Assembly (NCBI GenBank): GCA_964589145.1
Contig: CAZPSL010000213.1
Location: 1 to 54,980, forward strand
Reading direction: 5' to 3'
DNA length: 54,980 bases
From: an uncultured Anaerolineales bacterium
GTDB taxonomy: Bacteria > Chloroflexota > Anaerolineae > Anaerolineales > UBA11858
Shown here: positions 1-54,980 of the stretch, one piece after another
Numbering within the stretch: position 1 is the first letter of the stretch
Layout of the letters: each line of letters begins with the position of its first letter
Notes under the pieces: model-generated
Database searches by the model: none
What the model was told of the DNA's origin: nothing
Seen by the model: only the letters and a program-made list of their open reading frames with translations
Made by a program: the position numbers and the translations under genes

Positions 1-3
1 TGC

Positions 4-35
4 GGTTATTTTAGCATCATTTTGCGAAAATAACC
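4..35. repeat. Hairpin of the GGT(T/A)ATTTT...AAAATA(A/C)CC family (copy 1 of 3)
   Basis: Arms ggttatttt (4-12) and aaaataacc (27-35) are reverse complements. Related hairpins occur at 19490-19526 and 39726-39762. Confidence 0.5.
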
Positions 36-110
36 TGAATTTTGGGTGAAGAGCGGGATATCTGTTTTGTAACACGAAGATCCGCGAATGAAACCAATAG
101 CACGAATTTG

Positions 111-365
111 GGTGCAGGCAAAAGATGTAGAAATTGAGCATTGCATTGTCGAGTGGTCCCCCACCCCCGACCCCTCCCCCTACCCTCGCCCCTAATCCCT
201 CTCCCACAGGGAGAGGGGAACCAAAGCGGAAATTTTGGGGAGGGGCGTGTTTGTCAGGTGTGTGTGCGGCGCACTTTGTGCGCCGACAACAACACTACAG
301 CACATCCCCCCTTCCTTGGGGAGTGCGAAGCCTGCCCGAAGGGTGAGGGGGGATGGGGTAAACGA
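111..365. mobile_element. One-ended (partial) copy of the GGTGCAGGCAAA-TIR modular MITE-like element
   Basis: Left TIR ggtgcaggcaaaagatgtagaaat at 111-134. It is followed by the GC-rich hairpin modules seen in other copies (ccctctccc..gggagaggg, tgcggcgcac..gtgcgccg, cccttccttgggg..cccgaagggtgagggg). No right TIR occurs before the next gene. Confidence 0.6.
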
Positions 366-411
366 CCTGATACCGAATATGCTGGCAGTAACACGCCTGT
401 TCGGATAGGCT

Positions 412-1734
412 CTAAATCGTTTCGTTGGCATCCACCGAGAGCATCACCAGGCCGCTGATGACTTTGGGGTAGAAATCGGTGGATTTCTGGGGCATCTTCT
501 CGCCGACGGCGGTGCAAGCCTCGACCTGTTCCATGCGGGTGGCGTTGACGATGAACAGGAAGGCGTGCTCGTCTTCGGCGGCGCGAGCATAACCCAGATC
601 AGGTTCGCGCAGATATTCGATGCCCTGCTTGGCGTCAATCTGCGCTTCGGGGATGCCCATGATGCGCTCCAGCAGCAGTTTGTGCAGGATGCTGGCATCC
701 AGTTCGCGCCAGGGCTGGGCACGGTCGGGGGCCAACTCGTCCATAACGGAGACATCCTTCAATTTCAGGAAGTGGAAACGCCCTTTGGTTGCCAGCCCGA
801 AACGTCCGGTTTCACCCACAGCGGCGGACATCTTCGCTTCCAGCGCGGCGCGGTCGGCGACCTCTTCAATCTCAAAGTACGCCGCGGCTTTGGCGAGCAC
901 TTCGTCAGCGGTCATCCGGTCGTAGTCGAAGATCAGGCGGTGCGTGGGCAGGATAACCAGCCCGGGGTTGCTCATGCTCACCAGCGCGACCATCAGGTAG
1001 TTGAAGGCGGCATCGGGCGGGGCATCGGGGAATTTGGCGCGCTGCTCATCCCGGTAGGCGAGCGCGGTTTCGTAACGGTGATGCCCGTCGGCGATGATCA
1101 GGCCGCGCTTGGGGGACATCTCGGCCTGAACGGCGGCAAGCACTTCGGGGTCGGTGACCACCCACAATTTCTGGCGCACGTCCTTCTCGAAGAGTTCGCG
1201 CACATCCACATCGGGCGGGCGCTGAACGGCGGCATCCAGCAGGGCATCCACCCGATTTTGCTCGTCCGGGTAGAGGATGAAGATGGTGCCGAAATAGGCT
1301 TCGGTGGCGCGGGTCAGGTTGAGACGGTCCATCTTGGGGCCGGCGTGGGTGCGCTCGTGGGGCAGGACGATGCCCTCTTCGAAGCGAGCCAGTTCCAGCG
1401 CGCCGATGACGGCTTTGCGGGTGACGGTGCGCCCGTTGAGGGTGAATTCCTGGTGGTAAACGTAGAGCGCCGGGCGCTCCTCGCGCATCAGCACGCCTTC
1501 ATCGAGCCATTTTTGCAGGAAGGCGCGGGCGCGGGTGTAAACGTTTTCCTGCCCGTTGTCGGTTTCGCGCTCCCTGCCTTTGATAACGCGGACGATATTG
1601 TAATCGCTGAGGGCATAGTACTCATCTTGCAGGCCGTGGCGGACGCGGTCGTAAGGCTGGCTGATGACCGCCGCCATGTCGCTGATTTTTTCGGGGTTGT
1701 AACGGATTCCGGTGAAGGGTTTGAAGGTAGCCAT
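412..1734 (-). CDS. DUF1015 family protein
   Basis: ORF 412..1929 trimmed to the ATG at 1734 (MATFKPFTGIRYNPEK...). The N-terminal 65 codons of the long ORF run through a heptamer repeat array. The ADGHHRYETALAY motif is typical of DUF1015. Confidence 0.85.
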   Translation of the reverse strand: MATFKPFTGIRYNPEKISDMAAVISQPYDRVRHGLQDEYYALSDYNIVRVIKGRERETDNGQENVYTRARAFLQKWLDEGVLMREERPALYVYHQEFTLNGRTVTRKAVIGALELARFEEGIVLPHERTHAGPKMDRLNLTRATEAYFGTIFILYPDEQNRVDALLDAAVQRPPDVDVRELFEKDVRQKLWVVTDPEVLAAVQAEMSPKRGLIIADGHHRYETALAYRDEQRAKFPDAPPDAAFNYLMVALVSMSNPGLVILPTHRLIFDYDRMTADEVLAKAAAYFEIEEVADRAALEAKMSAAVGETGRFGLATKGRFHFLKLKDVSVMDELAPDRAQPWRELDASILHKLLLERIMGIPEAQIDAKQGIEYLREPDLGYARAAEDEHAFLFIVNATRMEQVEACTAVGEKMPQKSTDFYPKVISGLVMLSVDANETI

Positions 1735-1740
1735 GGGGGT

Positions 1741-1965
1741 TGGATGTTGGAGGTTGAAAGTTGAAAGTTGGAGGTTGAAGGTTGGAGGTTGAAAGTTGAA
1801 AGTTGGTTGGAGGTTGGGGAGGGTGGATGAGCGAGGGGGATCAGGGGGCTCAGGGAGATTCCCAATCCCCGATACCTGCTCCCTGATTACCCGATCCCCA
1901 CTCCCCAATCCCCGATTACCGATCCCCAATCCCTGATCACCTGATCACCTGATACCTGATTTCTT
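1741..1965. repeat. Short-period degenerate tandem arrays (GTTGRRR heptamers, then CCC(C/T)GAT(T/C)A-type units)
   Basis: gttgaaa/gttggag/gttgaag units run from about 1750 to 1830. gatcaggg..ccctgatc, cccaatcc and cctgatca units run from about 1835 to 1965. The array fills the spacer between the serA-like gene and the DUF1015 start. Confidence 0.85.
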
Positions 1966-1973
1966 GCTCCCAA

Positions 1974-2885
1974 TTACCCTGCCCCGCCTCCCAGAGCGGC
2001 GATGACCTGGCGGGCGACTTCGGCGCCGACGCGGACGGAGGCTTCGCGGGTGCCTGCGCCGACGTGGGGGGAGCCGATCACCTGCGGGAGAGTGAACAGA
2101 CGGTTGCCTTTGGCGGGTTCCTCGGCATAGACGTCGAGCGCAGCCCCGGCGACCTTGCCGCTCTGGATGGCATCGTAGAGCGCGTCTTCGTCGAGGGTGC
2201 CGCCGCGCCCGCAGTTGATCACGTAAACGCCGTCCTTCGCCTGAGCGAGTTCCGCCGCACCGATGATGTTGCGGGTTTCCGCGGTGTAGGGGACGTGGAG
2301 GCTGATGTAGTCGGCGCGGGGGAGCAGGTCAGCGAGGGGCAGCAGTTCGTCAATTTCGGCGGCTTCGCTGACGTAGGGGTCGTAGGCGATGACGGTCATG
2401 CCGAGGGCTTTCGCCCGTCTGGCGGTGGCGCGGGCGATGCGTCCGGCGCCGATCAGCCCCAGGGTTTTGCCGCCGACCTCACTGCCCTTGAACGATTTTT
2501 TCGCCCATTCGCCCGCCCGCATGGAGGCGGTCATCTGCGGGATGTGGCGGGCCAGTGCGAAGATGTAGCCGATGGTCAGTTCGGCGACCGCGTCGGTGGA
2601 GGCGGTGGGGGTGTTGAGCACCTGGATGCCCTTGGCGCGGGCGTATTCCACATCGATGTTATCCAGCCCGACGCCGCCGCGCACGATGGCTTTGAGGCTG
2701 GTCGCGGCGTCAATCAGCGGCTCGCGCACCTTGGTGCGGCTGCGGACAACGATGCAATCGTATTCGGGAATGACTTCCATCAGTTCCTCGGGGGTGATGT
2801 CGGGGCGGTTGACCACCTCGAACCCCGCGGCGGCGATGGTGTCCAGTGCTTCTTGTGCGGTGGGGTCACAGATCAGAACTTTCAT
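1974..2885 (-). CDS. D-isomer-specific 2-hydroxyacid dehydrogenase, short 3-phosphoglycerate-dehydrogenase-like (no ACT domain)
   Basis: 303-aa ORF. It has an NAD-binding GLIGAGRIARATARRAKALGM segment and the catalytic-domain layout typical of SerA-like enzymes. Confidence 0.85.
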   Translation of the reverse strand: MKVLICDPTAQEALDTIAAAGFEVVNRPDITPEELMEVIPEYDCIVVRSRTKVREPLIDAATSLKAIVRGGVGLDNIDVEYARAKGIQVLNTPTASTDAVAELTIGYIFALARHIPQMTASMRAGEWAKKSFKGSEVGGKTLGLIGAGRIARATARRAKALGMTVIAYDPYVSEAAEIDELLPLADLLPRADYISLHVPYTAETRNIIGAAELAQAKDGVYVINCGRGGTLDEDALYDAIQSGKVAGAALDVYAEEPAKGNRLFTLPQVIGSPHVGAGTREASVRVGAEVARQVIAALGGGAG

Positions 2886-2929
2886 CAGGATATCCTTTCA
2901 GGCAGGCAATTCGGAGCACGCCCGCGCTG

Positions 2930-3610
2930 CTAGCGGTTAGATGCTCGCAGCAGAAGCAGGAACAGGTTGATGAAATCCAGGTAAAGGGTGAGTGCGCCAA
3001 TCACAATCAGGCCGCCGCGGGCCGGGTGTTCATCCATCTGCTGCCCAATCTGCTTGATGCGCTGTGCATCGTAAGCGGTCAACCCGACGAAGAGCGCGAT
3101 CCCTGCATAGGTCAGCAGCAGATTCATGCCAGGGAAGAACCAACTGAAAAACCAGGCAATTGACCATCCCAGCAGGAGCATGAAGAGGACATATCCCGCC
3201 GAACTGATGTCCTTTTTGAGCACCATGCCAAGAACGCTGGTCAGGAAGAACACGCCAGCCGTCACCCAAAAAACCTGCGAGATCTGGCTCTCGGCATAAA
3301 TCAAAAAGAGCGAGGCAAAGGTCAATCCCGTGATAGCAGAATAAAACAGGAAAAGCACAAATGCCAATCCGGGGGACATGCGCATGGCAGCCGCGCTGAG
3401 CGCCACCACGATGATAATTTGCACAATAAACAGGCCAAACGCCAGTCCGGGGCGGTACGCCATTCGCAGCATCAGGGGAACGTTGGTGCTTGTCCACGAG
3501 GCGACGAAGCCGGTAACGGCCAGCCCCAGGGCCATGAGCAGATACACTTGAGCCACAAACCCGTTGATACGGGTTTCGCTGACGGAGCGGGTTGCAGTTT
3601 GTGTGGTCAT
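2930..3610 (-). CDS. Bax inhibitor-1 / YccA family membrane protein
   Basis: ORF 2930..3709 trimmed to the ATG at 3610 (MTTQTATRS...); the upstream part translates the 29-nt palindrome. Seven hydrophobic segments and a C-terminal LYLDFINLFLLLLR typical of the BI-1 family. Confidence 0.85.
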   Translation of the reverse strand: MTTQTATRSVSETRINGFVAQVYLLMALGLAVTGFVASWTSTNVPLMLRMAYRPGLAFGLFIVQIIIVVALSAAAMRMSPGLAFVLFLFYSAITGLTFASLFLIYAESQISQVFWVTAGVFFLTSVLGMVLKKDISSAGYVLFMLLLGWSIAWFFSWFFPGMNLLLTYAGIALFVGLTAYDAQRIKQIGQQMDEHPARGGLIVIGALTLYLDFINLFLLLLRASNR

Positions 3611-3635
3611 AAGGTTTTCCTTCTGTTTGCGCGGA

Positions 3636-3670
3636 AAGGACTGGCAGTCCTGACAGGACTGCCAGTCCTT
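3636..3670. repeat. GACTGGCAGTCCTG-N-CAGGACTGCCAGTC palindrome (stand-alone copy), probable terminator hairpin for the peroxiredoxin gene
   Basis: aaggactggcagtcctg a caggactgccagtcctt has perfect 17-nt arms. It lies 12 nt downstream of the prx stop codon on the minus strand. Confidence 0.7.
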
Positions 3671-3681
3671 GGTGCCATTTT

Positions 3682-4278
3682 CTATTCGTCCACTTTCCAG
3701 ACTTCCCAAACCTTGCCGACCAGATCGGGGCCGGGCTTGAGGGTGGTCTTGCCGGGCTCCCAGCCTGCGGGAGTGACCTCGCCGGTTTCCATCACATGCT
3801 GGAAGGCCTTGATCTGGCGGATGGTCTCCGAGACCTTGCGCCCGACTTCGGGAGTGAGTACCTCCATTGCCCGGATGTTGAAATCGGGGTCAATGATGAA
3901 GCGCCCGCGAATATCTACGCCGGCTTCCTCGTTGTAAACGCCATAGATGTCGCCAATCCGTCCGCCCTGGTCACTGAGCATCGGGAAGGGAAAACCGCCG
4001 TCAACCATCTTGGAGAGTTCTTCTTCTTGCCAAACTTTGTGTGTGAAGCGGCTGTCGGTGCTGACTGCCAGAACCTGGACGCCGAGCGCGTCGAATTCAG
4101 CCTTGTGGGCAGCAACTGCTGCCAGTTCGGTCGGTCAGACAAAGGTGAAGTCGCCGGGGTAGAAGCAAAGCAAAATCCACTTGCCTTTGAAATCGGAAAG
4201 TTTGTAATTCCTGAAGCCGCCTTCAAAATAAGCCGAGGCTTCAAAATCGGGAGCGGGATTTCCTACCAGAGGTTTCAT
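3682..4278 (-). CDS. Typical 2-Cys-type peroxiredoxin (AhpC/Prx1 family) with in-frame TGA at the peroxidatic Cys position; candidate selenocysteine enzyme
   Basis: ORFs 4135..4395 (trimmed to the ATG at 4278, RBS aaggag) and 3682..4008 are in the same frame. They are separated only by the TGA at 4135-4137. The read-through translation is ...FYPGDFTFV-[TGA][35 protein letters not shown]..., which matches the universal FTFVCPTE active site. Confidence 0.75.
4108..4123 (-). promoter_or_regulatory. Candidate bacterial SECIS-like hairpin
   Basis: The mRNA reads UGA CCG ACC GAA CU GGCAGC AGUU GCUGCC. This is a 6-bp GC-rich stem with an AGUU loop, beginning 11 nt after the UGA. Confidence 0.45.
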
Positions 4279-4473
4279 TGTCTTGTTCTCCTTTTGGTTC
4301 TGAATGGAATTATCTGGTGATTTTTGAACGGGCACAAGCGGCCCTTTCGCCGGTTGTACACAGCCCGGTTCCTGTTCACTGTCCGTCATAAACACCTCCT
4401 TTCCGCGGGCCGGATATTATCTGCCAGGATTATACCCCGCCTTCGGCAATTTGAGCGAATTGGAAAACAGCGG

Positions 4474-4655
4474 GGTGCAGGCAAATGTTGTAGAAAAATT
4501 GTCATCTGCTAACAAACCGTGTCAGTTTGGAACCTCATCCCCCCTATGTCCCCCCTCACCCTTCGGGCAGGCTTCGCACTCCCCAGGGAAGGGGGGGATT
4601 GGACCTTTCGGTGTGTGTGCGGCGCACTTTGCGCGCCGCACACACACCTGACCCC
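4474..4655. mobile_element. One-ended copy of the modular MITE-like element (homologous to the left half of copy 29001-29368)
   Basis: TIR ggtgcaggcaaatgttgtagaaa at 4474-4496. The following sequence, aaattgtcatct..aacaaacc.tgtc.gtttggaacc..cacccttcgggcaggcttcgcactcccca.ggaagggggg..gtgtgcggcgcac, is near-identical to 29004-29165. Confidence 0.7.
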
Positions 4656-4664
4656 TCTCTCAGG

Positions 4665-5624
4665 TTACTCCTGCCGAAATTCAGCCAGTTCCAGCGTGCC
4701 TTCCATTTCAATCGGAAAACTGGCGCCGTAAAGTTTAATGCTGGCGCTTTCGATTTCCTGCTTCAGCAAACCGAGATTTGGCTCAAACCACAAATTGTTT
4801 TCCAGAGTCAGAACGGTGTTGATGGAGGTAGTTTCTCCCCCGCTGGTAAACTCAACCGCAACGTTGAAATTGACCGTGCGCTCCAGTCTTATCGCCTGGG
4901 GGAATGATCCGGCCGCCACGCTGATCCCGTCAAAAATGGCTTCGCCGGCGCCGGGAGTATGCCATTCAATTGCGAGCGGGCTGTTTTCCAGCACCGCCGA
5001 GACGGGCTCTCCGTCCATATTGGCAGTAATCTGCCCCGAAGCGGTGTATTCCCCGCGCCATTCGGCATCCCAGTTTTGGGCGCTGAGTTCTGCGTAATTG
5101 GGAACAAAGACGCCATTCTGGTGTTCAACGGTTATTTCGCCGTCCAAATCACCAAACAGGAACCCCAGCAGAACCACCGGCGCGCTGAGAATTGCCCCAT
5201 CATCGCAGGTAACGGTTGCTTCGCTGGTCATGCCGCTCTCCAGGTAGAGCACATTGAGCGTGGCCTCGTTTCCGTTCACCTCGCTAACCGTCATGCTGAC
5301 CTGGCTGGTGCCGCCGTCTCCGGTGACTTTGTAAAGCCACTGGTAACCGGGGATGAGCGGGTAAAAGGTGTTGGCGCAAGGGCCGCCGTCAGCAGGCGGA
5401 GGCGGAACAATCCCGTCCCCCGCGGGCCTCACCTGGATTGGGGTGACAGACACTTCCCTCCCAGGGACAGAAGTATCCAGCGGGGTTACGGAATCCTCCC
5501 CGGTTTCCGGCGGAGGGGCTGTCGTCGGGGCAGGGGTCGGTGTCGGGCTGCCAAAAGGGCCGCAGGAAAGTGCGGTCAACAGAAAAACGGCAAGAACAAG
5601 GTAAATTTTTACTGGGAATTTCAT
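4665..5624 (-). CDS. Hypothetical secreted lipoprotein with a Pro/Thr-rich linker
   Basis: ORF trimmed to the ATG at 5624 (RBS ggagg). Signal peptide MKFPVKIYLVLAVFLLTALSC with a lipobox Cys, then PTPTPAPTTAPPPE. No family recognised. Confidence 0.7.
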   Translation of the reverse strand: MKFPVKIYLVLAVFLLTALSCGPFGSPTPTPAPTTAPPPETGEDSVTPLDTSVPGREVSVTPIQVRPAGDGIVPPPPADGGPCANTFYPLIPGYQWLYKVTGDGGTSQVSMTVSEVNGNEATLNVLYLESGMTSEATVTCDDGAILSAPVVLLGFLFGDLDGEITVEHQNGVFVPNYAELSAQNWDAEWRGEYTASGQITANMDGEPVSAVLENSPLAIEWHTPGAGEAIFDGISVAAGSFPQAIRLERTVNFNVAVEFTSGGETTSINTVLTLENNLWFEPNLGLLKQEIESASIKLYGASFPIEMEGTLELAEFRQE

Positions 5625-5625
5625 G

Positions 5626-6045
5626 TTAGTCCTCCGGATCAATCATGCCAGGCTGTTCGATATCGATGATTTCACCATGTACATCAATGCGGATGCGGAA
5701 ACCGGTCATGCCAAGATAGGCACGGGCTTCTTCTGGAATGCCGGTTTGCAAAATTTTCTCAAATTGCTGATCAAGTTGCCTGAGTTGGGTTTCAATCATC
5801 GCCCGCGAAAAAATGTCATCCTGTCCAAGCATTTTGGCGGCCTGCTCGCTGAGCAGACTTTCGTGGCCTTCGATGCTCTCCCGGATAACGCGCAAAACCT
5901 GAAGATCCACCTGTTCTGACGGGATATGCCGACGGAAACCGGCATCGTCCACCACGTAGCAGGGCTCGCCGCCCACATACGCAACATTGACGGGGTTATC
6001 ATTTTCATCGGTAATCAAACCGGCAAAAAGGGGCTGTTTTGACAT
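5626..6045 (-). CDS. Hypothetical cytoplasmic protein (139 aa)
   Basis: ORF 5626..6375 trimmed to the ATG at 6045 (MSKQPLFAGLITDEND...), because the longer form overlaps the proline dehydrogenase gene. Its TAA lies 1 nt from the downstream lipoprotein ATG. Confidence 0.6.
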   Translation of the reverse strand: MSKQPLFAGLITDENDNPVNVAYVGGEPCYVVDDAGFRRHIPSEQVDLQVLRVIRESIEGHESLLSEQAAKMLGQDDIFSRAMIETQLRQLDQQFEKILQTGIPEEARAYLGMTGFRIRIDVHGEIIDIEQPGMIDPED

Positions 6046-6121
6046 AAGATCACCTGTAATTCGGGTTATCGCTCCAAAACCGCAGTATTGCAGGCGCAGC
6101 CGGGGAAAGTGCCCGCCTGCG

Positions 6122-7084
6122 CTAACCGCGCAAAAAATTGGAGATAAAAAACCATAAATTCGCGGGGCGTTCCGCCAGACGGCGCACAAAGTAAGGGTAC
6201 CACTCGGTTCCATAAGGGACGTAAACCCGTACGGGGTAACCCTCGGCGGCCAGTTGCTCCTGCAAGTCGCGGCGGATGCCGTAGAGCATCTGAAACTCCA
6301 TTGCCCGTTGGGGCAGGCCTGTCTGCCGGGCGTACGCCCTGGCGTGCCGGATGCGATTCTCGTCATGGCTGGCAATCGCCGGAATAGGCGGAATGTGCCC
6401 GTCAGCGCTCACCGCGGGGCTGCCGGCGAGCAGCGCCCCTGAAATCAGCATCTCAGCCAGCAGATCAAAATTGTCGTCTACATCACCCTTGCGGACAAAA
6501 GCAATTTCCGGCGGCTCTTTGTAAGCCCCCTTACACAAACGTACCGGCGCACCGGTTTGCGCCAGGTTATAGATGTCCTCCGCGGAACGATACAGGTAGG
6601 CCTGAATAACAATCCCCACATGGCCGTCAAACCCCTCCTGCCGCATCTGCTGGAACACCGTAATAGTAACGTCAGTGTAGGACGAATCTTCCATGTCAAT
6701 CCGCACAAAGTTGCCCAGGTCTTTGGCCTTCTGAAGGATGAGACGCAGGTTTTCCTCGTACAGGGAACGATCGAGGGCCAGGCCGATCTGGCTGGGCTTG
6801 ATCGAAACCCCGGATTTCACCCGCTGACGGTCAATCTCCTCCAAAATCGAGATGATCTCGCCTGTAGCACGGCGGGCCTCGTCGGCATCGGTAACGCTCT
6901 CGCCGAGATGATCAAGCGTGGCGCAGATGCCCTTCTCGTTCAGGCTGCGAATAGCGCGGATAGCATCAGCCGCCGTCTCGCCGGCCACGAACCGCGAAGC
7001 CACCTGCCAGGCAACCGGCCAGCGGGTGACAATCTGGCGCGCCCAGGATGCTTTGGATAGGTAAATCAAAATCGCTCGCAACAT
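6122..7084 (-). CDS. Proline dehydrogenase (monofunctional PRODH)
   Basis: 320-aa ORF with the family-typical length and TIM-barrel sequence (..ATLDHLGE.., ..RIDMEDS.., ..VRLCKGAY.., ..YVPYG..W..Y..RRLAERP). Confidence 0.88.
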   Translation of the reverse strand: MLRAILIYLSKASWARQIVTRWPVAWQVASRFVAGETAADAIRAIRSLNEKGICATLDHLGESVTDADEARRATGEIISILEEIDRQRVKSGVSIKPSQIGLALDRSLYEENLRLILQKAKDLGNFVRIDMEDSSYTDVTITVFQQMRQEGFDGHVGIVIQAYLYRSAEDIYNLAQTGAPVRLCKGAYKEPPEIAFVRKGDVDDNFDLLAEMLISGALLAGSPAVSADGHIPPIPAIASHDENRIRHARAYARQTGLPQRAMEFQMLYGIRRDLQEQLAAEGYPVRVYVPYGTEWYPYFVRRLAERPANLWFFISNFLRG

Positions 7085-7270
7085 GGTTTCTCCTCAATTC
7101 GGGTAGTTTGTGAAAGTTCGGAGCACAATCCGGTCAGGTCAAAAAACTTTGGATTCCAGGGTCTTCGCACTGACCGCCTGACTACTATCCTAACTCAAAC
7201 CGCCCGAATTCTCCAGTGCCTAACCTAACAAAAAGCGGTGAACTTTGGCAGGAAGGCTCGCAGAAACACC

Positions 7271-7476
7271 CGGATGCAGGCAAATGTTGCAGAAATTCCT
7301 ATGTATTTCCCTCGCCCCGCACACAAGACTGGCAGTCCTGGCAGGACTGCCAGTCTTCATTTGGCGAACAGGACAAGCATCGAGCACCCCGCCCCGCCGG
7401 GGGGAGGGCAGGGGAGGGGGGGAAAGGAAGCAGCGCCCGCATGACTGCCCAATTTCTACATCTTTTGCCTGCGCCC
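7271..7476. mobile_element. Complete modular MITE-like element (about 205 bp) carrying the 29-nt palindrome
   Basis: Left TIR cggatgcaggcaaatgttgcagaaat. Right TIR atttctacatcttttgcctgcgccc, the reverse complement of the left. The internal gactggcagtcctggcaggactgccagtc lies at 7327-7355. Confidence 0.8.
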
Positions 7477-7563
7477 TCGAAATCCTTCTGCCGCCTGGCC
7501 CGCCCTGAAATCTGGTAAACTTAAACACCTTTTGCTGATTGCTCAATTCCCCCTGGCCTGACC

Positions 7564-9372
7564 ATGCAGCCCATCCTCAAACTGGACCTCACCACCGGAA
7601 CGACCGCCGCCTTCACCCCGCCCGATGCGTGGGTGCGCGCCTACCTCGGCGGCGCGTCGCTGGCGGCGCGCCTGCTCTACGAACACCTCACCCCCGGCCT
7701 CGACCCGCTCTCGCCGGAAGCCCCGCTCCTGTTTCTCACCGGCCCCCTGACGGGGACGGGCGGCCCCTCGGTGGGGCGGTTTGTGGTTTGCGGAAAATCT
7801 CCGGCCACCGGCCTGTGGGCGGAATCCAACTGCGGGGGCTTTTGGGGCCCGGAACTCCGCAAGGCGGGTTTCGACGGGCTGTGGATCACCGGACGGGCGG
7901 AATCGCCGGTGTACCTGTGTGTGGAGGCTGGCGCGGCGGAACTTCGGGATGCGCGTTCCCTCTGGGGGCTGGAAACCTACCAAACCCAGGAAGCGATTCG
8001 CTCCTCAATCAGCGGCAAAAAGCCGCGGGTGCTGACCATCGGCCCCGCAGGGGAGGTGCAAATCCCCTTTGCGCTCATCCTCACCGATCACGGACGCGTC
8101 GCCGGGCGCACCGGGCTGGGCGCGGTCATGGGGGCCAAAAATCTCAAGGCCGTCGCCGTGCGCGGGCGCGGCAAAATCCCCGTGGCAGACCCCGCCGCCT
8201 TCGCCCCCCTGCGTCTGGATGCCAACCGCACCCTGCGGGATGACAACCTGACGGCGGTGATGCGCGAACTCGGCACCGGCGGCGGAGCGGATTACTTCGA
8301 CTACCTGGGCGAGATGCCCAAGCGCTATTTTCAATCGGGCAAGTTCGCGGGTGCGGCCAGCGTCACCGGCGCAGCGATGGCGGAAAGCATCCTGACCGGC
8401 GTGAGCGCCTGCCATGCCTGCGTGATTGCCTGCGGGCGGGTGGTGACGCTGCCCGGCGAGGCCGCCCCCCGCAAAGGCCCGGAGTACGAGACGATGGTCG
8501 GCTTCGGCCCCAACCTGCTGATTGACGACCTCGCCGCCGTCACCCGCCTGGGCGAGCGCTGCGACCAACTGGGCATGGATACCATCAGCCTGAGCGGCAC
8601 CATCGGGCTTGCGGTCACGCTCTTTGAACGCGGCGTGATCACCGCGGCGGATACCGGCGGCCTGCGGCTGACCTGGGGCGACCCGGATTTGGCGCTGCAA
8701 CTGGTGGAGATGACCGCCCGGCGGGCGGGCTTCGGGGCGGAACTCGCGGCGGGTTCCCGTGCCCTGGGGCGGAAATTCGGCGTTGAGGGGGCTGCCGTTC
8801 AGGTCAACGGCCTCGAGGTGGCCTACCACGACCCGCGGGCGGCCTCCGGCATGGCGCTGACCTATGCCACCTCGCCGCGCGGCGCCTGCCACAACCAGTC
8901 CGATTACTTTATGGTGGACATTCTCGGTCAGGTGGAGCCGGAACTGGGCTTGCAGGTCTTCGACCGCCAGGCCGGGGCGGAAAAGGCGGCGAACGTGGCG
9001 CGTCACCAGAACTGGCGGACGGTTTTCAACGCCCTGGTGATGTGCATCTTCGCCAATGTGCCGCCGCAAACCGTGCTGGCACTGGTCAATGCCGCCGCGG
9101 GCGAGACCTACACCCTGGGGGATTTGCTGCAATCCGGAGAACGCGCCTGGAACCTGAAACGCCTGATCAACCGCAATCTGGGGCTGACCCGCGCCAGCGA
9201 CACGCTTCCCGAAGCCCTGCTGACACCTTACGAGGACGGCGGCTCGGCGGGGTACCGCATCCCCTTCGAGGAGATGCTCGCCGCCTACTACGCCGCCCGC
9301 GGCTGGGATTCCGGGACGGGGATGCCAACCGCGGAAAAATTGACAGAATTGGGGATTGAGCGGGCCGCGTAA
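7564..9372 (+). CDS. Aldehyde:ferredoxin oxidoreductase family (tungstopterin enzyme)
   Basis: 602-aa ORF. The N-terminal AFOR_N-like LKLDLTTG...YLGG..LAARLL is followed by GKSPATGLWAESNCGGFWG..L..AGFDGLWITG, and the large C-terminal domain has the expected length. Confidence 0.88.
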   Translation: MQPILKLDLTTGTTAAFTPPDAWVRAYLGGASLAARLLYEHLTPGLDPLSPEAPLLFLTGPLTGTGGPSVGRFVVCGKSPATGLWAESNCGGFWGPELRKAGFDGLWITGRAESPVYLCVEAGAAELRDARSLWGLETYQTQEAIRSSISGKKPRVLTIGPAGEVQIPFALILTDHGRVAGRTGLGAVMGAKNLKAVAVRGRGKIPVADPAAFAPLRLDANRTLRDDNLTAVMRELGTGGGADYFDYLGEMPKRYFQSGKFAGAASVTGAAMAESILTGVSACHACVIACGRVVTLPGEAAPRKGPEYETMVGFGPNLLIDDLAAVTRLGERCDQLGMDTISLSGTIGLAVTLFERGVITAADTGGLRLTWGDPDLALQLVEMTARRAGFGAELAAGSRALGRKFGVEGAAVQVNGLEVAYHDPRAASGMALTYATSPRGACHNQSDYFMVDILGQVEPELGLQVFDRQAGAEKAANVARHQNWRTVFNALVMCIFANVPPQTVLALVNAAAGETYTLGDLLQSGERAWNLKRLINRNLGLTRASDTLPEALLTPYEDGGSAGYRIPFEEMLAAYYAARGWDSGTGMPTAEKLTELGIERAA

Positions 9373-9399
9373 CCTCGGTACGGCCAGGGGGTGCGGAAC

Positions 9400-11421
9400 T
9401 CAGTGCAGATATTTATCCATCCAGCGGCGGATGTGCTCCAGACGGACGATGCGGCGGTCGGTGCGCCCGACGCGGGAGAGGCCGTGCGGCTCGCCGGGGA
9501 AGCGCACCATCTCGGCATCCACCTTCGCCAGCACCTTGAGAGCCACAAAGGCCTGCTCACCCTGCTCGATGGGGCAGCGGTGGTCTTCCTCGCTGTGGAT
9601 GATCAGCGTGGGTGTGGTGGCCTCAGGCAGGTATTTGAGCGGCGAGTGATTCCAGGCGGTTTCGAGGTCCTCCAATGGCGGCGGGTCTCCCACCAGGGAG
9701 GTGAAGCGCCAGTTCATATCGCTTGTCCCCCACATGCTGATGAAATTGCTCACCACCCGCTGCGCCGCGGCGGCCTTGAAACGTCCGGTGTGCCCGATTA
9801 CCCACAGGGTCATGTAGCCGCCGTAACTGCCGCCGGTCACGCCCACCCGTTCCGGGTCAACGAAGTTTCTGGTCAGCACCAAATCCGTCCAGGACATCAG
9901 GTCGGCGTAATCGGCATCGCCCCAAACCCCGTAAATGAACTTGGTGTGCGCCTCGCCGTAGCCCTGTCCGCCGCGCGGGTTGCTGAAAAAGACGACATAA
10001 CCCTGCGCCGCCAGGTAGTAGAACTCGTGCATGAAAAAGTACCCGTACTGCGCCATCGGGCCGCCGTGGATTTCCAGGATGGCGGGGTATTTGCGGGATG
10101 GATCGAAGTCCGGCGGAGTGAGAATCCAGCCCTGGAGGGGGTTGCCATCCCGCCCGTGGAACCAGATTTCCTCCACCTCGCCGAGTTCCACCGCCCGAAG
10201 CCAGGGGTTGAGCGCCGTCAAAGGCGCGGAATCTCCGCCCGAAAGGTCAAGCCGGTAAATCTGCCCGGGGTCGGTCATCGTCGCGAAGAAGTAAGCCATC
10301 CGCTCCCCGGCGCGGTCGAGGCTGAAGCGGCCCGCGGCGCCTTTGTCGGGGGTGTGAACCTGCAAATCGCCTCCGTCGCGGCGGACGGAGTGGATGCGGC
10401 TGCTGCCGTGCCGCCCCACCGGGAAGTAGATGCGCTCCCCGCCGGGCGACCAGGTCGGCGGGGTGAGTTCGCCCGCGCCGCCCACCAGGTCGGTCATCAC
10501 CCCGGAGGAGACGTTGAAGTCAAATTCGGCGGTCAGGTTGCGCGCCGGGGCGGGTTCCTCCTGGGACGGCTCGAAGGGAACGACGTACAGGCTGGTGTTC
10601 TGCCACCAGGTACGGCGCAGTTCCGTGCCGTAGTAAGCAATCCAGCGCCCGTCCGGGGAGAAACGGGGGAACATCTTCGAACCGCCGTGGGCAGGCAGTT
10701 TACGGATTTCGCCGCCCGCCGCGGGGATGAGGTAAAACTCCTCGGAGTCGTACTCGATGTCGGGGTCGGGGGCGCGGTTGGAGGTGAATAAAATCCACTT
10801 TCCATCCGGCGACCAGACGGGATCGGTCTCATCGTAGATTTCGTGGTCGGTGAGTTGGGCGGCCTCGCCGCTTTCGGCGTCTACCGTCCAGATGTGCCAG
10901 CGCTCCTGCGGCAGGAAGCCTGCCCCGTCCAGTTTGTAGTTGATGCGTTTGTAGTGCCGGGCGACGATGCCGAGTTTCTTCTTTTGCTCGTCCTGCTCGC
11001 GTTCCAGGGCTTCGGCATCCTTTTTGCGGAACTGGAGGACGAGTTTGCGCCCGTCGGGTGACCACTCAAAGGCGGCGATCTCCCCTTTCAGGTCGGTGAG
11101 CGGGCGGGCTTCGCCGCCCCCGGCGGGGATGAGGTAGATTTGGGGCTGTTTCTCGTCCCCGCGGTTGGAGATGAAGGCGATCTGCCGTCCGTCCGGCGAC
11201 CAGCGGGGGCGGCCGTCGCGCTGATCGCCATAGGTGAACTGGCGCGGTTCGCCGCCCTCGGTGGAGACGATCCACAGGTTGCTGTATTTCTTTTCGGTTT
11301 TGCGGTCGACGCGCTGCCGGGCGTAAATCACCCATTTGCCATCGGGTGAAATTTCCAGGCCGGTGAGGAGTTGGAAGTTGTACAGGTCTTCGGCGGTGAT
11401 GGTGCGCTTTTCTGGGGACAT
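9400..11421 (-). CDS. S9 family serine peptidase (acylaminoacyl-peptidase / prolyl-oligopeptidase type) with N-terminal beta-propeller
   Basis: 673-aa ORF. It has repeated WSPDG propeller motifs and the catalytic GGSYGGYMT nucleophile elbow, with downstream Asp and His. Confidence 0.88.
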   Translation of the reverse strand: MSPEKRTITAEDLYNFQLLTGLEISPDGKWVIYARQRVDRKTEKKYSNLWIVSTEGGEPRQFTYGDQRDGRPRWSPDGRQIAFISNRGDEKQPQIYLIPAGGGEARPLTDLKGEIAAFEWSPDGRKLVLQFRKKDAEALEREQDEQKKKLGIVARHYKRINYKLDGAGFLPQERWHIWTVDAESGEAAQLTDHEIYDETDPVWSPDGKWILFTSNRAPDPDIEYDSEEFYLIPAAGGEIRKLPAHGGSKMFPRFSPDGRWIAYYGTELRRTWWQNTSLYVVPFEPSQEEPAPARNLTAEFDFNVSSGVMTDLVGGAGELTPPTWSPGGERIYFPVGRHGSSRIHSVRRDGGDLQVHTPDKGAAGRFSLDRAGERMAYFFATMTDPGQIYRLDLSGGDSAPLTALNPWLRAVELGEVEEIWFHGRDGNPLQGWILTPPDFDPSRKYPAILEIHGGPMAQYGYFFMHEFYYLAAQGYVVFFSNPRGGQGYGEAHTKFIYGVWGDADYADLMSWTDLVLTRNFVDPERVGVTGGSYGGYMTLWVIGHTGRFKAAAAQRVVSNFISMWGTSDMNWRFTSLVGDPPPLEDLETAWNHSPLKYLPEATTPTLIIHSEEDHRCPIEQGEQAFVALKVLAKVDAEMVRFPGEPHGLSRVGRTDRRIVRLEHIRRWMDKYLH

Positions 11422-11451
11422 GGCTGATCCGTAAATGATCCGTGATGGTTT

Positions 11452-11484
11452 AGGACTGGCAGTCCTGGCAGGACTGCCAGTCCT
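11452..11484. repeat. 29-nt palindrome family, stand-alone copy
   Basis: aggactggcagtcctg g caggactgccagtcct is perfect. It lies between the tnaA stop (11497) and the S9 peptidase start (11421). Confidence 0.8.
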
Positions 11485-11496
11485 TGGTTGAAGGGA

Positions 11497-12873
11497 CTAA
11501 AGCGGCTCGAACTGGGCGGTGAAGTGGCGCAGGAGTTCGGGGGCGTAGGTGATGCGGTAACCGCGCAGGTCGTCCGCCCGCTCCTTGATGCGCCTGAGGG
11601 TTTTGACAATGTAATCCATGTGCGCCTGGGTGTAAACCCGCCGCGGGATCGCCAGCCGCACCAGTTCCATCCTGGGGTGGACCATCTCGCCCGTGTCGGG
11701 GTCGGGATAGGCGAAGGCGACCGAGCCGAGTTCCACGCCGCGAATGGCGCCCTCGCGGTAGAGTTCCACCGCCAGCGCCTGACCGGGGTATTCGGCGGGC
11801 GGGATGTGCGGCAGAAGCCCTCCGGCGTCAATGTAAACCGCGTGCCCGCCCGCAGGCTCAATGACGGGGATACCGGCTTCGAGCAGTTTCTCCGCCAGGT
11901 ATTCGGTCTGCCCCAGGCGGTAGGCGAGGTAGCGCTCATCCAGGCCTTCGCGCAGGCCAACCGCCATCGCGTCCAGATCGCGCCCCGCCAGCCCGCCATA
12001 GGTGGGAAAGCCCTCCCGCAAAATCAACTCGTTCTGGATGTGCTGGAACATCGCTTCGTCGTTGGTCGCCAGAAAGCCGCCGATGTTGACGATGGCATCC
12101 TTCTTGGCGCTCATCGTGGCCCCGTCAGCGAGGGCGAAAATCTCACGCACGATTTCGGGCACGGATTTGTCGGCGTAACCGGGTTCGCGCAGTTTGATGA
12201 AGTAGGCATTCTCAGCGAAGCGGCAGGCGTCAATGTAGAAGGGGATGCCGTGTTCCTTGTAGATGGCGGCAACCCCGCGCAGGTTCTCCAGCGAGACGGG
12301 CTGCCCGCCCCCGGCGTTGTTGGTGATGGTGATCATCCCGAAGGGGATGTTCTCCGCCCCGACCTCGGCGATGAAGGCCCGCAGTTTGTCAAGGTCCATA
12401 TTGCCCTTGAAGGGGTGGCGGGATTGCGGGTCGAAGGCTTCGTCAATCACCAGGTTGGTGGGGCGTCCGCCGCGGGCGCGGATGTTTCCCTCGGTGGTGT
12501 CGAAGTGCATGTTCGAGGGCACGTACTGCCCCTCTTTGAGGGCAACCGCGCAAAGGATGTTCTCCGCCGCGCGCCCCTGATGGGTGGGCACAAAAAAACG
12601 GAAGCCGAAAATCTCCTGCATGGCTTCCGTCAACCGCTGGTAGGAACGCGCCCCGGCGTAGGATTCGTCCCCTTCCATGATGGCAGCCCACTGATGCTGG
12701 CTCATCGCCCCCGTGCCGGAATCGGTGAGCAAGTCAATGTAGATTTCATCCGCCCGCAGGCCGAAGACGTTGTACCCGGCGCGGCGCAGCGCGGCCTCGC
12801 GGGCATCGCGGTCAATCCGTTGGATGGGTTCCACCATTTTGATACGAAAGGGTTCAGGGGGGTATTCAATCAT
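11497..12873 (-). CDS. tnaA: Tryptophanase (beta-eliminating PLP lyase)
   Basis: ORF trimmed to the ATG at 12873 ([16 protein letters not shown]...). Blocks closer to TnaA than to tyrosine phenol-lyase: [42 protein letters not shown] (PLP Lys), [29 protein letters not shown] and LRHFTAQF. Confidence 0.85.
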
Positions 12874-13167
12874 GGATGTTTCTCCGGATGGTTCGGTTGA
12901 AAAGATGGCGCGCCAGGCTCCAAGACTTCCGCTGAAACGCAGAGAAAGCCCTGGATTCATTCCAATGGACCGCGATCCGGCAATTCCGCTGCAAATTTTA
13001 CCGGGATGTTGAAAACAGCACGACAACCCTTTGACTCAACAGCATACTCTCGCTGCGTCCGCATTGAGTTCCGCAGACCGGGATGCAACGCACGTATTCT
13101 AACGCAAAGGAAGGTAAACGCAAAGGGAAGAATTGCAAGGCTTTTGCAGGCTTTCATAATAGACCGG

Positions 13168-13237
13168 CGGATGCAAGCAAAAGATGTAGAACGATGGTGT
13201 TCCCCCTACTCAATTTCTACGACATTTGCCTGCGCCC
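13168..13237. mobile_element. Minimal (about 70 bp) MITE-like element consisting of TIRs only
   Basis: cggatgcaagcaaaagatgtagaa + cgatggtgttccccctactca + atttctacgacatttgcctgcgccc. Confidence 0.7.
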
Positions 13238-13278
13238 TGGACGGCCTCCGTGTAACGAAAATCACAGACTTGTGTTGT

Positions 13279-13295
13279 AAAATATGTCATATTTT
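13279..13295. promoter_or_regulatory. AT-only palindrome AAAATATG-T-CATATTTT; candidate operator or promoter element upstream of the membrane-protein cluster
   Basis: Perfect 8-1-8 inverted repeat embedded in ttgtaaaatatgtcatatttttatgg, about 65 nt upstream of the ATG at 13360. It stands out in an otherwise GC-rich genome. Confidence 0.4.
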
Positions 13296-13359
13296 TATGG
13301 CAGTTGTAACACTCGCTGTTTTTCACAAATCCACATTCACACCTTGGAGGAGAATTACC

Positions 13360-13986
13360 ATGACCATCTTTGATCGAATCATCCTTTTGCTGACCGGCCT
13401 CGCGGCCGCGTATCTTGTCTGGCGGTTTTGGGGGCGCTACTCAAAGGAGAAAAACCGCTACGATATTTACTACATGCTGGGCTTCGTGGTGCTGCTGGTC
13501 TCCGGCGTGCTGCTGATCTTCGGCGGATGGGGACTGCTCGACTCTCCGTATGTGCTGACCGTGGCAACGCTGATCCCCCTGGGCATTTCGATGGGGCTGA
13601 TGCACCAGTTTATGCCCAAATATGCGAAAGCGTATTCCTGGTTCTCGGTGGTGGGGTTGCTCGCAATCGCCGTTACCAGCATTGGGGATATGTCATTCAA
13701 GAGCATTGCCGTGCCGCTCTTCCACGGGGTTGCGGGGTTGATCATCTTCGCCCTGCCGCTTTACCTTTGCTTCGTGACGAAAACTGCCCCCCGAGGCTTT
13801 GGCGCGGTGGGCGTGGGCGGTTTGCTGATCGGCATCGGCGGAATGGCTTTAGCCTTTTACAAGGCCGGAAAACCACTGTTCGGTATCTTCACCGGGGAAT
13901 TCATCTTGATGATCCTGGCACCGCTGTTGCTGCTGATGACTCTTGCCTACGCCTGGGGCTTTGTGAAAGATATTCAGAGCAGATAA
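13360..13986 (+). CDS. Hypothetical about-6-TM membrane protein, paralogue A
   Basis: ORF 13006..13986 trimmed to the ATG at 13360 (RBS ggaggag). It aligns along its full length with the product of 18816..19421. Shared blocks: DRI(I/L)LL(L/I)TGL(A/L)AAY, LDSP(Y/W)V, HGVAGL(I/T)IF(A/L)LPL, VG(V/I)GG.LIG(I/V)GG..LAF.KAGKP. Confidence 0.75.
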   Translation: MTIFDRIILLLTGLAAAYLVWRFWGRYSKEKNRYDIYYMLGFVVLLVSGVLLIFGGWGLLDSPYVLTVATLIPLGISMGLMHQFMPKYAKAYSWFSVVGLLAIAVTSIGDMSFKSIAVPLFHGVAGLIIFALPLYLCFVTKTAPRGFGAVGVGGLLIGIGGMALAFYKAGKPLFGIFTGEFILMILAPLLLLMTLAYAWGFVKDIQSR

Positions 13987-14052
13987 GATTCGCACCGTGC
14001 GGTAAGTGTGCCCGTACCACCACAGAAGAACTCATCAAGAATACTGCGGCAG

Positions 14053-14091
14053 GGGGTGTTTTTTGCGGGCATGACCTGCAAAAAACACCCC
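14053..14091 (+). terminator. Strong 14-bp hairpin (ggggtgttttttgc / gcaaaaaacacccc) between the first two membrane genes
   Basis: Perfect inverted repeat whose arms contain the U/A run themselves. It could act as a bidirectional terminator or attenuator. Confidence 0.5.
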
Positions 14092-14158
14092 GTTGCTGAC
14101 TTTCGGGCAGGTTCTTGGGCCTTTGTTCCCGCCTTACCATAACGGAGGAATATCCAAA

Positions 14159-15013
14159 ATGAAGAATTCGCGTACCATCATGATCGTTATTGCCGTCCTG
14201 GTAGGCCTGATGTTGGTTTTCATGGCATCCGGTATGATTGACGCTACGCAAGACAAGTTACTGAACAAAATGACCGAAGGCGCCACAATCGAGATGGGGG
14301 CGGTTCCCTCGTTGCGTATGTACGTCAGTTCAACCTGGCGTGGTGTTGAGGTAGTTGCCGGAATTGTGCTGCTCGTTACCGCTTATGCACTCTACCTTGA
14401 TAAAAAGTGGGCGTTTCCGGTTGCTATGACCAGTTTTGCTGCATTGCCGATTGGCAGTTTCTACATCAGCCTGGCCTATATGGTGAAGACCCGTGCTTAT
14501 GCACCCGCCTTCACCACCTTTACTGTCGGCTTGCTGGCCTTTTGGGCATTCATCTTTCTGGAGAAGAAAGGGAAGGAAGCATGGACCTTGTTCGTTCCCC
14601 TGACGCTAATGGGAATGATCGGTACGCAGGCTTTCTCGTTTGCCGAACACGGGCTGCGCGGGCTGTTGCCCGATAAAACTGCATCACTCATCAACCCGGC
14701 AGTTGCAATTTTGCGTTATTCCGGGCCAATTATGGCAATCACCGTTTTCCTGCTTTTTGTCGCCATTTACCAACTGGCGGCAGGCAAGGAGGCAGGCTGG
14801 TGGGTGGCTCTGGTGGCCGGTCTCAGCATGGCTGTTGGCGCATTCCCAGTTCACTTTGCCCGCCCTAAGGCATCAATGGCTTTGCCGGGCACTGCGGAGC
14901 CGTCTATCTTCACATCCACGTACTTCCTTGGCGGTATGCTGGGCGTGCTTCTGGTAGTTGTCCTTTTGATTCCTTTCTTCAAGAATCAACTTATGGACAC
15001 AGGCACGGAGTGA
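14159..15013 (+). CDS. Hypothetical multi-pass membrane protein (284 aa)
   Basis: ORF 14093..15013 trimmed to the ATG at 14159 (RBS ggagg). Roughly 8 hydrophobic segments. No family recognised. Confidence 0.7.
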   Translation: MKNSRTIMIVIAVLVGLMLVFMASGMIDATQDKLLNKMTEGATIEMGAVPSLRMYVSSTWRGVEVVAGIVLLVTAYALYLDKKWAFPVAMTSFAALPIGSFYISLAYMVKTRAYAPAFTTFTVGLLAFWAFIFLEKKGKEAWTLFVPLTLMGMIGTQAFSFAEHGLRGLLPDKTASLINPAVAILRYSGPIMAITVFLLFVAIYQLAAGKEAGWWVALVAGLSMAVGAFPVHFARPKASMALPGTAEPSIFTSTYFLGGMLGVLLVVVLLIPFFKNQLMDTGTE

Positions 15014-15020
15014 TTTACTC

Positions 15021-15104
15021 GGGTGCAGGCAAAAATGCAGAAACCGGGCAGCCATCTGAGCGGATGGGGGAAACGCAAATACTCTGCAACATTTGCCCGC
15101 CTCC
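15021..15104. mobile_element. Short (84 bp) MITE-like element with 7/8-matching 8-bp flanking duplication
   Basis: Ends are gggtgcaggcaaaaatgcagaaa ... ctctgcaacatttgcccgcctcc. The flanks are atttactc (15013-15020, overlapping the TGA of the upstream gene) and atttgctc (15105-15112). Confidence 0.7.
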
Positions 15105-15267
15105 ATTTGCTCTTTAATAAAGACAATTTATCTGCGCTGTGTTATCTTTCCTTTTACAATGGAAGTGATGACAATTGGCTCGGAGCGAGTTGTGCTTTCC
15201 GCAGATTGGGAACAGGCAAGACCCCAATCCGCCAGTTGATAACATAATTTTTTAGGAGCAGTTACCT

Positions 15268-16809
15268 ATGCAATCTCTATCCAAACGTCTCGATTATCTC
15301 TTTCGCTCCACCCGAGGCCTGACGCTGATGGCTATCGCCGCGGTCGCCATCGTGACGGCACTCTGGGGCACGCTCTCCGGTCCGATGGTTGAGTGGGGGG
15401 TCCGGGACATCACCGTCAACCTGTTACATATGGACCTGATCCAGGCGGAGCGCGAGGGGCGCGTGATTATGCTCTACCACACCATTGCCATGACCATCAT
15501 CGCAATTGAAGTGTACTTCATCACCGAAATTGTCCCGATGAAACGCAACGAGCAGGTGATGATCAACGGCACCATTACGGTAGGGTACCTGACTGCGCTC
15601 ATCTTCGGCCTGTTGTTTGCCTATTTTGGGCACAACTTCACCTTTCACGGCTTGTTCCTTGTGGGGCAGTCGCTGATCTACTTTTCAGGCCTTTTGTTGA
15701 TGGCGGCGCTCTGGCCGTGGAAAAAAGAGTACCGCCTGCCGCCGGATTCGCCATATGCCCATCTCAAGAACGGTATTGATATGGAGCGGGCAGCGTTCTT
15801 TGTAATGGCAGGCGCTACGCTGCTTTCGGCCATGTGGGGCGCAGTGACCGGCTCATTCTGGTCTAATGGGCATGAAACCTTTCTGGCAGAAGACCTGATC
15901 CGCATTCCGCACAAAACCGCGCTGGAACACGCCATCATCGGGCATCTCCACATCATGCTCTCACTGGTGGCTGTAGGGATCACCCTGATCGTCGGCAAAT
16001 GGCTGGATTTCAAAGGCAAACTGCACTTCTGGGCAATGGTCTCGATGATTTTCGGCTCAATTGTGCTGACCGCCGGTGCACTTTCTATTGTCTGGCTGGA
16101 ATGGGCACATACCATCATCTACGTGGGTGCCGTCTTTGTGATGATGGCAGCCCTGCTTTATGTGATTTACTCGTGGGACAAACTGATCCACGACCGGCTC
16201 GCGGAACAGGGCATCGAAAAGGCCAATTTCTTCCAGAAAATCGCCGCTTTGCTGCACGATCCGCTCAAGTTCGGCTCCGGCTGGCAGATGGTCTTTATGA
16301 ACTTTACGGTCAGCGGTGTAGGGATTTTCATGGCAATCAAACTGGAAGACATCTTCCGGGTTTGGACACAGCGTGAGGAACGCATCACCCTGACCGGGCA
16401 CTGGCATATTCTGGCAGCCCTGATCGCCACCATCATCCTGCTCTACTACCTGGATTTGTCCGGCGTCAAGGGGAAAGCCCGCCAGTTCGCAGGTTGGGTC
16501 ATTATCATCGGGTCCGACATCGCCTTTGCCGGTGCAACCCTTTTCTCCATGAAACGGCTCTTTGTAGACGATGTACACCAGCAGCCGGTTGTGAGTACCA
16601 CAATGTTGATGATCGACATCGGGCTGGGAGTCGTCCTGGTGGCGCTGGCAATCTTCATGCTCTGGCGTCTGATCGACCTCTTCAAGGGAGATGGCGTCTG
16701 GAGCCGGGAATTCGACAACGAACGAGAAACCGTTGCAAAGCGGGAACTGGAGGAGCAAAAGCGCAGACTGAAAGAACTCCAGGAAACCTTGAAGGAGGTG
16801 TCCGAATGA
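15268..16809 (+). CDS. Hypothetical 12-TM membrane protein with periodic His/HxH motifs and a C-terminal coiled-coil tail
   Basis: 513-aa ORF with about 12 hydrophobic helices. Three related motifs: EREGRVIMLYH(71)T, LEHAIIGH(226)LH(228)IM and REERITLTGH(378)WH(380)IL, spaced about 152-155 residues apart. Tail: ERETVAKRELEEQKRRLKELQETLKEVSE. Confidence 0.75.
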   Translation: MQSLSKRLDYLFRSTRGLTLMAIAAVAIVTALWGTLSGPMVEWGVRDITVNLLHMDLIQAEREGRVIMLYHTIAMTIIAIEVYFITEIVPMKRNEQVMINGTITVGYLTALIFGLLFAYFGHNFTFHGLFLVGQSLIYFSGLLLMAALWPWKKEYRLPPDSPYAHLKNGIDMERAAFFVMAGATLLSAMWGAVTGSFWSNGHETFLAEDLIRIPHKTALEHAIIGHLHIMLSLVAVGITLIVGKWLDFKGKLHFWAMVSMIFGSIVLTAGALSIVWLEWAHTIIYVGAVFVMMAALLYVIYSWDKLIHDRLAEQGIEKANFFQKIAALLHDPLKFGSGWQMVFMNFTVSGVGIFMAIKLEDIFRVWTQREERITLTGHWHILAALIATIILLYYLDLSGVKGKARQFAGWVIIIGSDIAFAGATLFSMKRLFVDDVHQQPVVSTTMLMIDIGLGVVLVALAIFMLWRLIDLFKGDGVWSREFDNERETVAKRELEEQKRRLKELQETLKEVSE

Positions 16810-17792
16810 AACGCCTGATTCTCATTGCTGCCTTGTTGATTTTGTCCATCACTGCCATAGCCTGTTCATCTGGCGGTAGTGCGGGAGCAGTTAATCCACC
16901 CGCCCTGGACACCGGTATTGACCCCGAAGCCTGGGTGAGTATCCCTGCCGGAGAATTTCCTTATGGGATGCACGACCATATGACCCAGGTAGATGAGTAC
17001 GAAATCATGGTGACAGATGTCACCGTAGAGCAATACGCCAGGTTCCTGAACGAAGCCCTGGCTGCCGGCGCTATTTCCGTTGGTGCCGTAGATGTTGATG
17101 CCGGTTACAACGTCGAAGACGACGAACTGGTGGCCCCCCGCACCGTGGAAGGCGTGCACGGCTTTTATCCCGGTGATCGCTATGATGGTTACAAGCATGA
17201 GATGCAAATTCTGGAAGGAGAAAAACTGTACATTCCCCTGAACAGTGACGGCATTCGCATTTCCTTCAATGGTACCGAATTTACCTACCAACCGGAATAC
17301 GCCAACCACCCCATGACAATGGTTTCCTGGTACGGCGCAAACGCTTATTGTCAATACTACGACTGGCGGCTGCCGCGGGATGCCGAATGGGAAAAGGCCG
17401 CCCGCGGCACCGAAGTGGACGCCGAAGGGCACGGACGCCCCTTCCCCTGGGGTGAAGAGATTATGCCCAACAACGCCAATTATTATTCCTCGTTTGATCT
17501 CTTCGAGAAAATATCCGACAAACTGGGCAACACCACCCCGGTCGGGTTCTACAACGGGAAAACTTACGAGGGGTATGAAACCCTGGATTCCCCCAGCCCT
17601 TACGGTCTTTACGACATGGCCGGTAACGTCTGGCAGTGGGTTGGGGATGACTTCCCGAACATTCACTACCGCTACATGCGCGGCGGCAGTTACTACTCTT
17701 ACGAAGTGGATCTGCGCGTTTGGAAAATCAACACCGCCGGGCCGGAACACTACGCCCCGGATACCGGCTTCCGCTGTGCGCGGGATCACTGA
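16806..17792 (+). CDS. FGE/SUMF1-fold (formylglycine-generating-enzyme family) lipoprotein
   Basis: The ATG at 16806 overlaps the upstream stop (ATGA). Signal peptide MKRLILIAALLILSITAIAC. Family-typical blocks: HPMTMVSWYGANAYC, RLPRDAEWEKAARG, YDMAGNVWQWV, MRGGSYY and C-terminal GFRCARD. Confidence 0.85.
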   Translation: MKRLILIAALLILSITAIACSSGGSAGAVNPPALDTGIDPEAWVSIPAGEFPYGMHDHMTQVDEYEIMVTDVTVEQYARFLNEALAAGAISVGAVDVDAGYNVEDDELVAPRTVEGVHGFYPGDRYDGYKHEMQILEGEKLYIPLNSDGIRISFNGTEFTYQPEYANHPMTMVSWYGANAYCQYYDWRLPRDAEWEKAARGTEVDAEGHGRPFPWGEEIMPNNANYYSSFDLFEKISDKLGNTTPVGFYNGKTYEGYETLDSPSPYGLYDMAGNVWQWVGDDFPNIHYRYMRGGSYYSYEVDLRVWKINTAGPEHYAPDTGFRCARDH

Positions 17793-17874
17793 TATTCAAG
17801 CGGGTCATCCGGGGAACCTCGAATGACCCGCGTTCGTCCCATCTGCACGATTTTTGATCTTCCCCGGAGATAGT

Positions 17875-18729
17875 ATGAATATCATCAAAGCCAAATTCCG
17901 CATCTACTGGCCGCTTATCAAATCCTACCAGACTGCCCTGCTGCTGGTTACTGGCCTGACAGGCTACATGAGTGCCCGTTGTCCGGTCTTTAACATCTGG
18001 ACGCTGCTGGGCGTAGCGGGGAGTCTCTTCCTGGCAATTAGCGGTTCGACGGTGCTCAATATGTGGTACGACCGCGATATTGACGCCAAAATGCCCCGCA
18101 CCATGCACCGGCCGCTTCCCGCTGGTCAAATCACCCCAAAAGAAACCCTGCGGATGGGATTGATTCTCTCGGCATTAGGCGTCCTTTGGGCGTTGGCAAT
18201 TGACCCGCTTTACGGTGTAATCGTCTTCGCCGGGCTGTTCTTTGACGTGATCGTCTACACCATCTGGCTCAAACGCCGCACCGCCTGGAGCATCGTCTGG
18301 GGCGGCATCTCCGGGGCAATGCCGATCATGGCAGGGCGTGCATTGGGAATCGGTTACATTGACTGGGTGGGAATCGCCCTGGGGCTGGGCATCCTCTTCT
18401 GGATTCCGACCCATATCCTCACCTTCAGCATGCGCTACTACGATGACTACAAGGCTGCGGGGGTCCCCACCTTCCCGTCCACCTACGGGTTCGCGGCCAC
18501 CCGCGCGATCATCGCCCTCTCCAGCGTGCTGGCCGCGGTTGCGATGGGGGCAGCAGCCTACGGCATCGGCATGACCGTAGGCTACCTGCGGTTGATGATC
18601 GTACTGTCAGGCGGCCTGCTGGTGCTGGCAATTATCACGATGGTCAAACCATCCGAGCGTGCCAACTTTGGATTGTTCAAGTACGCCTCGCTTTACATGC
18701 TTGGCGCAATGCTGCTGATGACCCTGTAA
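17875..18729 (+). CDS. ctaB: Protoheme IX farnesyltransferase (heme O synthase)
   Basis: ORF trimmed to the ATG at 17875 (RBS ggaga). UbiA-fold protein with the CtaB/CyoE signature NMWYDRDIDAKMPRTMHRPLP. Confidence 0.88.
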   Translation: MNIIKAKFRIYWPLIKSYQTALLLVTGLTGYMSARCPVFNIWTLLGVAGSLFLAISGSTVLNMWYDRDIDAKMPRTMHRPLPAGQITPKETLRMGLILSALGVLWALAIDPLYGVIVFAGLFFDVIVYTIWLKRRTAWSIVWGGISGAMPIMAGRALGIGYIDWVGIALGLGILFWIPTHILTFSMRYYDDYKAAGVPTFPSTYGFAATRAIIALSSVLAAVAMGAAAYGIGMTVGYLRLMIVLSGGLLVLAIITMVKPSERANFGLFKYASLYMLGAMLLMTL

Positions 18730-18751
18730 CACACACCGCCAATCACACTTT

Positions 18752-18792
18752 AAGCCGCAAACAACACCCGCCGTTTTGTTTGCGGCTTTTTT
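18752..18792 (+). terminator. Rho-independent terminator after ctaB
   Basis: aagccgcaaaca ..loop.. tgtttgcggctt followed by tttt. Confidence 0.8.
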
Positions 18793-18815
18793 GAGAATAG
18801 ATAGGAGAAAACACC

Positions 18816-19421
18816 ATGAAAAAGATTTCCGTTCTCGACCGAATTTTACTCCTGATCACCGGTTTGCTGGCTGCCTACCAGATTGTTGTGATGGAAGGGA
18901 ACAGCCCCCTGGCAACCTGGTCGTACACCATTGCCTTTGGAGTGCTGCTGGTTGCCGGATTGCTGATCATCATCATGGGTTTTGAAGTGCTCGACAGCCC
19001 CTGGGTGGTCATCGTCTCAACCATCATCCCGTTAAGCCTCTCCCTGGGGCTGGTCGCCGACTACTACCAGGCCTGGACAACCCCTTACCTGATTTTTGTA
19101 GTCGTCGGCTTCCTGGCAATCGTTTTCACCCGTCTCGCCAAACCGGAGACCAAACTGGCAACCTTCACCCTGGCCTTCGTCCACGGGGTTGCCGGGCTGA
19201 CCATCTTCCTGCTGCCGCTCTTCCTGGCTTTTGGCGGCACCCCTACGATGGGCTTCGCCCTGGTCGGCATTGGCGGCGCGCTGATTGGCGTCGGCGGGTT
19301 GCTGCTGGCCTTCCTCAAAGCCGGAAAACCTATCCTGCCCCAAAATACCATCCTGACCGTTCTCCCCGGCCTGCTGTTGCTGATGACCATCTGTTTTGTC
19401 GCCGGGTTCCACTTCGCATAA
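18816..19421 (+). CDS. Hypothetical about-6-TM membrane protein, paralogue B
   Basis: 201-aa ORF with RBS aggag. Collinear similarity to 13360..13986. Confidence 0.75.
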   Translation: MKKISVLDRILLLITGLLAAYQIVVMEGNSPLATWSYTIAFGVLLVAGLLIIIMGFEVLDSPWVVIVSTIIPLSLSLGLVADYYQAWTTPYLIFVVVGFLAIVFTRLAKPETKLATFTLAFVHGVAGLTIFLLPLFLAFGGTPTMGFALVGIGGALIGVGGLLLAFLKAGKPILPQNTILTVLPGLLLLMTICFVAGFHFA

Positions 19422-19489
19422 TTCGAGACCGGGGATAAAAAGATTGCAGCATTGATGTAAAACGGAAATTGCAGGGCCAGGCTGTCTGT

Positions 19490-19526
19490 GGGGGTATTTT
19501 TCGTGCGCAGCGCGAAAAATACCCCC
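19490..19526. repeat. Near-perfect 37-nt palindrome of the GGTATTTTTCG...CGAAAAATACC family
   Basis: gggggtatttttcg tgcgcagcg cgaaaaataccccc. Related copies lie at 4-35 and 39726-39762. Confidence 0.7.
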
Positions 19527-19608
19527 GCAACGCTCATTTTCGGAAGAACGCCAACATACCAGGCAGCAATCTTCACGGGCACAATACCATTCCACCACTT
19601 CCATCAAC

Positions 19609-20067
19609 ATGACATCTCTACTAGAGTTCCTTCAATCCTTCCGCGGCAAGATGAAAACCAGCCGCTACAAAATCTGGCTGCGCGCTTTCCTGCTGTTCCA
19701 GTTCTCGGTGCTGTTCGGGTTTTACCTCATCCGCGATATTGCTAACGGCTACTTCACCTGGACCTGGGTGGTAATCACCATTATCCTGTTTGTACCGGTC
19801 GGTCTTCTCCTGAGCCGCATTGTCCCCATGCAGCCGGATCACGAGAAAAAGGCTGTCACTCTTTCCATTGACAAAGTTTACCTGGTCCTGATCTGGGTGC
19901 TGGTGATCGCCAAACTGGTCGCCGGGCATATCCCCGAAGCCACCGTCATCGCCGACATCATCATGTGCGCCATTCTGGGAATCATGAGCGGGCGCATCGG
20001 CGGCATCGGGCTGCGGGTACGCTCCCTCAAACAAAAACACCAATTCATCAACAACGATGACGAATAA
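19609..20067 (+). CDS. Small about-4-TM membrane protein (weak resemblance to CcdC/DUF1453-type proteins)
   Basis: 152-aa ORF with a hydrophobic profile. The family assignment is from memory only and is uncertain. Confidence 0.55.
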   Translation: MTSLLEFLQSFRGKMKTSRYKIWLRAFLLFQFSVLFGFYLIRDIANGYFTWTWVVITIILFVPVGLLLSRIVPMQPDHEKKAVTLSIDKVYLVLIWVLVIAKLVAGHIPEATVIADIIMCAILGIMSGRIGGIGLRVRSLKQKHQFINNDDE

Positions 20068-20093
20068 GCATCATCGTCTCTACAAGGATAAAA

Positions 20094-20510
20094 ATGACTA
20101 ACAAACAATCTGAACGCATCTTCTTCATCGCCGGAGCATTGCTGGCCGGGCTGGCAGTCGCCGTTGGCTCTTTCAGCGCGCACGGCGCGGTCAAGATGCT
20201 CTCTGAGGACGCCGTCCGTTGGCTCGCCAAAGGCGCCCGTTATGAGATGTACCACGCCCTGGCCTTGTTTCCGGTTGTCTGGGCACTGACCTACTGGCCC
20301 CAACAGGCAAAAACGCTCAAGATCGCCGGATGGCTTTTCATTGCCGGGACCGCGCTCTTCGCGGGGAGTCTCTACCTGATGGCCTTCACCGGAATCAGCC
20401 TGGGATACGTCACCCCGGCCGGCGGCATCTCCTACATGCTGGGCTGGATCGCGCTCGCCGTCGCCGCCTGGAAGGGTGGAGCCGGACTCTCCCCGTCGGA
20501 ACGAGAATAA
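20094..20510 (+). CDS. DUF423 (YgdD/TMEM256-like) membrane protein
   Basis: 138-aa ORF with GSFSAHG...YEMYHALAL...AG.LF..G...FSGSLY-like blocks typical of DUF423. Confidence 0.8.
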   Translation: MTNKQSERIFFIAGALLAGLAVAVGSFSAHGAVKMLSEDAVRWLAKGARYEMYHALALFPVVWALTYWPQQAKTLKIAGWLFIAGTALFAGSLYLMAFTGISLGYVTPAGGISYMLGWIALAVAAWKGGAGLSPSERE

Positions 20511-20514
20511 AGCG

Positions 20515-20697
20515 GGGTGCAGGCAAATATTGTAGAAATTCCTGTGTGTTTCCCTCGCCCCGCACACAAGACTGGCAGTCCTGGCAGGACTGCCAGTCTT
20601 CATTTGGCGAACAGGACAGGCACCGAACACCCCGCCTCGCCGGGGGGAAGGGCAGAGACATGCGGCTGCCCGATTTCTACATCTTTTGCTTGCACCC
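20515..20697. mobile_element. Complete modular MITE-like element (183 bp) with a perfect 8-bp target-site duplication
   Basis: Ends are gggtgcaggcaaatattgtagaaat ... atttctacatcttttgcttgcaccc. The element is flanked by ataaagcg at 20507-20514 (which includes the TAA stop of the DUF423 gene) and at 20698-20705. It carries the 29-nt palindrome at 20570-20598. Confidence 0.88.
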
Positions 20698-20840
20698 ATA
20701 AAGCGCAGGCCCCGCATCCCCCAGGGAAAGGGGGATATGCTGTTGTGTTACTGCCCTTCCCCTTTTTGAAGAGGGCCGGGGGCGATGCAGATTGGGCTGA
20801 GGGGTAGAAATGTCGTCACAACAGATCCGAAACCCGGGTT

Positions 20841-20879
20841 AAAAGAAAAAATCCCGCCGCCCAGGAGGCAGGCGGCGGG
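20841..20879 (-). terminator. Rho-independent terminator downstream of the EamA-family gene
   Basis: On the minus strand, cccgccgcc tgcctcctg ggcggcggg is followed by attttttctttt. Confidence 0.7.
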
Positions 20880-21051
20880 TTGCGGGGGGAGGTGCAAAAT
20901 AAGGAGATGTCTTTTGGGTTCCCGCAATGTGAGGCGGCCAAATCCTACCACAAATCTGCACTCCGCAAACTTTCAAATTTGAAAGGGGGGCAGGCCAACG
21001 TTGTGGAAGAATTGCTGCTTGCCGACAGGTCAATCCGCCGCCCCCCTCCCC

Positions 21052-21915
21052 CTACGATTTCGCCGCCAGCAGCAGCCCCAGCCCGATCAGCAACCCGCCG
21101 GACAGAAACAGGGGCGTGAGCGTTTCCCCCAGCAGGAGCGCGCCCAGCGCCGCACCGACCACCGGCTGGGCGAAGAAGGTCAGCGAAGCGACTCCGGCTT
21201 CCAGGCGGGCAAAAGCCGTGTTCCAGAGATACATCGCCAGCGCAGTGGAAATGACCCCCACGTACAGGATGCTCAGCACCGCTCCCCAGGAGAGAGGCCC
21301 CAGCCCGAGGGTTCCCAGTTCCAGCCCGGCGGCGGGGATTGTGAGAGGCAGCCCGCCCAAAAACGTGACCACGCTCACGGGGAGCACCGCCAAACCGCGC
21401 GTCACCCGCCGGATCAGCACCGAGTAGAGCGCCCAGGTGAGCGCCGCCATCACCAGCGCGAGGTTGCCCCAGAACAAATCCGGCGAAAGGCGGGCGTTGC
21501 GCGGGTCGAGCACGATGACCACGCCGAGAGTCGCCAGCCCGAGGGCCAGCAGCCGCCTGCGGGTGATGCGCTCCCCCAAAATCCACGCCGCCCAAAGCAG
21601 CACAAACGCCGGGGTGGACGAAGTGACCAGCGCACCGTTAGCCGCGGTCGAGAGTTTGGTACCCACAAACTGAAACCCCAGCGAAACCCCGTACCCGACA
21701 AACCCCACGCCGAGCACCTGCATCCACTGGCGGCGCGTGAAGCGGATGCCCCCCGCCCGCCACAGGAACGGCGCCAGCGTCAGGATGCCGAGCAACAAGC
21801 GCGAGGTCAGCAGCGTGAAGGGCGGCACCACGTCCAGCACGGCTTTGCTGGCAACATACATCCCGCCCCAGATGGCGGCGGCGGTCAATCCGGCGAGCAG
21901 TCCGAACCAGTCCAT
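21052..21915 (-). CDS. EamA/DMT-family transporter
   Basis: 287-aa ORF with 10 hydrophobic segments in two EamA-like halves. Confidence 0.82.
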   Translation of the reverse strand: MDWFGLLAGLTAAAIWGGMYVASKAVLDVVPPFTLLTSRLLLGILTLAPFLWRAGGIRFTRRQWMQVLGVGFVGYGVSLGFQFVGTKLSTAANGALVTSSTPAFVLLWAAWILGERITRRRLLALGLATLGVVIVLDPRNARLSPDLFWGNLALVMAALTWALYSVLIRRVTRGLAVLPVSVVTFLGGLPLTIPAAGLELGTLGLGPLSWGAVLSILYVGVISTALAMYLWNTAFARLEAGVASLTFFAQPVVGAALGALLLGETLTPLFLSGGLLIGLGLLLAAKS

Positions 21916-22161
21916 ATTCGGACATTATACACTTTCCCTGCACCCCGTCCTGTGGTTTAATCGAGAACGCGTACACAAAAGTCGCAGCGATTGAGCCGCC
22001 GAGTGGAAACTGCCCTGTCTGCCCTCACCCCCAGCCCCTCTCCCTTAGGGAGAGGGGAGTCCGAGCATATGCGAGGACGGGGTGAGGGAAACACAAGATC
22101 TTCTCCATCCCTTGCGCCCGTCAAAACCGGCAGCACCATCTCCCACGAAAACGGAGTCTCC

Positions 22162-23463
22162 ATGAACTTCAACAAAATCTGCGTGCTCGGCCTGGGTTAC
22201 ATCGGATTGCCCACCGCCAGCACCTTCGCCACGCACGGCATCCGCGTTGTTGGCGTGGATGTCAACCAGCGGGTGGTGCAAACCCTGCAAAACGGAGAAA
22301 TCCACATCCACGAGCCGGGGCTGCGCACCCTCGTTCAGGCCGCGCTCAAATCCGGCAACCTGACCATCGCCGACCACCCCGAACCGGCGGACGCCTTCAT
22401 CATCGCCGTCCCCACGCCCTTCAGGCAGGCAGATGACAGCGGGCAGGCAGCGGGCACACCCCGCGCGGACCTGCGCTACGTCATCTCCGCCGCGGAATCC
22501 ATCGTCCCGCACCTGCGCCCCGGCAATCTGGTGATCCTCGAATCCACCTCCCCGCCGCGCACCACCGTGGACGTGGTCGCCCCCATCCTGGAAAAATCGG
22601 GCCTGCGGGCGGGCGAAGATTTTTACCTGGCCTACTCCCCGGAACGCGTCCTCCCCGGCCAGATTTTGCGGGAACTGATTGAAAACGCCCGCGTCATCGG
22701 CGGCGTGAACCCCGCCTCCGCTCAGGCCGGGCACGACCTCTACCGGGTGTTCGTGCGCGGCAAAATCCTGCAAACCACCGCCACCACCGCCGAGATGGTC
22801 AAACTGATGGAAAACACCACCCGCGACGTCAACATCGCCATCGCCAACGAGTTCGCCCGCCTGGCGGAGCGTCTCGGCGTGGACGTATGGGAGGCCATCG
22901 CGCTCGCCAACCTGCACCCGCGCATCGACATCCTGCGCCCCGGCCCCGGCGTGGGCGGTCACTGCATCAGCGTGGACCCCTGGTTTTTGGTCGAAGCCGC
23001 GCCCGAAACCGCCCGCCTGATCCGCACCGCCCGCGAGGTCAACGACGAGCAGCCCGCCCGCGTGGTCGCCCGCATCCGTGACGCTCTCGGCGACCTGACG
23101 GGCAAGCGCGTTGCCGTGCTGGGGCTGGCCTACAAACCCGATGTGGACGATCTGCGCGAAAGCCCCGCCATCGAGGTTGCGCATCTGCTTCAGGAGGCGG
23201 GCGCAGACGTGATTGCCTATGAACCTTACAAGGTGGAGCACGCGGTTCCGGGGATTCCCGCCGCCCCGGATTTGGAATCCGCCCTGAAAGGGAGCGACAT
23301 CCTGGCATTTTTGGTGGCGCACACACCCTTCAGGGAACTCCGTCCCGAGGCGGCTGCCGCGCTCACGGAGGCCCGTCTCGTGGTGGATACCGTCAACCTC
23401 TGTGACCCCGCCGCCTGGGAAGCCGCCGGCTTTACCCTGCACCGTCTCGGCGTGGGCATCTGA
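22162..23463 (+). CDS. wecC: UDP-N-acetyl-D-mannosamine dehydrogenase-like nucleotide-sugar dehydrogenase
   Basis: ORF 21991..23463 trimmed to the ATG at 22162 (MNFNKICVLGLGYIGLPTASTFATHG...); the upstream part translates repeat modules. Catalytic-Cys region GPGVGGHCISVDP. Confidence 0.8.
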   Translation: MNFNKICVLGLGYIGLPTASTFATHGIRVVGVDVNQRVVQTLQNGEIHIHEPGLRTLVQAALKSGNLTIADHPEPADAFIIAVPTPFRQADDSGQAAGTPRADLRYVISAAESIVPHLRPGNLVILESTSPPRTTVDVVAPILEKSGLRAGEDFYLAYSPERVLPGQILRELIENARVIGGVNPASAQAGHDLYRVFVRGKILQTTATTAEMVKLMENTTRDVNIAIANEFARLAERLGVDVWEAIALANLHPRIDILRPGPGVGGHCISVDPWFLVEAAPETARLIRTAREVNDEQPARVVARIRDALGDLTGKRVAVLGLAYKPDVDDLRESPAIEVAHLLQEAGADVIAYEPYKVEHAVPGIPAAPDLESALKGSDILAFLVAHTPFRELRPEAAAALTEARLVVDTVNLCDPAAWEAAGFTLHRLGVGI

Positions 23464-23568
23464 CCGCCGCCCCCCATCGCGCTGAGCGGAGACGGCGTCA
23501 GCCGTCGCAGTCGAAGCGCACGCACCCAGTGGCGCCGCGCTTACGCCATCCGACACGATGCCAACCGG

Positions 23569-23609
23569 CAACCTGTAACCTTCAACCTGCAACCTGAAAC
23601 CTTCCAACC
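23569..23609. repeat. CAACCTN heptamer array immediately upstream of wecB
   Basis: caacctgtaaccttcaacctgcaacctgaaaccttccaacc ends 5 nt before the ATG at 23615. Confidence 0.8.
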
Positions 23610-23614
23610 ATCAC

Positions 23615-24724
23615 ATGCCCCCTCTCAAAATCCTCACCATCTTCGGCACACGGCCTGAAGCCGTAAAAATGGCGCCCGTTGTTCGGGAACTCGCCCGCAC
23701 CCCCGGGGTGGAAGCGCGCGTTTGCGTCACCGCGCAGCACCGCGAAATGCTCGACCAGGTACTCAACCTGTTCGGCATCACCCCCGACATTGACCTCGAC
23801 CTGATGCGCCCCGGTCAATCGCTGGCGGAACTGACCGCCCGCGTTTTCACTCACCTCGACCCCGTGCTGAGCGATTTTCAGCCCGATTGGGTGCTCGTCC
23901 AGGGCGATACCACCACGGTGATGGCCTCCGCCCTGCTGGCCTACTACCACCGCATCAGGGTCGGGCACGTGGAAGCGGGGCTGCGCACCGGCGACAAGTT
24001 CCAGCCCTTCCCGGAGGAGATCAACCGCCGGGTGGCGGGCGTGGTCGCCGACCTGCACTTCGCTCCCACCGAATGGGCGCGGCAGAACCTCCTGCGCGAA
24101 AACGTCCCCGACGAGCAGATCATCGTCACCGGCAACACCGTGATTGACGCCCTGCGCTGGGTCACGCAGCAGCCGTTCGATTTCGCAGCCTTCAACTTCC
24201 AGCCTGCCGCCTTCAACCGTTTGGTGCTGGTCACCGCGCACCGCCGCGAGAACTTCGGCAAACCCCTCGAAAACATTTGCGAGGCCATCCGCACCCTCGC
24301 CGACCATTACGCCGGGGAGGTGCAGTTCGTCTATCCCGTGCATCTCAACCCCAACGTGCAGGAGCCGGTTCACCGTATCCTGGGGAACCAGCCCCACGTC
24401 ACCCTGCTGCCCCCGCTGGATTACCTGCCGCTCGTCCACCTGATGAAGCGCGCTACCCTGGTGCTGACCGATTCCGGCGGGATTCAGGAAGAAGCCCCCG
24501 GGCTGGGAATCCCGACCCTGGTGCTGCGCAACACCACCGAGCGGCCGGAGGGCGTGGAGGCTGGCACCCTCAAACTGGTCGGCACCGACCCCGAAGTGAT
24601 CGTCCGCGAAGCCCGCCGTCTGCTTGATGACCCCGCCGCGCACGCCGCCATGTCCGGAGCGAAGAACCCCTACGGAGACGGTCACGCTGCCGAGCGGATT
24701 GTATCGGCACTGCTGAACCTGTAA
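23615..24724 (+). CDS. wecB: UDP-N-acetylglucosamine 2-epimerase (non-hydrolysing)
   Basis: 369-aa ORF with [35 protein letters not shown] and TDSGG.QEEAP blocks. Confidence 0.92.
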
Positions 24725-24767
24725 CCTTCAACTTTCAACCTTCAACCTTCAACTTTCAACATCCAAC
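24715..24767. repeat. CAAC(C/T)TT heptamer array bridging the wecB stop and the next start codon
   Basis: gaacctgtaaccttcaactttcaaccttcaaccttcaactttcaacatccaac. It begins in the last codons of wecB and ends at the ATG at 24768. Confidence 0.85.
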
Positions 24768-25262
24768 ATGGATTTCATCACCCGCCTTGCTTACCTGCGC
24801 CGGAAACCACTCATCGGCAAACTGGCTTACTACGCGCTCAAACTCCTGGGCGTGGAACTGCCGCGTTCCGTGCCCGTCGGCGAGGGGCTGGAAATCGCCC
24901 ACGGCGGCTTCGGGATTGTGATCCACTCCAGGGCGCGCATCGGGAAACGGGTCAAACTCTACCCCGGAGTCACCCTCGGGCGGGCGGACATCTACCGGCC
25001 CGCGTCCGAATCGCGCTTCGAGGGCATCGTCATCGAAGACGATGTGATCCTCGCCCCGGGGTGCAAAATCCTGTGCAAGGAGGGCGTGCTGCGCGTCGGC
25101 CGCGGCACGGTGATTGGCGCAAACGCCGTCCTGCTGCAATCCACCGGTGAATGGGAGATTTGGGCGGGAGTCCCCGCGCGGCGAGTTGGGAGAATCAACG
25201 AAGCGGCGGGTCAGCGAGTCAGCGAATCAGCGAACCAACCCGCTGACTCGCCGAATCGCTGA
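24768..25262 (+). CDS. Left-handed beta-helix (hexapeptide-repeat) acyl/acetyltransferase, serine-acetyltransferase-like
   Basis: 164-aa ORF with hexapeptide-like repeats (IGKRVKLYPGVTLG, IEDDVILAPGCKI, VGRGTVIGANAVL). The C-terminal 17 residues are encoded by an octamer repeat array. Confidence 0.7.
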   Translation: MDFITRLAYLRRKPLIGKLAYYALKLLGVELPRSVPVGEGLEIAHGGFGIVIHSRARIGKRVKLYPGVTLGRADIYRPASESRFEGIVIEDDVILAPGCKILCKEGVLRVGRGTVIGANAVLLQSTGEWEIWAGVPARRVGRINEAAGQRVSESANQPADSPNR

Positions 25263-25283
25263 ATCGCTGAATCGCTGAATCGT
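25210..25283. repeat. Octamer array in inverted halves (CAGCGARY x3 / GAATCGCT x3-4)
   Basis: gtcagcgagtcagcgaatcagcgaacc...ccgaatcgctgaatcgctgaatcgctgaatcgt. The two halves are reverse complements. The array covers the 3' end of the acetyltransferase ORF and the whole spacer up to the ATG at 25284. Confidence 0.85.
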
Positions 25284-26408
25284 ATGCCCCGCATCGCTCT
25301 CATCCCTCAGGTTCATGGCGTCGGTGGAATGGTCTCGTTCCGGGCCAAATTCACCGCCGCACTGGAAGCGCGCGGCATCGAAATTGTGCCGCTCCCGCGC
25401 CTCACGGCGCGCGATTCCCTGCTCATCATCGGCGGCACGCGTGACCTGCCCGCCCTGTGGCGCGCCAAACGCCGCGGCGTGCGGATTGTCCAGCGCCTGG
25501 ACGGGATGAACTGGCTGCACCGAAAACTGCCCACCGGCGTGCGTCACTACCTGCGGGCGGAGTACGGCAACCTGATTTTGCGGCTCATCCGCAATCGCTT
25601 TGCCGACCACATCGTTTACCAAAGCGAATTTTCCCGCCGCTGGTGGGAGCGCGTCCACGGCGCAGCCCCCGTGCCCCATTCCATCGTTTACAACGCGGTT
25701 GACCTCAGCATCTACACCCCTAACCCCCTAACTCCTAACTCCTTATCCCCCAACCTTCAACCTTCAACTTTCAACCCTCACCGCATCCTCCTCGTCGAAG
25801 GCTCCCTCACCGGCGGCTACGAACTCGGCCTGGAGACCGCCATCCGCCTCGTGGAACGCCTGAACACCCTTCACCGTGCCGACCTCGCTTCCATCGCGCT
25901 GACCGGAGACGAAAACGGTGACAGCCGCCAAAACCGAAGCGCCCGCGCCCCGGATTTCCCCGCCGAACTCGTCATTGCCGGGCGCGTGCCGGACTCCGTC
26001 AAGGAACGCTGGGCGCGGGAGACGGACATCCCCATCACCTGGGCGGGACTCCTGCCCCCGGAACGCATCCCCGACCTCGACCGCTCCGCGCACCTGCTCT
26101 ACGCGGGCGACATCAACGCCGCCTGCCCCAACGCCGTGATCGAAGCCCTGGCGTGCGGCTTGCCTGTGCTCGCCTTCGACACCGGCGCGCTCCCCGAACT
26201 GGTCACCGGCGACGCGGGCCGCATTGTCCCCTACGGCGGCAACCCCTGGAACCTCGATCCGCCCGATGTGGACGCCCTCGCCCGTGCCGCGCTCGAAATT
26301 CTGCGCGGCCAGCCCCGTTTCCGCCGCGCCGCCCGCGCCCGTGCCGAAGCCGCCTTTGCGCTGGACACGATGGTGGACGGGTATTTGCAGACGCTGGGAG
26401 TTTTTTGA
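25284..26408 (+). CDS. GT4-family (GT-B fold) glycosyltransferase with a repeat-encoded interdomain linker
   Basis: 374-aa ORF. The N-terminal Glyco_trans_4-like half and the C-terminal half (EALACGLPVLAFDTGALPELV) are joined by TPNPLTPNSLSPNLQPSTFNPH, which is encoded by a heptamer array. Confidence 0.75.
   Translation: MPRIALIPQVHGVGGMVSFRAKFTAALEARGIEIVPLPRLTARDSLLIIGGTRDLPALWRAKRRGVRIVQRLDGMNWLHRKLPTGVRHYLRAEYGNLILRLIRNRFADHIVYQSEFSRRWWERVHGAAPVPHSIVYNAVDLSIYTPNPLTPNSLSPNLQPSTFNPHRILLVEGSLTGGYELGLETAIRLVERLNTLHRADLASIALTGDENGDSRQNRSARAPDFPAELVIAGRVPDSVKERWARETDIPITWAGLLPPERIPDLDRSAHLLYAGDINAACPNAVIEALACGLPVLAFDTGALPELVTGDAGRIVPYGGNPWNLDPPDVDALARAALEILRGQPRFRRAARARAEAAFALDTMVDGYLQTLGVF
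25717..25781. repeat. Heptamer array (CCTAACY / CAACCTT units) lying in frame inside the GT4 ORF
   Basis: cccctaaccccctaactcctaactccttatcccccaaccttcaaccttcaactttcaaccctcac. Confidence 0.85.
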
Positions 26409-26571
26409 CCACTAAGACTCAAAGACACAAAGAAAAACAAAACTTGGTGCCTTCGTGTCTTCGTGGTGAATCAGCCAAGGACTTGGCGGCACGGTGCATT
26501 GGTCAACCACTAAGACTCAAAGACACGAAGAAGAAAATAAAATCTTGGTGCATTGGTGTCTTCGTGGTGAA
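26407..26571. repeat. Tandem duplication of an about-65-70-nt hairpin-forming unit upstream of the GxxExxY gene
   Basis: Copy 1 (26407-26470) and copy 2 (26505-26571) both read ccactaagactcaaagacac(a/g)aagaa..aaaa..cttggtgc.ttcgtgtcttcgtggtgaa. A third partial copy (ttcgtgtcttggtgtcttcgtggtaaaa) lies at 26983-27010, just after the gene. Confidence 0.8.
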
Positions 26572-26592
26572 CCAAAGAAAGAGAAAACCATC

Positions 26593-26982
26593 ATGTATCC
26601 TCCTTTATCCAGCCGTGAAGAGCAAATCGCTACGGCAATTGTGGATGCAGCCTATCGGGTACATCGTGAACTTGGCCCGGGCTTGCTGGAACGCGTCTAT
26701 GAGGCCTGTTTTTGTTATGAACTGGAACAAAAGGGACTGTACTACCAGCGTCAGGTGGTTGTACCCGTCAAATATCACGGTATGAGTTTTGATGAAGGCT
26801 TCCGGCTTGACGTTTTGGTGGAGAATTTGGTCATCTGTGAACTGAAAGCCGTCGCGGCTCTGCTGCCCGTCCATGAAGCGCAGTTGCTCAGTTACCTGAA
26901 ATTGACGCAAAAACGGCTCGGCTTCCTCATCAATTTCAACGTCCCTGTCATCAAAGAAGGGATCAAACGAAAAATCCGATAA
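26593..26982 (+). CDS. GxxExxY family protein (PD-(D/E)XK-like)
   Basis: ORF trimmed to the ATG at 26593. GPGLLERVYE matches the GxxExxY motif. It is followed by FRLDVLVENLVICELKAV, a D..E.K nuclease-like core. Confidence 0.8.
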   Translation: MYPPLSSREEQIATAIVDAAYRVHRELGPGLLERVYEACFCYELEQKGLYYQRQVVVPVKYHGMSFDEGFRLDVLVENLVICELKAVAALLPVHEAQLLSYLKLTQKRLGFLINFNVPVIKEGIKRKIR

Positions 26983-27001
26983 TTCGTGTCTTGGTGTCTT
27001 C

Positions 27002-27856
27002 GTGGTAAAACAAATCGTTCTGAAACTTGCAATCACGGCTGCCCGCGTGCTCCCCGCGCCCGTCAAACGCGGCATCTACCGCATGGAGCCGCTGGCCCGT
27101 CTGGTGCGCGGGATGCTCAACCGGGCCGCGCCCGCCGCGCCTGCCGAGGTGACTATCGCCGCCGGGGGCGCATCCGGCTTCAAAATGCGCCTCGACCTGC
27201 ACCTCGAAAAGGACTACTGGCTCGGCACCTACGAAACCGACCTGCAAGCCGCCGTCGCCGACCTGATTCGGCCCGGCTGGACGGTGTACGATGTGGGGGC
27301 GAACATCGGCTACGTCACGCTGATTTTGGCGAAGAAGACCGCGCCCGATGGACGGATTTTTGCCTTTGAAGCCCTGCCCGCCAACCTGGAACGGCTCCGC
27401 GCCCATGTGGCGATGAACGGACTGGCCCCGCGGGTGACCGTGGTTCCCAAGGCGGTCACCGATGCCTCGGGGACGGTCCGTTTCCTGGTCGGACCTTCGG
27501 GGGCGATGGGCAAAGCCGAAGGCTCCGCGGGGCGCGAGGGCGTCCATCGGGAGAGCATCGAAGTTCCCGCCGTCTCGCTGGACGATTTCATCTACCGCGA
27601 GGGCAATCCCCCGCCGCAGGCGGTCAAGATGGACATCGAAGGCGGCGAGGTGCTCGCCCTGCGCGGCATGACGCGCCTGCTCACCGGGCATCCTCCGCTG
27701 ATTTTGCTCGAACTGCACGGCCCCGAAGCCGCCCGCGCCGCCTGGGATGCACTGACCGCTGCGGGATACAGCCTCCACCGCATGGTGCGCGGCTACCCCC
27801 GCATCCCCTCGCTGGACGCGCTGGACTGGAAAGCCTATGTGGTTGGGATGAGATGA
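27002..27856 (+). CDS. FkbM-family methyltransferase
   Basis: 284-aa ORF with the SAM-binding block VYDVGANIGYVT and IFAFEALP. The GTG start at 27002 is uncertain; an alternative ATG gives MEPLARL. Confidence 0.78.
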   Translation: MVKQIVLKLAITAARVLPAPVKRGIYRMEPLARLVRGMLNRAAPAAPAEVTIAAGGASGFKMRLDLHLEKDYWLGTYETDLQAAVADLIRPGWTVYDVGANIGYVTLILAKKTAPDGRIFAFEALPANLERLRAHVAMNGLAPRVTVVPKAVTDASGTVRFLVGPSGAMGKAEGSAGREGVHRESIEVPAVSLDDFIYREGNPPPQAVKMDIEGGEVLALRGMTRLLTGHPPLILLELHGPEAARAAWDALTAAGYSLHRMVRGYPRIPSLDALDWKAYVVGMR

Positions 27857-28986
27857 ACGTACAGCGTACAGCGTACTCCGTACATTTCCCCGGAAAACTT
27901 GCCCTTCAGCAGCGCGTCATCCCCGCGTACCGCGCCCCGTTTTTCGATTTGCTGGCTGAATCCTGCAAGGGCGGACTGACGCTGTTCGCCGGGCGGCCGC
28001 TGCCCGTGGAGGGGATTGCCGCCGCCGAGCGATTTCAATTTGTGCGTCTTGTGACTACACGCAATCACCACTTCCGAGACCCGCAATCACCGCTCTACCT
28101 CTGCTGGCAGGCGGGCATTTTGGATTGGCTCGAAGCCACTGACCCCGACGCACTGGTTGTGGAAGCCAACCCCCGCTACCTGAGCACCTACCAGGCCGTG
28201 CGCTGGATGCACCGCCGCGGCAGACCCGTCCTGGGCTGGGGATTGGGCGCGCCGCGCGGCGGCAATCCGCTGGAGCGGAGGGTGCGCCTGAACTTCCTGC
28301 GCGCCCTCGACGGGGTGATTGCCTACTCGCGGCGGGGGGCGGCGGAATACCGTGCCCTGGGGCTGGAACGCGTTTTCGTGGCGCACAACGCCGTCAGCCC
28401 CCGCCCCGCCGCGCCGCCCCCGGTGCGGGACATCCCCGCGGACGGGCGGGGTACGGTACTCTTTGTAGGACGGCTGCAAGCCCGAAAACGGCTGCCCCTC
28501 CTGATGCGGGCCTGCGCCGCGCTCCCCAGGGAGATGCAGCCGCGCCTCGTCATCGTCGGAGATGGCCCGGAATCCGCCCGTCTTCAGGCGCTGGCATCCG
28601 AGATTTATCCCCAGACCGAGTTCGCAGGCGCAAAACACGGGGTGGAACTGGAACCTTACTTCGCCGCCGCGGATTTGTTCGTCCTGCCGGGGACGGGCGG
28701 GCTGGCGGTGCAGCAGGCGATGGCGCACGCCCTGCCGGTGATTGTGGCGCAGGGCGACGGCACGCAGGATGACCTGGTGCGCCCGGAGAACGGCTGGCAA
28801 ATCCCGCCCGGCGACCTGGATGCCCTGACCGCCGCCCTGCACGCCGCTCTCTCGGATTGGCCCCGTCTGCGGGCGATGGGGGCGGAATCCTACCGCATTG
28901 TGGCGGAAGAAATCAACATCGAGACGATGGCCGCCGCCTTTGTAAACGCACTTTGCATTTCAAAGGTGAAAGTCCTGGAGGCATGA
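27853..28986 (+). CDS. GT4-family glycosyltransferase
   Basis: 377-aa ORF whose ATG overlaps the upstream stop (ATGA). C-terminal EFAGAKHG..L..YFAAADLFVLPG.GGLAVQQAMAHALPVIV block. The first codons are encoded by a CGTACAG heptamer array (27857-27885). Confidence 0.78.
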   Translation: MNVQRTAYSVHFPGKLALQQRVIPAYRAPFFDLLAESCKGGLTLFAGRPLPVEGIAAAERFQFVRLVTTRNHHFRDPQSPLYLCWQAGILDWLEATDPDALVVEANPRYLSTYQAVRWMHRRGRPVLGWGLGAPRGGNPLERRVRLNFLRALDGVIAYSRRGAAEYRALGLERVFVAHNAVSPRPAAPPPVRDIPADGRGTVLFVGRLQARKRLPLLMRACAALPREMQPRLVIVGDGPESARLQALASEIYPQTEFAGAKHGVELEPYFAAADLFVLPGTGGLAVQQAMAHALPVIVAQGDGTQDDLVRPENGWQIPPGDLDALTAALHAALSDWPRLRAMGAESYRIVAEEINIETMAAAFVNALCISKVKVLEA

Positions 28987-29000
28987 CGTTCCCTACAGAG

Positions 29001-29368
29001 AAAGTGCAGGCAAATGGTGCAGAAAAATTGTCATCTACGAACAAACCATGTCGTTTTGGAACCCCATCCCCCCCTATGTCTCCTCTCACCCTTCGGGCAG
29101 GCTTCGCACTCCCCAAGGAAGGGGGGATTGGACTTTTCGGTGCGTGTGCGGCGCACACACACCTGACGAACACGCCCCTCCCCAAAATTTCCGTTTGGTT
29201 CCCCTCTTCCACAGGGAGAGGGGAGAGGGTAGGGGGAGGGGTCGGGGGTGGGGTGTTCGGTGCTTGTCCTGTTCGCAAAATGAAGACTGGCAGTCCTGGC
29301 AGGACTGCCAGTCTTGTGTGCGGGGCGAGGGAAACACATAGGAATTTCTACAACATTTGCCTGCACCC
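29001..29368. mobile_element. Largest (368 bp) composite MITE-like element with a perfect 8-bp target-site duplication
   Basis: Ends are aaagtgcaggcaaatggtgcagaaa ... tttctacaacatttgcctgcaccc. It is flanked by ctacagag at 28993-29000 and 29369-29376. It contains all hairpin modules, including the 29-nt palindrome at 29285-29313. Confidence 0.88.
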
Positions 29369-29419
29369 CTACAGAGAGTTGCTATGCACAAAGTTCGAAA
29401 CAGGTGATAAGATTCTGAT

Positions 29420-30322
29420 ATGTGGCACGCCCTGTGGTTATTCATTCGCTTCTCACGCCCGCTGGCACTGCTCGGCGGGATGTTGACCTTTGCATTGGGA
29501 ACGGGAATTGCCCGTTACCTGGGAATTACGCTGAACTGGCATCTGTATTTTTTGGGACAACTATGGACAACCAGCCTGCAATTGTTTGCACACTATTTTG
29601 GCGAGTATTTTCGTCCGCCCGCCATTCCCGCCAGAAATACTCCTTTTTTGCGGCAGAACAGCACACAAGCAGGAAAAAAGGTCCCGCAGCGGGAGGCCGC
29701 CCTGTGGGGAGGCCTGGTCATGCTGACGGCCGCAGCCTCGCTGGCGGTGATGTTGCGTGCTGCCGGAGCGAATTCCACTGCCCTGCTGGTAATGTTCCTC
29801 ATCTTTGCGGCCGGGCTGGTCTACACCGTGCCGCCAATGCGTTTAGCCGAAACCGGTTACGGCGAACTCGTGCTCTCCGTTACTGTTGCCGGGCTTATTC
29901 CGGCGCTGGCTTTCGCGCTGCAAACCGGCGAACTCCACCGGCTGGTGGTAATGAGCACTTTTCCGCTTATTCTGCTTTGCATCGCGATGTACATCGTTTT
30001 CGATCTTCCGGCCTATGCAAACAATCTGAAGCACGAACAACTTACGCTGCTCACACGTTTGGGCTGGCAACGTGCCATGACCCTTCACAACCTGCTGATT
30101 CTGACGGCTTACATCCTGCTGGCAATGGCAATGCGTTTCGGCTTTCCACCGTCAATTGGGCTGCCTGCACTTCTCGCGCTGCCCCTGGGGCTGCTTCAAA
30201 TCTGGTATATGACACGCATCGCCGCCGGAGCAAAGCCTAACTGGGCAATTCTGGGATGGGTGGCTGTCGCCGTATGCGCTGCCACCGCCTATTTGCTGAC
30301 ATTTTCTTTTTGGACAAAGTAA
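29420..30322 (+). CDS. UbiA/MenA-fold membrane protein lacking both Asp-rich motifs
   Basis: 300-aa ORF with about 8-9 TM segments, collinear with the MenA-type layout. It reads LFAHYFGEY where N-D-x-x-D is expected, and LPAYANNLKHEQLTLLTRLG where D-x-x-x-D..G.xTL..RLG is expected. Confidence 0.6.
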   Translation: MWHALWLFIRFSRPLALLGGMLTFALGTGIARYLGITLNWHLYFLGQLWTTSLQLFAHYFGEYFRPPAIPARNTPFLRQNSTQAGKKVPQREAALWGGLVMLTAAASLAVMLRAAGANSTALLVMFLIFAAGLVYTVPPMRLAETGYGELVLSVTVAGLIPALAFALQTGELHRLVVMSTFPLILLCIAMYIVFDLPAYANNLKHEQLTLLTRLGWQRAMTLHNLLILTAYILLAMAMRFGFPPSIGLPALLALPLGLLQIWYMTRIAAGAKPNWAILGWVAVAVCAATAYLLTFSFWTK

Positions 30323-30372
30323 AAAACCGCGCAGAAGGATGCTATTGACTTTTGCAATCTCCACAACCAGGT

Positions 30373-31626
30373 ATGCTTCCTATGACTGAATTTCTCGATC
30401 TTATTCCTCCTGATGATGCCTTACGGTTGATTTTATCAAACATTGAAACGCACCCCATTCCCGAAAGAGTGAACACCGAACAAGCCTTGGGGCGGGTGAC
30501 TGTTTCCGCTATACCGGCCCCTCACCCCCTGCCGGAGTTTCGCCGCTCCACGGTGGACGGCTACGCCGTCCGGGCCGCAGACACCTACGGGGCCAGCGAG
30601 TCCTTGCCAGCCTATCTCAGCCTGGTCGGCGAGGTGCAAATGGGTCAATTTGCGAATTTGACATTGCAGCCGACCGAATGCGCCTTGATTCACACCGGGG
30701 GAATGCTTCCCAAAGGGGCAGACGCCGTTGTGATGGTAGAGCACACCCAACAATCGCGGCCCGGCGAAATCGAAATCCTGCGAGCCGCTGCCGTTGGAGA
30801 AAATATCATCGAAATCGGGGAAGACATCCGTCTGCACGAAACGGTGATCCCTGCGGGAAAACGCATTCGCCCGGCAGAAATCGGCGGGCTGATGGCAATG
30901 GGAATTACACAGATTGATGTGGCGCGCAAACCCAAAATCGGAATCATCTCCTCCGGGGATGAGGTGATTCATCCGTCACAGCACCCATCTCCCGGTCAGG
31001 TACGGGATGTCAACTCCTACACACTGGCAGCAGTCGTCCGGCAGGTTGGAGGAGAACCCATCCAGTATGGCATCATCCCCGATGATCGTGCAGCAATGGA
31101 AAAAGCCGCCCGTCAGGCACATGCCGAATGCGATGCGCTGGTCATCACCGCGGGTTCGTCTGTCAGTGCGCGTGATATGACCGCCGCCGTAATTGATGTG
31201 CTGGGCAAACCGGGCGTGCTGGTGCATGGCGTCAATATCCGCCCCGGCAAGCCGACCATTCTGGGGATTTGCGAGAACAAGCCGGTTATTGGGCTGCCGG
31301 GCAACCCGGTGAGCGCGCTGGTCAATGTTAAAGTGTTTGTCGCCCCCGTAGTGCAGAAATTGCTTGGCGAGCATGTAACCGGGCTGCGCGCAACCGTACA
31401 GGCCAAACTGCTGGTCAATTTGGCATCGGAATCTGGCCGCGAAGAATGGATTCCCGTTCGTTTGTTACCGGCTGGGGACAGATGGGAGGCAGACCCGATT
31501 TTTGGCAAGAGCAATCTGATTTTTACAATGGCACGCGCGGACGGGCTGATCCGGGTTCTGCCCGACGCCACCGGACTTGCCGCAGGAGAAACAGTCGAAG
31601 TACACCTTTCGGGTGTAATTTGTTGA
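30373..31626 (+). CDS. moeA: Molybdopterin molybdenum/tungsten-transferase
   Basis: ORF 30352..31626. Start ambiguous between ATG 30373 and ATG 30382. MoeA blocks: VDGYAVRA, GGMLPKGADAVV, ISSGDEV, ITAGSSVS, PGKP and GLPGNPVSA. Confidence 0.88.
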   Translation: MLPMTEFLDLIPPDDALRLILSNIETHPIPERVNTEQALGRVTVSAIPAPHPLPEFRRSTVDGYAVRAADTYGASESLPAYLSLVGEVQMGQFANLTLQPTECALIHTGGMLPKGADAVVMVEHTQQSRPGEIEILRAAAVGENIIEIGEDIRLHETVIPAGKRIRPAEIGGLMAMGITQIDVARKPKIGIISSGDEVIHPSQHPSPGQVRDVNSYTLAAVVRQVGGEPIQYGIIPDDRAAMEKAARQAHAECDALVITAGSSVSARDMTAAVIDVLGKPGVLVHGVNIRPGKPTILGICENKPVIGLPGNPVSALVNVKVFVAPVVQKLLGEHVTGLRATVQAKLLVNLASESGREEWIPVRLLPAGDRWEADPIFGKSNLIFTMARADGLIRVLPDATGLAAGETVEVHLSGVIC

Positions 31627-31647
31627 CCTGCCGCAATCCGGCGCTGT

Positions 31648-31692
31648 AAAAAAAAGAGTGGCAGCCCTGGCAGGGCTGCCACTCTTTTTTTT
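31648..31692. terminator. Bidirectional rho-independent terminator (variant of the 29-nt palindrome) between moeA and citrate synthase
   Basis: aaaaaaaa gagtggcagccctg g cagggctgccactc tttttttt. Confidence 0.85.
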
Positions 31693-31709
31693 GGTGCTGT
31701 GCAAATCGC

Positions 31710-33011
31710 CTATTTTCCGGCGGCGATGTCTTCAAGCATTTTGGTGGTCAGGGACTTGGGGCGCTCGATGGGCTGACCAAGAGCGCGTGCCCAGACGTAG
31801 TTGGCAGTCACACCCAGGGCGCGGCCGACACCGAACAGTACGGTGTAGAAGTCGAACTCAGTGATGCCATAGTGGTATTGCAGCGTGCCGCTGATGGCAT
31901 CCACATTGGGCCACGGATTCTTGGCTTTGCCCTGCTTCTTCAGCACGGGCGGGACAACCTTGTTCATCACCAGGGCGACCTTGAAGAGTTCGTCATCGGG
32001 GAAGTGCTTCTTGGCAAACTCAAACTGGGCAGTGTAGCGCGGGTCGGGGGTGCGGAGCACGGCGTGTCCGTAACCGGGGATGACCTTGCCGCTGTTGAGG
32101 GTCTCCCAGCAGAAGGCTTCCATCTGCTCTTCGTCCGGTGCGCCGTTGAACTTCTTCTGCACATCCATCAGGAAGGCGAGGCAGTTCTGGTTGGCGAGGC
32201 CGTGCAGCGGACCGGCGAGGCCGTTCATTGCCGCAGAGAAGGCGTAGTACGGGTCGGCCAGGGTGGAACCAACCAGGTGCATGGTATGCGCCGAGACGTT
32301 GCCGCTCTCGTGGTCCGAGTGCAGGATGAAGTACAGACGAGCCAGGTCTTCGTACTCTTTGTTGTCCATGCCCATCATACGGGCGAAATTGGCGCCGTAG
32401 TCCACGTTGGGGTCGTACTTCGGCTCTGCGCCATCCTTGTACTTCAGGCGGTAGATGAAAGCGGCGACCACCCCCAGTTTGGCGGTCAGCGCCATGGCGT
32501 CATCCAGAGCAGGCTTCCAGTAATCGAACTTGCTCATGCCCTTGGCGTATTCGGATGCGAACCTGGATTCGTTTTCCAGTGCCAGCACAGCCTGGGAGAA
32601 GAGCACCATCGGGTGGGTGTCCTTCGGCATGGCGCGCAGCGTATCGAAAACGTATTTGGGGACATCAGCCCGCTGCGCCCATTCCGCTTCGACGGCTTTG
32701 GCTTCCTCTGCGGTGGGGAAATCGCCGGTCATCAGCAGGTAGTACAGGCCGCCGACATAGGGCATCTCCGCGCCTTCGGGCTTGGGGAGTTTCTCCAGCG
32801 TTTCGGGAACGGTATGCCCCCGGAAGCGGATCCCCTCGTTGGGGTCAACGTAGGAAATATCGGTGACGAGGGCTTTCACCCCGCGGATACCGCCGTAAAT
32901 CTGGCGGATGGTGACATCTCCGACAACGGTATCGCCGCTGCCCTTGACAAGTTTGGTGACGCGCTCGCGCCACTCCGGAAGTTGTGCATCAATTTTATCG
33001 TGCAGAATCAT
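31710..33011 (-). CDS. gltA: Citrate synthase
   Basis: 433-aa ORF containing the GYGHAVLR signature and HSDHE.GNVSAHT block. Confidence 0.92.
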   Translation of the reverse strand: MILHDKIDAQLPEWRERVTKLVKGSGDTVVGDVTIRQIYGGIRGVKALVTDISYVDPNEGIRFRGHTVPETLEKLPKPEGAEMPYVGGLYYLLMTGDFPTAEEAKAVEAEWAQRADVPKYVFDTLRAMPKDTHPMVLFSQAVLALENESRFASEYAKGMSKFDYWKPALDDAMALTAKLGVVAAFIYRLKYKDGAEPKYDPNVDYGANFARMMGMDNKEYEDLARLYFILHSDHESGNVSAHTMHLVGSTLADPYYAFSAAMNGLAGPLHGLANQNCLAFLMDVQKKFNGAPDEEQMEAFCWETLNSGKVIPGYGHAVLRTPDPRYTAQFEFAKKHFPDDELFKVALVMNKVVPPVLKKQGKAKNPWPNVDAISGTLQYHYGITEFDFYTVLFGVGRALGVTANYVWARALGQPIERPKSLTTKMLEDIAAGK

Positions 33012-33038
33012 GGTGAGACTCCTTATGGTTTATAGAAT

Positions 33039-33069
33039 CTTTTGTGCGGGCAATATGCCCGCACAAAAG
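33039..33069 (-). terminator. 12-bp hairpin downstream of mdh
   Basis: cttttgtgcggg caatat(g) cccgcacaaaag. The U tract is weak, so the terminator function is tentative. Confidence 0.5.
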
Positions 33070-33075
33070 GAAAGT

Positions 33076-34023
<948 letters not shown>

Positions 34024-34226
34024 TCACTCCTTCGCATGTAGAGAAACTTGAAAAGTAAAAAACAAACAGGGAACAATAACAGTGTACACCCCCATATGAT
34101 GCTCAGCAAGTGAAGAATATCACCTGCAAAATACTACGTTCTAGCCATTTGTCAGTTTGAATCTTTGACACAGAGTCAGGGCTTCTGCGCTAATCATGAA
34201 GTTCCACGCCTTTCATCTGCACCCTA

Positions 34227-34257
34227 CGACTGGCAGTCCTGGCAGGACTGCCAGTCG
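34227..34257. repeat. 29-nt palindrome family, stand-alone copy downstream of trxB
   Basis: cgactggcagtcctg g caggactgccagtcg. Confidence 0.8.
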
Positions 34258-34286
34258 TCAGGCAGCGAAAGATTTTGGGCTTGCGT

Positions 34287-35225
<939 letters not shown>

Positions 35226-35237
35226 TTTTCAATGGAA

Positions 35238-35268
35238 AGACTGGCAGCCCTGGCAGGACTGCCAGTCT
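35238..35268. repeat. 29-nt palindrome family copy with one mismatch
   Basis: agactggcagccctg g caggactgccagtct lies between the trxB start and the groES terminator. Confidence 0.75.
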
Positions 35269-35304
35269 CTGAGATGTTGAGCCTGGATAATTGCGGGAAG
35301 CGTT

Positions 35305-35329
35305 AAAAATGGCAGGCTGAGCCTGCCAT
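35305..35329 (-). terminator. Rho-independent terminator of groES
   Basis: On the minus strand, atggcaggc tca gcctgccat is followed by ttttaa. Confidence 0.75.
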
Positions 35330-35334
35330 TTCAA

Positions 35335-35613
35335 CTATTTGATAATCGCCAGAATGTCGCTGGCATCCATGATGAGATGCTCAACACCATCCAGTTTGAT
35401 TTCGGTGCCGGTGTACTTGGGGAAGAGCACTTTCTGGCCGACTTCCACGGGAATATCGTCTTCTTCATCGCCGATGGCAACCACAATGCCGGTCTGCGGC
35501 TTCTCTTTGGCGGTATCGGGGATGTAGAGACCTGTGCTCGTGCGGCTTTCCTCTTCAACGGGGCGGATCAGAACACGCTCGCCCAGGGGTTGGATGTTGA
35601 TATTTTCAGTCAT
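35335..35613 (-). CDS. groES: Co-chaperonin GroES
   Basis: 92-aa ORF: IQPLGERVLIRPVEEE..T..GLYIPDTAKEKPQTG.VVA.G. Confidence 0.93.
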   Translation of the reverse strand: MTENINIQPLGERVLIRPVEEESRTSTGLYIPDTAKEKPQTGIVVAIGDEEDDIPVEVGQKVLFPKYTGTEIKLDGVEHLIMDASDILAIIK

Positions 35614-35767
35614 GGCTATAATCTCCTTTTCGGTTGGATTTTACGAAACAAGTTTGATCATGCAAGAGTCCACAAATGCGGGTGTGAACGCTATTAATTT
35701 ACCTCATTCCGCGCAAATCGCGTATAAACGTCTTGTAAGAGTTTTGTTAACATTTTTTCAGAATGAC

Positions 35768-35802
35768 ACAAAAGTAGGGGCGTAATTCACTTACGCCCCT
35801 AC
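35768..35802 (-). terminator. Rho-independent terminator of pnp
   Basis: On the minus strand, gtaggggcgtaa gtgaa ttacgcccctac is followed by ttttg. Confidence 0.7.
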
Positions 35803-35827
35803 CGGGTATCGCCTGTCAGGGAATCTT

Positions 35828-38017
35828 TCAGCGTCGGCTGCGGTTGTTGCTGCGGCGGTTGCCGTGGCGTGAACCAGAGCGGCGGCTGCGCCCGGCGCGG
35901 TCGCGCTCGATGGCTTCTTCCGCCGTCCAGCCTTCCAGTACAGCCTGACGGGAAAGACGGATTTTGCCGTTGGGTTCGATCTCAATCACCATCACGGTGA
36001 TCTCGTCGCCCAGGTTGACCACGTCCTCGACGCGGTTGACGCGTCCGGTATCCAACTGCGAGATATGAACCAGCCCATCCTGTCCGGGGACGATTTCCAC
36101 AAATGCGCCGAAATCCTTGACGCCGGTCACTTTGCCGGTATAGATGCGGCCAATTTCCGGAGTTTCGGTCAGGGCTTCGATCTGCTCGCGGGCTGCGCGG
36201 GCGCTATCACCATCGGCGGTGGCGATGAACACGGTGCCATCCTCGCCGATGTCAATCTTCGCCCCGGTCTCCTCCTGGATGCCGCGGATGATCTTCCCGC
36301 CTGGGCCAATCACCGCGCCGATTTTGTCCACCGGGATTTTGACCGTGATGATATGCGGAGCGTGAGATTTGAGATCAGAGCGCGGTTCGGAAATCACTTC
36401 CATCATCTTGCCCATGATGTAGTTGCGTCCCTCGCGGGCCTGCGCCAGCGCTTCGGACATCAGTTCGGCGGTAATGCCCTTGATTTTGATGTCCATCTGC
36501 AAGGCGGTGATACCCTTGTCCGTCCCGGTGACTTTGAAGTCCATATCGCCGAGATGATCTTCCATGCCGAGGATGTCGGTCAGGATGGCGTATTTCTCGC
36601 CTTCCTTGATCAACCCCATCGCCACGCCCGCTACCGGTGCCTTGATCGGCACGCCGGTGTCCATCAGTGCCAGGGTGGAACCGCAAGTGGAGGCCATCGA
36701 GGAGGAACCGTTGGAGGACAGAACCTCGGAGACCAGGCGCAGGGTGTAGGGGAACTCCTTCTCGGAGGGGATCACCGGCAGCAGGGCACGCTCGGCGAGC
36801 GCGCCGTGGCCGATTTCCCGGCGGGAGGAGCCGCGCAGGAAGCGCGTCTCGCCCGTGCAGAAAGGCGGGAAATTGTAGTGGTGGATGTAGCGTTTCTCGT
36901 CGCGGGGGGTCAGGTTATCGAGCGACTGGGCGTCACGCGGCGTCCCCAGAGTCGCCAGGGTGAGTACCTGCGTTTCCCCGCGGGTAAACAGGCCGGAACC
37001 GTGCGCCCGCGGGCTGACTCCAACCTCGCACCAGATTTCGCGTACATCGGTCGGGGTGCGGCCATCAGGGCGGATGCCCTGTTCCAGAATGCGCTGGCGG
37101 ACAACCTTTTTGAAAGCGTCCTCGAAAGCGGATTTGACGCTGCGCACCATTTCAGGGTCATCTTCAGGGACTTCGGCGACCAGTTCAGCCTTGAGCGCGT
37201 CCAGCGCGCCGTAAAACTCGTGCTTGACGTAAGGCTGCGCCAGAATCTCGTTCAGGCGGGAGGCGACCTTGTTGTAAACCTCGTCCTTGACAGATTCGAT
37301 CACACCGAAGGATGGGTAATCGCGCTTGGGTTTCCCGACCTCGGCAGCCATCTGCTTGATGGTGTTGATAATCGGCTGGATACTGGCATGACCAAACTCC
37401 AACGCGGCGACCATCACTTCCTCGGTGACTTCCTTCGCCCCGGCTTCGACCATCAGGACGGCTTCGCTCGTCCCGGCCAGGCGCAAATCCAGGTCGGATT
37501 CTTCCAGTTGCGCGAAGGTCGGGTTGACGATGAACTCGCCGTCAATGCGCCCGATGCGCACCGCACCTACCGGCCCGTCCCAGGGGATGTCGGAAATCGA
37601 CAGGGCTGCGGAAGCAGCATTGACCGCCAGAATGTCCAGCGGGTTTTCGCCGTCGGCAGACCAGGCGTACAGGATAACCTGCACATCGTTGCGCATGTCC
37701 TTGGGGAACAGCGGGCGCAGCGGGCGGTCGGTGAGGCGGGCGGTGAGGATGGCCTCCTCGGTGGGGCGTCCCTCGCGGCGGAAGAAAGAACCGGGAATAC
37801 GCCCACCGGCGTACATCCGCTCCTCGTAGTCCACGCTGAGGGGGAAAAAGTCAATCCCCTCACGGGGAGTGTTGCTCATGGTGGCAACGCCGAAAATCTG
37901 AGCCTCGCCCAACTGCACGGTGACAGCACCGCCAGCCTGGGCAGCCAGTTTTCCGGTTTCGAAAGTCATTGTTTTACCGCCGACTTCCACTTGATAAACA
38001 TGGTTTTCGGGTTTCAT
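35828..38017 (-). CDS. pnp: Polyribonucleotide nucleotidyltransferase (PNPase)
   Basis: ORF trimmed to the ATG at 38017 (RBS aggag). Two RNase PH domains plus KH and S1 ([20 protein letters not shown]) and an Arg-rich tail. Confidence 0.93.
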
Positions 38018-38082
38018 CAGAACTCCTGTGTTTGATGTGGCTCGCGGGTTCCTCCCGCGCAGCCGTGATGTCACCCGCCGGT

Positions 38083-38316
38083 CAGGGATTGGGGTTCACC
38101 GGCGACCGCGCGGGTCGTCGCCAAATCCCAATTCCTAACTCGAGGGCGGGTGTTGAAGAATGGGCAGCGGATAGAGCAACGGATAGGGAAACGGATAAAC
38201 GGAGAGCAAGGGCAGCGGATAAGAAGCGGATTAGCGGATAACGGATGTCAGACGATACCGAATCTCCAATCCCTAATCCCCAACTTTCCAACTGCCGACA
38301 ACCAAATCCCCACCCT
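38083..38316. repeat. Long degenerate short-period repeat tract in the rpsO-pnp spacer
   Basis: Left end cagggattggggtt. Middle cggatagagcaacggatagggaaacggataaacgga..gcggataagaagcggattagcggataacggat. Right end ctccaatccctaatccccaactttccaac. The outer arms are reverse-complementary. Confidence 0.8.
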
Positions 38317-38320
38317 TTAA

Positions 38321-38360
38321 GAAAAAAGAGTAGATGATAGACCTGCTCGACCATCTACTC
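38321..38360 (-). terminator. Rho-independent terminator of rpsO
   Basis: On the minus strand, gagtagatg gtcgagcaggtctat catctactc is followed by ttttttc. Confidence 0.75.
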
Positions 38361-38371
38361 CGGTCACACAA

Positions 38372-38644
38372 TTACTTGCGGCGAATGCCGAGTTGGTCGG
38401 TCAACGCCAGGTAACGCTGGTAATCGTTGCGGCGGACATAAGCCAGCAACCGGCGGCGGCGGCCAACCAGTTTTAGCAGCCCGCGGCGGGATGATTCGTC
38501 GTGCTTGTGGATACGCAGGTGATCCGTCAGATGGGTGATCCGCTTGGTGAGGATCGCGATCTGCACCTCAGGCGAGCCGGTATCTCCTTCGTGGCGGCCA
38601 TACTCGCGCATCAGTTCCTGTTTTGTTTCTTTATCCATAGTCAT
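38372..38644 (-). CDS. rpsO: 30S ribosomal protein S15
   Basis: 90-aa ORF with [35 protein letters not shown]. Confidence 0.93.
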
Positions 38645-38766
38645 GACATCTGCTCCTTGTGCTTAATTTTTTGCTGGGCAGGTCTCCAGGATGGCAGAAA
38701 AAATCCGCCAACCGGTCGAGTCAGCGGCGGGATTATACCAGAGAGGGGAACAGGCGGCAAGCGGAA

Positions 38767-39585
38767 TCAGCGGTGGCTCGCGCGTCTCCGTTCCCGGAGG
38801 TCGGTGCGCAGGGTTTCTGCCAGTTCCGCCGGGAAGACATCCAGACTTTTGCGGGTGATGACCTCCAGCCCGGCCTTGTGGGGGGCTTGCAGATTTTTTT
38901 GCAGGAAGTACGCGGTCTCCCGGGGTGACCGCCGCCCCAGGGCGCGTACCGCGCTCAGCAGGTCGCCCTCCAGAGTGGATTCCGCATCCCGCAGGAGGGG
39001 TGCCAGCAGACGGAAAAGGACGGGCAGATTCTCGAACTGCGGGCTGGCAACCAGCCCCGGAATGGCGCGCAACCCCAGTTTCCGGGAAAGCGCATCTCCC
39101 CCCCGGAGCCAGCGTTCCACCTGACGCAGGAATCCATCCGGGTCTTCATCCCGCAAACGGGATGCGCCGCGCGAGAGCAGGGCATCCGTGAGAGTCTCAT
39201 CCCGGCAGGACTGTCCCCAGGTCTGCAAGCGTTCCGAAATCGTATCCGCCTCCGTCAGCGGCAGTGCCCCCAGAATGTGAACCGCCAGCATCCGGCTCTC
39301 GAACCAGGCATCCGCCCAAAGCGCATCCGCCAGGGTAAGCGCACCATCCGGGTCGGATTGCACCCGCGGGAGCAGGTCGGCCTCGATGCGGCGCAGCACC
39401 TGACGGGGCGCGTTGTAGGCCTGGATTAACGGCTTGGGCTTGCCGGTCAGGCCGGGGCGGCGGGTGCGGTCGGCGTAAAAATCGAGCAGGGCGTGCAGTT
39501 CGCGGATGAACGCTTCCGGCTCGGCAAAATGCGCCAGCAAATCGCTGACTTGCGTTTTGAGGCGGGCGGGCTGGATGGCGGGCAT
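38767..39585 (-). CDS. Hypothetical HEAT/ARM-like helical repeat protein (possibly DNA-alkylation-repair AlkD-like)
   Basis: 272-aa ORF predicted to be helical. It has a W..W.ESRMLAVHILG-type repeat. The family call is tentative. Confidence 0.45.
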   Translation of the reverse strand: MPAIQPARLKTQVSDLLAHFAEPEAFIRELHALLDFYADRTRRPGLTGKPKPLIQAYNAPRQVLRRIEADLLPRVQSDPDGALTLADALWADAWFESRMLAVHILGALPLTEADTISERLQTWGQSCRDETLTDALLSRGASRLRDEDPDGFLRQVERWLRGGDALSRKLGLRAIPGLVASPQFENLPVLFRLLAPLLRDAESTLEGDLLSAVRALGRRSPRETAYFLQKNLQAPHKAGLEVITRKSLDVFPAELAETLRTDLRERRRASHR

Positions 39586-39618
39586 AGGCTGGGATTAGAG
39601 GCTGTTATGCACTTTCTG

Positions 39619-39826
39619 TGATGCAGACAGCAGAAAACCCGCTGTTTCCCCATCCCCCCTGTGTCCCCCCTCACCCTTCGGGCAGGCTTCGCACTCCCCA
39701 GGGAAGGGGGGAACAATCGCCAAGTGGTGTATTTTCGAGCACTTCGTGCCCGAAAATACACCACAAGGTGATTCCCCTCCCCCTGAGGGGGAGGGGCTAG
39801 GGGTGGGGGAGATAGAAAAATTCATA
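39619..39826. repeat. Degenerate member or fragments of the modular repeat family
   Basis: Degenerate TIR-like gatgcagacagcagaaaa, then the cacccttcgggcaggcttcgcactccccagggaagggggg module. Next come the ggtgtattttcg..cgaaaatacacc hairpin (39726-39762) and a cccctccccctgagggggagggg hairpin. Confidence 0.6.
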
Positions 39827-39833
39827 ACAGAGT

Positions 39834-40424
39834 CTAGGAATTGGCGATTGGAGATTTCAGCAAAATGTCATACGCGGCGCGGACATCGGGTGCGAATGTG
39901 ACCAGGGAGCGGTGTTTTTCGAGGGTGTATTCGCCCATGTTGGCGTACATCGCTGCGAAGGTGGCACGCCAGCCCTCGCCGACCAGAATCAGCGGGCGGA
40001 TGGGGATGGCTTCGATTTGCATCTGCGACCACATCAGCGCGATCTCGGTCAGCGTGCCGACCCCGCCGGGGAGCGCAATGGCGGCATCGCAGCCTTCAAT
40101 CAGTGCATCCAGCCGCGCCTTCAGGGTCGGGAATCGCCGCTCCTCCTGCACCCAGCGGTTGGGCTTCACCGGACGCCAGGCTTCAATTTCGTCGCAGGTC
40201 ACGCCGATGACATGCCCGCCCGCCTCCGCCGCGCCGCGGGAGACGGCCTCCATTGTGCCGATATAGCCGCCGGTCAGCACCGCGAAACCCGCCGCGCCGA
40301 GCAGTTTGCCCAATTCATAGGCATTCCGGTAGGCCGGTTCCCCCGGCCTGGGCAGCGAACCGCCAAAGACGGTAACGCGCCTCGCCGGGAAGCTGGGTGT
40401 TGGTTGCATGTTTGTATCGCTCAT
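39834..40424 (-). CDS. LOG-family (TIGR00730) nucleotide phosphoribohydrolase-like protein
   Basis: ORF 39834..40922 trimmed to the ATG at 40424 (RBS ggaga); the longer form reads through a MITE. Contains GGYIGTMEA and PGGVGTLTE motifs. Confidence 0.82.
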   Translation of the reverse strand: MSDTNMQPTPSFPARRVTVFGGSLPRPGEPAYRNAYELGKLLGAAGFAVLTGGYIGTMEAVSRGAAEAGGHVIGVTCDEIEAWRPVKPNRWVQEERRFPTLKARLDALIEGCDAAIALPGGVGTLTEIALMWSQMQIEAIPIRPLILVGEGWRATFAAMYANMGEYTLEKHRSLVTFAPDVRAAYDILLKSPIANS

Positions 40425-40506
40425 AAGTTCTCCACTCGCCGACTCGCTGACTCGCATTGTACGCCAGAAACCGCCAATCCGCAAACAAACTTCGCAGCCG
40501 GAAAAT

Positions 40507-40672
40507 GGGTGTAAGCAAAAGGCGTAGGACGCCGGTGTTCCCCCCTCCTCGCCCTCCCAAAATTTTCCGCTTTGGTTCCCCTCTCCCACAGAGAGAGGGG
40601 TTAGGGGTGAGGGAAAACTTACCCAAGGCAAGAGCAAACGGCACTCAATTTCTGCGTCTTTTGCTTGCCTCC
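40507..40672. mobile_element. MITE-like element (166 bp, diverged TIRs) in the divergent LOG / methyltransferase spacer
   Basis: Ends are gggtgtaagcaaaaggcgtaggac ... atttctgcgtcttttgcttgcctcc. Internal ccctctcccacagagagagggg module. Confidence 0.65.
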
Positions 40673-40714
40673 GAGCGCGGCCTGTCGTTGACACCCCCCA
40701 TCCCTGACGGTAGA

Positions 40715-41725
40715 ATGAACAGCATGAGCCGTACTGATAACAGCGAAGTAAAAGAACCAGCCGCGAAATATGCCCGATCAGATACATTGCCATCTTTTTT
40801 TGGGCAGCCTTTGCTTCGGGGAAAATTTTTATTGGACGGTGATTCGCATCCCGATTTAGAATCGCCGCAGTGCTTTTATGTACATCCAAACGGTGAGATT
40901 TGGATAGGTGATGCCATTGCATGGTTGCAAACTTTGGAAACGGAATCAGTAAACTTGGTGGTTGCTGACCCTCCTTACAACATCAAGAAAGCCCAGTGGG
41001 ACCACTTTAACTCCCATCGGGATTACGTTAACTGGTCTTTACAATGGATTGAACAAGCCGCTCGTGTGCTGAAACCCGATGGCACCTTGTACATTTTCGG
41101 GTTTTCGGAAATTTTGGCTGATTTGAAGCAGCCTGCTATGGAGTTTTTTCACAGTGTTCGTTGGCTAGTGTGGCATTACAAGAATAAAGCGAATCTGGGA
41201 AACGATTGGGGGCGGTCTCACGAAAGTGTACTCCATTTTCGCAAGAGCAAAACATTCACCTTCAATGTTGATAATGTTCGCATCCCATACGGGCGGCATA
41301 CTCTAAAGTATCCGGATCATCCGCAGGCAGAGACAAGTCAATACGGGAAAAATGCAGCCAACAAAAATCGTCGCTGGCAGCCCAATCCGAAAGGAGCAAA
41401 ACCCAGAGATGTGATTGAAATTCCCACGACGTGCAACGGTATGCATGAAAAAACCCCACATCCTACGCAGAAACCGGAAGAACTCCTGCGAAAATTCGTT
41501 CTTGCATCATCCAACCCAGGTGATTTGGTGATTGATCCCTTTTTAGGTTCCGGTACAACAGTGGTAGTTGCGGAGCAACTCAAACGGCAGTGGAAAGGAT
41601 GCGATATTTCGCTTGAGTACTGTCAATGGGCTGCCAATCGCATTGAATTAGTGGAGAACTGGTCGATAGAAAAGTGGATTGCTTATGACCGCCGTAACGC
41701 GGAGCGCAGGAAGTCGATACGATGA
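40715..41725 (+). CDS. Beta-class DNA methyltransferase (DPPY motif; probably N6-adenine, N4-cytosine not excluded)
   Basis: ORF 40457..41725 trimmed to the ATG at 40715. Motif IV VVADPPYN precedes motif I VIDPFLGSGTTVVVA, giving the IV-to-I order. The region is visibly AT-richer than its flanks. Confidence 0.85.
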   Translation: MNSMSRTDNSEVKEPAAKYARSDTLPSFFGQPLLRGKFLLDGDSHPDLESPQCFYVHPNGEIWIGDAIAWLQTLETESVNLVVADPPYNIKKAQWDHFNSHRDYVNWSLQWIEQAARVLKPDGTLYIFGFSEILADLKQPAMEFFHSVRWLVWHYKNKANLGNDWGRSHESVLHFRKSKTFTFNVDNVRIPYGRHTLKYPDHPQAETSQYGKNAANKNRRWQPNPKGAKPRDVIEIPTTCNGMHEKTPHPTQKPEELLRKFVLASSNPGDLVIDPFLGSGTTVVVAEQLKRQWKGCDISLEYCQWAANRIELVENWSIEKWIAYDRRNAERRKSIR

Positions 41726-42678
41726 ATATAATTACACTGAGCGATTTGCAGGCCAGCGTTCGAGATAGATCTGCTTTTAACAAGTTATCGGATTATCGCC
41801 AATTGGGGCAGGCTTTTTTGTCGTTGTTGGAATTGAGCCAGCCGACGCGAATTATTTCCCCATCTCAAAATCATTACATTTTTTATCAGTATGACGAGGA
41901 AACGTCTTATCGCATTACTCGTCCCTTGAATACACAGTTGTTTATCGAAAATGTGGACGAATTTACGCGTGCGTTTGACCGTTTTGGAGATTTCCTTGCC
42001 GACCTACGAAAATACGAGGATAAAGCGGCAACCCGCCCGGATGCTGAGAATTATTTGCGTTCTGGTGAAATTAATCGTGTGGTTTACACTGCCCAGCAGA
42101 TTGTAGGCTGTATCGGTGATTCTTTTCCCAGTCCTAATCAGTCCCGCAAGCGCGTAGGACAAATTTTTGAGCAGTTGGTTAGGCTTATCATACATGAAAC
42201 GGGGGTGCATTGTGACACTCGACGTATTACGGTTCCTATCCCTGGCGTTGATAATTATCAGATGTCGTATGAACTTGATTTGGTCTTTTCGCGAGATAAA
42301 GCGATTCTGACGTCAGAAACCAAGTATATTCACCCATCCGAAGTAGTCGGTTCGGTGAAAACAACCAGCAAGGACAGACTGGATAAGATATTTTTAGATA
42401 AATACTTGCTGACGCAATTTTTGGGACGTGAAATACCAGTTATTGCTATTTTCTTGCATGATGTGCAGCGTGCCAAACGCGGCAACAGCATATTTGGGAT
42501 TAATGCCACATTTAAAAGCAACCATTTCCTTGGATACTCAGTAGCACTTAATCGTTTGGATGGTGTTTATTACGTAGACCCGCGCCCGGAGATGGTGACA
42601 AATCCGCGTTTGAGTGCACAAATTCGAGATTTTCAGTATTTTTTGGTTTATGATCTGTGGACTTTATCCGCTCGGTGA
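41722..42678 (+). CDS. Hypothetical protein; candidate cognate type II restriction endonuclease
   Basis: 318-aa ORF whose ATG overlaps the methyltransferase stop (ATGA) and shares its AT-rich composition. Possible PD-(D/E)XK-like core YELDLVFS...VVGSVKTTSKDR. No family recognised. Confidence 0.55.
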   Translation: MNIITLSDLQASVRDRSAFNKLSDYRQLGQAFLSLLELSQPTRIISPSQNHYIFYQYDEETSYRITRPLNTQLFIENVDEFTRAFDRFGDFLADLRKYEDKAATRPDAENYLRSGEINRVVYTAQQIVGCIGDSFPSPNQSRKRVGQIFEQLVRLIIHETGVHCDTRRITVPIPGVDNYQMSYELDLVFSRDKAILTSETKYIHPSEVVGSVKTTSKDRLDKIFLDKYLLTQFLGREIPVIAIFLHDVQRAKRGNSIFGINATFKSNHFLGYSVALNRLDGVYYVDPRPEMVTNPRLSAQIRDFQYFLVYDLWTLSAR

Positions 42679-42683
42679 CACGA

Positions 42684-45600
42684 ATGAACCCCCTCCTTGA
42701 CGGTCTCAACCCCCAGCAGCAGCAGGCGGTGATGGCCGGAACCGGGCCGGTGCTGGTACTGGCGGGCCCCGGCTCCGGCAAAACCCGCGTACTCACGCAC
42801 CGCATCGCCTATCTGATTGGCTACCTGGGCGTGCGTCCTTACCACGTCCTGGCGGTGACCTTCACCAACAAGGCCGCCCGCGAGATGGAAGCCCGCGTCG
42901 AAAACCTGCTGGGGCAGTCCACCCGCGGGCTGACTTTGGGAACTTTCCACGCGGTTTGCGCCCGCATTCTGCGCCGCGAGGCCGAACACCTGCCCTTTGA
43001 CAGCAACTACGTCATCTTCGATGCCGACGACCAACTCTCCATCGTCAAGCGGGTGCTCAAAGACCTGAACGTCAACGACAAACTTTACCGTCCCCAGGGC
43101 GTCCACGCGGCCATTTCCAACGCCAAAAACGAACTGATTTTGCCCGATGCCTTCCCCGTGCAGACCTACCGGGACGAGGTGATCAAGCGCGTCTACGAGC
43201 GTTATCAGCAAGCCCTGCTGACCTCCAACGCCCTCGATTTTGACGACCTCCTGCTGTGGACCGCCCATCTGCTGGAGGAGCAGCCTGCCGTCCGCGAGCG
43301 TTACGCCCGCCGTTACGAGCACATCCTCGTGGATGAATTTCAGGATACCAACATGGCGCAGTACACCCTGCTGCGCCACCTGGCATCGTTCCACCGCAAC
43401 ATCTTCGTCGTCGGGGATGCCGACCAGTGTTTCCCGCCGGAGACGCCCGTGCAGACGCCGGAAGGCGCGCAGCCCATCGCGGATTTGCAAGCCGGTGAAC
43501 AGGTGATTGCCGCCAGCGGGCGCGGTTCCGTGCTGGCAGCGCGGGTCAACCGCGTTGGCAAACGCCATTTTGAAGGCGAACTGGTTGCCGTAAAAACGCA
43601 AAAGGGCCTGTCGTTCCGTGCCACGCCCAACCATATCGTGTTTACCCGCCTGGGGCTGAACCCCGGCCTGCACTACGTTTATCTGATGTACCGCCGGGAT
43701 AAAGGATACCGCATCGGTGTTGCCTCACATGCTCGCAGTGACGGGACGAATGCGCACAACCAAATCGGGCTGAGGGTTCGCAGCAACCAGGAGAAGGCCG
43801 ATAAAATGTGGGTTCTGCGCGTTTGCGAGGACCGTGCCGATGCCTATTACTGGGAATCGTTTTATGCGTTCACTTATGGCGTTCCGACAACGGTTTTCGA
43901 TGCTGCCGGGCGCAGCATGAAATTCACACAAGAGAAAATTGACCGGCTGTACGCCCAAATTGACACGCGCACCAATGCCCGCCGCCTGATGGAGGATTTG
44001 GGGCTGGATGAAAACTACCCCCATTACCGCCCGCAAGGGACTTTTCGCAACCTGGTCAACCTGCGCTATTTTGGTGATGGACGCAAAACAAAGTCCTCGC
44101 CCTGGCACGCGCATCGGGTGGATTTGTGGAGCAGCGAAGACGAACTCGCTCAAAAACTGAAATCTCAAGGGTATCACCCCCGCATTCGCAGCCGCAACAA
44201 CTGGCGCATCGGGTTCAGCCGTCTGCATTACGATGACATCCACGCGGTTGCCCGCAAACTCAGCGATGACCTCGGCGGAGCGGAAATTGTGGTCGGCGCG
44301 TTTCTGGTGGATAAAGGTGATTCGCCGCTCTCGCCGCGCTTTGCCCTGATGCCTGCCAGCCAACTTCACCCCTCGATGATCCTGGCGGTAGCGCAGGACG
44401 GCGAAATCGTGGAGGATGTGATCACCGAAGTTCACCGCGAACCGTATGAAGGCGATGTGTACGATTTGGAAGTGGATAACCTGCACAATTACCTCGCGGG
44501 CGGCATTGTGGTTCACAATTCCATCTACCGCTGGCGGGGCGCCGATTACCGCAACGTCCTGCGCTTTGAGCAGGATTTCCCCGATGCGCAGGTCATCCTG
44601 CTGGAGCAGCACTACCGCTCCACCCAGACCATCCTCGACACGGCGATGGCGGTGATTGACCGCAACCCCAACCGCAAGCGCAAGCAACTTTTCACCGAGC
44701 GCGGCCGCGGCCCCAAGGTCATCCTGCGCGAGACTTACGACGACCGCGAGCAGGCCGCCTTTGTGGTGGAGACCATCGCCAAACAGGTTGCCCGCCAAAA
44801 CCGCCAGCCCGGCGATTTCGCCGTCATGTACCGCACCAACGCCCAATCCCGCGTGCTGGAGGAAGCCTTTCTCGCCGCCGGATTGCCCTACAAACTGGTC
44901 GGGGCGCAGCGGTTTTACGGACGCCGCGAAATCAAGGACGTGATCGCCTACCTGCGGCTGGTTCACAACCCCAACGACCAGGTCAGCCTCGACCGGGTGA
45001 TCAACACTCCCACCCGCGGGATTGGCAGCAAAACCCAGGTCGCCCTGCGCACTGAAGCCCGGAAGTTGAATCTCACCCCTGGGGAACTGCTGCTCACCCT
45101 GGCGGCGGGCGACGAATCCCCGCAGGCGGAGCGGTTCACCCGCCGGGCGCTTCTGGCGCTCTCGCGGTTCGCGAAGATGCTCTCCACCTGGATTGCGCTC
45201 AGGGCCGAACTTCCTCCCCGCGACCTGATGGACAAAATCCTGGAAGATACGAATTACCGCACTTACATTGACGACGGCACGGATGAGGGCCGCAGCCGCT
45301 GGGAAAACGTGGTTGAACTGCGCCGGTTGGCGGCGGAATACCGTGACGAGGGGATGGAAGCCTTTTTGGAAGATGTTGCCCTGGTTTCCGACCAGGATAC
45401 CCTCGACGCGGATGCCAACGTCCCCACCCTGCTGACCCTGCACGCCGCCAAGGGGCTGGAGTTCCCCGTGGTGTTTATCGTCGGGCTGAACGACGGCACG
45501 CTGCCGCACATCCGCTCCTTCGACGAACCCGAATCGATGCAGGAGGAGCGCCGCCTGTTTTACGTTGGCATCACCCGCGCCAAAGATCAACTTTACCTGC

Positions 45601-45965
45601 TCCATTCGCTCAACCGTTACACCTACGGTTACGCCGAACCCGCCGAACCCTCCCGCTTCATCGCCGACATCCCGGATGACCTGCTCGATGACGCCCGCCC
45701 CGGACGCCAAAAGCGGAAGTCCCGCCGCGCGGCAGCCGGTTACGAATCCTGGACTTTGCCCGCCCCGAAGGGCCGCACAGCCCGAAAGAAGCCCAAGCCC
45801 AAAATGCAGTACAGCCCCGGCATGAAGGTCGAGCACAGCGTTTGGGGCGAGGGCATGGTACTCAACGCCAAACTGGACGGCGACGACGAAATCGTGGACA
45901 TTTTCTTCGACAGCGTAGGCCTGAAGCGGGTTGTGGCGGCAATGGCGAAGTTAAAAATCAAATGA
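42684..45965 (+). CDS. pcrA: PcrA/UvrD-type ATP-dependent DNA helicase, intein-containing precursor
   Basis: ORF trimmed to the ATG at 42684 (MNPLLDGLNPQQQQAV...). Walker A AGPGSGKT, VDEFQDTN, and motif III split as VVGDADQ / SIYRWRGA. The extein totals about 729 aa. Confidence 0.9.
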   Translation: MNPLLDGLNPQQQQAVMAGTGPVLVLAGPGSGKTRVLTHRIAYLIGYLGVRPYHVLAVTFTNKAAREMEARVENLLGQSTRGLTLGTFHAVCARILRREAEHLPFDSNYVIFDADDQLSIVKRVLKDLNVNDKLYRPQGVHAAISNAKNELILPDAFPVQTYRDEVIKRVYERYQQALLTSNALDFDDLLLWTAHLLEEQPAVRERYARRYEHILVDEFQDTNMAQYTLLRHLASFHRNIFVVGDADQCFPPETPVQTPEGAQPIADLQAGEQVIAASGRGSVLAARVNRVGKRHFEGELVAVKTQKGLSFRATPNHIVFTRLGLNPGLHYVYLMYRRDKGYRIGVASHARSDGTNAHNQIGLRVRSNQEKADKMWVLRVCEDRADAYYWESFYAFTYGVPTTVFDAAGRSMKFTQEKIDRLYAQIDTRTNARRLMEDLGLDENYPHYRPQGTFRNLVNLRYFGDGRKTKSSPWHAHRVDLWSSEDELAQKLKSQGYHPRIRSRNNWRIGFSRLHYDDIHAVARKLSDDLGGAEIVVGAFLVDKGDSPLSPRFALMPASQLHPSMILAVAQDGEIVEDVITEVHREPYEGDVYDLEVDNLHNYLAGGIVVHNSIYRWRGADYRNVLRFEQDFPDAQVILLEQHYRSTQTILDTAMAVIDRNPNRKRKQLFTERGRGPKVILRETYDDREQAAFVVETIAKQVARQNRQPGDFAVMYRTNAQSRVLEEAFLAAGLPYKLVGAQRFYGRREIKDVIAYLRLVHNPNDQVSLDRVINTPTRGIGSKTQVALRTEARKLNLTPGELLLTLAAGDESPQAERFTRRALLALSRFAKMLSTWIALRAELPPRDLMDKILEDTNYRTYIDDGTDEGRSRWENVVELRRLAAEYRDEGMEAFLEDVALVSDQDTLDADANVPTLLTLHAAKGLEFPVVFIVGLNDGTLPHIRSFDEPESMQEERRLFYVGITRAKDQLYLLHSLNRYTYGYAEPAEPSRFIADIPDDLLDDARPGRQKRKSRRAAAGYESWTLPAPKGRTARKKPKPKMQYSPGMKVEHSVWGEGMVLNAKLDGDDEIVDIFFDSVGLKRVVAAMAKLKIK
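43428..44519 (+). other. Intein (364 aa) inserted in helicase motif III
   Basis: Starts with Cys (CFPPETPVQTPEG...). Block B TPNH. Blocks F/G GDVYDLEVDNLHNYLAGGIVVHN, followed by extein +1 Ser. A central domain of about 200 aa or more of unclear type is present. Confidence 0.88.
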
Positions 45966-46004
45966 TGGTTTGGAAAACGGGCTACGCCCGTTTTCCAAAC
46001 CATC
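45964..46004. repeat. Perfect 19-bp-stem hairpin overlapping the pcrA stop codon
   Basis: gatggtttggaaaacgggc tac gcccgttttccaaaccatc. No U tract follows on the plus strand. Confidence 0.8.
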
Positions 46005-46015
46005 TAAAAAACATT

Positions 46016-46510
46016 ATGCCCATCCTTGCGAAAGACTCCCTCGAAATCATCAGCCGCAGCGCAGAGCAGACCCGCCGCGTGGGGATGCGCCTGGGCGCGC
46101 TGCTCGCACCGGGTGACATCGTCTGTCTGGCGGGCGACCTGGGGAGCGGCAAAACCACCTTCGTGCAGGGGCTGGCGGCAGGCTGGGGCTCACTCGACCC
46201 GGTTTCCAGCCCCACCTTCGTCATCGTCAACGTCTACCGGCGGCTGGATGCGGGCGAACTCTACCATCTGGATGCCTACCGCCTGAGCGGTCCCGCCGAG
46301 GCCGCCGACCTTGACCTGGACATGATGATCGAGCGCGGTCCCCTCGTCGTCGAGTGGGCGGACATCATCGCCGATGCCCTGCCTTCGGAGCGCATCTGGG
46401 CTGACCTGCGCTATGTGGACGAAACCCAGCGCGACCTGATTTTCTCCGCCCGCGGCGACCGCCACCGGCACCTGCTGACCGAATTCCGCCGTCAGGTTTA
46501 CGGCGCATGA
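46016..46510 (+). CDS. tsaE: tRNA t6A37 biosynthesis ATPase TsaE
   Basis: ORF trimmed to the ATG at 46016. LAGDLGSGKTTFVQG and SPTF.I.N.Y..L.H.D.YR motifs. Confidence 0.88.
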   Translation: MPILAKDSLEIISRSAEQTRRVGMRLGALLAPGDIVCLAGDLGSGKTTFVQGLAAGWGSLDPVSSPTFVIVNVYRRLDAGELYHLDAYRLSGPAEAADLDLDMMIERGPLVVEWADIIADALPSERIWADLRYVDETQRDLIFSARGDRHRHLLTEFRRQVYGA

Positions 46511-46574
46511 GAGTGTTTTTCCGCTAATCTTCGCCAGTTCCCGCGAATAACGTGCTGATGCGGGTTCTGTTTTG

Positions 46575-46762
46575 AGATGCTGTGGCAACATTTTCCCCCT
46601 CCCCTGCCCTCACCCCTGACCCCTCTCCCTTCGGGAGAGGGGAACCAAAGCGGGAATTTTTGGGAACTGCTTCCTTTCCCCCCCTCCCCTGCCCTCCCCC
46701 CGGTGGGGGGGAGGGTTGGGTGGGGGAACACCGTCATTCCACAACATTTACTCGCACTCATT
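46575..46762. repeat. Degenerate copy of the modular repeat family
   Basis: Contains the modules cccctcccctgccct, ccctctcccttcgggagagggg and gggagggttgggtggggg. Ends with a TIR-like attccacaacatttactcgcactc. Confidence 0.5.
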
Positions 46763-46803
46763 CGTGCAAATTCGCGTGCATCCGCGGATAACCCGGAGTA
46801 AAA

Positions 46804-47469
46804 ATGCTGCTTGCCGTTGATACCTCCACCCGCTCGCTGGGCGTTGCGCTTTACGATGGCGTGCGCGTGCTCAGCGAGGCCGCCTGGGTGAGCAAAAACC
46901 ACCATACCACCGAACTCGCCCCGGCGGTCGAGCGCGCCCTGACGCAAATCGGTGCCACCGCCGAGGATTTGCAGGCCGTCGGCGTTGCCATCGGGCCGGG
47001 CAGTTTCACCGGTCTGCGGATCGGGCTGGCGCTGGCGAAAGGGCTGGCGCTGGCGCACCGCATTCCACTGGTCGGGATTCCCACCCTGGATGTGACCGCC
47101 GCGGCCCTGCCGGCGCCGCGCGGCTCGCGGCTGGCTGCCGTCCTCGAGGCGGGGAGACACCGGCTGGCAATTGGCTGGTACCGCACCCGCGAGGGACACT
47201 GGCACCCCGACGGCGACCTGCAAAACCTGACCCTGGAAGCGTTCGCCGAAACCATCGAGGGGCGCGTCCTGGTCTGCGGCGAGTTGAACGCCGCGGCCCG
47301 CGAGCGTCTCCGCGAGACCTCGGCGATTCTCCCGCCGCCGGTGCTGTGCGTGCGCCGTCCGGCGGTTTTGGCGGAACTGGCCTGGAAGCGCTGGCAATCC
47401 GGCCAAACCGATGACCCCGCAGCCCTCAAGCCGATTTATCTCCACCACGGCGAGCCGATTCCGGGCTGA
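46804..47469 (+). CDS. tsaB: tRNA t6A37 biosynthesis protein TsaB
   Basis: 221-aa ORF with LAVDTST...GVAL and GPGSFTGLRIG.A.AKGLA motifs. Confidence 0.88.
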   Translation: MLLAVDTSTRSLGVALYDGVRVLSEAAWVSKNHHTTELAPAVERALTQIGATAEDLQAVGVAIGPGSFTGLRIGLALAKGLALAHRIPLVGIPTLDVTAAALPAPRGSRLAAVLEAGRHRLAIGWYRTREGHWHPDGDLQNLTLEAFAETIEGRVLVCGELNAAARERLRETSAILPPPVLCVRRPAVLAELAWKRWQSGQTDDPAALKPIYLHHGEPIPG

Positions 47470-47474
47470 ACGGC

Positions 47475-47645
47475 GGGCAGGGAACAGGTATCGGGTATCA
47501 GGTATCAGGGAACAGGGATCGGGCAAACGGAGAGAGAGAGGCAGACAGGCAAAAACGGAGCAGCCTTGCAAACCTGCCACTTTTCTGCTTGCGCACTTGT
47601 AAACCTGCATACTTGCTAACATGCCCACTTGCAAACATGCCCACA
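47475..47645. repeat. Two adjacent short-period arrays (GGTATCR/GGGAACA heptamers; ACTTGCAAAC(A/C)TGCC about-16-mers)
   Basis: First array: ggtatcgggtatcaggtatcagggaacagggatcggg. Second array: ccttgcaaacctgccac..cacttgtaaacctgcatacttgctaacatgcccacttgcaaacatgccc, which runs into the first codons of the rimI ORF. Confidence 0.8.
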
Positions 47646-48148
47646 CCCGTCCCATGCGCGTGGACGACCTGCCCCAGGTGCAGGCGCTCGACGAACTGAC
47701 GTTCAGCAGCCCCTGGCCGCCGGAAGCCTTCCGCTACGAACTGCTGGAGAACCCCAACGGGCACTGCTGGGTTGCCGAAGCACAGGACGGACGCATTGTC
47801 GGCTTCATCGTCTGCTGGCTGGTAGTGGACGAAATGCACATCGCCAGCATCGCGGTGCATCCCGAACACCGCGGGCGGGGTATCGCCAGACAGATGGTGA
47901 TCACCAGCCTGCGGGCGTTGATTGCGCGCGGCGCGGTCTCCGCCACGCTGGAGATGCGCGAGAGCAACCTCGCCGCCCAGGGGTTGTACCGTCATTTTGG
48001 GTTTCGGCAGGTGGGCGAGCGCCAGCGTTACTACGCCGACACCGGCGAAGCCGCCCTGCTGATGACGGTCGCCCCCCTGGGGCCGGATTATCTGGCGTGG
48101 CTGGATTCCGGGGCCGGGAATCCCTGGCAGGGCAGCAACCCGCCCTGA
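47621..48148 (+). CDS. rimI: Ribosomal-protein-alanine N-acetyltransferase (GNAT)
   Basis: 175-aa ORF with IAV.PE.RGRGIA..M GNAT core. The start may instead be the ATG at 47654 (MRVDDL...), because the first 11 codons lie in a repeat array. Confidence 0.82.
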   Translation: MPTCKHAHTRPMRVDDLPQVQALDELTFSSPWPPEAFRYELLENPNGHCWVAEAQDGRIVGFIVCWLVVDEMHIASIAVHPEHRGRGIARQMVITSLRALIARGAVSATLEMRESNLAAQGLYRHFGFRQVGERQRYYADTGEAALLMTVAPLGPDYLAWLDSGAGNPWQGSNPP

Positions 48149-48288
48149 AAGCCGCCCCGCAGCACCCGCCCCGGGATGCGAATCAAACCGTGGAGGCACA
48201 CGTTCCACGCGAAATCCTGACCAAAATCCGGCTGAACGCGCTGGAGGCATCATTCTGCTTCCGCGGTTCGCCACCTTCTGAGGAGAAC

Positions 48289-49617
48289 ATGAACACCAAA
48301 GACCAACTGCTCCAAAAACTTGAAGACAAAACCGCCCGTGTGATGGTGCTGGGGCTGGGCTATGTGGGCCTGCCTTTTGCCACCGTCTTCGCCGAGGCGG
48401 GCTTCACCGTCACCGGCATTGACCTGGATGCCGAAAAGGCCGCGAAAATCAACCGCGGCGAGAGTTACATCCCCGATGTGCCTACCGAGCAGGTTGCCCG
48501 GCTGGTGGCGGATGGCAAACTCAGCGCCACCAGCGATTTTTCCGTGCTGGCGGAGGCCGACGCGGTCAGCATCTGCGTGCCGACCCCGCTGCGCAAAACC
48601 GGCGACCCCGACCTGGCGTACATCCTTTCGGCGACGGACGAACTGGCAAAGTACATGCACCCCGGCATGGTGGTGGTGCTGGAATCGACCACCTACCCCG
48701 GCACCACCCGCGAGGTGCTGCTGCCCAAACTGGGCGAGGCCCAAAACCTGACCGTGGGCGATGACTTTTTTCTGGCGTTTTCGCCGGAGCGGGTGGACCC
48801 CGGACGCGAAGACTGGACGACGATCAACACCCCGAAGGTGGTCGGCGGCATCACCGCGACCTGCGGCGAGGTCGCTGCCGCCTGGTACCGCGGCGCGCTG
48901 GAGACTGTGGTGCCCGTCTCCTCCGCGGAGGTGGCGGAGATGGCGAAACTGCTGGAAAACACCTTCCGCATGATCAACATCGGGCTGGTGAACGAGATGG
49001 CGATCATGTGTGCCCGGCTGGGCATTGACGTTTGGGAGGTGATTGACGCCGCCGCCACCAAGCCTTTCGGCTTTATGAAATTCACACCCGGCCCCGGGCT
49101 GGGCGGCCACTGCATCCCGATTGACCCGCTCTACCTCTCCTGGAAATTGCGGGCATTGAACTACACCGCCCGTTTTATTGAACTGGCCTCCGAAATCAAC
49201 CTGGGGATGCCGCGCTACGTGATCGGTCTGGTGCAGGATGCCCTCAACGAGCAGCGCAAGCCCGTCAAGGGGAGCAAAATCCTGGTTTTGGGGGCGGCCT
49301 ACAAGCCCGATATTGACGACCTGCGGGAATCCCCGGCCCTGGATGTGATCGGCCTCCTTCAGCAGAAGGGCGCCCTGGTGGCGTATCACGACCCCTTTGT
49401 GCCGGTCATCCGCGCCGACAGCCAGCACGCCCTCCCGGAGATGCACAGCGTCCCCGACCTGATGGAAGCCGTCCGCACCGCCGATTGCGTGGTGATCATC
49501 ACCAACCACTCGGTTTACGATTATCCCGCCATTCTGGAGGCTGCCCGGTGCATTGTGGACACGCGCAACGCCCTCGGCGACCTGGGACGGGATGACCCCA
49601 AGGTAACACGGCTGTGA
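48289..49617 (+). CDS. UDP-sugar 6-dehydrogenase family (UDP-GlcNAc/UDP-ManNAc dehydrogenase-like)
   Basis: ORF 47629..49617 trimmed to the ATG at 48289 (RBS aggag). VLGLGYVGLPFA Rossmann start and catalytic GPGLGGHCIPIDP. Confidence 0.85.
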   Translation: MNTKDQLLQKLEDKTARVMVLGLGYVGLPFATVFAEAGFTVTGIDLDAEKAAKINRGESYIPDVPTEQVARLVADGKLSATSDFSVLAEADAVSICVPTPLRKTGDPDLAYILSATDELAKYMHPGMVVVLESTTYPGTTREVLLPKLGEAQNLTVGDDFFLAFSPERVDPGREDWTTINTPKVVGGITATCGEVAAAWYRGALETVVPVSSAEVAEMAKLLENTFRMINIGLVNEMAIMCARLGIDVWEVIDAAATKPFGFMKFTPGPGLGGHCIPIDPLYLSWKLRALNYTARFIELASEINLGMPRYVIGLVQDALNEQRKPVKGSKILVLGAAYKPDIDDLRESPALDVIGLLQQKGALVAYHDPFVPVIRADSQHALPEMHSVPDLMEAVRTADCVVIITNHSVYDYPAILEAARCIVDTRNALGDLGRDDPKVTRL

Positions 49618-49627
49618 TTTTTGTTAC

Positions 49628-49676
49628 GGGTTGAAAGTTGAATGTTGAACGTTCAACCTGCAACCAGCCCTCAACC
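49628..49676. repeat. GTTGAAN heptamer array with central palindrome
   Basis: gggttgaaagttgaatgttgaacgttcaacctgcaaccagccctcaacc. Confidence 0.8.
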
Positions 49677-49687
49677 AGCGGAGCGTT

Positions 49688-50668
49688 ATGAAAACTTACC
49701 TCATCACCGGCGTTGCCGGGTTCATCGCCGCACGGGTGGCGGAAATGCTGCTCGACGCGGGGCACGCAGTCACAGGCATTGATAATCTCAACGATGCCTA
49801 CGACGTTCGCATGAAGGAGTACCGCCTGCGCCAATTGCAGGAGCGGGAGAACTTCGAGTTCATCCGGCTGGACATCAGCGATTGGGAAGCCCTGCTTCAA
49901 TCCCCGGTCTCCGATCTTCAATTTTCAGCCGTTATCAACCTGGCCGCCCGCGCCGGGGTGCGCGCCAGCATCGAAGACCCCTGGGTGTACGTGGATACCA
50001 ACATGACCGGCACGCTCAACCTGCTGGAATTCAGCCGCCGCGCCGGAATCCCGAAGTTTATCCTGGCGTCCACTTCCAGCATCTACGGCCTGAACGCGCC
50101 GCTGCCCACGCCCGAAACCGCCGACAGCAGCCGCCCGCTCCAGGCGTATGCCGCCAGCAAAAAGGGTGCCGAGGCGATGACCCACGCTTACCATCACCTT
50201 TACGGGATTGACGCCACCATCGTGCGCTTTTTCACCGTTTACGGTCCCGCCGGACGTCCTGATATGTCGGTGTTCCGCTTCATCCGCTGGATTGTGGAGG
50301 GCGAGACCCTGCACCTCAACGGTGACGGCACACAGACCCGCGGCTTCACCTACATTGACGACATCGCCCGCGGGGTGATTCAGGCCATCAGGCCGGTGGG
50401 CTACGAGATCGTCAACCTCGGCGGGCATGAGAGCATTTCGATGAACGGCCTGATCGCGCTGATTGAACAGCAGACGGGGCGGCAGGCGAAGGTGACGCAT
50501 CACCCCTTCCACACCGCCGACATGAAGGCCAACCTCGCCGACGTGACCAAAGCGGGGGAACTGCTGGGCTGGGAGCCGCGCGTCGGGCTGGAAGAGGGCA
50601 TCACCCGCACGATTGACTGGTACATGCAGAACCGCTTCTGGGCGAAAGACATCGCGTTGAATGTGTGA
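49688..50668 (+). CDS. NAD-dependent nucleotide-sugar epimerase (UDP-glucuronate 4-epimerase-like SDR)
   Basis: 326-aa ORF with GVAGFIA, the YAASKKGAE catalytic triad region, and RFFTVYGP.GRPDM. Confidence 0.85.
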   Translation: MKTYLITGVAGFIAARVAEMLLDAGHAVTGIDNLNDAYDVRMKEYRLRQLQERENFEFIRLDISDWEALLQSPVSDLQFSAVINLAARAGVRASIEDPWVYVDTNMTGTLNLLEFSRRAGIPKFILASTSSIYGLNAPLPTPETADSSRPLQAYAASKKGAEAMTHAYHHLYGIDATIVRFFTVYGPAGRPDMSVFRFIRWIVEGETLHLNGDGTQTRGFTYIDDIARGVIQAIRPVGYEIVNLGGHESISMNGLIALIEQQTGRQAKVTHHPFHTADMKANLADVTKAGELLGWEPRVGLEEGITRTIDWYMQNRFWAKDIALNV

Positions 50669-50696
50669 TGGCCGTTGCAGGGCTGGCCGGGTCGCG

Positions 50697-50817
50697 GGTT
50701 GGTTAAAAGCTGAAGGTTGAAAGTTGAAAGTTGAAAGTTGAAGGTTTCCTAGACCTAACCAGCAACCTGAAACCTACAACCTGAAACTTGCAACCCCTAA
50801 CCTGCAACCTGCAACCG
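50697..50817. repeat. Long heptamer array in inverted halves (GTTGAAR units, then CAACCTG/AAACCT units)
   Basis: First half: ggttggttaaaagctgaaggttgaaagttgaaagttgaaagttgaagg. Second half: cctaaccagcaacctgaaacctacaacctgaaacttgcaacccctaacctgcaacctgcaacc. It ends 7 nt before the ATG at 50825. Confidence 0.85.
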
Positions 50818-50824
50818 TTTCCCC

Positions 50825-52162
50825 ATGTCCCGTTTTCACCGCATCTTTGCCAACCCGCTCCTGCGCCGGATTATCCGCAATTCGGGGTATCTGTTCAGCG
50901 CGCGGGGGGCTTCGGCGGCGATGTCCATGCTGCAATCCATCCTGGCGGCGCGGCTGCTGGGGCCTTCGACCTTCGGGGTACTGGGGGCGCTGACCCAGTT
51001 TACCAGCGTGCTCAACCGCTTTGCCTCCTTTCGCATTGACGAGTTGGTGGTGCGCTATGTGGGGCATTACGAGGAACGCGGCGACCAGCCTCGGGCCGCG
51101 GCGACCTTCAAATTGGCGGCCTCCCTCGAAATTTCCGGCTCGGTACTCGCTTTCGGGTTGATCTGGCTTCTCGCGCCCCTGGGAGCAAAATTCTTTATCC
51201 ACGATCCCCAGATGGTGCAGTGGTTCCGCATCTACGGCCTGATTGTGCTCTTCAACCTGATTTACGAATCGGCCACCGGAATTTTGCAGATCTTCGACCA
51301 TTTTCGGGTGATCGCGGTCACGATGGCGGCGCAGTCGGCTTTCACGCTCACGCTGATCGTCCTGGCGGTGGTCTTCCGTCAGGGGCTGATGGCGGTGGTG
51401 CTGGCCTACATGGCGGGCAAGGCGCTCGGCTCGGTGGTGATTACCGCGGCGGCGCTGCGGGCGGCGGGGCAGGCCTGGGGCGCGGGATGGTGGCGCACGC
51501 CGCTCCGCCTGCTGAAAAGCGAGCGGCGCAGTATGCTCACCTTTGCCTTCAGCACCAACCTGAGCAGCACCATCAGCCTGGTTGCCAAGGACAGCGAGGT
51601 GCTGTGGGTTTCGGCGTTTTTGGGCACCACCGAAGCGGGTTACTACAAAACCGCGCTGGCGCTCACCAACCTGCTGCAAATTCCGGTCAGCCCCCTGCCC
51701 AAGGTCACTTTCCCGGAACTTTCCCGCGAGATTGCCCGCAAAAACTGGGCGAATGTGCGCTATGTGCTCAAGCAGGGTTCCCGGCTGGCGGCGGCTTACT
51801 CCCTGCCGGTGATGCTGACGCTGGTGCTGTTCGGCCAGCCGATTTTGCGCCTGACCTACGGCGCCGATTACCTGCCCGCTTACCCCGCGCTGGTGATTTT
51901 GCTCATCGGCTATACCTTTACCAACATTTTCTACTGGAACCGCGTGGCCCTGCTGGCGCTGGCGCGCCCGGTTTTCCCCACGCTGGTCAACCTGAGCGGG
52001 ATGCTGATAAAAGTGTCGCTGATTTTTGTGCTGGTGCCGGTTTACGGCTACCTGGCCTTTGCCGCCCTGCTCTCCGGCTACTACGTTTACACCGTCGGCA
52101 TCGCTGCGGGCCGCGTCCTGCTGGATTTGCGCGCCCGCCTGCGTGATGCGCAAACCCTGTGA
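50825..52162 (+). CDS. Wzx-like polysaccharide flippase (MOP superfamily)
   Basis: 445-aa ORF with about 12-14 TM segments. The N-terminal ...NSGYLFSARGASAAMSMLQSILAARLLGPSTFG is typical of polysaccharide-biosynthesis transporters. Confidence 0.75.
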   Translation: MSRFHRIFANPLLRRIIRNSGYLFSARGASAAMSMLQSILAARLLGPSTFGVLGALTQFTSVLNRFASFRIDELVVRYVGHYEERGDQPRAAATFKLAASLEISGSVLAFGLIWLLAPLGAKFFIHDPQMVQWFRIYGLIVLFNLIYESATGILQIFDHFRVIAVTMAAQSAFTLTLIVLAVVFRQGLMAVVLAYMAGKALGSVVITAAALRAAGQAWGAGWWRTPLRLLKSERRSMLTFAFSTNLSSTISLVAKDSEVLWVSAFLGTTEAGYYKTALALTNLLQIPVSPLPKVTFPELSREIARKNWANVRYVLKQGSRLAAAYSLPVMLTLVLFGQPILRLTYGADYLPAYPALVILLIGYTFTNIFYWNRVALLALARPVFPTLVNLSGMLIKVSLIFVLVPVYGYLAFAALLSGYYVYTVGIAAGRVLLDLRARLRDAQTL

Positions 52163-52209
52163 TGTCACCACAAAGCCTCGGAGGCACAAAGGAGTTTTCC
52201 CTTGTGCCT

Positions 52210-52397
52210 GGGTGCAGGCACAAGATGTAGAAATTGAGCGGTCATATGGGCGCTGCTTCCTTTCCCCCCTCCCCTGCCCTCCCAAAATTTTCCGCTTTGG
52301 TTCCCCTCTCCCTTCGGGAGATGGGTTAGGGGTGAGGGCGGGGGGAGGGTTGGGTGGGGGGAAAAACATCGTTGTTCTACATCTTTTGCTTGCACCC
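52210..52397. mobile_element. Complete modular MITE-like element (188 bp)
   Basis: Ends are gggtgcaggcacaagatgtagaaat ... gttctacatcttttgcttgcaccc. Internal modules ccctcccctgccctccc..gggagggttgggtgggg and ccctctcccttcgggagatggg. Confidence 0.8.
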
Positions 52398-52515
52398 CGT
52401 ACCTCATGCCCATTTGCTTTTTTTAAGATAGTGGGTATAATCGTTCGCAGGTCATAAAAGTAACTGCTCTGCATTCAGGGGGCACAACGCATGGAGCATT
52501 GGATCACGGACAGTT

Positions 52516-53169
52516 ATGCAGGCAAGGATTTTGTGTCTCGAAGGGAAGCATTCCAGTAGTCAGAAGTTCGCTCCCGCACTTCGCAAAAAAGGCTATCTGG
52601 TTGAGGTTGTCAATACGGGGAAGGCAGCCTTGCAATCTTTGGATTCGACCATCCCGGATGTGATCGTGGTCAACGCGGCCTCGATGCGCACCAGCGGAGA
52701 GCGGATCTGCCAATCCCTGCGCGAGAACGCCGACAGTTTGCCGATCATCCTGATCAGCGAGCCGGGAAGAGTCCCGAAGGCTGCACCAGTCAATCAGATT
52801 TTGACGCTGCCCTTCACCATCCGCAAACTGGATAACCGCATCAAGCCGCTGTTGCCGCTAAAAAGCGACAAAATCATCATTGCCGGTAATTTGCAACTGG
52901 ATTTGGAACACAACCAGTTTCGCTGCAAAGACCGCGAGACCCGCCTGACCCCGCGCCTGACCCGGTTATTGGAAACCTTGATGCGCCATCCTAATGAAGT
53001 CATTACCCGTGAAGATTTGTTCCGCCAGGTTTGGGAAACTGACTTTGTGGACGATACCCGCACTTTGGATGTTCACATCAGTTGGCTGCGCCGTGCCATT
53101 GAGGAAAATCCCCGTAAGCCGAAATACCTAAAAACCCTGCGTGGAGTCGGTTATCGCCTGGATGTGTAA
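52516..53169 (+). CDS. OmpR/PhoB-type winged-helix regulator with a degenerate (pseudo-)receiver domain
   Basis: 217-aa ORF. The C-terminal trans_reg_C (LTPRLTRLLETLMRHPNEVITREDL...RTLDVHISWLRRAIE...LKTLRGVGYRL) is intact. The receiver reads LCLEGK instead of the acidic DD, VIVVNAASM instead of the phospho-Asp, and TLPF instead of KPF. Confidence 0.82.
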   Translation: MQARILCLEGKHSSSQKFAPALRKKGYLVEVVNTGKAALQSLDSTIPDVIVVNAASMRTSGERICQSLRENADSLPIILISEPGRVPKAAPVNQILTLPFTIRKLDNRIKPLLPLKSDKIIIAGNLQLDLEHNQFRCKDRETRLTPRLTRLLETLMRHPNEVITREDLFRQVWETDFVDDTRTLDVHISWLRRAIEENPRKPKYLKTLRGVGYRLDV

Positions 53170-53190
53170 TCCGCTCCCTCCCCGCTCTCA

Positions 53191-53223
53191 AGATGAGACG
53201 CGCCCCGGCGGTGCGTCTCATCT
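53191..53223 (+). terminator. 11-bp hairpin after the regulator gene (terminator-like, no U tract)
   Basis: agatgagacgc gccccggcggt gcgtctcatct. Confidence 0.4.
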
Positions 53224-53242
53224 CGCGTCAGGGGCACTTGCC

Positions 53243-53998
53243 ATGCAACTGCCATCTGCTGACATTCTTGGCGTGCGAGTTCATGCCCTGACCATGCCGC
53301 TGACGCTGGAGACTCTGGCGGCCTGGATCGAGCAGCGCGATCCGCATTACGTTTGCGTGGCCCCCGCCCACGCGATCCTGGAATACCGCCGCGATCCCGC
53401 GCTGATGGAAATAGCCAGCCACAGCGGGTTGACCACCCCGGACGGGATGTCCATCGTCTGGTTGCTGCATCGGATGGGATACCCGCAGGTCGAGCGGGTG
53501 TACGGCCCCGATTTGCTGCTGGCGGCCTGCGGGTATGGTTTGACGCGCGGCTGGCGGCACTTTTTCTACGGCGGCGCGCCCGGTATCGCGGAGGAACTCG
53601 CCGCCCAACTGGGTGCCCGCTTCCCCGGCTTGCAAATCGCAGGGACGCACACCCCTCCTTTCCGCCCGCTGACCCCGGATGAAGAAGATAAAGTGACGCA
53701 AATTGTCCGCGCTGCCGCGCCGGATATCCTTTGGGTGGGCCTGGGAACGCCCAAGCAGGAACGCTGGATGGCGGCGCACGTCCGCACGCTGGGCGTCCCG
53801 GCGTTGATCGGGGTCGGGGCGGCGTTTGATTTTCTCTCCGGGGCAAAGGCGCAGGCCCCGCGCTGGGTGCAGCGCTCCGGGCTGGAGTGGCTCTTCCGGC
53901 TGGCGACCGAACCGCGCCGCTTGTGGCGGCGCTACGCCGAATATCCGTACTTCGCCTGGCTGGTCGCCCGCCAACTTTGGGCAGAACGAAAACGATGA
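53243..53998 (+). CDS. WecG/TagA/CpsF-family glycosyltransferase (ManNAc/ManNAcA transferase type)
   Basis: ORF trimmed to the ATG at 53243. Family blocks: TPDGMSIVW, FFYGGAPG, VGLGTPKQERWM, IGVGAAFDF.SG and P.W....GLEWLFRL..EPRRLW.RY. Confidence 0.85.
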   Translation: MQLPSADILGVRVHALTMPLTLETLAAWIEQRDPHYVCVAPAHAILEYRRDPALMEIASHSGLTTPDGMSIVWLLHRMGYPQVERVYGPDLLLAACGYGLTRGWRHFFYGGAPGIAEELAAQLGARFPGLQIAGTHTPPFRPLTPDEEDKVTQIVRAAAPDILWVGLGTPKQERWMAAHVRTLGVPALIGVGAAFDFLSGAKAQAPRWVQRSGLEWLFRLATEPRRLWRRYAEYPYFAWLVARQLWAERKR

Positions 53999-54972
53999 CC
54001 CTTTCCTCCCGCTCAAAAACCGCCCTGCGCTGGACTCTTGGCATCGTGCTGGGGCTGTTCTTTCTCTACCTTGCGCTGCGCGACGTGCCGCTGGGCGAAG
54101 TTCGTGACGCGCTCGTCCAGGCCAGCCCTGCCTGGATCGCGCTCGCGCTGGCGGGCGTGGCTTTCAACAACTTTGCCAAAGTCTGGCGATGGCAGGTGCT
54201 GCTGGCAGAGCGCAGCATCCATGTCCCCTTCTCGCTGGGGCTGCGGGCGACCCTCATCGGGCAGATGCTCAACTACGGTCTCCCGGCCCGCACCGGCGAT
54301 CTCTCGCGGGCTTACCTGGTCGGCATTCAGGGGACGGGAACGGTCTACGCGCTGGGCACCATCGCACTGGAAAAAGTCTTCGATACGCTGCTTTACGGGC
54401 TGCTGTTCCTGGTCACCGCTTTGCTGTTCCCGCTTCCGGGATGGCTGAACCGCTCCGGGGGGACGCTGCTGGCGGTCGCCGCCCTGATGACGGCCGCCGC
54501 CCTGTTTTTGGCGCGCTACCCGGAAGCGCTGTTCAACCTGGGGCTGCGCATCACCCGCCTTTTGCCAGAATCCCTCCGAAGCCGGATTGAGCCTCGCCTG
54601 CGGGACGCGCTGGAAACCCTGGGCGTGATCCGCGACGGGCACGCGCTGTTCTCCCTCACCCTGTGGTCGCTTTTCATCTGGTTTACGGCGGTGTTCCCCA
54701 ACTGGGCTTTGCTGCGCGCCCTTGACCTGCCCGGAAGTTGGCTGGCGGCGATGACCGTTTTGCTCGTCCTTCAGGCAGTGGTTTCCCTGCCGGGCGTGCC
54801 GGGGCGGGTGGGAGTTTTCCAGTACGCCTGCATTCTGGCACTGGGCCTGTTCGGCGTGGACGATACGGCGGCATTCTCCTACGGCGTGCTGCTGCAAACC
54901 GTGGCTGTCCTTCCGCTGGTGATTGGCGGTGTGGTATCCTTGTCGGGTAGTCGGGTAGTTGGGAATTGGTAA
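53995..54972 (+). CDS. LPG-synthase-TM / UPF0104 'flippase-like' membrane protein
   Basis: ORF trimmed to the ATG at 53995, which overlaps the upstream stop (ATGA). About 8 TM segments. N-terminal L..V..A....W...ALA..... K..RWQ.LL pattern. The last codons lie in an octamer array (54941-54978). Confidence 0.65.
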   Translation: MTLSSRSKTALRWTLGIVLGLFFLYLALRDVPLGEVRDALVQASPAWIALALAGVAFNNFAKVWRWQVLLAERSIHVPFSLGLRATLIGQMLNYGLPARTGDLSRAYLVGIQGTGTVYALGTIALEKVFDTLLYGLLFLVTALLFPLPGWLNRSGGTLLAVAALMTAAALFLARYPEALFNLGLRITRLLPESLRSRIEPRLRDALETLGVIRDGHALFSLTLWSLFIWFTAVFPNWALLRALDLPGSWLAAMTVLLVLQAVVSLPGVPGRVGVFQYACILALGLFGVDDTAAFSYGVLLQTVAVLPLVIGGVVSLSGSRVVGNW

Positions 54973-54980
54973 ACTGGGAG

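What the first reader, a model, noticed from the sequence alone, without database searches (positions are those of the whole stretch)
3682..4278. Peroxiredoxin with UGA exactly at the peroxidatic-Cys codon: candidate selenocysteine peroxiredoxin
Seen in the sequence:
- Two same-frame ORFs are separated by a single TGA at 4135-4137 on the minus strand.
- Read-through gives an uninterrupted 198-aa typical-2-Cys-type peroxiredoxin.
- The stop replaces the catalytic Cys of the universal FTFVCPTE motif, reading [18 protein letters not shown].
- A GC-rich hairpin (GGCAGC-AGUU-GCUGCC, 4108-4123) starts 11 nt after the UGA.
- The usual resolving Cys in GEVCPA(N/G)W reads GEVTPAGW here, so the protein would be Sec-only.

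Established knowledge: bacterial Sec insertion needs a SECIS hairpin immediately 3' of the UGA. Sec-containing peroxiredoxins exist, for example PrxU of Eubacterium acidaminophilum.

Inference: a stop placed precisely at the redox residue, with the rest of the frame intact, is far more typical of a selenoprotein than of a decaying gene.
Basis: partly seen in the sequence, partly recalled or inferred. Interest (0 to 1): 0.75.

Follow-up and report, generated by a model that had tools for sequence, protein, structure and literature searches.

The report
PrxU-type selenocysteine peroxiredoxin gene
This is a real gene for a peroxide-detoxifying enzyme that uses selenocysteine, read from an in-frame UGA with the help of a conserved RNA hairpin; it belongs to the already catalogued PrxU family, so it is ordinary, although automatic gene calling cut it in two.

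Summary
A minus-strand peroxiredoxin gene has one in-frame TGA (4135-4137) at the peroxidatic residue (DFTFV-U-PTE). A 6-bp/4-nt hairpin (4108-4123) starts 11 nt downstream.

- All 39 closest DNA relatives I could read, from at least eight phyla, carry TGA at this codon.
- The hairpin is kept by compensatory changes, including at synonymous sites. The loop G-U is invariant.
- Ordinary AhpC genes have no such hairpin.
- TGA is the normal stop for 17 of 33 other genes on the contig.
- Substitutions downstream of the TGA fall on third codon positions (8/1/51), so the frame is translated.
- The protein scores 380 bits (cutoff 270) on NCBIfam NF040737 "peroxi_PrxU".

- The gene most likely starts at ATG 4389, not 4278. 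That gives 235 codons and a 37-residue N-terminal arm.
- The protein is not "Sec-only". It has Cys10, invariant in the family alignment and possibly the resolving residue, and Cys75.

The Sec machinery could not be checked: the window is a whole 55-kb contig of an Anaerolineales-like MAG and carries no selA/B/C/D. Verdict: a new member of a known selenoprotein family, of low novelty.

The parts
3682..4389 (-). prxU coding sequence. It has 235 sense codons including Sec85, starts at ATG 4389-4387 and ends at TAG 3684-3682.
   Evidence: Translation. NCBIfam NF040737 peroxi_PrxU: 380.1 bits against cutoff 270, residues 8-234 aligned to model positions 2-232 of 233. Pfam AhpC-TSA 1.6e-37 and 1-cysPrx_C.
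4395..4400 (-). Shine-Dalgarno-like AGGAGG, 5 nt upstream of ATG 4389.
   Evidence: Read directly from the sequence. Function is inferred.
4279..4389 (-). N-terminal extension, residues 1-37. It consists of a conserved peptide ([18 protein letters not shown]) followed by a variable, low-complexity linker.
   Evidence: It is open in frame with the core in 31 of 34 genome loci. The Cys is invariant in 29 of 29 and 49 of 49 aligned family members. Differences from L002 by codon position are 4/4/14. The PrxU HMM covers it. A public gene call starts here.
4360..4362 (-). Cys10 codon (TGT). This is the invariant N-terminal cysteine and a candidate resolving residue.
   Evidence: Its role is inferred, not shown.
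4276..4278 (-). A GGAG lies 9 nt upstream, so a second, shorter product cannot be excluded.
   Evidence: Sequence. Most relatives keep a Met near this position.
4165..4167 (-). Cys75 codon (TGC), in LLCFYPGD, 10 residues before Sec.
   Evidence: Invariant in the PrxU alignments. Present in all 38 PrxU loci. Only 7 of 46 ordinary AhpC loci have Cys at this position.
4135..4137 (-). In-frame UGA, the Sec85 codon, at the peroxidatic position of the T-x-x-U motif (PGDFTFV-U-PTE).
   Evidence: TGA at the homologous codon in 39 of 39 closest DNA loci. 'W' at this position in 65 database proteins, which are gene calls made under genetic code 4.
4124..4134 (-). 11-nt spacer between the UGA and the hairpin (CCGACCGAACU).
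   Evidence: The spacing is identical, with no indels, in 36 aligned relatives. The minimal E. coli SECIS is also 11 nt from the UGA (PMC8659212).
4108..4123 (-). SECIS hairpin: stem GGCAGC/GCUGCC and loop AGUU (4114-4117). The loop G (4116) and U (4115) are invariant.
   Evidence: Overall 92% of cells are paired. Pair 15-30 appears as GC, UA, AU and CG. The three synonymous-site pairs are paired in 104 of 108 cells in Sec genes against 7 of 12 in Cys genes.
3760..3783 (-). GEVTPAGW. This is the site where typical 2-Cys peroxiredoxins carry the resolving Cys (VCP); here it is Thr.
   Evidence: All 46 ordinary AhpC loci have VCP here. 35 of 38 PrxU loci lack it.
3638..3668 (-). Perfect 13-bp inverted repeat with a 5-nt loop (GGACUGGCAGUCC-UGUCA-GGACUGCCAGUCC), then UUUCC. 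It lies 14 nt after the prxU stop and is a probable transcription terminator or attenuator ahead of the Bax1-I-family gene.
   Evidence: Read from the sequence. The simple terminator scan did not call it, because the T-run is too short. Function is inferred.

Best explanation
The locus 3682-4389 (minus strand) encodes a PrxU-family, thioredoxin-dependent peroxiredoxin whose peroxidatic residue is selenocysteine.

Translation. A ribosome reaching UGA 4137-4135 meets an mRNA hairpin placed 11 nt downstream: a 6-bp stem and an RGUY loop that exposes G and U. By analogy with the E. coli fdhF SECIS, this hairpin recruits SelB-GTP-Sec-tRNASec, so Sec is inserted instead of terminating. This step is inferred; the structure and its conservation are shown.

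Chemistry. The product has the Prx1/AhpC fold. The selenolate of Sec85 reduces H2O2 or organic hydroperoxides to give a selenenic acid (inferred from family chemistry).

Recycling. The canonical C-terminal resolving Cys is absent. The oxidised Sec is probably resolved either by the invariant Cys10 on the flexible N-terminal arm, forming a selenenylsulfide, or directly by thioredoxin. Recycling would then run through thioredoxin and thioredoxin reductase. A TrxB gene lies at 34287-35225.
For: - Family membership. NF040737 peroxi_PrxU scores 380.1 bits against a cutoff of 270 and is almost full length. AhpC (TIGR03137) scores only 187.8 against a cutoff of 272.
- Fold. The AlphaFold model of the 67%-identical Cys homologue P0021 has pLDDT 87. 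It matches rat Prx1, human Prx2 and Salmonella AhpC with target-normalised TM-scores of 0.88-0.90.
- UGA conservation. 39 of 39 closest DNA loci have TGA at this codon. They include 34 species representatives of Anaerolineae, Desulfobacterota, Acidobacteriota, Firmicutes, Calditrichota, Spirochaetes, Planctomycetota and Synergistota. The database relatives at 88-99% identity are 147-148-aa fragments that begin just after the TGA.
- Hairpin. It has the same register in 36 sequences. 92% of cells are paired, against 75% in shuffles. There are 60 double-sided changes against 20.7 expected, and 0 of 500 shuffles reach the observed score. All slid controls score far lower.
- Synonymous-site pairs. 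Three pairs that link only synonymous codon positions are paired in 104 of 108 cells in Sec genes and 7 of 12 in Cys-form PrxU genes (Fisher p = 4e-4).
- Amino acids covary with the stem: Ala...Ala switches to Ser...Glu/Asp.
- Loop. It is GGUC (19 sequences) or AGUU (17), with G and U invariant.
- Ordinary AhpC genes: 0 bp of stem in 45 of 46.
- TGA is a real stop in 17 of 33 genes of the contig. prxU is the only gene with an internal stop.
- Purifying selection downstream of the TGA: differences from L002 by codon position are 8/1/51.
- Literature. Sec-peroxiredoxin with a TxxU motif is an experimentally verified bacterial selenoprotein family (PMC13188914; PMC1794560; PMC1088965). The minimal E. 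coli SECIS lies 11 nt from the UGA and needs loop G23/U24 (PMC8659212).
Against: - No selA, selB, selD or tRNA-Sec is on the contig. The contig is all that is available for this organism, so the Sec-decoding trait is unverified for this genome.
- There is no Rfam hit. Only chance-level hits turned up.
- The single-sequence folding energy is not exceptional (z = -0.8).
- Four of the seven stem pairs are dictated by the Ala-Ala-Val-Ala-Ala peptide. Cys-form relatives keep 2-6 bp of the stem. The stem alone is therefore weaker evidence than it looks; the synonymous-site pairs carry the weight.
- The hairpin lacks the bulged U17 of the E. coli element.
- There is no direct evidence for selenium incorporation, peroxidase activity or the role of Cys10.
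- Many database relatives appear as short forms lacking both Cys10 and the canonical resolving Cys. Cys10 may therefore be dispensable.
Confidence: 0.93

Rival explanations
1. The gene is a pseudogene, or the TGA is a sequencing or assembly error. On this reading a Cys codon (TGC/TGT) mutated to TGA and only a dead 84-aa fragment is made.
For: Public gene calls treat it as two fragments. TGA is one substitution away from TGC/TGT. No Sec machinery is visible on the contig.
Against: The same TGA occurs in 39 of 39 independent relatives from many phyla and many samples. The frame downstream is intact. It evolves with an 8/1/51 codon-position pattern, which indicates translation. An RNA hairpin at fixed spacing covaries only in the TGA-bearing genes.
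Confidence: 0.02
2. The organism uses a reassigned genetic code in which TGA is a sense codon (Trp or Gly, codes 4 or 25). Position 85 would then be Trp or Gly.
For: 65 database homologues are recorded with 'W' at this position.
Against: The W calls are what a code-4 gene-calling model produces on a short contig with an in-frame TGA. In this contig TGA terminates 17 of 33 Pfam-supported genes at full domain coverage, and no other gene has an internal TGA. Trp or Gly at the peroxidatic position would abolish catalysis, yet the rest of the active site is invariant.
Confidence: 0.01
3. The UGA is read through without selenium, by near-cognate suppression or by Cys inserted via the Sec pathway. 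The protein would then be, at least conditionally, a Cys or Trp enzyme and the hairpin a general read-through stimulator.
For: Nothing here measures which amino acid is inserted. Cys-form PrxU genes exist in close relatives (P0021, P0044), so Cys is functionally acceptable at this site.
Against: The hairpin matches the specific SelB-type element: 11-nt spacing, a small loop and an invariant G-U. The family's founding member is cited in reviews as an experimentally verified selenoprotein. If Cys were the intended residue, a TGC/TGT codon would be far more efficient.
Confidence: 0.04

Closest known systems
PrxU, the selenocysteine-containing peroxiredoxin first described in Eubacterium acidaminophilum (Sohling et al. 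2001, cited in PMC13188914). NCBIfam equivalog NF040737 'peroxi_PrxU'.
   Same: Prx1/AhpC-type core. Sec at the peroxidatic position of the T-x-x-U motif. No canonical C-terminal resolving Cys. An N-terminal Cys-bearing extension is covered by the 233-position model. The score of 380 bits is well above the 270-bit cutoff.
   Different: The host is an uncultured Anaerolineales-like Chloroflexota MAG rather than a Clostridium-type Firmicute. The active-site variant is U-P-T-E, whereas many relatives, including all the Firmicute loci fetched here, have U-A-T-E. From my own memory, unverified here, the E. acidaminophilum protein was reported as about 203 aa (the short form). Whether the N-terminal arm is present in the mature protein is therefore open.
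E. coli fdhF SECIS element (SelB-binding mRNA hairpin)
   Same: It lies inside the ORF, with the functional upper stem-loop starting 11 nt after the UGA. It has a small apical loop with an essential G-U. The loop GGUC found in 19 of 36 relatives is, from my memory, the same tetraloop as in fdhF. The 11-nt spacing and G23/U24 are taken from PMC8659212.
   Different: The stem has 6-7 bp with no bulged U17. The loop G-U sits one nucleotide closer to the UGA (positions 22-23, not 23-24). There is no extended lower stem. Binding to SelB is not tested.
Typical 2-Cys peroxiredoxins (AhpC, human Prx1/Prx2)
   Same: Same fold, with target-normalised TM-scores of 0.88-0.90. About 40% sequence identity. 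Same PxDFTFV-[C/U]-PTE active-site loop and the same GE-x-x-P-x-x-W C-terminal motif.
   Different: The peroxidatic residue is Sec. The resolving Cys of the VCP motif is replaced by Thr. An extra N-terminal arm carries an invariant Cys. AhpC model TIGR03137 scores below its cutoff (187.8 against 272).

Membership tests
PrxU selenoperoxiredoxin (NCBIfam NF040737) | Whole-protein score at or above the curated equivalog cutoff, with near full-length alignment | tested here: met
   380.1 bits against cutoff 270. Residues 8-234 align to model positions 2-232 of 233 (Sec entered as Cys).
PrxU selenoperoxiredoxin (NCBIfam NF040737) | UGA/Sec at the peroxidatic position of the T-x-x-U motif | tested here: met
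   DFTFV-TGA-PTE at 4135-4137. The same codon is TGA in 39 of 39 relatives.
PrxU selenoperoxiredoxin (NCBIfam NF040737) | Prx1/AhpC thioredoxin-like fold | tested here: met
   Pfam AhpC-TSA 1.6e-37. The AF2 model of the 67%-identical homologue P0021 matches 2z9s, 7kj1 and 1n8j with target-normalised TM 0.88-0.90. The window protein itself was not modelled.
PrxU selenoperoxiredoxin (NCBIfam NF040737) | Selenium actually incorporated; thioredoxin-dependent peroxidase activity | not testable with these tools
   Needs 75Se labelling or mass spectrometry, and enzyme assays.
Bacterial SECIS element | Stem-loop inside the ORF immediately 3' of the UGA, with the functional hairpin about 11 nt from the UGA | tested here: met
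   The hairpin at 4108-4123 starts 11 nt after the UGA. The spacing is fixed in 36 relatives. The reference value comes from PMC8659212.
Bacterial SECIS element | Small apical loop with a conserved G (G-U) | tested here: met
   The loop is AGUU or GGUC. G22 and U23 are invariant in 36 of 36 sequences. The criterion is described in PMC1088965.
Bacterial SECIS element | Structure maintained by selection (compensatory changes), specific to UGA-bearing genes | tested here: met
   0 of 500 shuffles reach the observed covariation or pairing. Synonymous-site pairs are paired in 104 of 108 cells against 7 of 12 in Cys forms. Ordinary AhpC genes have 0 bp of stem.
Bacterial SECIS element | Bulged U in the 5' arm of the stem (U17 of E. 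coli fdhF) | tested here: not met
   The stem is continuous. This feature is documented for E. coli SelB. It is not known to be universal, so this lowers similarity to the E. coli element rather than the SECIS assignment.
Bacterial SECIS element | Sec-decoding machinery (selA, selB, selC, selD) in the same genome; SelB binding | tested here: inconclusive
   None of these genes is on the 54,980-bp contig. The window is the entire contig. The rest of the genome is unavailable.
Typical 2-Cys peroxiredoxin (AhpC/Prx1) | Resolving Cys in the C-terminal VCP motif | tested here: not met
   The motif is GEVTPAGW. 46 of 46 ordinary AhpC loci have VCP. TIGR03137 AhpC scores 187.8, below its cutoff of 272.
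1-Cys peroxiredoxin (Prx6 type) | Membership of Prx6-type models; no resolving Cys anywhere | tested here: not met
   PRK13189, PRK13190, PRK13191 and PRK13599 all score far below their cutoffs. An invariant extra Cys (Cys10) is present. The Pfam 1-cysPrx_C hit is, to my knowledge, a C-terminal domain shared with Prx1-type enzymes.

The most novel reading that the evidence does not exclude
In PrxU enzymes the resolving residue may have moved from the C-terminal VCP motif to an invariant Cys on a flexible N-terminal arm (Cys10, motif G-C-x-[KRQ]-P). Catalysis would then run through a Sec85-Cys10 selenenylsulfide that thioredoxin reduces. This would be an N-terminal-arm variant of the 2-Cys mechanism, and I found no paper describing it. 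It may be combined with a second, shorter product initiated at Met38 that lacks the arm.
Probability: 0.35. Interest if true: 0.45.

Novelty: new member of a known kind. Interest (0 to 1): 0.25.

Why it matters
The main value is for annotation and ecology.
- It shows that this Anaerolineales-like organism almost certainly decodes UGA as Sec.
- It adds a Chloroflexota member to a selenoprotein family best known from Deltaproteobacteria and Clostridia.
- It illustrates a systematic database error. In public gene calls this family appears either as two fragments or as a protein with a spurious Trp at the catalytic position: 65 of the 115 best-matching database proteins that contain the active-site motif, out of 120 listed.

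The covariation data give a clean, family-specific SECIS model: an 11-nt spacer, a 6-7-bp stem and an RGUY loop. That model could be used to rescue such genes.

The only open biological question is the role of the invariant N-terminal Cys, given that the canonical resolving Cys has been lost.

Tried and rejected
- Rfam, at gathering thresholds over the whole window and at permissive thresholds on 3600-4500, gave nothing relevant.
- Single-sequence folding does not distinguish the hairpin from shuffles (z = -0.8). I relied on comparative data instead.
- I searched the window for Sec machinery and tRNA-Sec. ARAGORN found 0 tRNAs, and Pfam scans of about 50 ORFs found no SelA, SelB or SelD.
- I hoped to extend beyond the window, but the contig is exactly 54,980 bp.
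- tRNA scans of the flanks of 39 related loci found no tRNA-Sec.
- A scan for further in-frame-TGA genes in the window gave only overlapping wrong-frame ORFs. One example, 30436-31464 on the minus strand, lies antisense to a MoeA gene.
- The AF2 job gave fold and confidence values only, with no coordinates. The Cys10-to-active-site distance could not be measured. The arm has only moderate confidence (pLDDT about 63) and the linker is disordered.
- The original PrxU paper (PMID 11501765) is not in the held library. Statements about its length and N-terminus rest on my memory.
- I considered and rejected the pseudogene, sequencing-error and code-4/25 readings (see the rival explanations).

Full report
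**1. The observation**

On the minus strand, an ORF is interrupted by a single TGA at 4137-4135. The surrounding peptide reads ...[23 protein letters not shown].... The stop therefore sits exactly at the peroxidatic position of the peroxiredoxin P-x-x-x-T-x-x-C motif.

Eleven nucleotides later lies GGCAGC-AGUU-GCUGCC (4123-4108). RNAfold predicts it as a hairpin, but a single-sequence fold is not better than shuffles (z = -0.8). The site of the usual resolving Cys reads GEVTPAGW (3760-3783). With Cys substituted at the stop, Pfam gives AhpC-TSA (1.6e-37), Redoxin and 1-cysPrx_C.

**2. Gene boundaries**

That ATG is preceded by AGGAGG (4400-4395) with a 5-nt spacer. The extra 37 residues are [37 protein letters not shown].

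Several lines of evidence indicate that this extension is real:
- The Cys in it is invariant in alignments of 29 and 49 family members.
- 31 of 34 genome loci have it, 74-80 residues before the Sec codon, in an open frame.
- Differences from the 93%-identical relative L002 are biased to third codon positions (4/4/14).
- The curated 233-position PrxU model aligns from residue 8.
- A public gene call for this very contig is the 84-aa fragment from MTDSEQ to FTFV.

The gene is therefore 3682-4389: 235 codons, with Sec85, Cys10 and Cys75. An internal start at Met38 cannot be excluded, since a GGAG lies 9 nt upstream of it.

**3. Is the TGA real and functional?**

The closest database proteins (88-99% identity) are all 147-148-aa fragments that begin just after the stop. 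115 of the 120 best hits contain the active-site motif. Of these, 65 carry 'W' at the catalytic position, 49 carry C and one carries R. The 'W' is what results when a gene caller switches to genetic code 4 on a short contig.

At the DNA level, 5 of 5 close metagenomic loci have TGA at this codon. So do all 34 best loci from a scan of one genome per species. Those 34 come from Anaerolineae, Desulfobacterota, Acidobacteriota, Firmicutes, Calditrichota, Spirochaetes, Planctomycetota and Synergistota. The 46 more distant hits, ordinary AhpC genes, have TGC or TGT.

Within the window, TGA terminates 17 of 33 Pfam-supported genes. prxU is the only gene with an internal stop. This excludes a reassigned genetic code.

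Downstream of the TGA, the window and L002 differ at 8, 1 and 51 sites in codon positions 1, 2 and 3. That part of the gene is therefore translated and under purifying selection. Together these results exclude a pseudogene or a sequencing error.

**4. The hairpin**

In 36 non-identical TGA-bearing sequences aligned without gaps, the stem (columns 14-20 with 25-31) and the loop-closing pair (21 with 24) behave as follows:
- 92% of cells are paired, against 75% in column shuffles.
- There are 60 cells with changes on both sides, against 20.7 expected.
- 0 of 500 shuffles reach the observed pairing or covariation score.
- All slid controls score far lower.
- Pair 15-30 occurs as GC, UA, AU and CG.

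Four of the seven stem pairs are dictated by the Ala-Ala-Val-Ala-Ala peptide, so they prove little. Three pairs (15-30, 18-27, 21-24) join only synonymous third positions. These are paired in 104 of 108 cells in the Sec genes, against 7 of 12 in the four Cys-form PrxU genes I could fetch (Fisher p = 4e-4).

Where the peptide changes, it changes in a way that keeps the helix: Ala...Ala becomes Ser...Glu/Asp (UCG...CGA). The loop is GGUC (19 sequences) or AGUU (17), with G and U invariant. Ordinary AhpC genes show 0 bp of stem at this position in 45 of 46 cases.

The geometry matches what is reported for the minimal E. coli SECIS, namely an upper stem-loop 11 nt from the UGA with an essential loop G23/U24 (PMC8659212). 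[quoted passage not shown] There are two differences: no bulged U, and the G-U sits one nucleotide closer to the UGA.

**5. What the protein is**

NCBIfam places it in NF040737 'peroxi_PrxU' (equivalog, thioredoxin-dependent peroxiredoxin) at 380.1 bits against a cutoff of 270. AhpC (TIGR03137) and the Prx6-type models fall below their cutoffs.

An AlphaFold model of the 67%-identical Cys-form homologue P0021 has mean pLDDT 87. It matches rat Prx1, human Prx2 and Salmonella AhpC at target-normalised TM 0.88-0.90. The N-terminal peptide has moderate confidence (about 63) and the linker is disordered. No solved structure covers the N-terminal arm.

Sec-peroxiredoxin with a TxxU motif is listed among the experimentally verified prokaryotic selenoproteins (PMC13188914). 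It was already the fifth most frequent bacterial selenoprotein family in 2006 (PMC1794560) and the second most abundant in the Sargasso Sea data (PMC1088965). The last of these papers also notes that such genes are almost universally misannotated.

**6. Mechanism**

Shown:
- The recoding signal's anatomy and its conservation.
- The Prx1-type fold.
- An intact active-site loop.
- Loss of the canonical resolving Cys (Thr in GEVTPAGW). 46 of 46 ordinary AhpC loci keep VCP.
- Gain of an invariant Cys on an N-terminal arm.

Inferred:
- SelB-Sec-tRNASec is recruited by the hairpin.
- Sec85 selenolate attacks the peroxide and becomes a selenenic acid.
- That is resolved to a selenenylsulfide, most plausibly with Cys10, and then reduced by thioredoxin.

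A thioredoxin reductase gene lies at 34287-35225 (TIGR01292, 400.8 bits against a cutoff of 343).

The Cys10 role is only a hypothesis:
- Two loci carry both Cys10 and VCP (L011, L030).
- One locus lacks the arm and has VCP (L014).
- One locus lacks both (L013).
- About half of the database relatives are recorded as short forms with neither. Some of those may be mis-called starts.

**7. What could not be tested**

The window is the complete 54,980-bp contig of an uncultured organism. Its PNPase is 73-79% identical to named Anaerolineales and Chloroflexi MAG proteins. The contig carries no tRNA and no SelA, SelB or SelD. Presence of the Sec-decoding trait in this genome is therefore inferred from the gene itself, not shown.

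**8. Verdict**

The element is a new, previously mis-called member of the known PrxU selenoperoxiredoxin family, so novelty is low. There are three corrections: the start codon is 4389, the protein is not Sec-only, and the family is already curated. The only mildly novel lead is the invariant N-terminal Cys as a relocated resolving residue.

Noticed in passing
window 42657-45965 (+): A 1102-aa UvrD/PcrA-type helicase appears to be interrupted by an intein. Pfam Hint hits residues 256-331 and Intein_splicing hits residues 573-621, between the UvrD-helicase N-terminal domain and the UvrD_C domain.
   Followed up: no
window 3638-3668 (-): A perfect 13-bp inverted repeat with a 5-nt loop lies 14 nt after the prxU stop, followed only by UUUCC. 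It is probably a terminator or attenuator ahead of the Bax1-I/YccA-family membrane protein gene (2930-3610). The order prxU then Bax1-I is conserved in relatives L002-L004.
   Followed up: partly
window 34287-35225 (-): A thioredoxin-disulfide reductase gene (TIGR01292, 400.8 bits against cutoff 343). It is the likely electron supplier for PrxU through thioredoxin, but lies 30 kb away and is not in the same operon.
   Followed up: partly
database homologues P0001-P0120: 65 of the 115 homologues that contain the active-site motif are recorded with Trp at the catalytic position. The gene callers read the in-frame TGA under genetic code 4. One homologue (P0033) has Arg; its DNA was not fetched, so the codon is unknown, but CGA would be one substitution from TGA. 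This looks like a systematic annotation artefact for this family.
   Followed up: partly
L089 3001-3792 and proteins P0041, P0042, P0045, P0047, P0060: Cys-form PrxU relatives carry an N-terminal signal-peptide-like hydrophobic segment placed before the conserved D-L-C-[VI]-x-P-A-R-G-P-I motif. In L089 the next genes encode rhodanese/beta-lactamase-fold and sulfur-transport proteins. This suggests exported, sulfur-metabolism-linked versions of the family.
   Followed up: no
L086 2277-2759 and 6206-6658: In a Cys-form relative, the prxU homologue is flanked by a divergently transcribed FUR-family regulator (possibly PerR-like) and a rubrerythrin gene. This fits an oxidative-stress regulon.
   Followed up: no
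window 7564-9372 (+) and 30352-31626 (+): An aldehyde:ferredoxin oxidoreductase gene (AFOR_N and AFOR_C) and a MoeA molybdopterin/tungstopterin biosynthesis gene. Together they point to an anaerobic lifestyle, which fits the known bias of Sec-peroxiredoxins towards anaerobes.
   Followed up: no
window 40457-42678 (+): An N6/N4 DNA methylase gene (PF01555) is followed by an overlapping 318-aa ORF with no Pfam hit. This may be a restriction-modification pair.
   Followed up: no
L086-L089, positions +12 to +31 after the Cys codon: Cys-form PrxU genes still keep 2-6 bp of the SECIS stem, but the loop-closing and synonymous-site pairs are broken. This is consistent with recent Sec-to-Cys conversions leaving a decaying SECIS. 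Only four such loci were examined.
   Followed up: partly

What the first reader, a model, noticed from the sequence alone, without database searches (positions are those of the whole stretch)
13279..20510. Orphan heme-O-synthase operon built around uncharacterised His-rich membrane proteins and an FGE-fold lipoprotein
Seen in the sequence, a same-strand block in this order:
- a 6-TM protein (13360-13986) followed by a hairpin;
- a 284-aa membrane protein;
- a 513-aa 12-TM protein whose stop overlaps (ATGA) the start of a lipoprotein with an FGE/SUMF1 fold (..MRGGSYY..GFRCARD);
- ctaB (NMWYDRDIDAKMPRTMHRP) followed by a canonical terminator at 18752-18792;
- a second 6-TM paralogue, a small 4-TM protein and a DUF423 protein.

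No ctaC/D/E, cyo, cyd or c-type cytochrome gene is in the window. The block is visibly more AT-rich than the AOR/peptidase/tnaA genes upstream, and two MITE copies sit at its internal gene boundaries.

Established knowledge: heme O is normally made only to supply heme-copper oxidases, directly or through heme A. FGE itself is a copper enzyme, and FGE-fold proteins such as NirV are reported next to copper nitrite reductase genes.

Inference: the co-transcribed 12-TM protein, with its lipoprotein partner and small subunits, may be an undescribed heme-O and possibly copper-containing membrane complex.
Basis: partly seen in the sequence, partly recalled or inferred. Interest (0 to 1): 0.82.

Follow-up and report, generated by a model that had tools for sequence, protein, structure and literature searches.

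The report
Cryptic oxidase-like heme O operon
An unannotated 12-helix membrane protein, always encoded next to its own heme O synthase in hundreds of Anaerolineae species and some other bacteria, looks like a very distant relative of the catalytic subunit of respiratory heme-copper oxidases, so "anaerobes" may carry an unrecognised heme-based O2/NO-reducing enzyme.

Summary
The gene block is real, with minor corrections. Its core, the 513-aa protein C, the FGE-fold lipoprotein D, ctaB and a small membrane protein F, is a conserved module. In 80 related genomes, D follows C in 77/77 loci, ctaB in 66/70 and F in 57/66. No canonical oxidase subunit I lies within ±10 kb of any of them.

C matches no Pfam or NCBIfam family. 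Its AlphaFold model nevertheless hits only heme-copper oxidase subunit I in the PDB (TM 0.52 and 0.46; all other hits are 0.26 or lower). A collinear profile alignment places four of C's seven family-wide histidines on the CuB and heme ligands of E. coli CyoB. The sequence signal alone is weak.

D lacks the catalytic cysteines of FGE. One natural C–D fusion exists. Distant relatives keep ctaB but not D.

Best reading (confidence 0.5): C is the heme-O-binding core of an undescribed, highly divergent oxidase-like redox complex, probably used for O2 or NO scavenging.

Main rival: C modifies or handles heme O, as CtaA does.

Copper, substrate and electron donor are untested. No description was found in seven full-text searches.

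The parts
13214..13235 (-). Terminal inverted repeat of a MITE-like element, just upstream of the block
   Evidence: Pattern GTGCAGGCAAANNNTGNAGAAA gives 11 hits in the window against 0 expected.
13360..13986 (+). Gene A: 208-aa polytopic membrane protein, paralogue of F, with one conserved His in the motif FHGVAGL
   Evidence: ORF. 45% identical to F. A homologue lies within about 1 kb upstream of C in 33 of 66 related loci. No curated family matches.
14053..14091 (+). Hairpin after A, one of two related copies in the window
   Evidence: 17-nt arms, 94% complementary.
14159..15013 (+). Gene B: 284-aa membrane protein from a multi-copy family of paralogues that is only loosely linked to the module
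   Evidence: ORF, preceded by a GGAGG ribosome-binding site. B-like ORFs recur upstream in 36 to 40 of 80 loci, often in several copies. No family matches.
15268..16809 (+). Gene C: 513-aa protein with 12 TM helices and a C-terminal cytoplasmic coiled coil. It is the putative heme-binding core. Family signature: R65, Y70-H71 (TM2), Y119, H127 (TM4), E208/R212, H226-L-H228-x-M230 (TM6), H281 (TM8 start), E371, H378-W-H380 (TM10).
   Evidence: No Pfam or NCBIfam hit. AF2 model pLDDT 76.8, pTM 0.83. Foldseek hits only heme-copper oxidase subunit I. Residue conservation. Profile alignments.
16806..17792 (+). Gene D: extracytoplasmic lipoprotein with a non-catalytic FGE/SUMF fold, translationally coupled to C through an ATGA overlap
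   Evidence: PF03781 at 2.7e-36. Best solved match is pFGE/SUMF2 1y4j, and the catalytic Cys pair is absent. Follows C in 77 of 77 loci. Fused to C in P0122. Overlap read.
17854..18729 (+). Gene E: ctaB/cyoE heme O synthase. The ATG at 17875 is the more likely start.
   Evidence: TIGR01473 at 221.6 bits, above the 210.3 cut-off. 33% identity to E. coli CyoE with the diagnostic motif. Follows D in 66 of 70 loci.
18752..18792 (+). Terminator-like hairpin with a T run after ctaB
   Evidence: In relatives F usually follows ctaB directly or overlaps it, so this hairpin may attenuate rather than end the unit.
18816..19421 (+). Gene F: 201-aa, 7-TM membrane protein, the conserved fourth member of the module
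   Evidence: AF2 model pLDDT 89.9 with seven helices. Only generic 7-TM bundle matches in the PDB. Present after ctaB in 57 of 66 loci. More than 4000 homologues, all labelled hypothetical.
19487..19529 (+). Second copy of the hairpin, between F and G
19609..20067 (+). Gene G: 152-aa small membrane protein, facultative neighbour
   Evidence: ORF. Homologue clusters with the module in 13 of 80 loci.
20094..20510 (+). Gene H: DUF423 membrane protein, facultative neighbour
   Evidence: PF04241 at 1.2e-21. Homologue clusters with the module in 14 of 80 loci.
20515..20697 (.). Complete MITE-like element closing the block. It contains a REP-like palindrome at 20568-20600.
   Evidence: families D2 and D4; pairs I1 and I4.

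Best explanation
C-D-ctaB-F, often preceded by A, is a conserved module encoding an undescribed membrane redox complex.

Proposed architecture. C is its core. It has the 12-helix architecture of heme-copper oxidoreductase (HCO) subunit I but has diverged beyond the reach of sequence models. All conserved histidines lie in the outer half of the membrane. By analogy with HCOs, H378 and H380 on TM10 would ligate a high-spin and a low-spin heme. H71 on TM2 would give the second axial ligand of the low-spin heme. H226 on TM6 and H281 at the start of TM8 would form a reduced, two-His non-heme metal site, possibly completed by H228, M230, H127 or E208. Conserved outer-face arginines (R65, R212, K429/R430) would hold the heme propionates.

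Proposed roles of the partners. The operon's own heme O synthase supplies farnesylated heme to C, as cyoE does for cytochrome bo3. D is a non-catalytic FGE-fold lipoprotein that sits on the outer face in the place of subunit II and carries no redox centre. Electrons would therefore enter from a quinol or from membrane Fe-S or cytochrome b partners. F and A are 7-TM accessory subunits.

Proposed function. The likely job is reduction of O2 or NO, or a related small oxidant, for scavenging or detoxification in mostly anaerobic or microaerobic bacteria.

Shown: the fold resemblance, the residue conservation, the synteny and the fusion. Inferred: heme and metal binding, the subunit roles, the electron donor and the substrate.
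For: Fold:
- The AF2 model of C has pTM 0.83.
- Foldseek against the PDB ranks T. thermophilus ba3 subunit I first (TMq 0.52, 523 columns, prob 1.00). M. tuberculosis aa3 subunit I scores 0.46. Every non-HCO hit scores 0.26 or lower.

Profile alignment:
- hhalign of the family against HCO subunit I profiles is collinear over about 360-460 columns.
- It places H226 on CyoB H284, H281 on H333, H378/H380 on H419/H421, and K429-R430 on R481-R482.
- The global score is 24-29. Nulls with one side reversed give about 9. Forty block-permuted nulls give 7.1 ± 4.8 with none exceeding the real score.

Conservation:
- Seven His plus R65, Y70, Y119, E208 and E371 are kept in at least 31 of 33 sequences that are under 65% identical to each other.

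Genomic linkage:
- In 80 genomes D follows C in 77/77, ctaB in 66/70 and F in 57/66, with no canonical COX1 within ±10 kb.
- ctaB lies directly downstream in 19 of 49 distant relatives that have no FGE gene.
- P0122 is a natural C-D fusion with an extra TM helix that keeps D outside the membrane.

Redox and sensing context:
- A Crp/Fnr regulator recurs in 41 of 80 loci, a NapH-like polyferredoxin in 29 of 80 and DUF4405 in 10 of 80.
- Distant loci carry a DUF438-hemerythrin-PAS gene or GlcD/HdrD-like genes.

No canonical client in at least one species:
- The Brevefilum fermentans CAMBI-1 genome is reported to lack a cytochrome oxidase (PMC5481317). A B. fermentans MAG carries the module (L032).
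Against: - Pfam COX1 gives no hit even at E up to 10 for 23 family members. An HMM search against PDB sequences finds no oxidase.
- hhalign probabilities are low (2-55%). The local score is only about 1.7 sd above the permuted nulls, and 2 of 40 nulls exceed it. A small B-family-only profile gives no signal.
- The model has pLDDT 42-64 around the TM9-10 loop and H378/H380 (residues 351-390).
- Canonical features are missing: the third CuB histidine is Thr, Lys or Tyr. There is no cross-linked Tyr. The TM2 His is offset by about 7 residues in the alignment. There is no cupredoxin or cytochrome c subunit.
- H127 and H228 have no counterpart in HCOs.
- Brevefilum is also reported to lack electron-transport complexes, so the electron donor is unexplained.
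- Most Anaerolineae MAGs in one study do encode canonical complex IV genes (PMC11748557; PMC4653796).
- There are no expression or biochemical data.
Confidence: 0.5

Rival explanations
1. C is a heme-O-processing or heme-handling protein. It would act as a functional analogue of heme A synthase CtaA, or as a heme insertase or chaperone, working on the product of the adjacent CtaB for some client enzyme. It would not be a terminal oxidoreductase.
For: - The gene order C then ctaB mirrors ctaA-ctaB. In Thermomicrobium roseum a CtaA-CtaB fusion follows subunits II and I.
- In four distant loci the C-like gene sits in that same position, directly after a canonical COX1.
- The His pattern on TM2/TM4/TM6/TM8 (H71, H127, H226, H281) recalls the four histidines of CtaA on the same helices (from my own knowledge of B. 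subtilis CtaA).
- A global hhalign pairs three of these four histidines.
Against: - hhalign against CtaA is at null level: global score 8.2, P 0.11, and the local match covers only 127 columns. The CtaA profile had only 3 sequences.
- No Pfam COX15-CtaA hit appears at E up to 10, and no CtaA structure is among the top 50 Foldseek hits.
- In the model the paired histidines sit 8-9 residues apart in membrane depth, which fits bis-His ligation inside a four-helix bundle poorly (inference).
- The invariant TM10 HWH motif has no counterpart in CtaA.
- Brevefilum is reported to have no oxidase client.
Confidence: 0.2
2. C is a new His-rich membrane protein unrelated to oxidases, for example a metal (Cu, Fe or Zn) transporter or sensor. 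On this reading the oxidase-like model is an artefact of a shallow alignment, and the CtaB homologue may prenylate something other than heme.
For: - No sequence-level membership in COX1.
- The local profile score is marginal.
- The model was built from only 31 sequences that are 71-82% identical to the window protein, with low confidence in three loops.
- The TIGR01473 score exceeds its cut-off by only 11 bits.
- The HLHxM motif could be a metal site.
Against: - Transporter folds (MATE, MurJ and others) match with TM-scores of only 0.12-0.21.
- The collinear alignment hits four ligand histidines and the Arg pair in the correct helices.
- The global score beats all 40 permuted nulls.
- ctaB carries the heme O synthase-specific motif and passes the equivalog cut-off.
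- The neighbourhoods are rich in redox and O2/NO-sensing genes, not metal homeostasis genes.
Confidence: 0.2
3. Nothing special is here. The ctaB serves a canonical cox or cyo oxidase encoded elsewhere, and its neighbours are unrelated membrane proteins.
For: - Many Anaerolineae encode A-family oxidases and bd oxidase (PMC4653796; PMC11748557).
- The rest of this genome could not be inspected.
Against: - The C-D-ctaB-F order is kept in about 94% of 70 loci across Chloroflexota, Calditrichota, Ignavibacteria-like, Spirochaetales and Bacteroidota MAGs.
- C and D are translationally coupled.
- C-ctaB pairs persist at 25-35% identity.
- No COX1 lies within ±10 kb in 80 loci.
- A Caldithrix MAG has the whole module duplicated in tandem.
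Confidence: 0.05

Closest known systems
Heme-copper oxidoreductase subunit I (CyoB, CtaD, CbaA, NorB; Pfam COX1 PF00115)
   Same: - Twelve-helix core with both termini in the cytoplasm.
- Best and only convincing structural match.
- An invariant H-x-H on TM10, a His on TM6 and a His at the TM7-8 junction align with the heme and CuB ligands of CyoB. A basic pair in loop 11-12 aligns with the propionate-binding arginines.
- Encoded with a heme O synthase, as in cyoABCDE.
   Different: - No detectable sequence membership.
- Only two of the three CuB histidines are present, and there is no cross-linked tyrosine.
- Extra invariant residues: H127, H228 and M230.
- The TM2 His is out of register.
- No subunit II or III. 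The partners are instead an FGE-fold lipoprotein and 7-TM proteins.
- A C-terminal cytoplasmic coiled coil.
Cytochrome bo3 operon cyoABCDE and the Bacillus ctaA-ctaB-ctaCDEF cluster
   Same: A heme O synthase gene is embedded in the same transcription unit as the enzyme that uses its product.
   Different: The presumed client here is not a recognisable oxidase. No CtaA, subunit II or subunit III gene is present.
Quinol-dependent NO reductase (qNOR) and CuA-less oxidase or NOR families
   Same: The outer-face partner carries no redox cofactor, so electron entry from quinol is plausible. The module is associated with Crp/Fnr-type regulators and with hemerythrin, PAS and DUF1858 genes.
   Different: NORs keep three metal-site histidines plus glutamates and are recognised by COX1 models. 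This family is not.
Heme A synthase CtaA/COX15
   Same: Conserved histidines on TM2, TM4, TM6 and TM8. The gene sits immediately upstream of ctaB, as in the CtaA-CtaB fusion of T. roseum.
   Different: C has 12 rather than 8 helices and an extra invariant HWH on TM10. There is no profile or fold match.
pFGE/SUMF2, PorK/GldK and NirV-type non-catalytic FGE-fold proteins
   Same: D has the FGE-sulfatase fold without the catalytic Cys pair. Its best solved match is pFGE. It is a lipoprotein, like PorK/GldK.
   Different: It is obligatorily paired with, and once fused to, a 12-TM heme-type membrane protein. It is absent from the distant branches of the family.

Membership tests
Heme-copper oxidoreductase subunit I (Pfam COX1, PF00115) | Sequence match to the family model at or above the gathering score | tested here: not met
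   No COX1 hit for C at E up to 0.1, nor for any of 23 family members at E up to 10. A profile search against PDB sequences finds no oxidase.
Heme-copper oxidoreductase subunit I (Pfam COX1, PF00115) | Twelve-helix core fold of subunit I | tested here: met
   AF2 model has 12 TM helices and pTM 0.83. Foldseek against the PDB gives ba3 subunit I TMq 0.52 (prob 1.00) and aa3 subunit I 0.46, with all other folds at 0.26 or lower. This rests on a predicted model built from a shallow alignment.
Heme-copper oxidoreductase subunit I (Pfam COX1, PF00115) | H-x-H on helix X: the proximal ligand of the high-spin heme and one axial ligand of the low-spin heme | tested here: met
   H378-W-H380 is kept in 32 of 33 diverse members. 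It aligns with CyoB H419 and H421 in every hhalign run.
Heme-copper oxidoreductase subunit I (Pfam COX1, PF00115) | Helix II histidine, the second axial ligand of the low-spin heme | tested here: inconclusive
   H71 is conserved (32 of 33) and lies on TM2, but it aligns about 7 residues from CyoB H106.
Heme-copper oxidoreductase subunit I (Pfam COX1, PF00115) | Three-histidine CuB/FeB site: one His on helix VI and an HH pair at the end of helix VII | tested here: not met
   H226 aligns with H284 and H281 with H333. The position of H334 is Thr, Lys, Tyr or another residue. H228, M230 or H127 might substitute, but this was not tested.
Heme-copper oxidoreductase subunit I (Pfam COX1, PF00115) | Cross-linked active-site tyrosine (oxygen reductases) or active-site glutamates (NO reductases) | tested here: not met
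   The position four residues after H226 is M230, a Met in most members. Y285 is not conserved and is usually Asn. E208 and E371 are conserved, but their positions relative to the metal site are unknown.
Heme-copper oxidoreductase complex | Subunit II with a cupredoxin or cytochrome c domain encoded alongside | tested here: not met
   No such gene is in the block and no CxxCH-bearing ORF is in the window. D, an FGE-fold lipoprotein, occupies the adjacent translationally coupled slot.
Heme O synthase (CtaB/CyoE, TIGR01473) | Equivalog score above the cut-off, plus the N-x3-D-x-D-I-D-x2-M-x-R-T motif | tested here: met
   221.6 bits against a 210.3 cut-off. 33% identity to E. coli CyoE with the motif NMWYDRDIDAKMPRTMHRP. 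Enzyme activity was not tested.
Formylglycine-generating enzyme (catalytic FGE/SUMF1) | FGE-sulfatase fold | tested here: met
   PF03781 at 2.7e-36, covering the full-length domain.
Formylglycine-generating enzyme (catalytic FGE/SUMF1) | Pair of active-site cysteines that bind Cu(I) | tested here: not met
   The region reads RGGSYYSYEVDLRVW where FGE has GGSYMCHRSYCYRYRC (as recalled; the only FGE chain shown aligned is a Cys-to-Ser variant that reads ...CHRSYSYRYRC at this point). The best solved match is pFGE/SUMF2, which to my knowledge is the inactive paralogue.
Heme A synthase CtaA/COX15 (PF02628) | Sequence or fold match, and eight helices with four heme-ligating histidines | tested here: not met
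   No Pfam hit. hhalign global score 8.2, P 0.11. No CtaA structure among the top 50 Foldseek hits. The His pattern on TM2/4/6/8 is reminiscent only.
NnrS (PF05940) and transporter families (MFS, MATE, MurJ) | Sequence or fold match | tested here: not met
   No Pfam hit at E up to 10. MATE, MurJ and the other transporter folds listed give TM-scores of 0.12-0.21. The label 'MFS family permease' on two clusters comes from a source database and has no Pfam support.
DUF423 (PF04241) | Pfam match above the gathering score | tested here: met
   Gene H scores 77.2 bits against a cut-off of 25. A homologue clusters with the module in only 14 of 80 loci.

The most novel reading that the evidence does not exclude
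C founds a previously unrecognised, deeply divergent branch of the heme-copper oxidoreductase superfamily. It would be a stand-alone heme-O enzyme with a reduced non-heme metal site (two His, possibly plus Met or His) and no cupredoxin or cytochrome subunit, partnered with an FGE-fold lipoprotein. It would let organisms regarded as strict fermenters, such as Brevefilum and many Anaerolineae, reduce O2 or NO at the membrane. It might also preserve an early or alternative solution to oxidase active-site chemistry.
Probability: 0.35. Interest if true: 0.9.

Novelty: new variant of a known kind. Interest (0 to 1): 0.78.

Why it matters
Heme-copper oxidoreductases are among the most closely catalogued enzyme superfamilies, and genome-based calls of "aerobe" or "anaerobe" rest on recognising them.

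- **Scale.** This family is invisible to Pfam and NCBIfam. It is nevertheless present in at least 383 of the roughly 186,000 species representatives searched and in thousands of metagenomic proteins. It is under strong constraint, with about 70% identity across phyla.
- **Physiology.** The family would explain why anaerobes keep an "orphan" heme O synthase. If the oxidase reading is right, it would add an O2/NO-consuming activity to abundant Anaerolineae in digesters and sediments.
- **Annotation.** It may also explain misleading pathway calls, because cyoE is scored as part of a cytochrome o oxidase.
- **Mechanism.** A site with two His plus Met or His in an oxidase scaffold, partnered with an FGE-fold protein, would be a new test case for how the binuclear centre evolved.
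- **If the rival is right.** The family would instead reveal a new route of heme O modification or delivery.

Tried and rejected
- Pfam and NCBIfam scans of all eight proteins and Pfam at E up to 10 on 23 family members found nothing for C. No COX1, COX15-CtaA, NnrS or transporter family appeared.
- phmmer and profile searches against PDB sequences returned only noise: core-binding factor and claudin.
- The search for related loci with the diverse alignment A2 failed because no conserved stretch was long enough. It was rerun with A1 and with the distant subgroup A4.
- hhalign against a five-sequence B-family-only profile gave no signal.
- hhalign against CtaA stayed at null level.
- The structure of F was predicted to test for resemblance to subunit III, subunit IV or CtaM. 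Only generic 7-TM bundles (GPCRs, rhodopsins, ACER3) matched.
- No RNA family lies in the block.
- Seven literature searches found no description of the family.
- The Melioribacter multi-omics paper and its supplements mention no heme O synthase or FGE neighbour.
- A third homology search, aimed at finding a cultured host, returned only MAG and metagenome proteins.
- Copper handling was considered. One relative has a CopA/HMA pair nearby, but no Cu-related family recurs in at least 8 of 80 loci.
- The transporter reading and the reading that ctaB serves a remote cox operon were considered and set aside for the reasons given under the rival explanations.

Full report
**1. The observation**

The eight same-strand ORFs are present as described.

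| Gene | Coordinates | Product |
|---|---|---|
| A | 13360-13986 | 208-aa membrane protein |
| B | 14159-15013 | 284-aa membrane protein |
| C | 15268-16809 | 513-aa 12-TM protein |
| D | 16806-17792 | FGE-fold lipoprotein |
| ctaB | 17854/17875-18729 | heme O synthase |
| F | 18816-19421 | 201-aa membrane protein |
| G | 19609-20067 | 152-aa membrane protein |
| H | 20094-20510 | DUF423 protein |

- The stop codon of C and the start codon of D overlap as ATGA, behind a GGAGG ribosome-binding site.
- D matches FGE-sulfatase (PF03781, 2.7e-36) and H matches DUF423.
- ctaB passes the heme O synthase equivalog TIGR01473 (221.6 bits against a 210.3 cut-off). It is 33% identical to E. coli CyoE and carries the NxxxDRDIDxKMxRT motif.
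- A, B, C, F and G match nothing curated.
- The hairpin after A lies at 14053-14091. The terminator-like hairpin after ctaB lies at 18752-18788 and is followed by a T run.
- An HMM built from oxidase subunit I sequences finds nothing in the 55-kb window. No credible ORF carries a CxxCH motif.
- The block is AT-richer than its flanks. The difference holds at third codon positions, 0.61-0.76 against 0.82-0.86.

- F models as 7 TM, not 6.
- The two elements at internal gene boundaries are a unique pair of related hairpins at 14053-14091 and 19487-19529.
- The true MITE-like element (TIR GTGCAGGCAAANNNTGNAGAAA, 11 hits against 0 expected) brackets the block at 13214-13235 and 20515-20697.

**2. 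The block is a conserved module**

C has more than 3,000 close homologues (E up to 0.001), all labelled hypothetical or mislabelled. The 120 listed are 71-83% identical to C, and the named ones come mostly from Anaerolineae. An exhaustive HMMER search finds only about 300 clusters at 50% identity. They include full-length relatives at 23-43% identity and one 785-aa natural fusion of C with an FGE domain, P0122.

A scan of GTDB species representatives found 383 stretches that encode a relative of C. The 80 loci retrieved come from Anaerolineales, Caldilineales, Ardenticatenaceae, Promineifilum and Brevefilum. They also include MAGs labelled Calditrichota, Melioribacter, Spirochaetales and Bacteroidota.

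Where enough contig is available:
- D follows C in 77 of 77 loci.
- ctaB follows on the same strand in 66 of 70 loci.
- F follows in 57 of 66 loci.
- An A or F paralogue lies just upstream in 33 of 66 loci.
- B-like, G and DUF423 genes are facultative.
- No canonical subunit I gene occurs within ±10 kb of any locus.
- One Caldithrix MAG (L086) carries the whole module twice in tandem.

Recurrent neighbours are a Crp/Fnr regulator (41 of 80 loci), a NapH-like Fer4_5 membrane polyferredoxin (29 of 80) and DUF4405 (10 of 80). DUF1858 appears in individual loci.

**3. Distant relatives**

Seventy-nine metagenomic loci encode relatives that are about 25-50% identical to the distant-subgroup query (A4). 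They never have the FGE gene (0 of 49). ctaB lies directly downstream in 19 of 49.

In four of these loci the C-like gene directly follows a CuA-less subunit II and a canonical COX1. A DUF438-hemerythrin-PAS gene and a DUF166 gene come next.

In one low-GC locus, C sits with GlcD-like and CCG/Fe-S (HdrD- or GlcF-like) genes and with ctaB.

The link between C and ctaB is therefore ancient. The FGE lipoprotein is a clade-specific addition.

**4. What C looks like**

AlphaFold2 on 31 homologues gives 12 TM helices plus a C-terminal cytoplasmic coiled coil (pLDDT 76.8, pTM 0.83).

Foldseek against the PDB gives the following:
- First hit: Thermus thermophilus ba3 oxidase subunit I, TMq 0.52 over 523 columns, probability 1.00.
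- Also present: M. tuberculosis aa3 subunit I, TMq 0.46.
- Every other fold, including MATE, MurJ, complex I antiporter-like subunits and GPCRs, scores 0.26 or lower.

Across 33 sequences under 65% identical to one another, the following residues are kept in at least 31:
- seven histidines: H71, H127, H226, H228, H281, H378 and H380;
- R65, Y70, Y119, E208 and E371.

R212, W379 and M230 are conserved in most members.

The positive-inside rule applied to the modelled helices places the N-terminus in the cytoplasm. It places all the conserved histidines in the outer half of the membrane. This is my own reading.

**5. Profile evidence**

hhalign of the family against A-type or mixed oxidase subunit I profiles gives one collinear alignment of about 360-460 columns. 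It pairs residues as follows, in CyoB numbering:

| Residue in C | Residue in CyoB | Role in CyoB |
|---|---|---|
| H226 | H284 | CuB ligand |
| H281 | H333 | CuB ligand |
| H378 | H419 | heme o3 ligand |
| H380 | H421 | heme b ligand |
| K429-R430 | R481-R482 | propionate-binding pair |

The roles in the last column are from my own knowledge of the bo3 structure.

H71 lies in the same helix as H106 but about 7 residues away.

The statistics are modest:
- Local score 28-31 (P about 0.01-0.02); global score 24-29 (P about 2-3e-5, probability 45-55%).
- Reversing one partner drops the scores to 18 (local) and 9 (global).
- Forty block-permuted nulls give a global score of 7.1 ± 4.8, with a maximum of 23.1 against 24.3 for the real alignment. 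The local null is 22.8 ± 3.1, and 2 of 40 nulls exceed the real value of 28.0.
- Pfam COX1 itself never fires.
- A tiny B-family-only profile gives nothing.

I therefore treat homology to oxidases as probable but not proven. It rests on the fold, the collinear ligand matches and the genomic link to heme O, taken together.

**6. Differences from canonical oxidases**

- The third CuB histidine is replaced by Thr, Lys or Tyr.
- There is no Tyr four residues after the TM6 His. That position is a conserved Met.
- H127, H228 and M230 are additional family-wide residues.
- There is no cupredoxin or cytochrome c subunit.

D lacks the Cu-binding cysteine pair of FGE. Its best solved match is the inactive paralogue pFGE/SUMF2. 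The fusion protein P0122 has an extra TM helix that keeps the FGE domain outside the membrane, which fits D acting as an outer-face subunit. F is a well-modelled 7-TM bundle with no specific relative.

**7. Mechanism proposed**

- C binds two hemes through TM10 (H378, H380) and TM2 (H71). At least one of them is the farnesylated heme O made by the co-encoded CtaB.
- A reduced non-heme metal site is formed by H226 and H281, possibly with H228, M230, H127 or E208.
- Outer-face arginines hold the heme propionates.
- D caps the outer face, and F and A flank the core.
- Electrons arrive from a quinol or from membrane Fe-S or cytochrome b partners such as the NapH-like or DUF4405 proteins.
- The substrate is most plausibly O2 or NO, given the Crp/Fnr, hemerythrin-PAS and DUF1858 neighbours and the anaerobic or microaerobic hosts.

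Everything beyond fold, conservation, synteny and the fusion is inference.

Literature context:
- The Ca. Brevefilum fermentans CAMBI-1 genome is described as lacking a cytochrome oxidase and electron-transport complexes (PMC5481317). A B. fermentans MAG nevertheless carries A-C-D-ctaB-F-G (L032). There, heme O has no canonical client.
- Other Anaerolineae do encode A-family oxidases and bd oxidase (PMC4653796; PMC11748557).

**8. Rivals**

- **(a) A heme-O-modifying or heme-handling protein, analogous to CtaA.**
  - For: the gene order C then ctaB, the T. roseum arrangement of subunit II, subunit I and a CtaA-CtaB fusion, the four loci where a C-like gene follows COX1, and the His pattern on TM2/4/6/8.
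  - Against: profile and fold comparisons with CtaA are at null level. The TM10 HWH motif is unexplained. Brevefilum has no client.
- **(b) An unrelated His-rich transporter or sensor, with the oxidase-like model being an artefact.** This remains possible given the shallow alignment and the weak local statistics. Transporter folds do not match, and the ligand matches are collinear.
- **(c) A chance neighbourhood.** This is effectively excluded by the synteny.

**9. Novelty**

Seven full-text searches found no description of this family, of an FGE-fold partner for an oxidase-like protein, or of this ctaB cluster. Every database label is "hypothetical protein" or an evident mislabel.

I rate it a new variant of a known kind: an oxidase-superfamily-like heme protein with a different ligand set and different partners. 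Copper content, substrate, electron donor and even heme binding remain to be shown.

Noticed in passing
window 112, 4475, 7274-7474, 13214-13235, ~15025, 20515-20697, 29004-29366, 52212-52395: A MITE-like element with terminal inverted repeats GTGCAGGCAAANNNTGNAGAAA gives 11 TIR hits against 0 expected. There are four complete copies of about 180-360 bp and several solo ends. One solo end and one full copy bracket the heme-O block, whose third-position GC is about 0.1 lower than that of its neighbours.
   Followed up: partly
window 3639, 7327, 11454, 20570, 29285, 31656, 34228, 35239: A REP-like palindrome, GACTGGCAGTCCTGGCAGGACTGCCAGTC in its best-conserved copies, occurs 8 times in the window, at gene ends where checked. 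Some copies lie inside the MITE-like element.
   Followed up: no
window 1709-1818, 23556-23605, 24695-24772, 25731-25794, 50672-50813: Short arrays of 7-nt units (CAACCTT/CAACTTT, or their complement GTTGAAG/GTTGAAA) occur at several sites in the window.
   Followed up: no
window 171-241, 22010-22080, 29163-29236, 40540-40613, 46595-46665, 52265-52338; also 4533-4596, 29063-29126, 39648-39711: Two further families of repeats about 65-75 nt long are present. One carries a CCCCTCTCCC...GGGAGAGGGG hairpin next to AACCAAAGCGGAAATTTTGGG. The window is unusually rich in small repeats.
   Followed up: no
L086 (uncultured Caldithrix MAG) 9411-13443 and 15450-19524: Two tandem copies of the whole C-D-ctaB-F module, with an A-like gene between them.
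   Followed up: no
P0122 (785 aa, from the representative-protein search): A natural fusion of the 12-TM protein with the FGE-fold domain. They are joined by an extra hydrophobic segment that would place the FGE domain outside the cell.
   Followed up: partly
L132, L136, L139, L142 (metagenome contigs); also L131, which has the C-like, DUF438-hemerythrin-PAS10 and DUF166 genes but no detected COX1: In these distant relatives the gene order is: CuA-less subunit II-like protein (STEYSGPRHPEM replaces the CuA motif), canonical COX1, C-like protein, DUF438-hemerythrin-PAS10 protein, DUF166 protein. This looks like a separate conserved O2/NO-related cluster.
   Followed up: partly
L120 5243-12748 (GC 37%): A C-like gene is followed by an unknown 268-aa protein, a FAD_binding_4 (GlcD-like) gene, a CCG plus 4Fe-4S (GlcF- or HdrD-like) gene, ctaB and an HTH_10 regulator. 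This hints at a dehydrogenase feeding electrons to the C-type protein.
   Followed up: no
L175 (Thermomicrobium roseum plasmid NC_011961) 1649-5849: Subunit II and subunit I are followed by a 600-aa protein annotated as heme o synthase. It is in fact a CtaA-CtaB fusion, with the CtaA-like half at the N-terminus.
   Followed up: partly
literature: PMC11748557: Salt-marsh Anaerolineae MAGs were reported to have 'cytochrome o ubiquinol oxidase' genes as the complex IV genes recruiting the most DNA reads. This may partly reflect the cyoE/ctaB of this module being scored as part of a cytochrome o oxidase. This is inference only.
   Followed up: no
P0477: One C homologue lies on a single 4,403,799-bp contig from an Anaerolineales MAG, apparently a closed genome. 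It would be ideal for a full inventory of oxidase, ctaA and quinone genes.
   Followed up: no

What the first reader, a model, noticed from the sequence alone, without database searches (positions are those of the whole stretch)
15268..16809. 12-TM protein looks like a triplicated 4-helix unit with His / HxH / HxH on helices 2, 6 and 10
Seen in the sequence: three similar motifs, each preceded by acidic residues. They are EREGRVIMLY-H71, LEHAIIG-H226-L-H228 and REERITLTG-H378-W-H380. Each lies in the second helix of successive roughly 150-residue blocks, with spacing of about 155 and 152 residues. The protein ends in a charged coiled-coil-like tail (KRELEEQKRRLKELQETLKE).

Established knowledge: subunit I of heme-copper oxidases and NO reductases is a 12-helix protein with pseudo-threefold symmetry. 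Its metal and heme ligands include a His on helix II and an HxH on helix X.

Inference: the arrangement is compatible with transmembrane bis-His heme or metal sites. It could be a very distant or convergent relative of that architecture. The HH pair of helix VII is not evident, so this is not a canonical oxidase.
Basis: partly seen in the sequence, partly recalled or inferred. Interest (0 to 1): 0.7.

Follow-up and report, generated by a model that had tools for sequence, protein, structure and literature searches.

The report
Unrecognised cytochrome-oxidase-like membrane protein family
This gene encodes an unannotated 12-helix membrane protein that is predicted to fold like the catalytic subunit of respiratory oxidases, still shows in its sequence that it arose by tripling a four-helix unit, and sits next to a haem O synthase gene in anaerobic bacteria and Asgard archaea, which points to a new kind of oxygen- or nitric-oxide-handling haem enzyme.

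Summary
ORF 15268-16809 encodes a 513-aa, 12-TM protein. H71, H226/H228 and H378/H380 are 83-84/84 conserved across bacteria and Asgard archaea. The 4-helix triplication is statistically supported (hhalign E 6e-10, 7e-6, 4e-4; reversed controls >=0.04).

No Pfam, NCBIfam or PDB sequence match exists. A confident AlphaFold model (pLDDT 94, pTM 0.93) matches only haem-copper oxidase/NO-reductase subunit I, in all its families (ba3, cbb3, aa3, cNOR, qNOR; TM 0.44-0.58). Everything else scores <=0.25.

Profile-profile alignment is collinear over 370 columns. It places H228/H281/H378/H380 on ba3 H233/H282/H384/H386, but its significance is borderline.

The gene sits in a conserved module: 7-TM protein, target, haem O synthase. 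This holds in bacteria (72/80 loci) and in 4 of 5 Asgard loci sampled. Bacteria add a translationally coupled, pFGE-like lipoprotein (80/80 loci; one natural fusion).

Best reading: a new, deeply divergent oxidase-superfamily enzyme that uses haem O and a rearranged three-His metal site. It probably scavenges O2 or NO in anaerobes. The substrate, the metal and the electron donor are all untested.

The parts
15268..16809 (+). Target gene: 513-aa, 12-TM protein with a predicted HCO-subunit-I-like fold. It belongs to an unannotated family.
   Evidence: ORF. No Pfam/NCBIfam/PDB sequence hit. Model pLDDT 94. Foldseek hits are HCO subunit I only.
15268..15741 (+). Repeat unit 1 (residues 1-158, helices 1-4), carrying Y70-H71 and H127.
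   Evidence: hhalign R1-R3 E 6.6e-6 and R1-R2 E 3.8e-4.
15742..16221 (+). Repeat unit 2 (residues 159-318, helices 5-8), carrying E208, H226, H228, H281 and Y285.
   Evidence: hhalign R2-R3 E 5.8e-10.
16222..16692 (+). Repeat unit 3 (residues 319-475, helices 9-12), carrying E371, H378, W379 and H380.
   Evidence: This unit best matches the HCO helix IX-XII third (E 1.2e-3).
15478..15480 (+). H71 codon (helix 2). Proposed axial ligand of the low-spin haem.
   Evidence: 84/84 conserved. It lies at the same depth as H380, 12 residues from the outer helix end. In hhalign it sits 7 residues from the HCO helix-II His column.
15646..15648 (+). H127 codon (outer start of helix 4). Invariant; role unknown.
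   Evidence: 84/84 conserved. Repeat-equivalent of H281.
15943..15951 (+). H226-L-H228 (helix 6). Proposed ligands of the non-haem metal.
   Evidence: 84/84 and 83/84 conserved. H228 or H226 aligns with ba3 H233, the CuB ligand (numbering).
16108..16122 (+). H281-T-I-I-Y285 (outer start of helix 8). H281 is the proposed third ligand of the non-haem metal. Y285 sits at i+4.
   Evidence: H281 is 83/84 conserved and aligns with ba3 H282 in all three hhalign runs. Y285 is Tyr in 28/84 sequences and Asn in 52/84.
16399..16407 (+). H378-W-H380 (helix 10). Proposed proximal ligand of the high-spin haem (H378) and second ligand of the low-spin haem (H380).
   Evidence: 84/84 conserved each. They align with ba3 H384/H386 in all hhalign runs.
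16693..16806 (+). Cytoplasmic charged helical tail, specific to the close bacterial clade.
   Evidence: Helix 477-512 in the model. Absent from distant homologues.
16806..17792 (+). FGE-sulfatase-fold lipoprotein (pFGE-like, no catalytic Cys pair), translationally coupled to the target. Proposed periplasmic cap subunit.
   Evidence: Pfam PF03781, E 2.7e-36. ATGA stop/start overlap. Adjacent to the target in 80/80 loci. Natural fusion P0122. Best PDB relative is SUMF2/pFGE, 1y4j.
17854..18729 (+). Haem O synthase (CtaB/CyoE).
   Evidence: TIGR01473, 221.6 bits, above the 210.3 cut-off. Present in 72/80 bacterial loci and directly downstream of the target in 4 of 5 Asgard loci.
18816..19421 (+). 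memA2: ~7-TM, 201-aa protein of an unannotated family with one conserved His (H123). Part of the cross-domain core.
   Evidence: Follows ctaB in ~69/80 loci. Asgard homologues lie upstream of the target (E 3e-20 and 6e-16). More than 4000 homologues, none annotated. Conserved residues.
13360..13986 (+). memA: paralogue of memA2. The start is approximate; the first in-frame ATG that matches homologues is at about 13360.
   Evidence: ORF. Lies immediately upstream of the target in many loci.
14159..15013 (+). memB: polytopic membrane protein. Variable, not part of the core; start is approximate.
   Evidence: Found in only 30/80 loci, at varying distance and 21-62% identity.

Best explanation
The gene encodes the catalytic subunit of a previously unrecognised, deeply divergent branch of the haem-copper oxidoreductase (HCO) superfamily.

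Proposed mechanism (inferred unless marked otherwise):
1. The 12 helices adopt the HCO subunit-I arrangement. This step is shown at the level of a confident structure prediction.
2. A low-spin haem is held by H71 (helix 2) and H380 (helix 10).
3. A high-spin haem is held by H378. It is most likely haem O, made by the co-transcribed haem O synthase.
4. Beside the high-spin haem sits a non-haem metal (Cu or Fe) bound by a rearranged three-His set: H226 and H228 on helix 6 and H281 at the top of helix 8. This replaces the canonical H(VI) + HH(VII) set.
5. All seven conserved His lie in the outer half of the membrane. The conserved polar residues (R65, E208, R212, E371) are also on the outer side.
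6. Protons therefore probably come from the periplasmic side, so the reaction is a scavenging one and not proton-pumping.
7. The substrate is a small oxidant, O2 or NO.
8. Electrons probably come from quinol, or in some Asgard loci from a multihaem cytochrome c.
9. The 7-TM memA protein is a core accessory subunit.
10. In the window's bacterial clade, a non-catalytic pFGE-like lipoprotein caps the periplasmic face, in the position where canonical enzymes carry subunit II.

The still-detectable triplication suggests the family kept features of the triplicated four-helix ancestor of the fold.
For: Fold:
- Model pLDDT 94.1, pTM 0.93.
- Foldseek finds only HCO catalytic subunits of every family with TM 0.44-0.58. 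All other listed hits are <= 0.25.

Ligand register:
- hhalign is collinear over ~370 columns with H228 or H226, H281, H378 and H380 on ba3 H233, H282, H384 and H386.
- The native score of 47.9 exceeds 9 reversed or shuffled controls (maximum 38.3).

Conservation and position:
- Seven His are 83-84/84 conserved across two domains of life.
- H71 and H380 lie at equal depth. All seven His are in the outer half of an N-in topology.

Haem O link:
- ctaB passes the equivalog cut-off.
- It is adjacent in 72/80 bacterial loci and 4 of 5 Asgard loci.
- E. coli cyoABCDE shows the same oxidase-plus-haem-O-synthase operon logic.
- The complete Ca. Brevefilum fermentans genome was reported to lack any cytochrome oxidase (PMC5481317), yet a B. 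fermentans MAG carries the module (L020).
- The family occurs in Thor- and Odinarchaeota, whereas canonical oxidases were reported only in three Heimdallarchaeial groups.

Stress context:
- HxlR regulators lie upstream in 4 of 5 Asgard loci.
- An ODP/flavodiiron-like gene and a hemerythrin-PAS gene lie upstream in L097.
- NrfA-like cytochromes lie beside the module in Thor and Odin loci.

Partner protein:
- The FGE-like gene is translationally coupled, adjacent in 80/80 loci, fused through an extra TM in P0122, and pFGE-like without the Cys pair.
Against: - No cofactor, metal or activity has been measured.
- Sequence-level homology is borderline. The hhalign E-value ranges from 8.8e-5 to 1.6e-2 depending on alignment and settings, and one block-shuffled control reached 1.4e-3. 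HMMER and Pfam see nothing.
- H71 does not fall on the HCO helix-II His column; it is offset by 7 residues.
- The second His of the helix-VII pair is missing. There is no Tyr at the HPEVY position and no Glu at the NOR HxxxE position.
- No cupredoxin or cytochrome c subunit is encoded in the module, so the electron donor is unknown.
- I could not inspect model coordinates, so convergence of the His on cofactor sites is untested.
- TM-scores of ~0.5 with rmsd of 7-8 A indicate a strongly diverged structure.
- Whether host genomes really lack canonical oxidases was not checked genome-wide.
Confidence: 0.55

Rival explanations
1. It is a haem O-handling or haem-modifying protein, not a reductase: an alternative haem A-synthase-like enzyme, or a haem O insertase or carrier. 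It would work on the product of the adjacent haem O synthase, much as ctaA pairs with ctaB.
For: - Linkage to ctaB is tight in both domains.
- The conserved His sit on helices 2 and 4 and on helices 6 and 8 of successive four-helix units. From my own knowledge, this resembles the His pattern of haem A synthase, which is a duplicated four-helix bundle.
- Haem O synthase is frequently syntenic with haem A synthase (PMC12808453).
Against: - The predicted fold is that of HCO subunit I. No haem A synthase structure appears among the 50 listed PDB hits.
- There is no Pfam COX15-CtaA signal at E <= 1 in any of 84 members.
- Such a protein would still need a downstream haem O/A consumer. B. fermentans was reported to lack one, and canonical oxidases were not reported in Thor or Odin lineages.
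Confidence: 0.12
2. It is a multi-haem b/o-type membrane cytochrome acting purely as an electron-transfer module, for example quinol to a periplasmic partner. Haems would be bound within or between the three repeat units, and there would be no binuclear catalytic site. The FGE-like lipoprotein, or a multihaem cytochrome c in Asgard, would be the electron acceptor.
For: - The His positions are quasi-symmetric across the three repeats.
- There is an obligatory periplasmic partner in bacteria, with a natural fusion.
- NrfA-like cytochromes lie next to the module in Thor and Odin loci.
- The canonical HH pair and the active-site Tyr or Glu are absent.
Against: - All conserved His are in the outer membrane half. 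H127 and H281 lie 1-3 residues from the helix ends, whereas the helix-2/6/10 His are 8-12 residues deep. That geometry is poor for intra-repeat bis-His haems and for transmembrane electron transfer.
- The FGE-like partner resembles inactive pFGE and lacks the Cu-binding Cys pair. It is also absent from Asgard archaea and from a second bacterial clade.
- A dedicated haem O synthase is typical of O2-reducing active sites (established knowledge).
Confidence: 0.15
3. The HCO resemblance is convergent or a modelling artefact. The protein would be an unrelated 12-TM transporter or permease in which the His bind a transported metal. One JGI cluster is labelled 'MFS family permease'.
For: - HMMER and Pfam find no HCO signal.
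- hhalign significance is borderline.
- One source gives the name 'MFS family permease' (P0109).
- AlphaFold has seen HCO structures in training.
Against: - MFS, MATE and MurJ hits have TM <= 0.25, against 0.44-0.58 for every HCO family.
- Two independent models built from different alignments gave the same answer.
- Four ligand His fall in register in a collinear 370-column alignment.
- The link to haem O synthase has no rationale for a transporter.
Confidence: 0.05

Closest known systems
B-family haem-copper oxidase subunit I (Thermus thermophilus cytochrome ba3, e.g. 3s3b_A, 4gp8_A)
   Same: - Best TM-scores, 0.54-0.58 over ~520-540 columns.
- Near-identical core length.
- The target's H228 (or H226), H281, H378 and H380 align with ba3 H233, H282, H384 and H386.
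- Y119 aligns with an invariant Tyr of the helix III-IV loop in one of two alignments.
- The His-bearing positions lie in the outer membrane half (target; HCO cofactor position from established knowledge).
   Different: - No detectable sequence similarity by HMMER or Pfam.
- The second His of the helix-VII pair (H283) is replaced by T/K/M.
- Helix 6 carries an extra His (HxH), and there is an extra invariant His, H127.
- No Tyr at the H233/Y237 cross-link position.
- The module encodes no CuA subunit II.
- The internal triplication is detectable in sequence here but not in canonical HCOs (E 0.04-0.08).
C-family oxidase CcoN (cbb3; 3mk7_A, 8smr_E) and NO reductases NorB/qNOR (3o0r_B, 6fwf)
   Same: - Same fold: CcoN gives the best Foldseek E-value (1.4e-3), with TM 0.48-0.56. 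NorB gives 0.47-0.52 and qNOR 0.44.
- As in NORs, there is no Tyr at the helix-VI position and no obvious conserved polar path from the cytoplasmic side. Conserved Glu residues lie on the outer side.
   Different: - NORs ligate FeB with three canonical His plus a helix-VI Glu (PMC11214002). Here position i+4 from either helix-6 His is M or S/T/A.
- cNOR and cbb3 have cytochrome c subunits. None is encoded in the module.
- From established knowledge, those enzymes use haem b at the active site, whereas this module carries a haem O synthase.
E. coli cyoABCDE and Bacillus ctaB-ctaCDEF type operons (oxidase genes plus haem O synthase)
   Same: The catalytic membrane subunit is co-transcribed with haem O synthase and small polytopic accessory subunits (for cyoABCDE).
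   Different: - There is no subunit II homologue here.
- No subunit III or IV was detected by sequence. memA is an unannotated family; I did not compare it directly with subunit III or IV.
- A pFGE-like lipoprotein is present instead, in bacteria only.
Recently described divergent HCO families (eNOR, sNOR, gNOR, nNOR, NOD; Murali et al. 2024, PMC11214002)
   Same: - Environmental, mostly uncultured hosts.
- Altered active-site residues.
- Missing active-site Tyr.
- gNOR shows that a CuB/FeB His can be replaced.
   Different: - Those families were found by sequence phylogenomics within the recognisable HCO superfamily.
- The four B-family-related ones (eNOR, sNOR, nNOR, gNOR) encode homologues of the CuA-type second subunit.
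- The present family is invisible to COX1 profiles, lacks such a subunit, and has a different ligand arrangement.
pFGE / SUMF2 (1y4j) and PorK/GldK lipoproteins, as relatives of the partner protein
   Same: - The partner has the FGE-sulfatase fold (PF03781, E 2.7e-36).
- Its best solved relative is pFGE.
- The partner lacks the Cys pair seen in FGE. That pFGE is the catalytically inactive paralogue is established knowledge.
- It is a lipoprotein, like PorK/GldK.
   Different: It is coupled to, and in one case fused with, an oxidase-like membrane protein. I found no description of this association.

Membership tests
Haem-copper oxidoreductase superfamily (subunit I fold) | 12-TM core with pseudo-threefold arrangement of three four-helix arcs | tested here: met
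   The AF2 model (pLDDT 94, pTM 0.93) matches only HCO subunit I of the A, B, C, cNOR and qNOR families, with TM 0.44-0.58. This rests on a prediction, not an experimental structure.
Haem-copper oxidoreductase superfamily (subunit I fold) | Helix X HxH (proximal His of the high-spin haem plus one His of the low-spin haem) | tested here: met
   H378 and H380 are 84/84 conserved. They align with the HCO H366/H368 columns, which correspond to ba3 H384/H386, in all three hhalign runs.
Haem-copper oxidoreductase superfamily (subunit I fold) | Helix II His (second ligand of the low-spin haem) | tested here: inconclusive
   H71 is invariant on helix 2 and lies at the same depth as H380. In hhalign, however, it sits 7 residues from the HCO helix-II His column.
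Haem-copper oxidoreductase superfamily (subunit I fold) | Three His ligands of CuB/FeB: one on helix VI and an adjacent HH pair on helix VII | tested here: not met
   The helix-VI His is present (H228 or H226). H281 aligns with the first His of the pair. The second position is T/K/M/Y. A third His could be supplied by the extra helix-6 His, which would be a non-canonical arrangement.
Haem-copper oxidoreductase superfamily (subunit I fold) | Recognised by the COX1 sequence profile (Pfam PF00115) | tested here: not met
   0 of 84 members hit COX1 at E <= 1. A profile HMM of the family finds no HCO in the PDB.
Haem-copper oxidoreductase superfamily (subunit I fold) | Bound low-spin haem, high-spin haem and Cu/Fe | not testable with these tools
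   This requires purification, spectroscopy and metal analysis.
O2-reducing HCOs (A, B, C families) | Active-site Tyr cross-linked to a CuB His (helix VI HxxxY, or helix VII in the C family) | tested here: not met
   There is no Tyr four residues after H226 or H228; the positions are M230 and S/T/A232. A different H281-x-x-x-Y285 pair exists in 28/84 members, including the window, while 52/84 have Asn. Its spatial relation to the site is unknown.
O2-reducing HCOs (A, B families) | Cupredoxin-fold subunit II encoded with subunit I | tested here: not met
   No neighbouring product hits a COX2 or cupredoxin Pfam family in the window or in the eight homologous loci whose called genes were inspected. 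In the 80 bacterial loci, the genes flanking the target are the FGE-like gene, ctaB and memA.
NO reductases (cNOR/qNOR type) | FeB-ligating Glu on helix VI (HxxxE) and a cytochrome c or quinol-binding extension | tested here: not met
   Position i+4 is M or S/T/A, not Glu. There is no cytochrome c subunit in the module. The conserved E208 and E371 lie elsewhere.
Haem A synthase (CtaA/Cox15) | 8-TM duplicated four-helix bundle matching Pfam COX15-CtaA | tested here: not met
   The protein has 12 TM helices. No member hits COX15-CtaA at E <= 1. No haem A synthase structure is among the 50 listed Foldseek hits.
Major facilitator superfamily (name given by one source) | Two 6-TM bundles with the MFS fold | tested here: not met
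   The MFS hit (8d2t_A) had TM 0.19. No Pfam MFS hit was found.
Formylglycine-generating enzyme (for the partner gene 16806-17792) | Catalytic Cu-binding Cys pair after the RGGS motif | tested here: not met
   The sequence reads RGGSYYSYEVDLRVW, with no Cys. The best PDB relative is pFGE/SUMF2, 1y4j. The domain fold itself is present (PF03781).

The most novel reading that the evidence does not exclude
The family is an early-diverging lineage of the oxidase fold that still preserves the sequence signature of the triplicated four-helix ancestor. It would function as a third, subunit-II-less type of haem O-dependent terminal reductase.

It would give 'strict anaerobes' a hidden capacity to consume O2 (the H-x-x-x-Y subtype) or NO (the H-x-x-x-N subtype). 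These hosts include Anaerolineae, Calditrichota, and Thor-, Odin- and Heimdallarchaeia, among them the closest relatives of eukaryotes.

It would also explain why haem O synthase is found in lineages that have no recognisable oxidase.
Probability: 0.3. Interest if true: 0.92.

Novelty: new variant of a known kind. Interest (0 to 1): 0.8.

Why it matters
1. Origin of the oxidase fold. The pseudo-threefold symmetry of oxidase subunit I has been known since the first structures. Canonical sequences gave no internal-repeat signal in my test (E 0.04-0.08). This family shows the triplication directly (E down to 6e-10), with putative ligand His at equivalent positions. That makes the origin of the respiratory oxidase fold, and the placement of this family relative to the known ones, testable.

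2. Missing annotation. The family is large: at least 3,179 protein clusters and 383 loci in species-representative genomes. It is wholly unannotated. It is abundant in Anaerolineae of digesters and sediments and present in several Asgard lineages.

3. Hidden physiology. If it reduces O2 or NO, metabolic reconstructions that call these organisms oxidase-free are incomplete. An example is Ca. Brevefilum fermentans. Debates about oxygen tolerance in the archaeal ancestors of eukaryotes would gain a new candidate enzyme. The family would also account for haem O synthase genes in lineages without a known haem O or haem A enzyme.

4. New pairing. A pFGE-like lipoprotein as the obligate partner of a respiratory-type membrane subunit is an association I found no description of.

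Tried and rejected
Searches that found nothing:
- Pfam and NCBIfam on the target.
- phmmer of the target, and hmmsearch with the family profile, against PDB sequences.
- Pfam on all 84 family members.
- tblastn of E. coli CyoB against the window and 80 homologous loci. No canonical oxidase lies nearby.
- Pfam on 36 window ORFs. No respiratory, CuA, cytochrome c or copper-chaperone genes were found.

Technical failures and weak first attempts:
- The search for related loci with the divergent alignment A2 failed because it had no conserved stretch. It was repeated with A1.
- The first AlphaFold run, with 30 close homologues, gave only pLDDT 72. It was replaced by the 84-sequence run.
- hhalign of the repeats using close homologues only gave weak R1 signals. 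It was superseded by the deep alignment.

Unstable result:
- hhalign against HCO gave E 8.8e-5, 4.3e-4 or 1.6e-2, depending on the alignment and the match-state rule. One block-shuffled control reached 1.4e-3. I therefore do not treat sequence homology as proven.

Rejected readings:
- MFS permease: TM <= 0.2.
- Haem A synthase-like fold: absent from the 50 listed fold hits.
- True formylglycine-generating activity for the partner: no Cys pair.

Other:
- memA/memA2 has no family or annotation.
- Literature searches found no description of this family. The library lacks most subscription journals.
Full report
**1. The observation**

The ORF at 15268-16809 (+) encodes 513 residues. It has an AGGAG ribosome-binding site 9 nt upstream of the ATG. 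Hydropathy gives 12 hydrophobic segments, and the AlphaFold model gives 12 long helices.

The K+R tally is 12 on the N-terminal side of the loops, plus 10 in the C-terminal tail, against 5 on the other side. This indicates an N-in/C-in topology.

All the conserved His therefore sit in the outer half of the membrane. Counted in residues from the outer helix end:
- H71 and H380: 12 residues each.
- H228 and H378: 10 residues each.
- H226: 8 residues.
- H127: 3 residues.
- H281: 1 residue.

**2. Conservation**

The protein belongs to a large family. At least 3,179 clusters reach E <= 1e-3 in the 5.8-billion-protein set. There are 340 representatives at 50% clustering and 383 loci in the species-representative genome collection. 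Nearly all are named 'hypothetical protein' (one cluster is labelled 'MFS family permease'), and none of the 84 aligned members has a consistent Pfam domain.

I built an 84-sequence alignment spanning 22-82% identity, covering bacteria and Asgard archaea. The census shows:
- 84/84: Y70, H71, H127, H226, E371, H378, H380.
- 83/84: H228, H281, Y119, E208, R65, W379.
- 80/84: R212.
- Variable: the other ten His.

Two more, H127 and H281, are equally conserved and were missed.

**3. The internal repeat**

With close homologues only, R2-R3 was supported (E 7.9e-7), but R1 was weak. With the deep alignment, all three pairs are supported:

| Pair | Probability | E-value | Columns |
|---|---|---|---|
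| R2-R3 | 96.6% | 5.8e-10 | 106 |
| R1-R3 | 84.7% | 6.6e-6 | 130 |
| R1-R2 | 36% | 3.8e-4 | 81 |

Reversed-sequence controls gave E 0.037-0.31. The register equates H71 = H228 = H380, L69 = H226 = H378 and H127 = H281. An 8-sequence alignment of canonical oxidases, cut into the same thirds, gave no signal (E 0.04-0.08).

**4. What it resembles**

Sequence methods see nothing:
- Pfam and NCBIfam on the target.
- phmmer against PDB sequences.
- A family HMM against PDB sequences.
- Pfam COX1 on all 84 members.

Structure prediction does see something. The second model, from 84 sequences, is confident (pLDDT 94.1, pTM 0.93). It hits catalytic subunits of every HCO family:

| Target | TM-score |
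|---|---|
| cbb3 CcoN (8smr_E, 3mk7_A) | 0.48-0.56 |
| ba3 | 0.51-0.58 |
| Mitochondrial aa3 COX1 | 0.44-0.50 (one partial Tetrahymena match, 0.30-0.37) |
| cNOR NorB (3o0r_B) | 0.47-0.52 |
| qNOR (6fwf) | 0.44 (query-normalised) |

All other proteins in the 50 listed hits (GPCRs, MATE, MurJ, pyrophosphatase, complex I antiporter-like subunits) have TM <= 0.25. Foldseek E-values are modest (1.4e-3 to 0.7) and rmsd is about 7-8 A. The topology is therefore shared, but the structure is far diverged.

**5. Ligand register**

I assembled eight HCO subunit I sequences. One of them is a bona fide ba3-type enzyme, with E 1e-99 to T. thermophilus ba3. Its alignment converts numbering to ba3 H72/H233/Y237/H282/H283/H384/H386.

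Three hhalign runs against the family gave collinear alignments of 370-375 columns:
- E 8.8e-5.
- E 4.3e-4.
- E 1.6e-2.

All three place H281 on ba3 H282, and H378/H380 on H384/H386. They place H228 (twice) or H226 (once) on H233. The second His of the helix-VII pair is T/K/M here. H71 lies 7 residues from the helix-II His column.

Controls scored lower: reversed 22.8, and eight block-shuffles up to 38.3, against 47.9 for the native alignment. The margin is small, so sequence homology is likely but not proven. Convergence cannot be strictly excluded.

**6. Genomic context**

In 80 bacterial loci:
- The next gene is always an FGE-sulfatase-fold protein (80/80).
- It is followed by haem O synthase (72/80; most absences are contig ends).
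- A memA2-type 7-TM protein follows in about 69/80.
- A memA paralogue often lies just upstream.

In the window:
- The target's stop codon overlaps the partner's start (ATGA), and a GGAGG lies inside the target's 3' end.
- The ctaB gene passes the TIGR01473 equivalog cut-off (221.6 against 210.3 bits).
- The partner is a lipoprotein. It lacks the Cys pair seen after the RGGS motif in FGE, and its closest solved relative is pFGE/SUMF2.
- P0122 fuses the partner domain to the target through an extra TM helix, which places the domain outside the cell.

The divergent half of the family is in Asgard archaea: Hodarchaeales, Kariarchaeaceae, Heimdall-, Thor- and Odinarchaeota. There:
- The module is memA homologue (E 3e-20 and 6e-16), target, UbiA/haem O synthase (41-44% identical to the window's CtaB). 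There is no FGE-like gene.
- An HxlR-type regulator lies just upstream of the module in 4 of 5 Asgard loci, on the opposite strand.
- NrfA-like multihaem cytochromes with cytochrome c maturation genes flank the module in one Thor and one Odin locus.

In locus L097, an N-type member without an FGE-like gene (448-aa protein, 39% identical to the window's), an ODP/flavodiiron-like gene and a hemerythrin-PAS gene lie upstream of the target within the same-strand cluster.

**7. Why haem O matters**

- The complete Ca. Brevefilum fermentans genome was reported to lack a cytochrome oxidase and electron-transport complexes (PMC5481317). Yet a B. fermentans MAG carries the whole module (L020).
- Canonical terminal oxidases in Asgard archaea were reported only in Kariarchaeaceae, Gerdarchaeales and Hodarchaeales (10.1101/2025.11.07.685452). 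This family also occurs in Thor- and Odinarchaeota.
- A preprint notes that all Heimdallarchaeia lineages encode haem o biosynthesis (10.1101/2024.07.04.601786).

The simplest inference is that the haem O made by the adjacent gene is used by this protein. E. coli cyoABCDE follows the same logic. I did not verify genome-wide that canonical oxidases are absent from the carriers.

**8. Mechanism proposed**

Shown:
- The fold prediction.
- The conservation of the seven His.
- Their depth in the membrane.
- The synteny.

Inferred:
- A bis-His low-spin haem on H71/H380.
- A high-spin haem O on H378.
- A non-haem metal on H226/H228/H281.
- Substrate and protons arriving from the outer side, because the conserved polar residues R65, E208, R212 and E371 are all there.
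- A non-pumping O2- or NO-scavenging role.
- memA as an accessory subunit.
- The pFGE-like lipoprotein as a periplasmic cap in one bacterial clade.

Two active-site subtypes exist:
- H281-x-x-x-Y285 in all 21 members at >= 50% identity to the window, plus some Thor and Odin members. The i/i+4 spacing is the same as in the HCO His-Tyr cross-link motif.
- H-x-x-x-N in 52 of the 84.

By analogy with the Tyr rule for O2 reduction (PMC11214002), these could correspond to O2 and NO chemistry. This is speculation.

**9. Comparison and novelty**

Known HCO families, including the recently added eNOR, sNOR, gNOR and nNOR, were found by sequence phylogenomics. All keep the three active-site His except gNOR. 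The four B-family-related ones carry a CuA-type second subunit, and the C family has cytochrome c subunits.

The present family fails four tests:
- The COX1 sequence profile.
- The helix-VII HH pair.
- The active-site Tyr or Glu.
- The subunit-II partner.

It meets two tests:
- The fold.
- The helix-X HxH.

It is therefore not a member of any described HCO family. It is best described as a new, very divergent family of the same superfold, with new partners. I found no paper describing it, with the caveat that the library is incomplete.

**10. Limits**

- No coordinates could be examined, so the spatial convergence of the His is untested.
- No cofactor or activity data exist.
- The metal, the substrate and the electron donor are all inferred.
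- Taxon names are those attached to metagenome-assembled genomes.

Noticed in passing
window 18816-19421 and ~13360-13986; L089:7193-7927; L093:7311-7985: memA and memA2 form a large family (more than 4,000 clusters) of wholly unannotated ~200-aa, ~7-TM proteins. They have one conserved His (H123 of memA2) and a Gly-rich sixth helix. The family is shared between bacteria and Asgard archaea and is always found beside the target.
   Followed up: partly
P0122 (785 aa; found, aligned): A natural fusion of the target to the FGE-sulfatase domain through an added 13th TM segment. It confirms that the two proteins work together and that the FGE-like domain is extracytoplasmic.
   Followed up: partly
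L074:8001-17485: A Caldithrix MAG carries two tandem copies of the whole module: target, FGE-like gene, ctaB (with memA genes after the first copy).
   Followed up: no
L091:1-5970 and L094:9150-15330: In one Thor- and one Odinarchaeota contig, the module lies next to an NrfA-like multihaem cytochrome c, a ~740-aa CcsA/ResC-type cytochrome c assembly protein, a ~740-aa GlcNAc-2-epimerase-like protein and a ~130-aa protein. The same four genes occur in both loci.
   Followed up: no
L097:1499-6957: Upstream of an N-type bacterial member lie NifU, a ferredoxin, an ODP/metallo-beta-lactamase (flavodiiron-like) protein, a methyltransferase, a DUF438-hemerythrin-PAS protein and DUF166. Downstream are GAF sensor kinases. 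This looks like an oxidative/nitrosative stress island.
   Followed up: no
P0270 (492 aa): A degenerate family member that has lost several otherwise invariant residues (E208Y, H228R, H281N, W379P) but keeps H71, H127, H226, H378 and H380.
   Followed up: no
window 42657-45965 (+): A UvrD/PcrA-type helicase of 1,102 aa interrupted by an intein (Hint and Intein_splicing domains between the helicase N- and C-terminal halves).
   Followed up: no
window 7564-9372 (+): An aldehyde:ferredoxin oxidoreductase, a tungsten enzyme family typical of anaerobes. It suggests the host lives anaerobically.
   Followed up: no
window 29420-30322 (+): A second, more divergent UbiA-family prenyltransferase (E 4e-11) lies next to glycosyltransferase genes and immediately upstream of MoeA. 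It is unrelated to the module.
   Followed up: no
window 40457-42678 (+): An N6/N4 DNA methylase followed by a 318-aa ORF without any Pfam match. This may be a restriction-modification pair.
   Followed up: no
P0109: One cluster of the family is labelled 'MFS family permease' by JGI. The fold comparison does not support this name.
   Followed up: yes
window 14159-15013 (+): memB, a 285-aa polytopic protein between memA and the target, has paralogues scattered at variable distance in only 30/80 loci (21-62% identity). Its relation to the module is unclear.
   Followed up: partly
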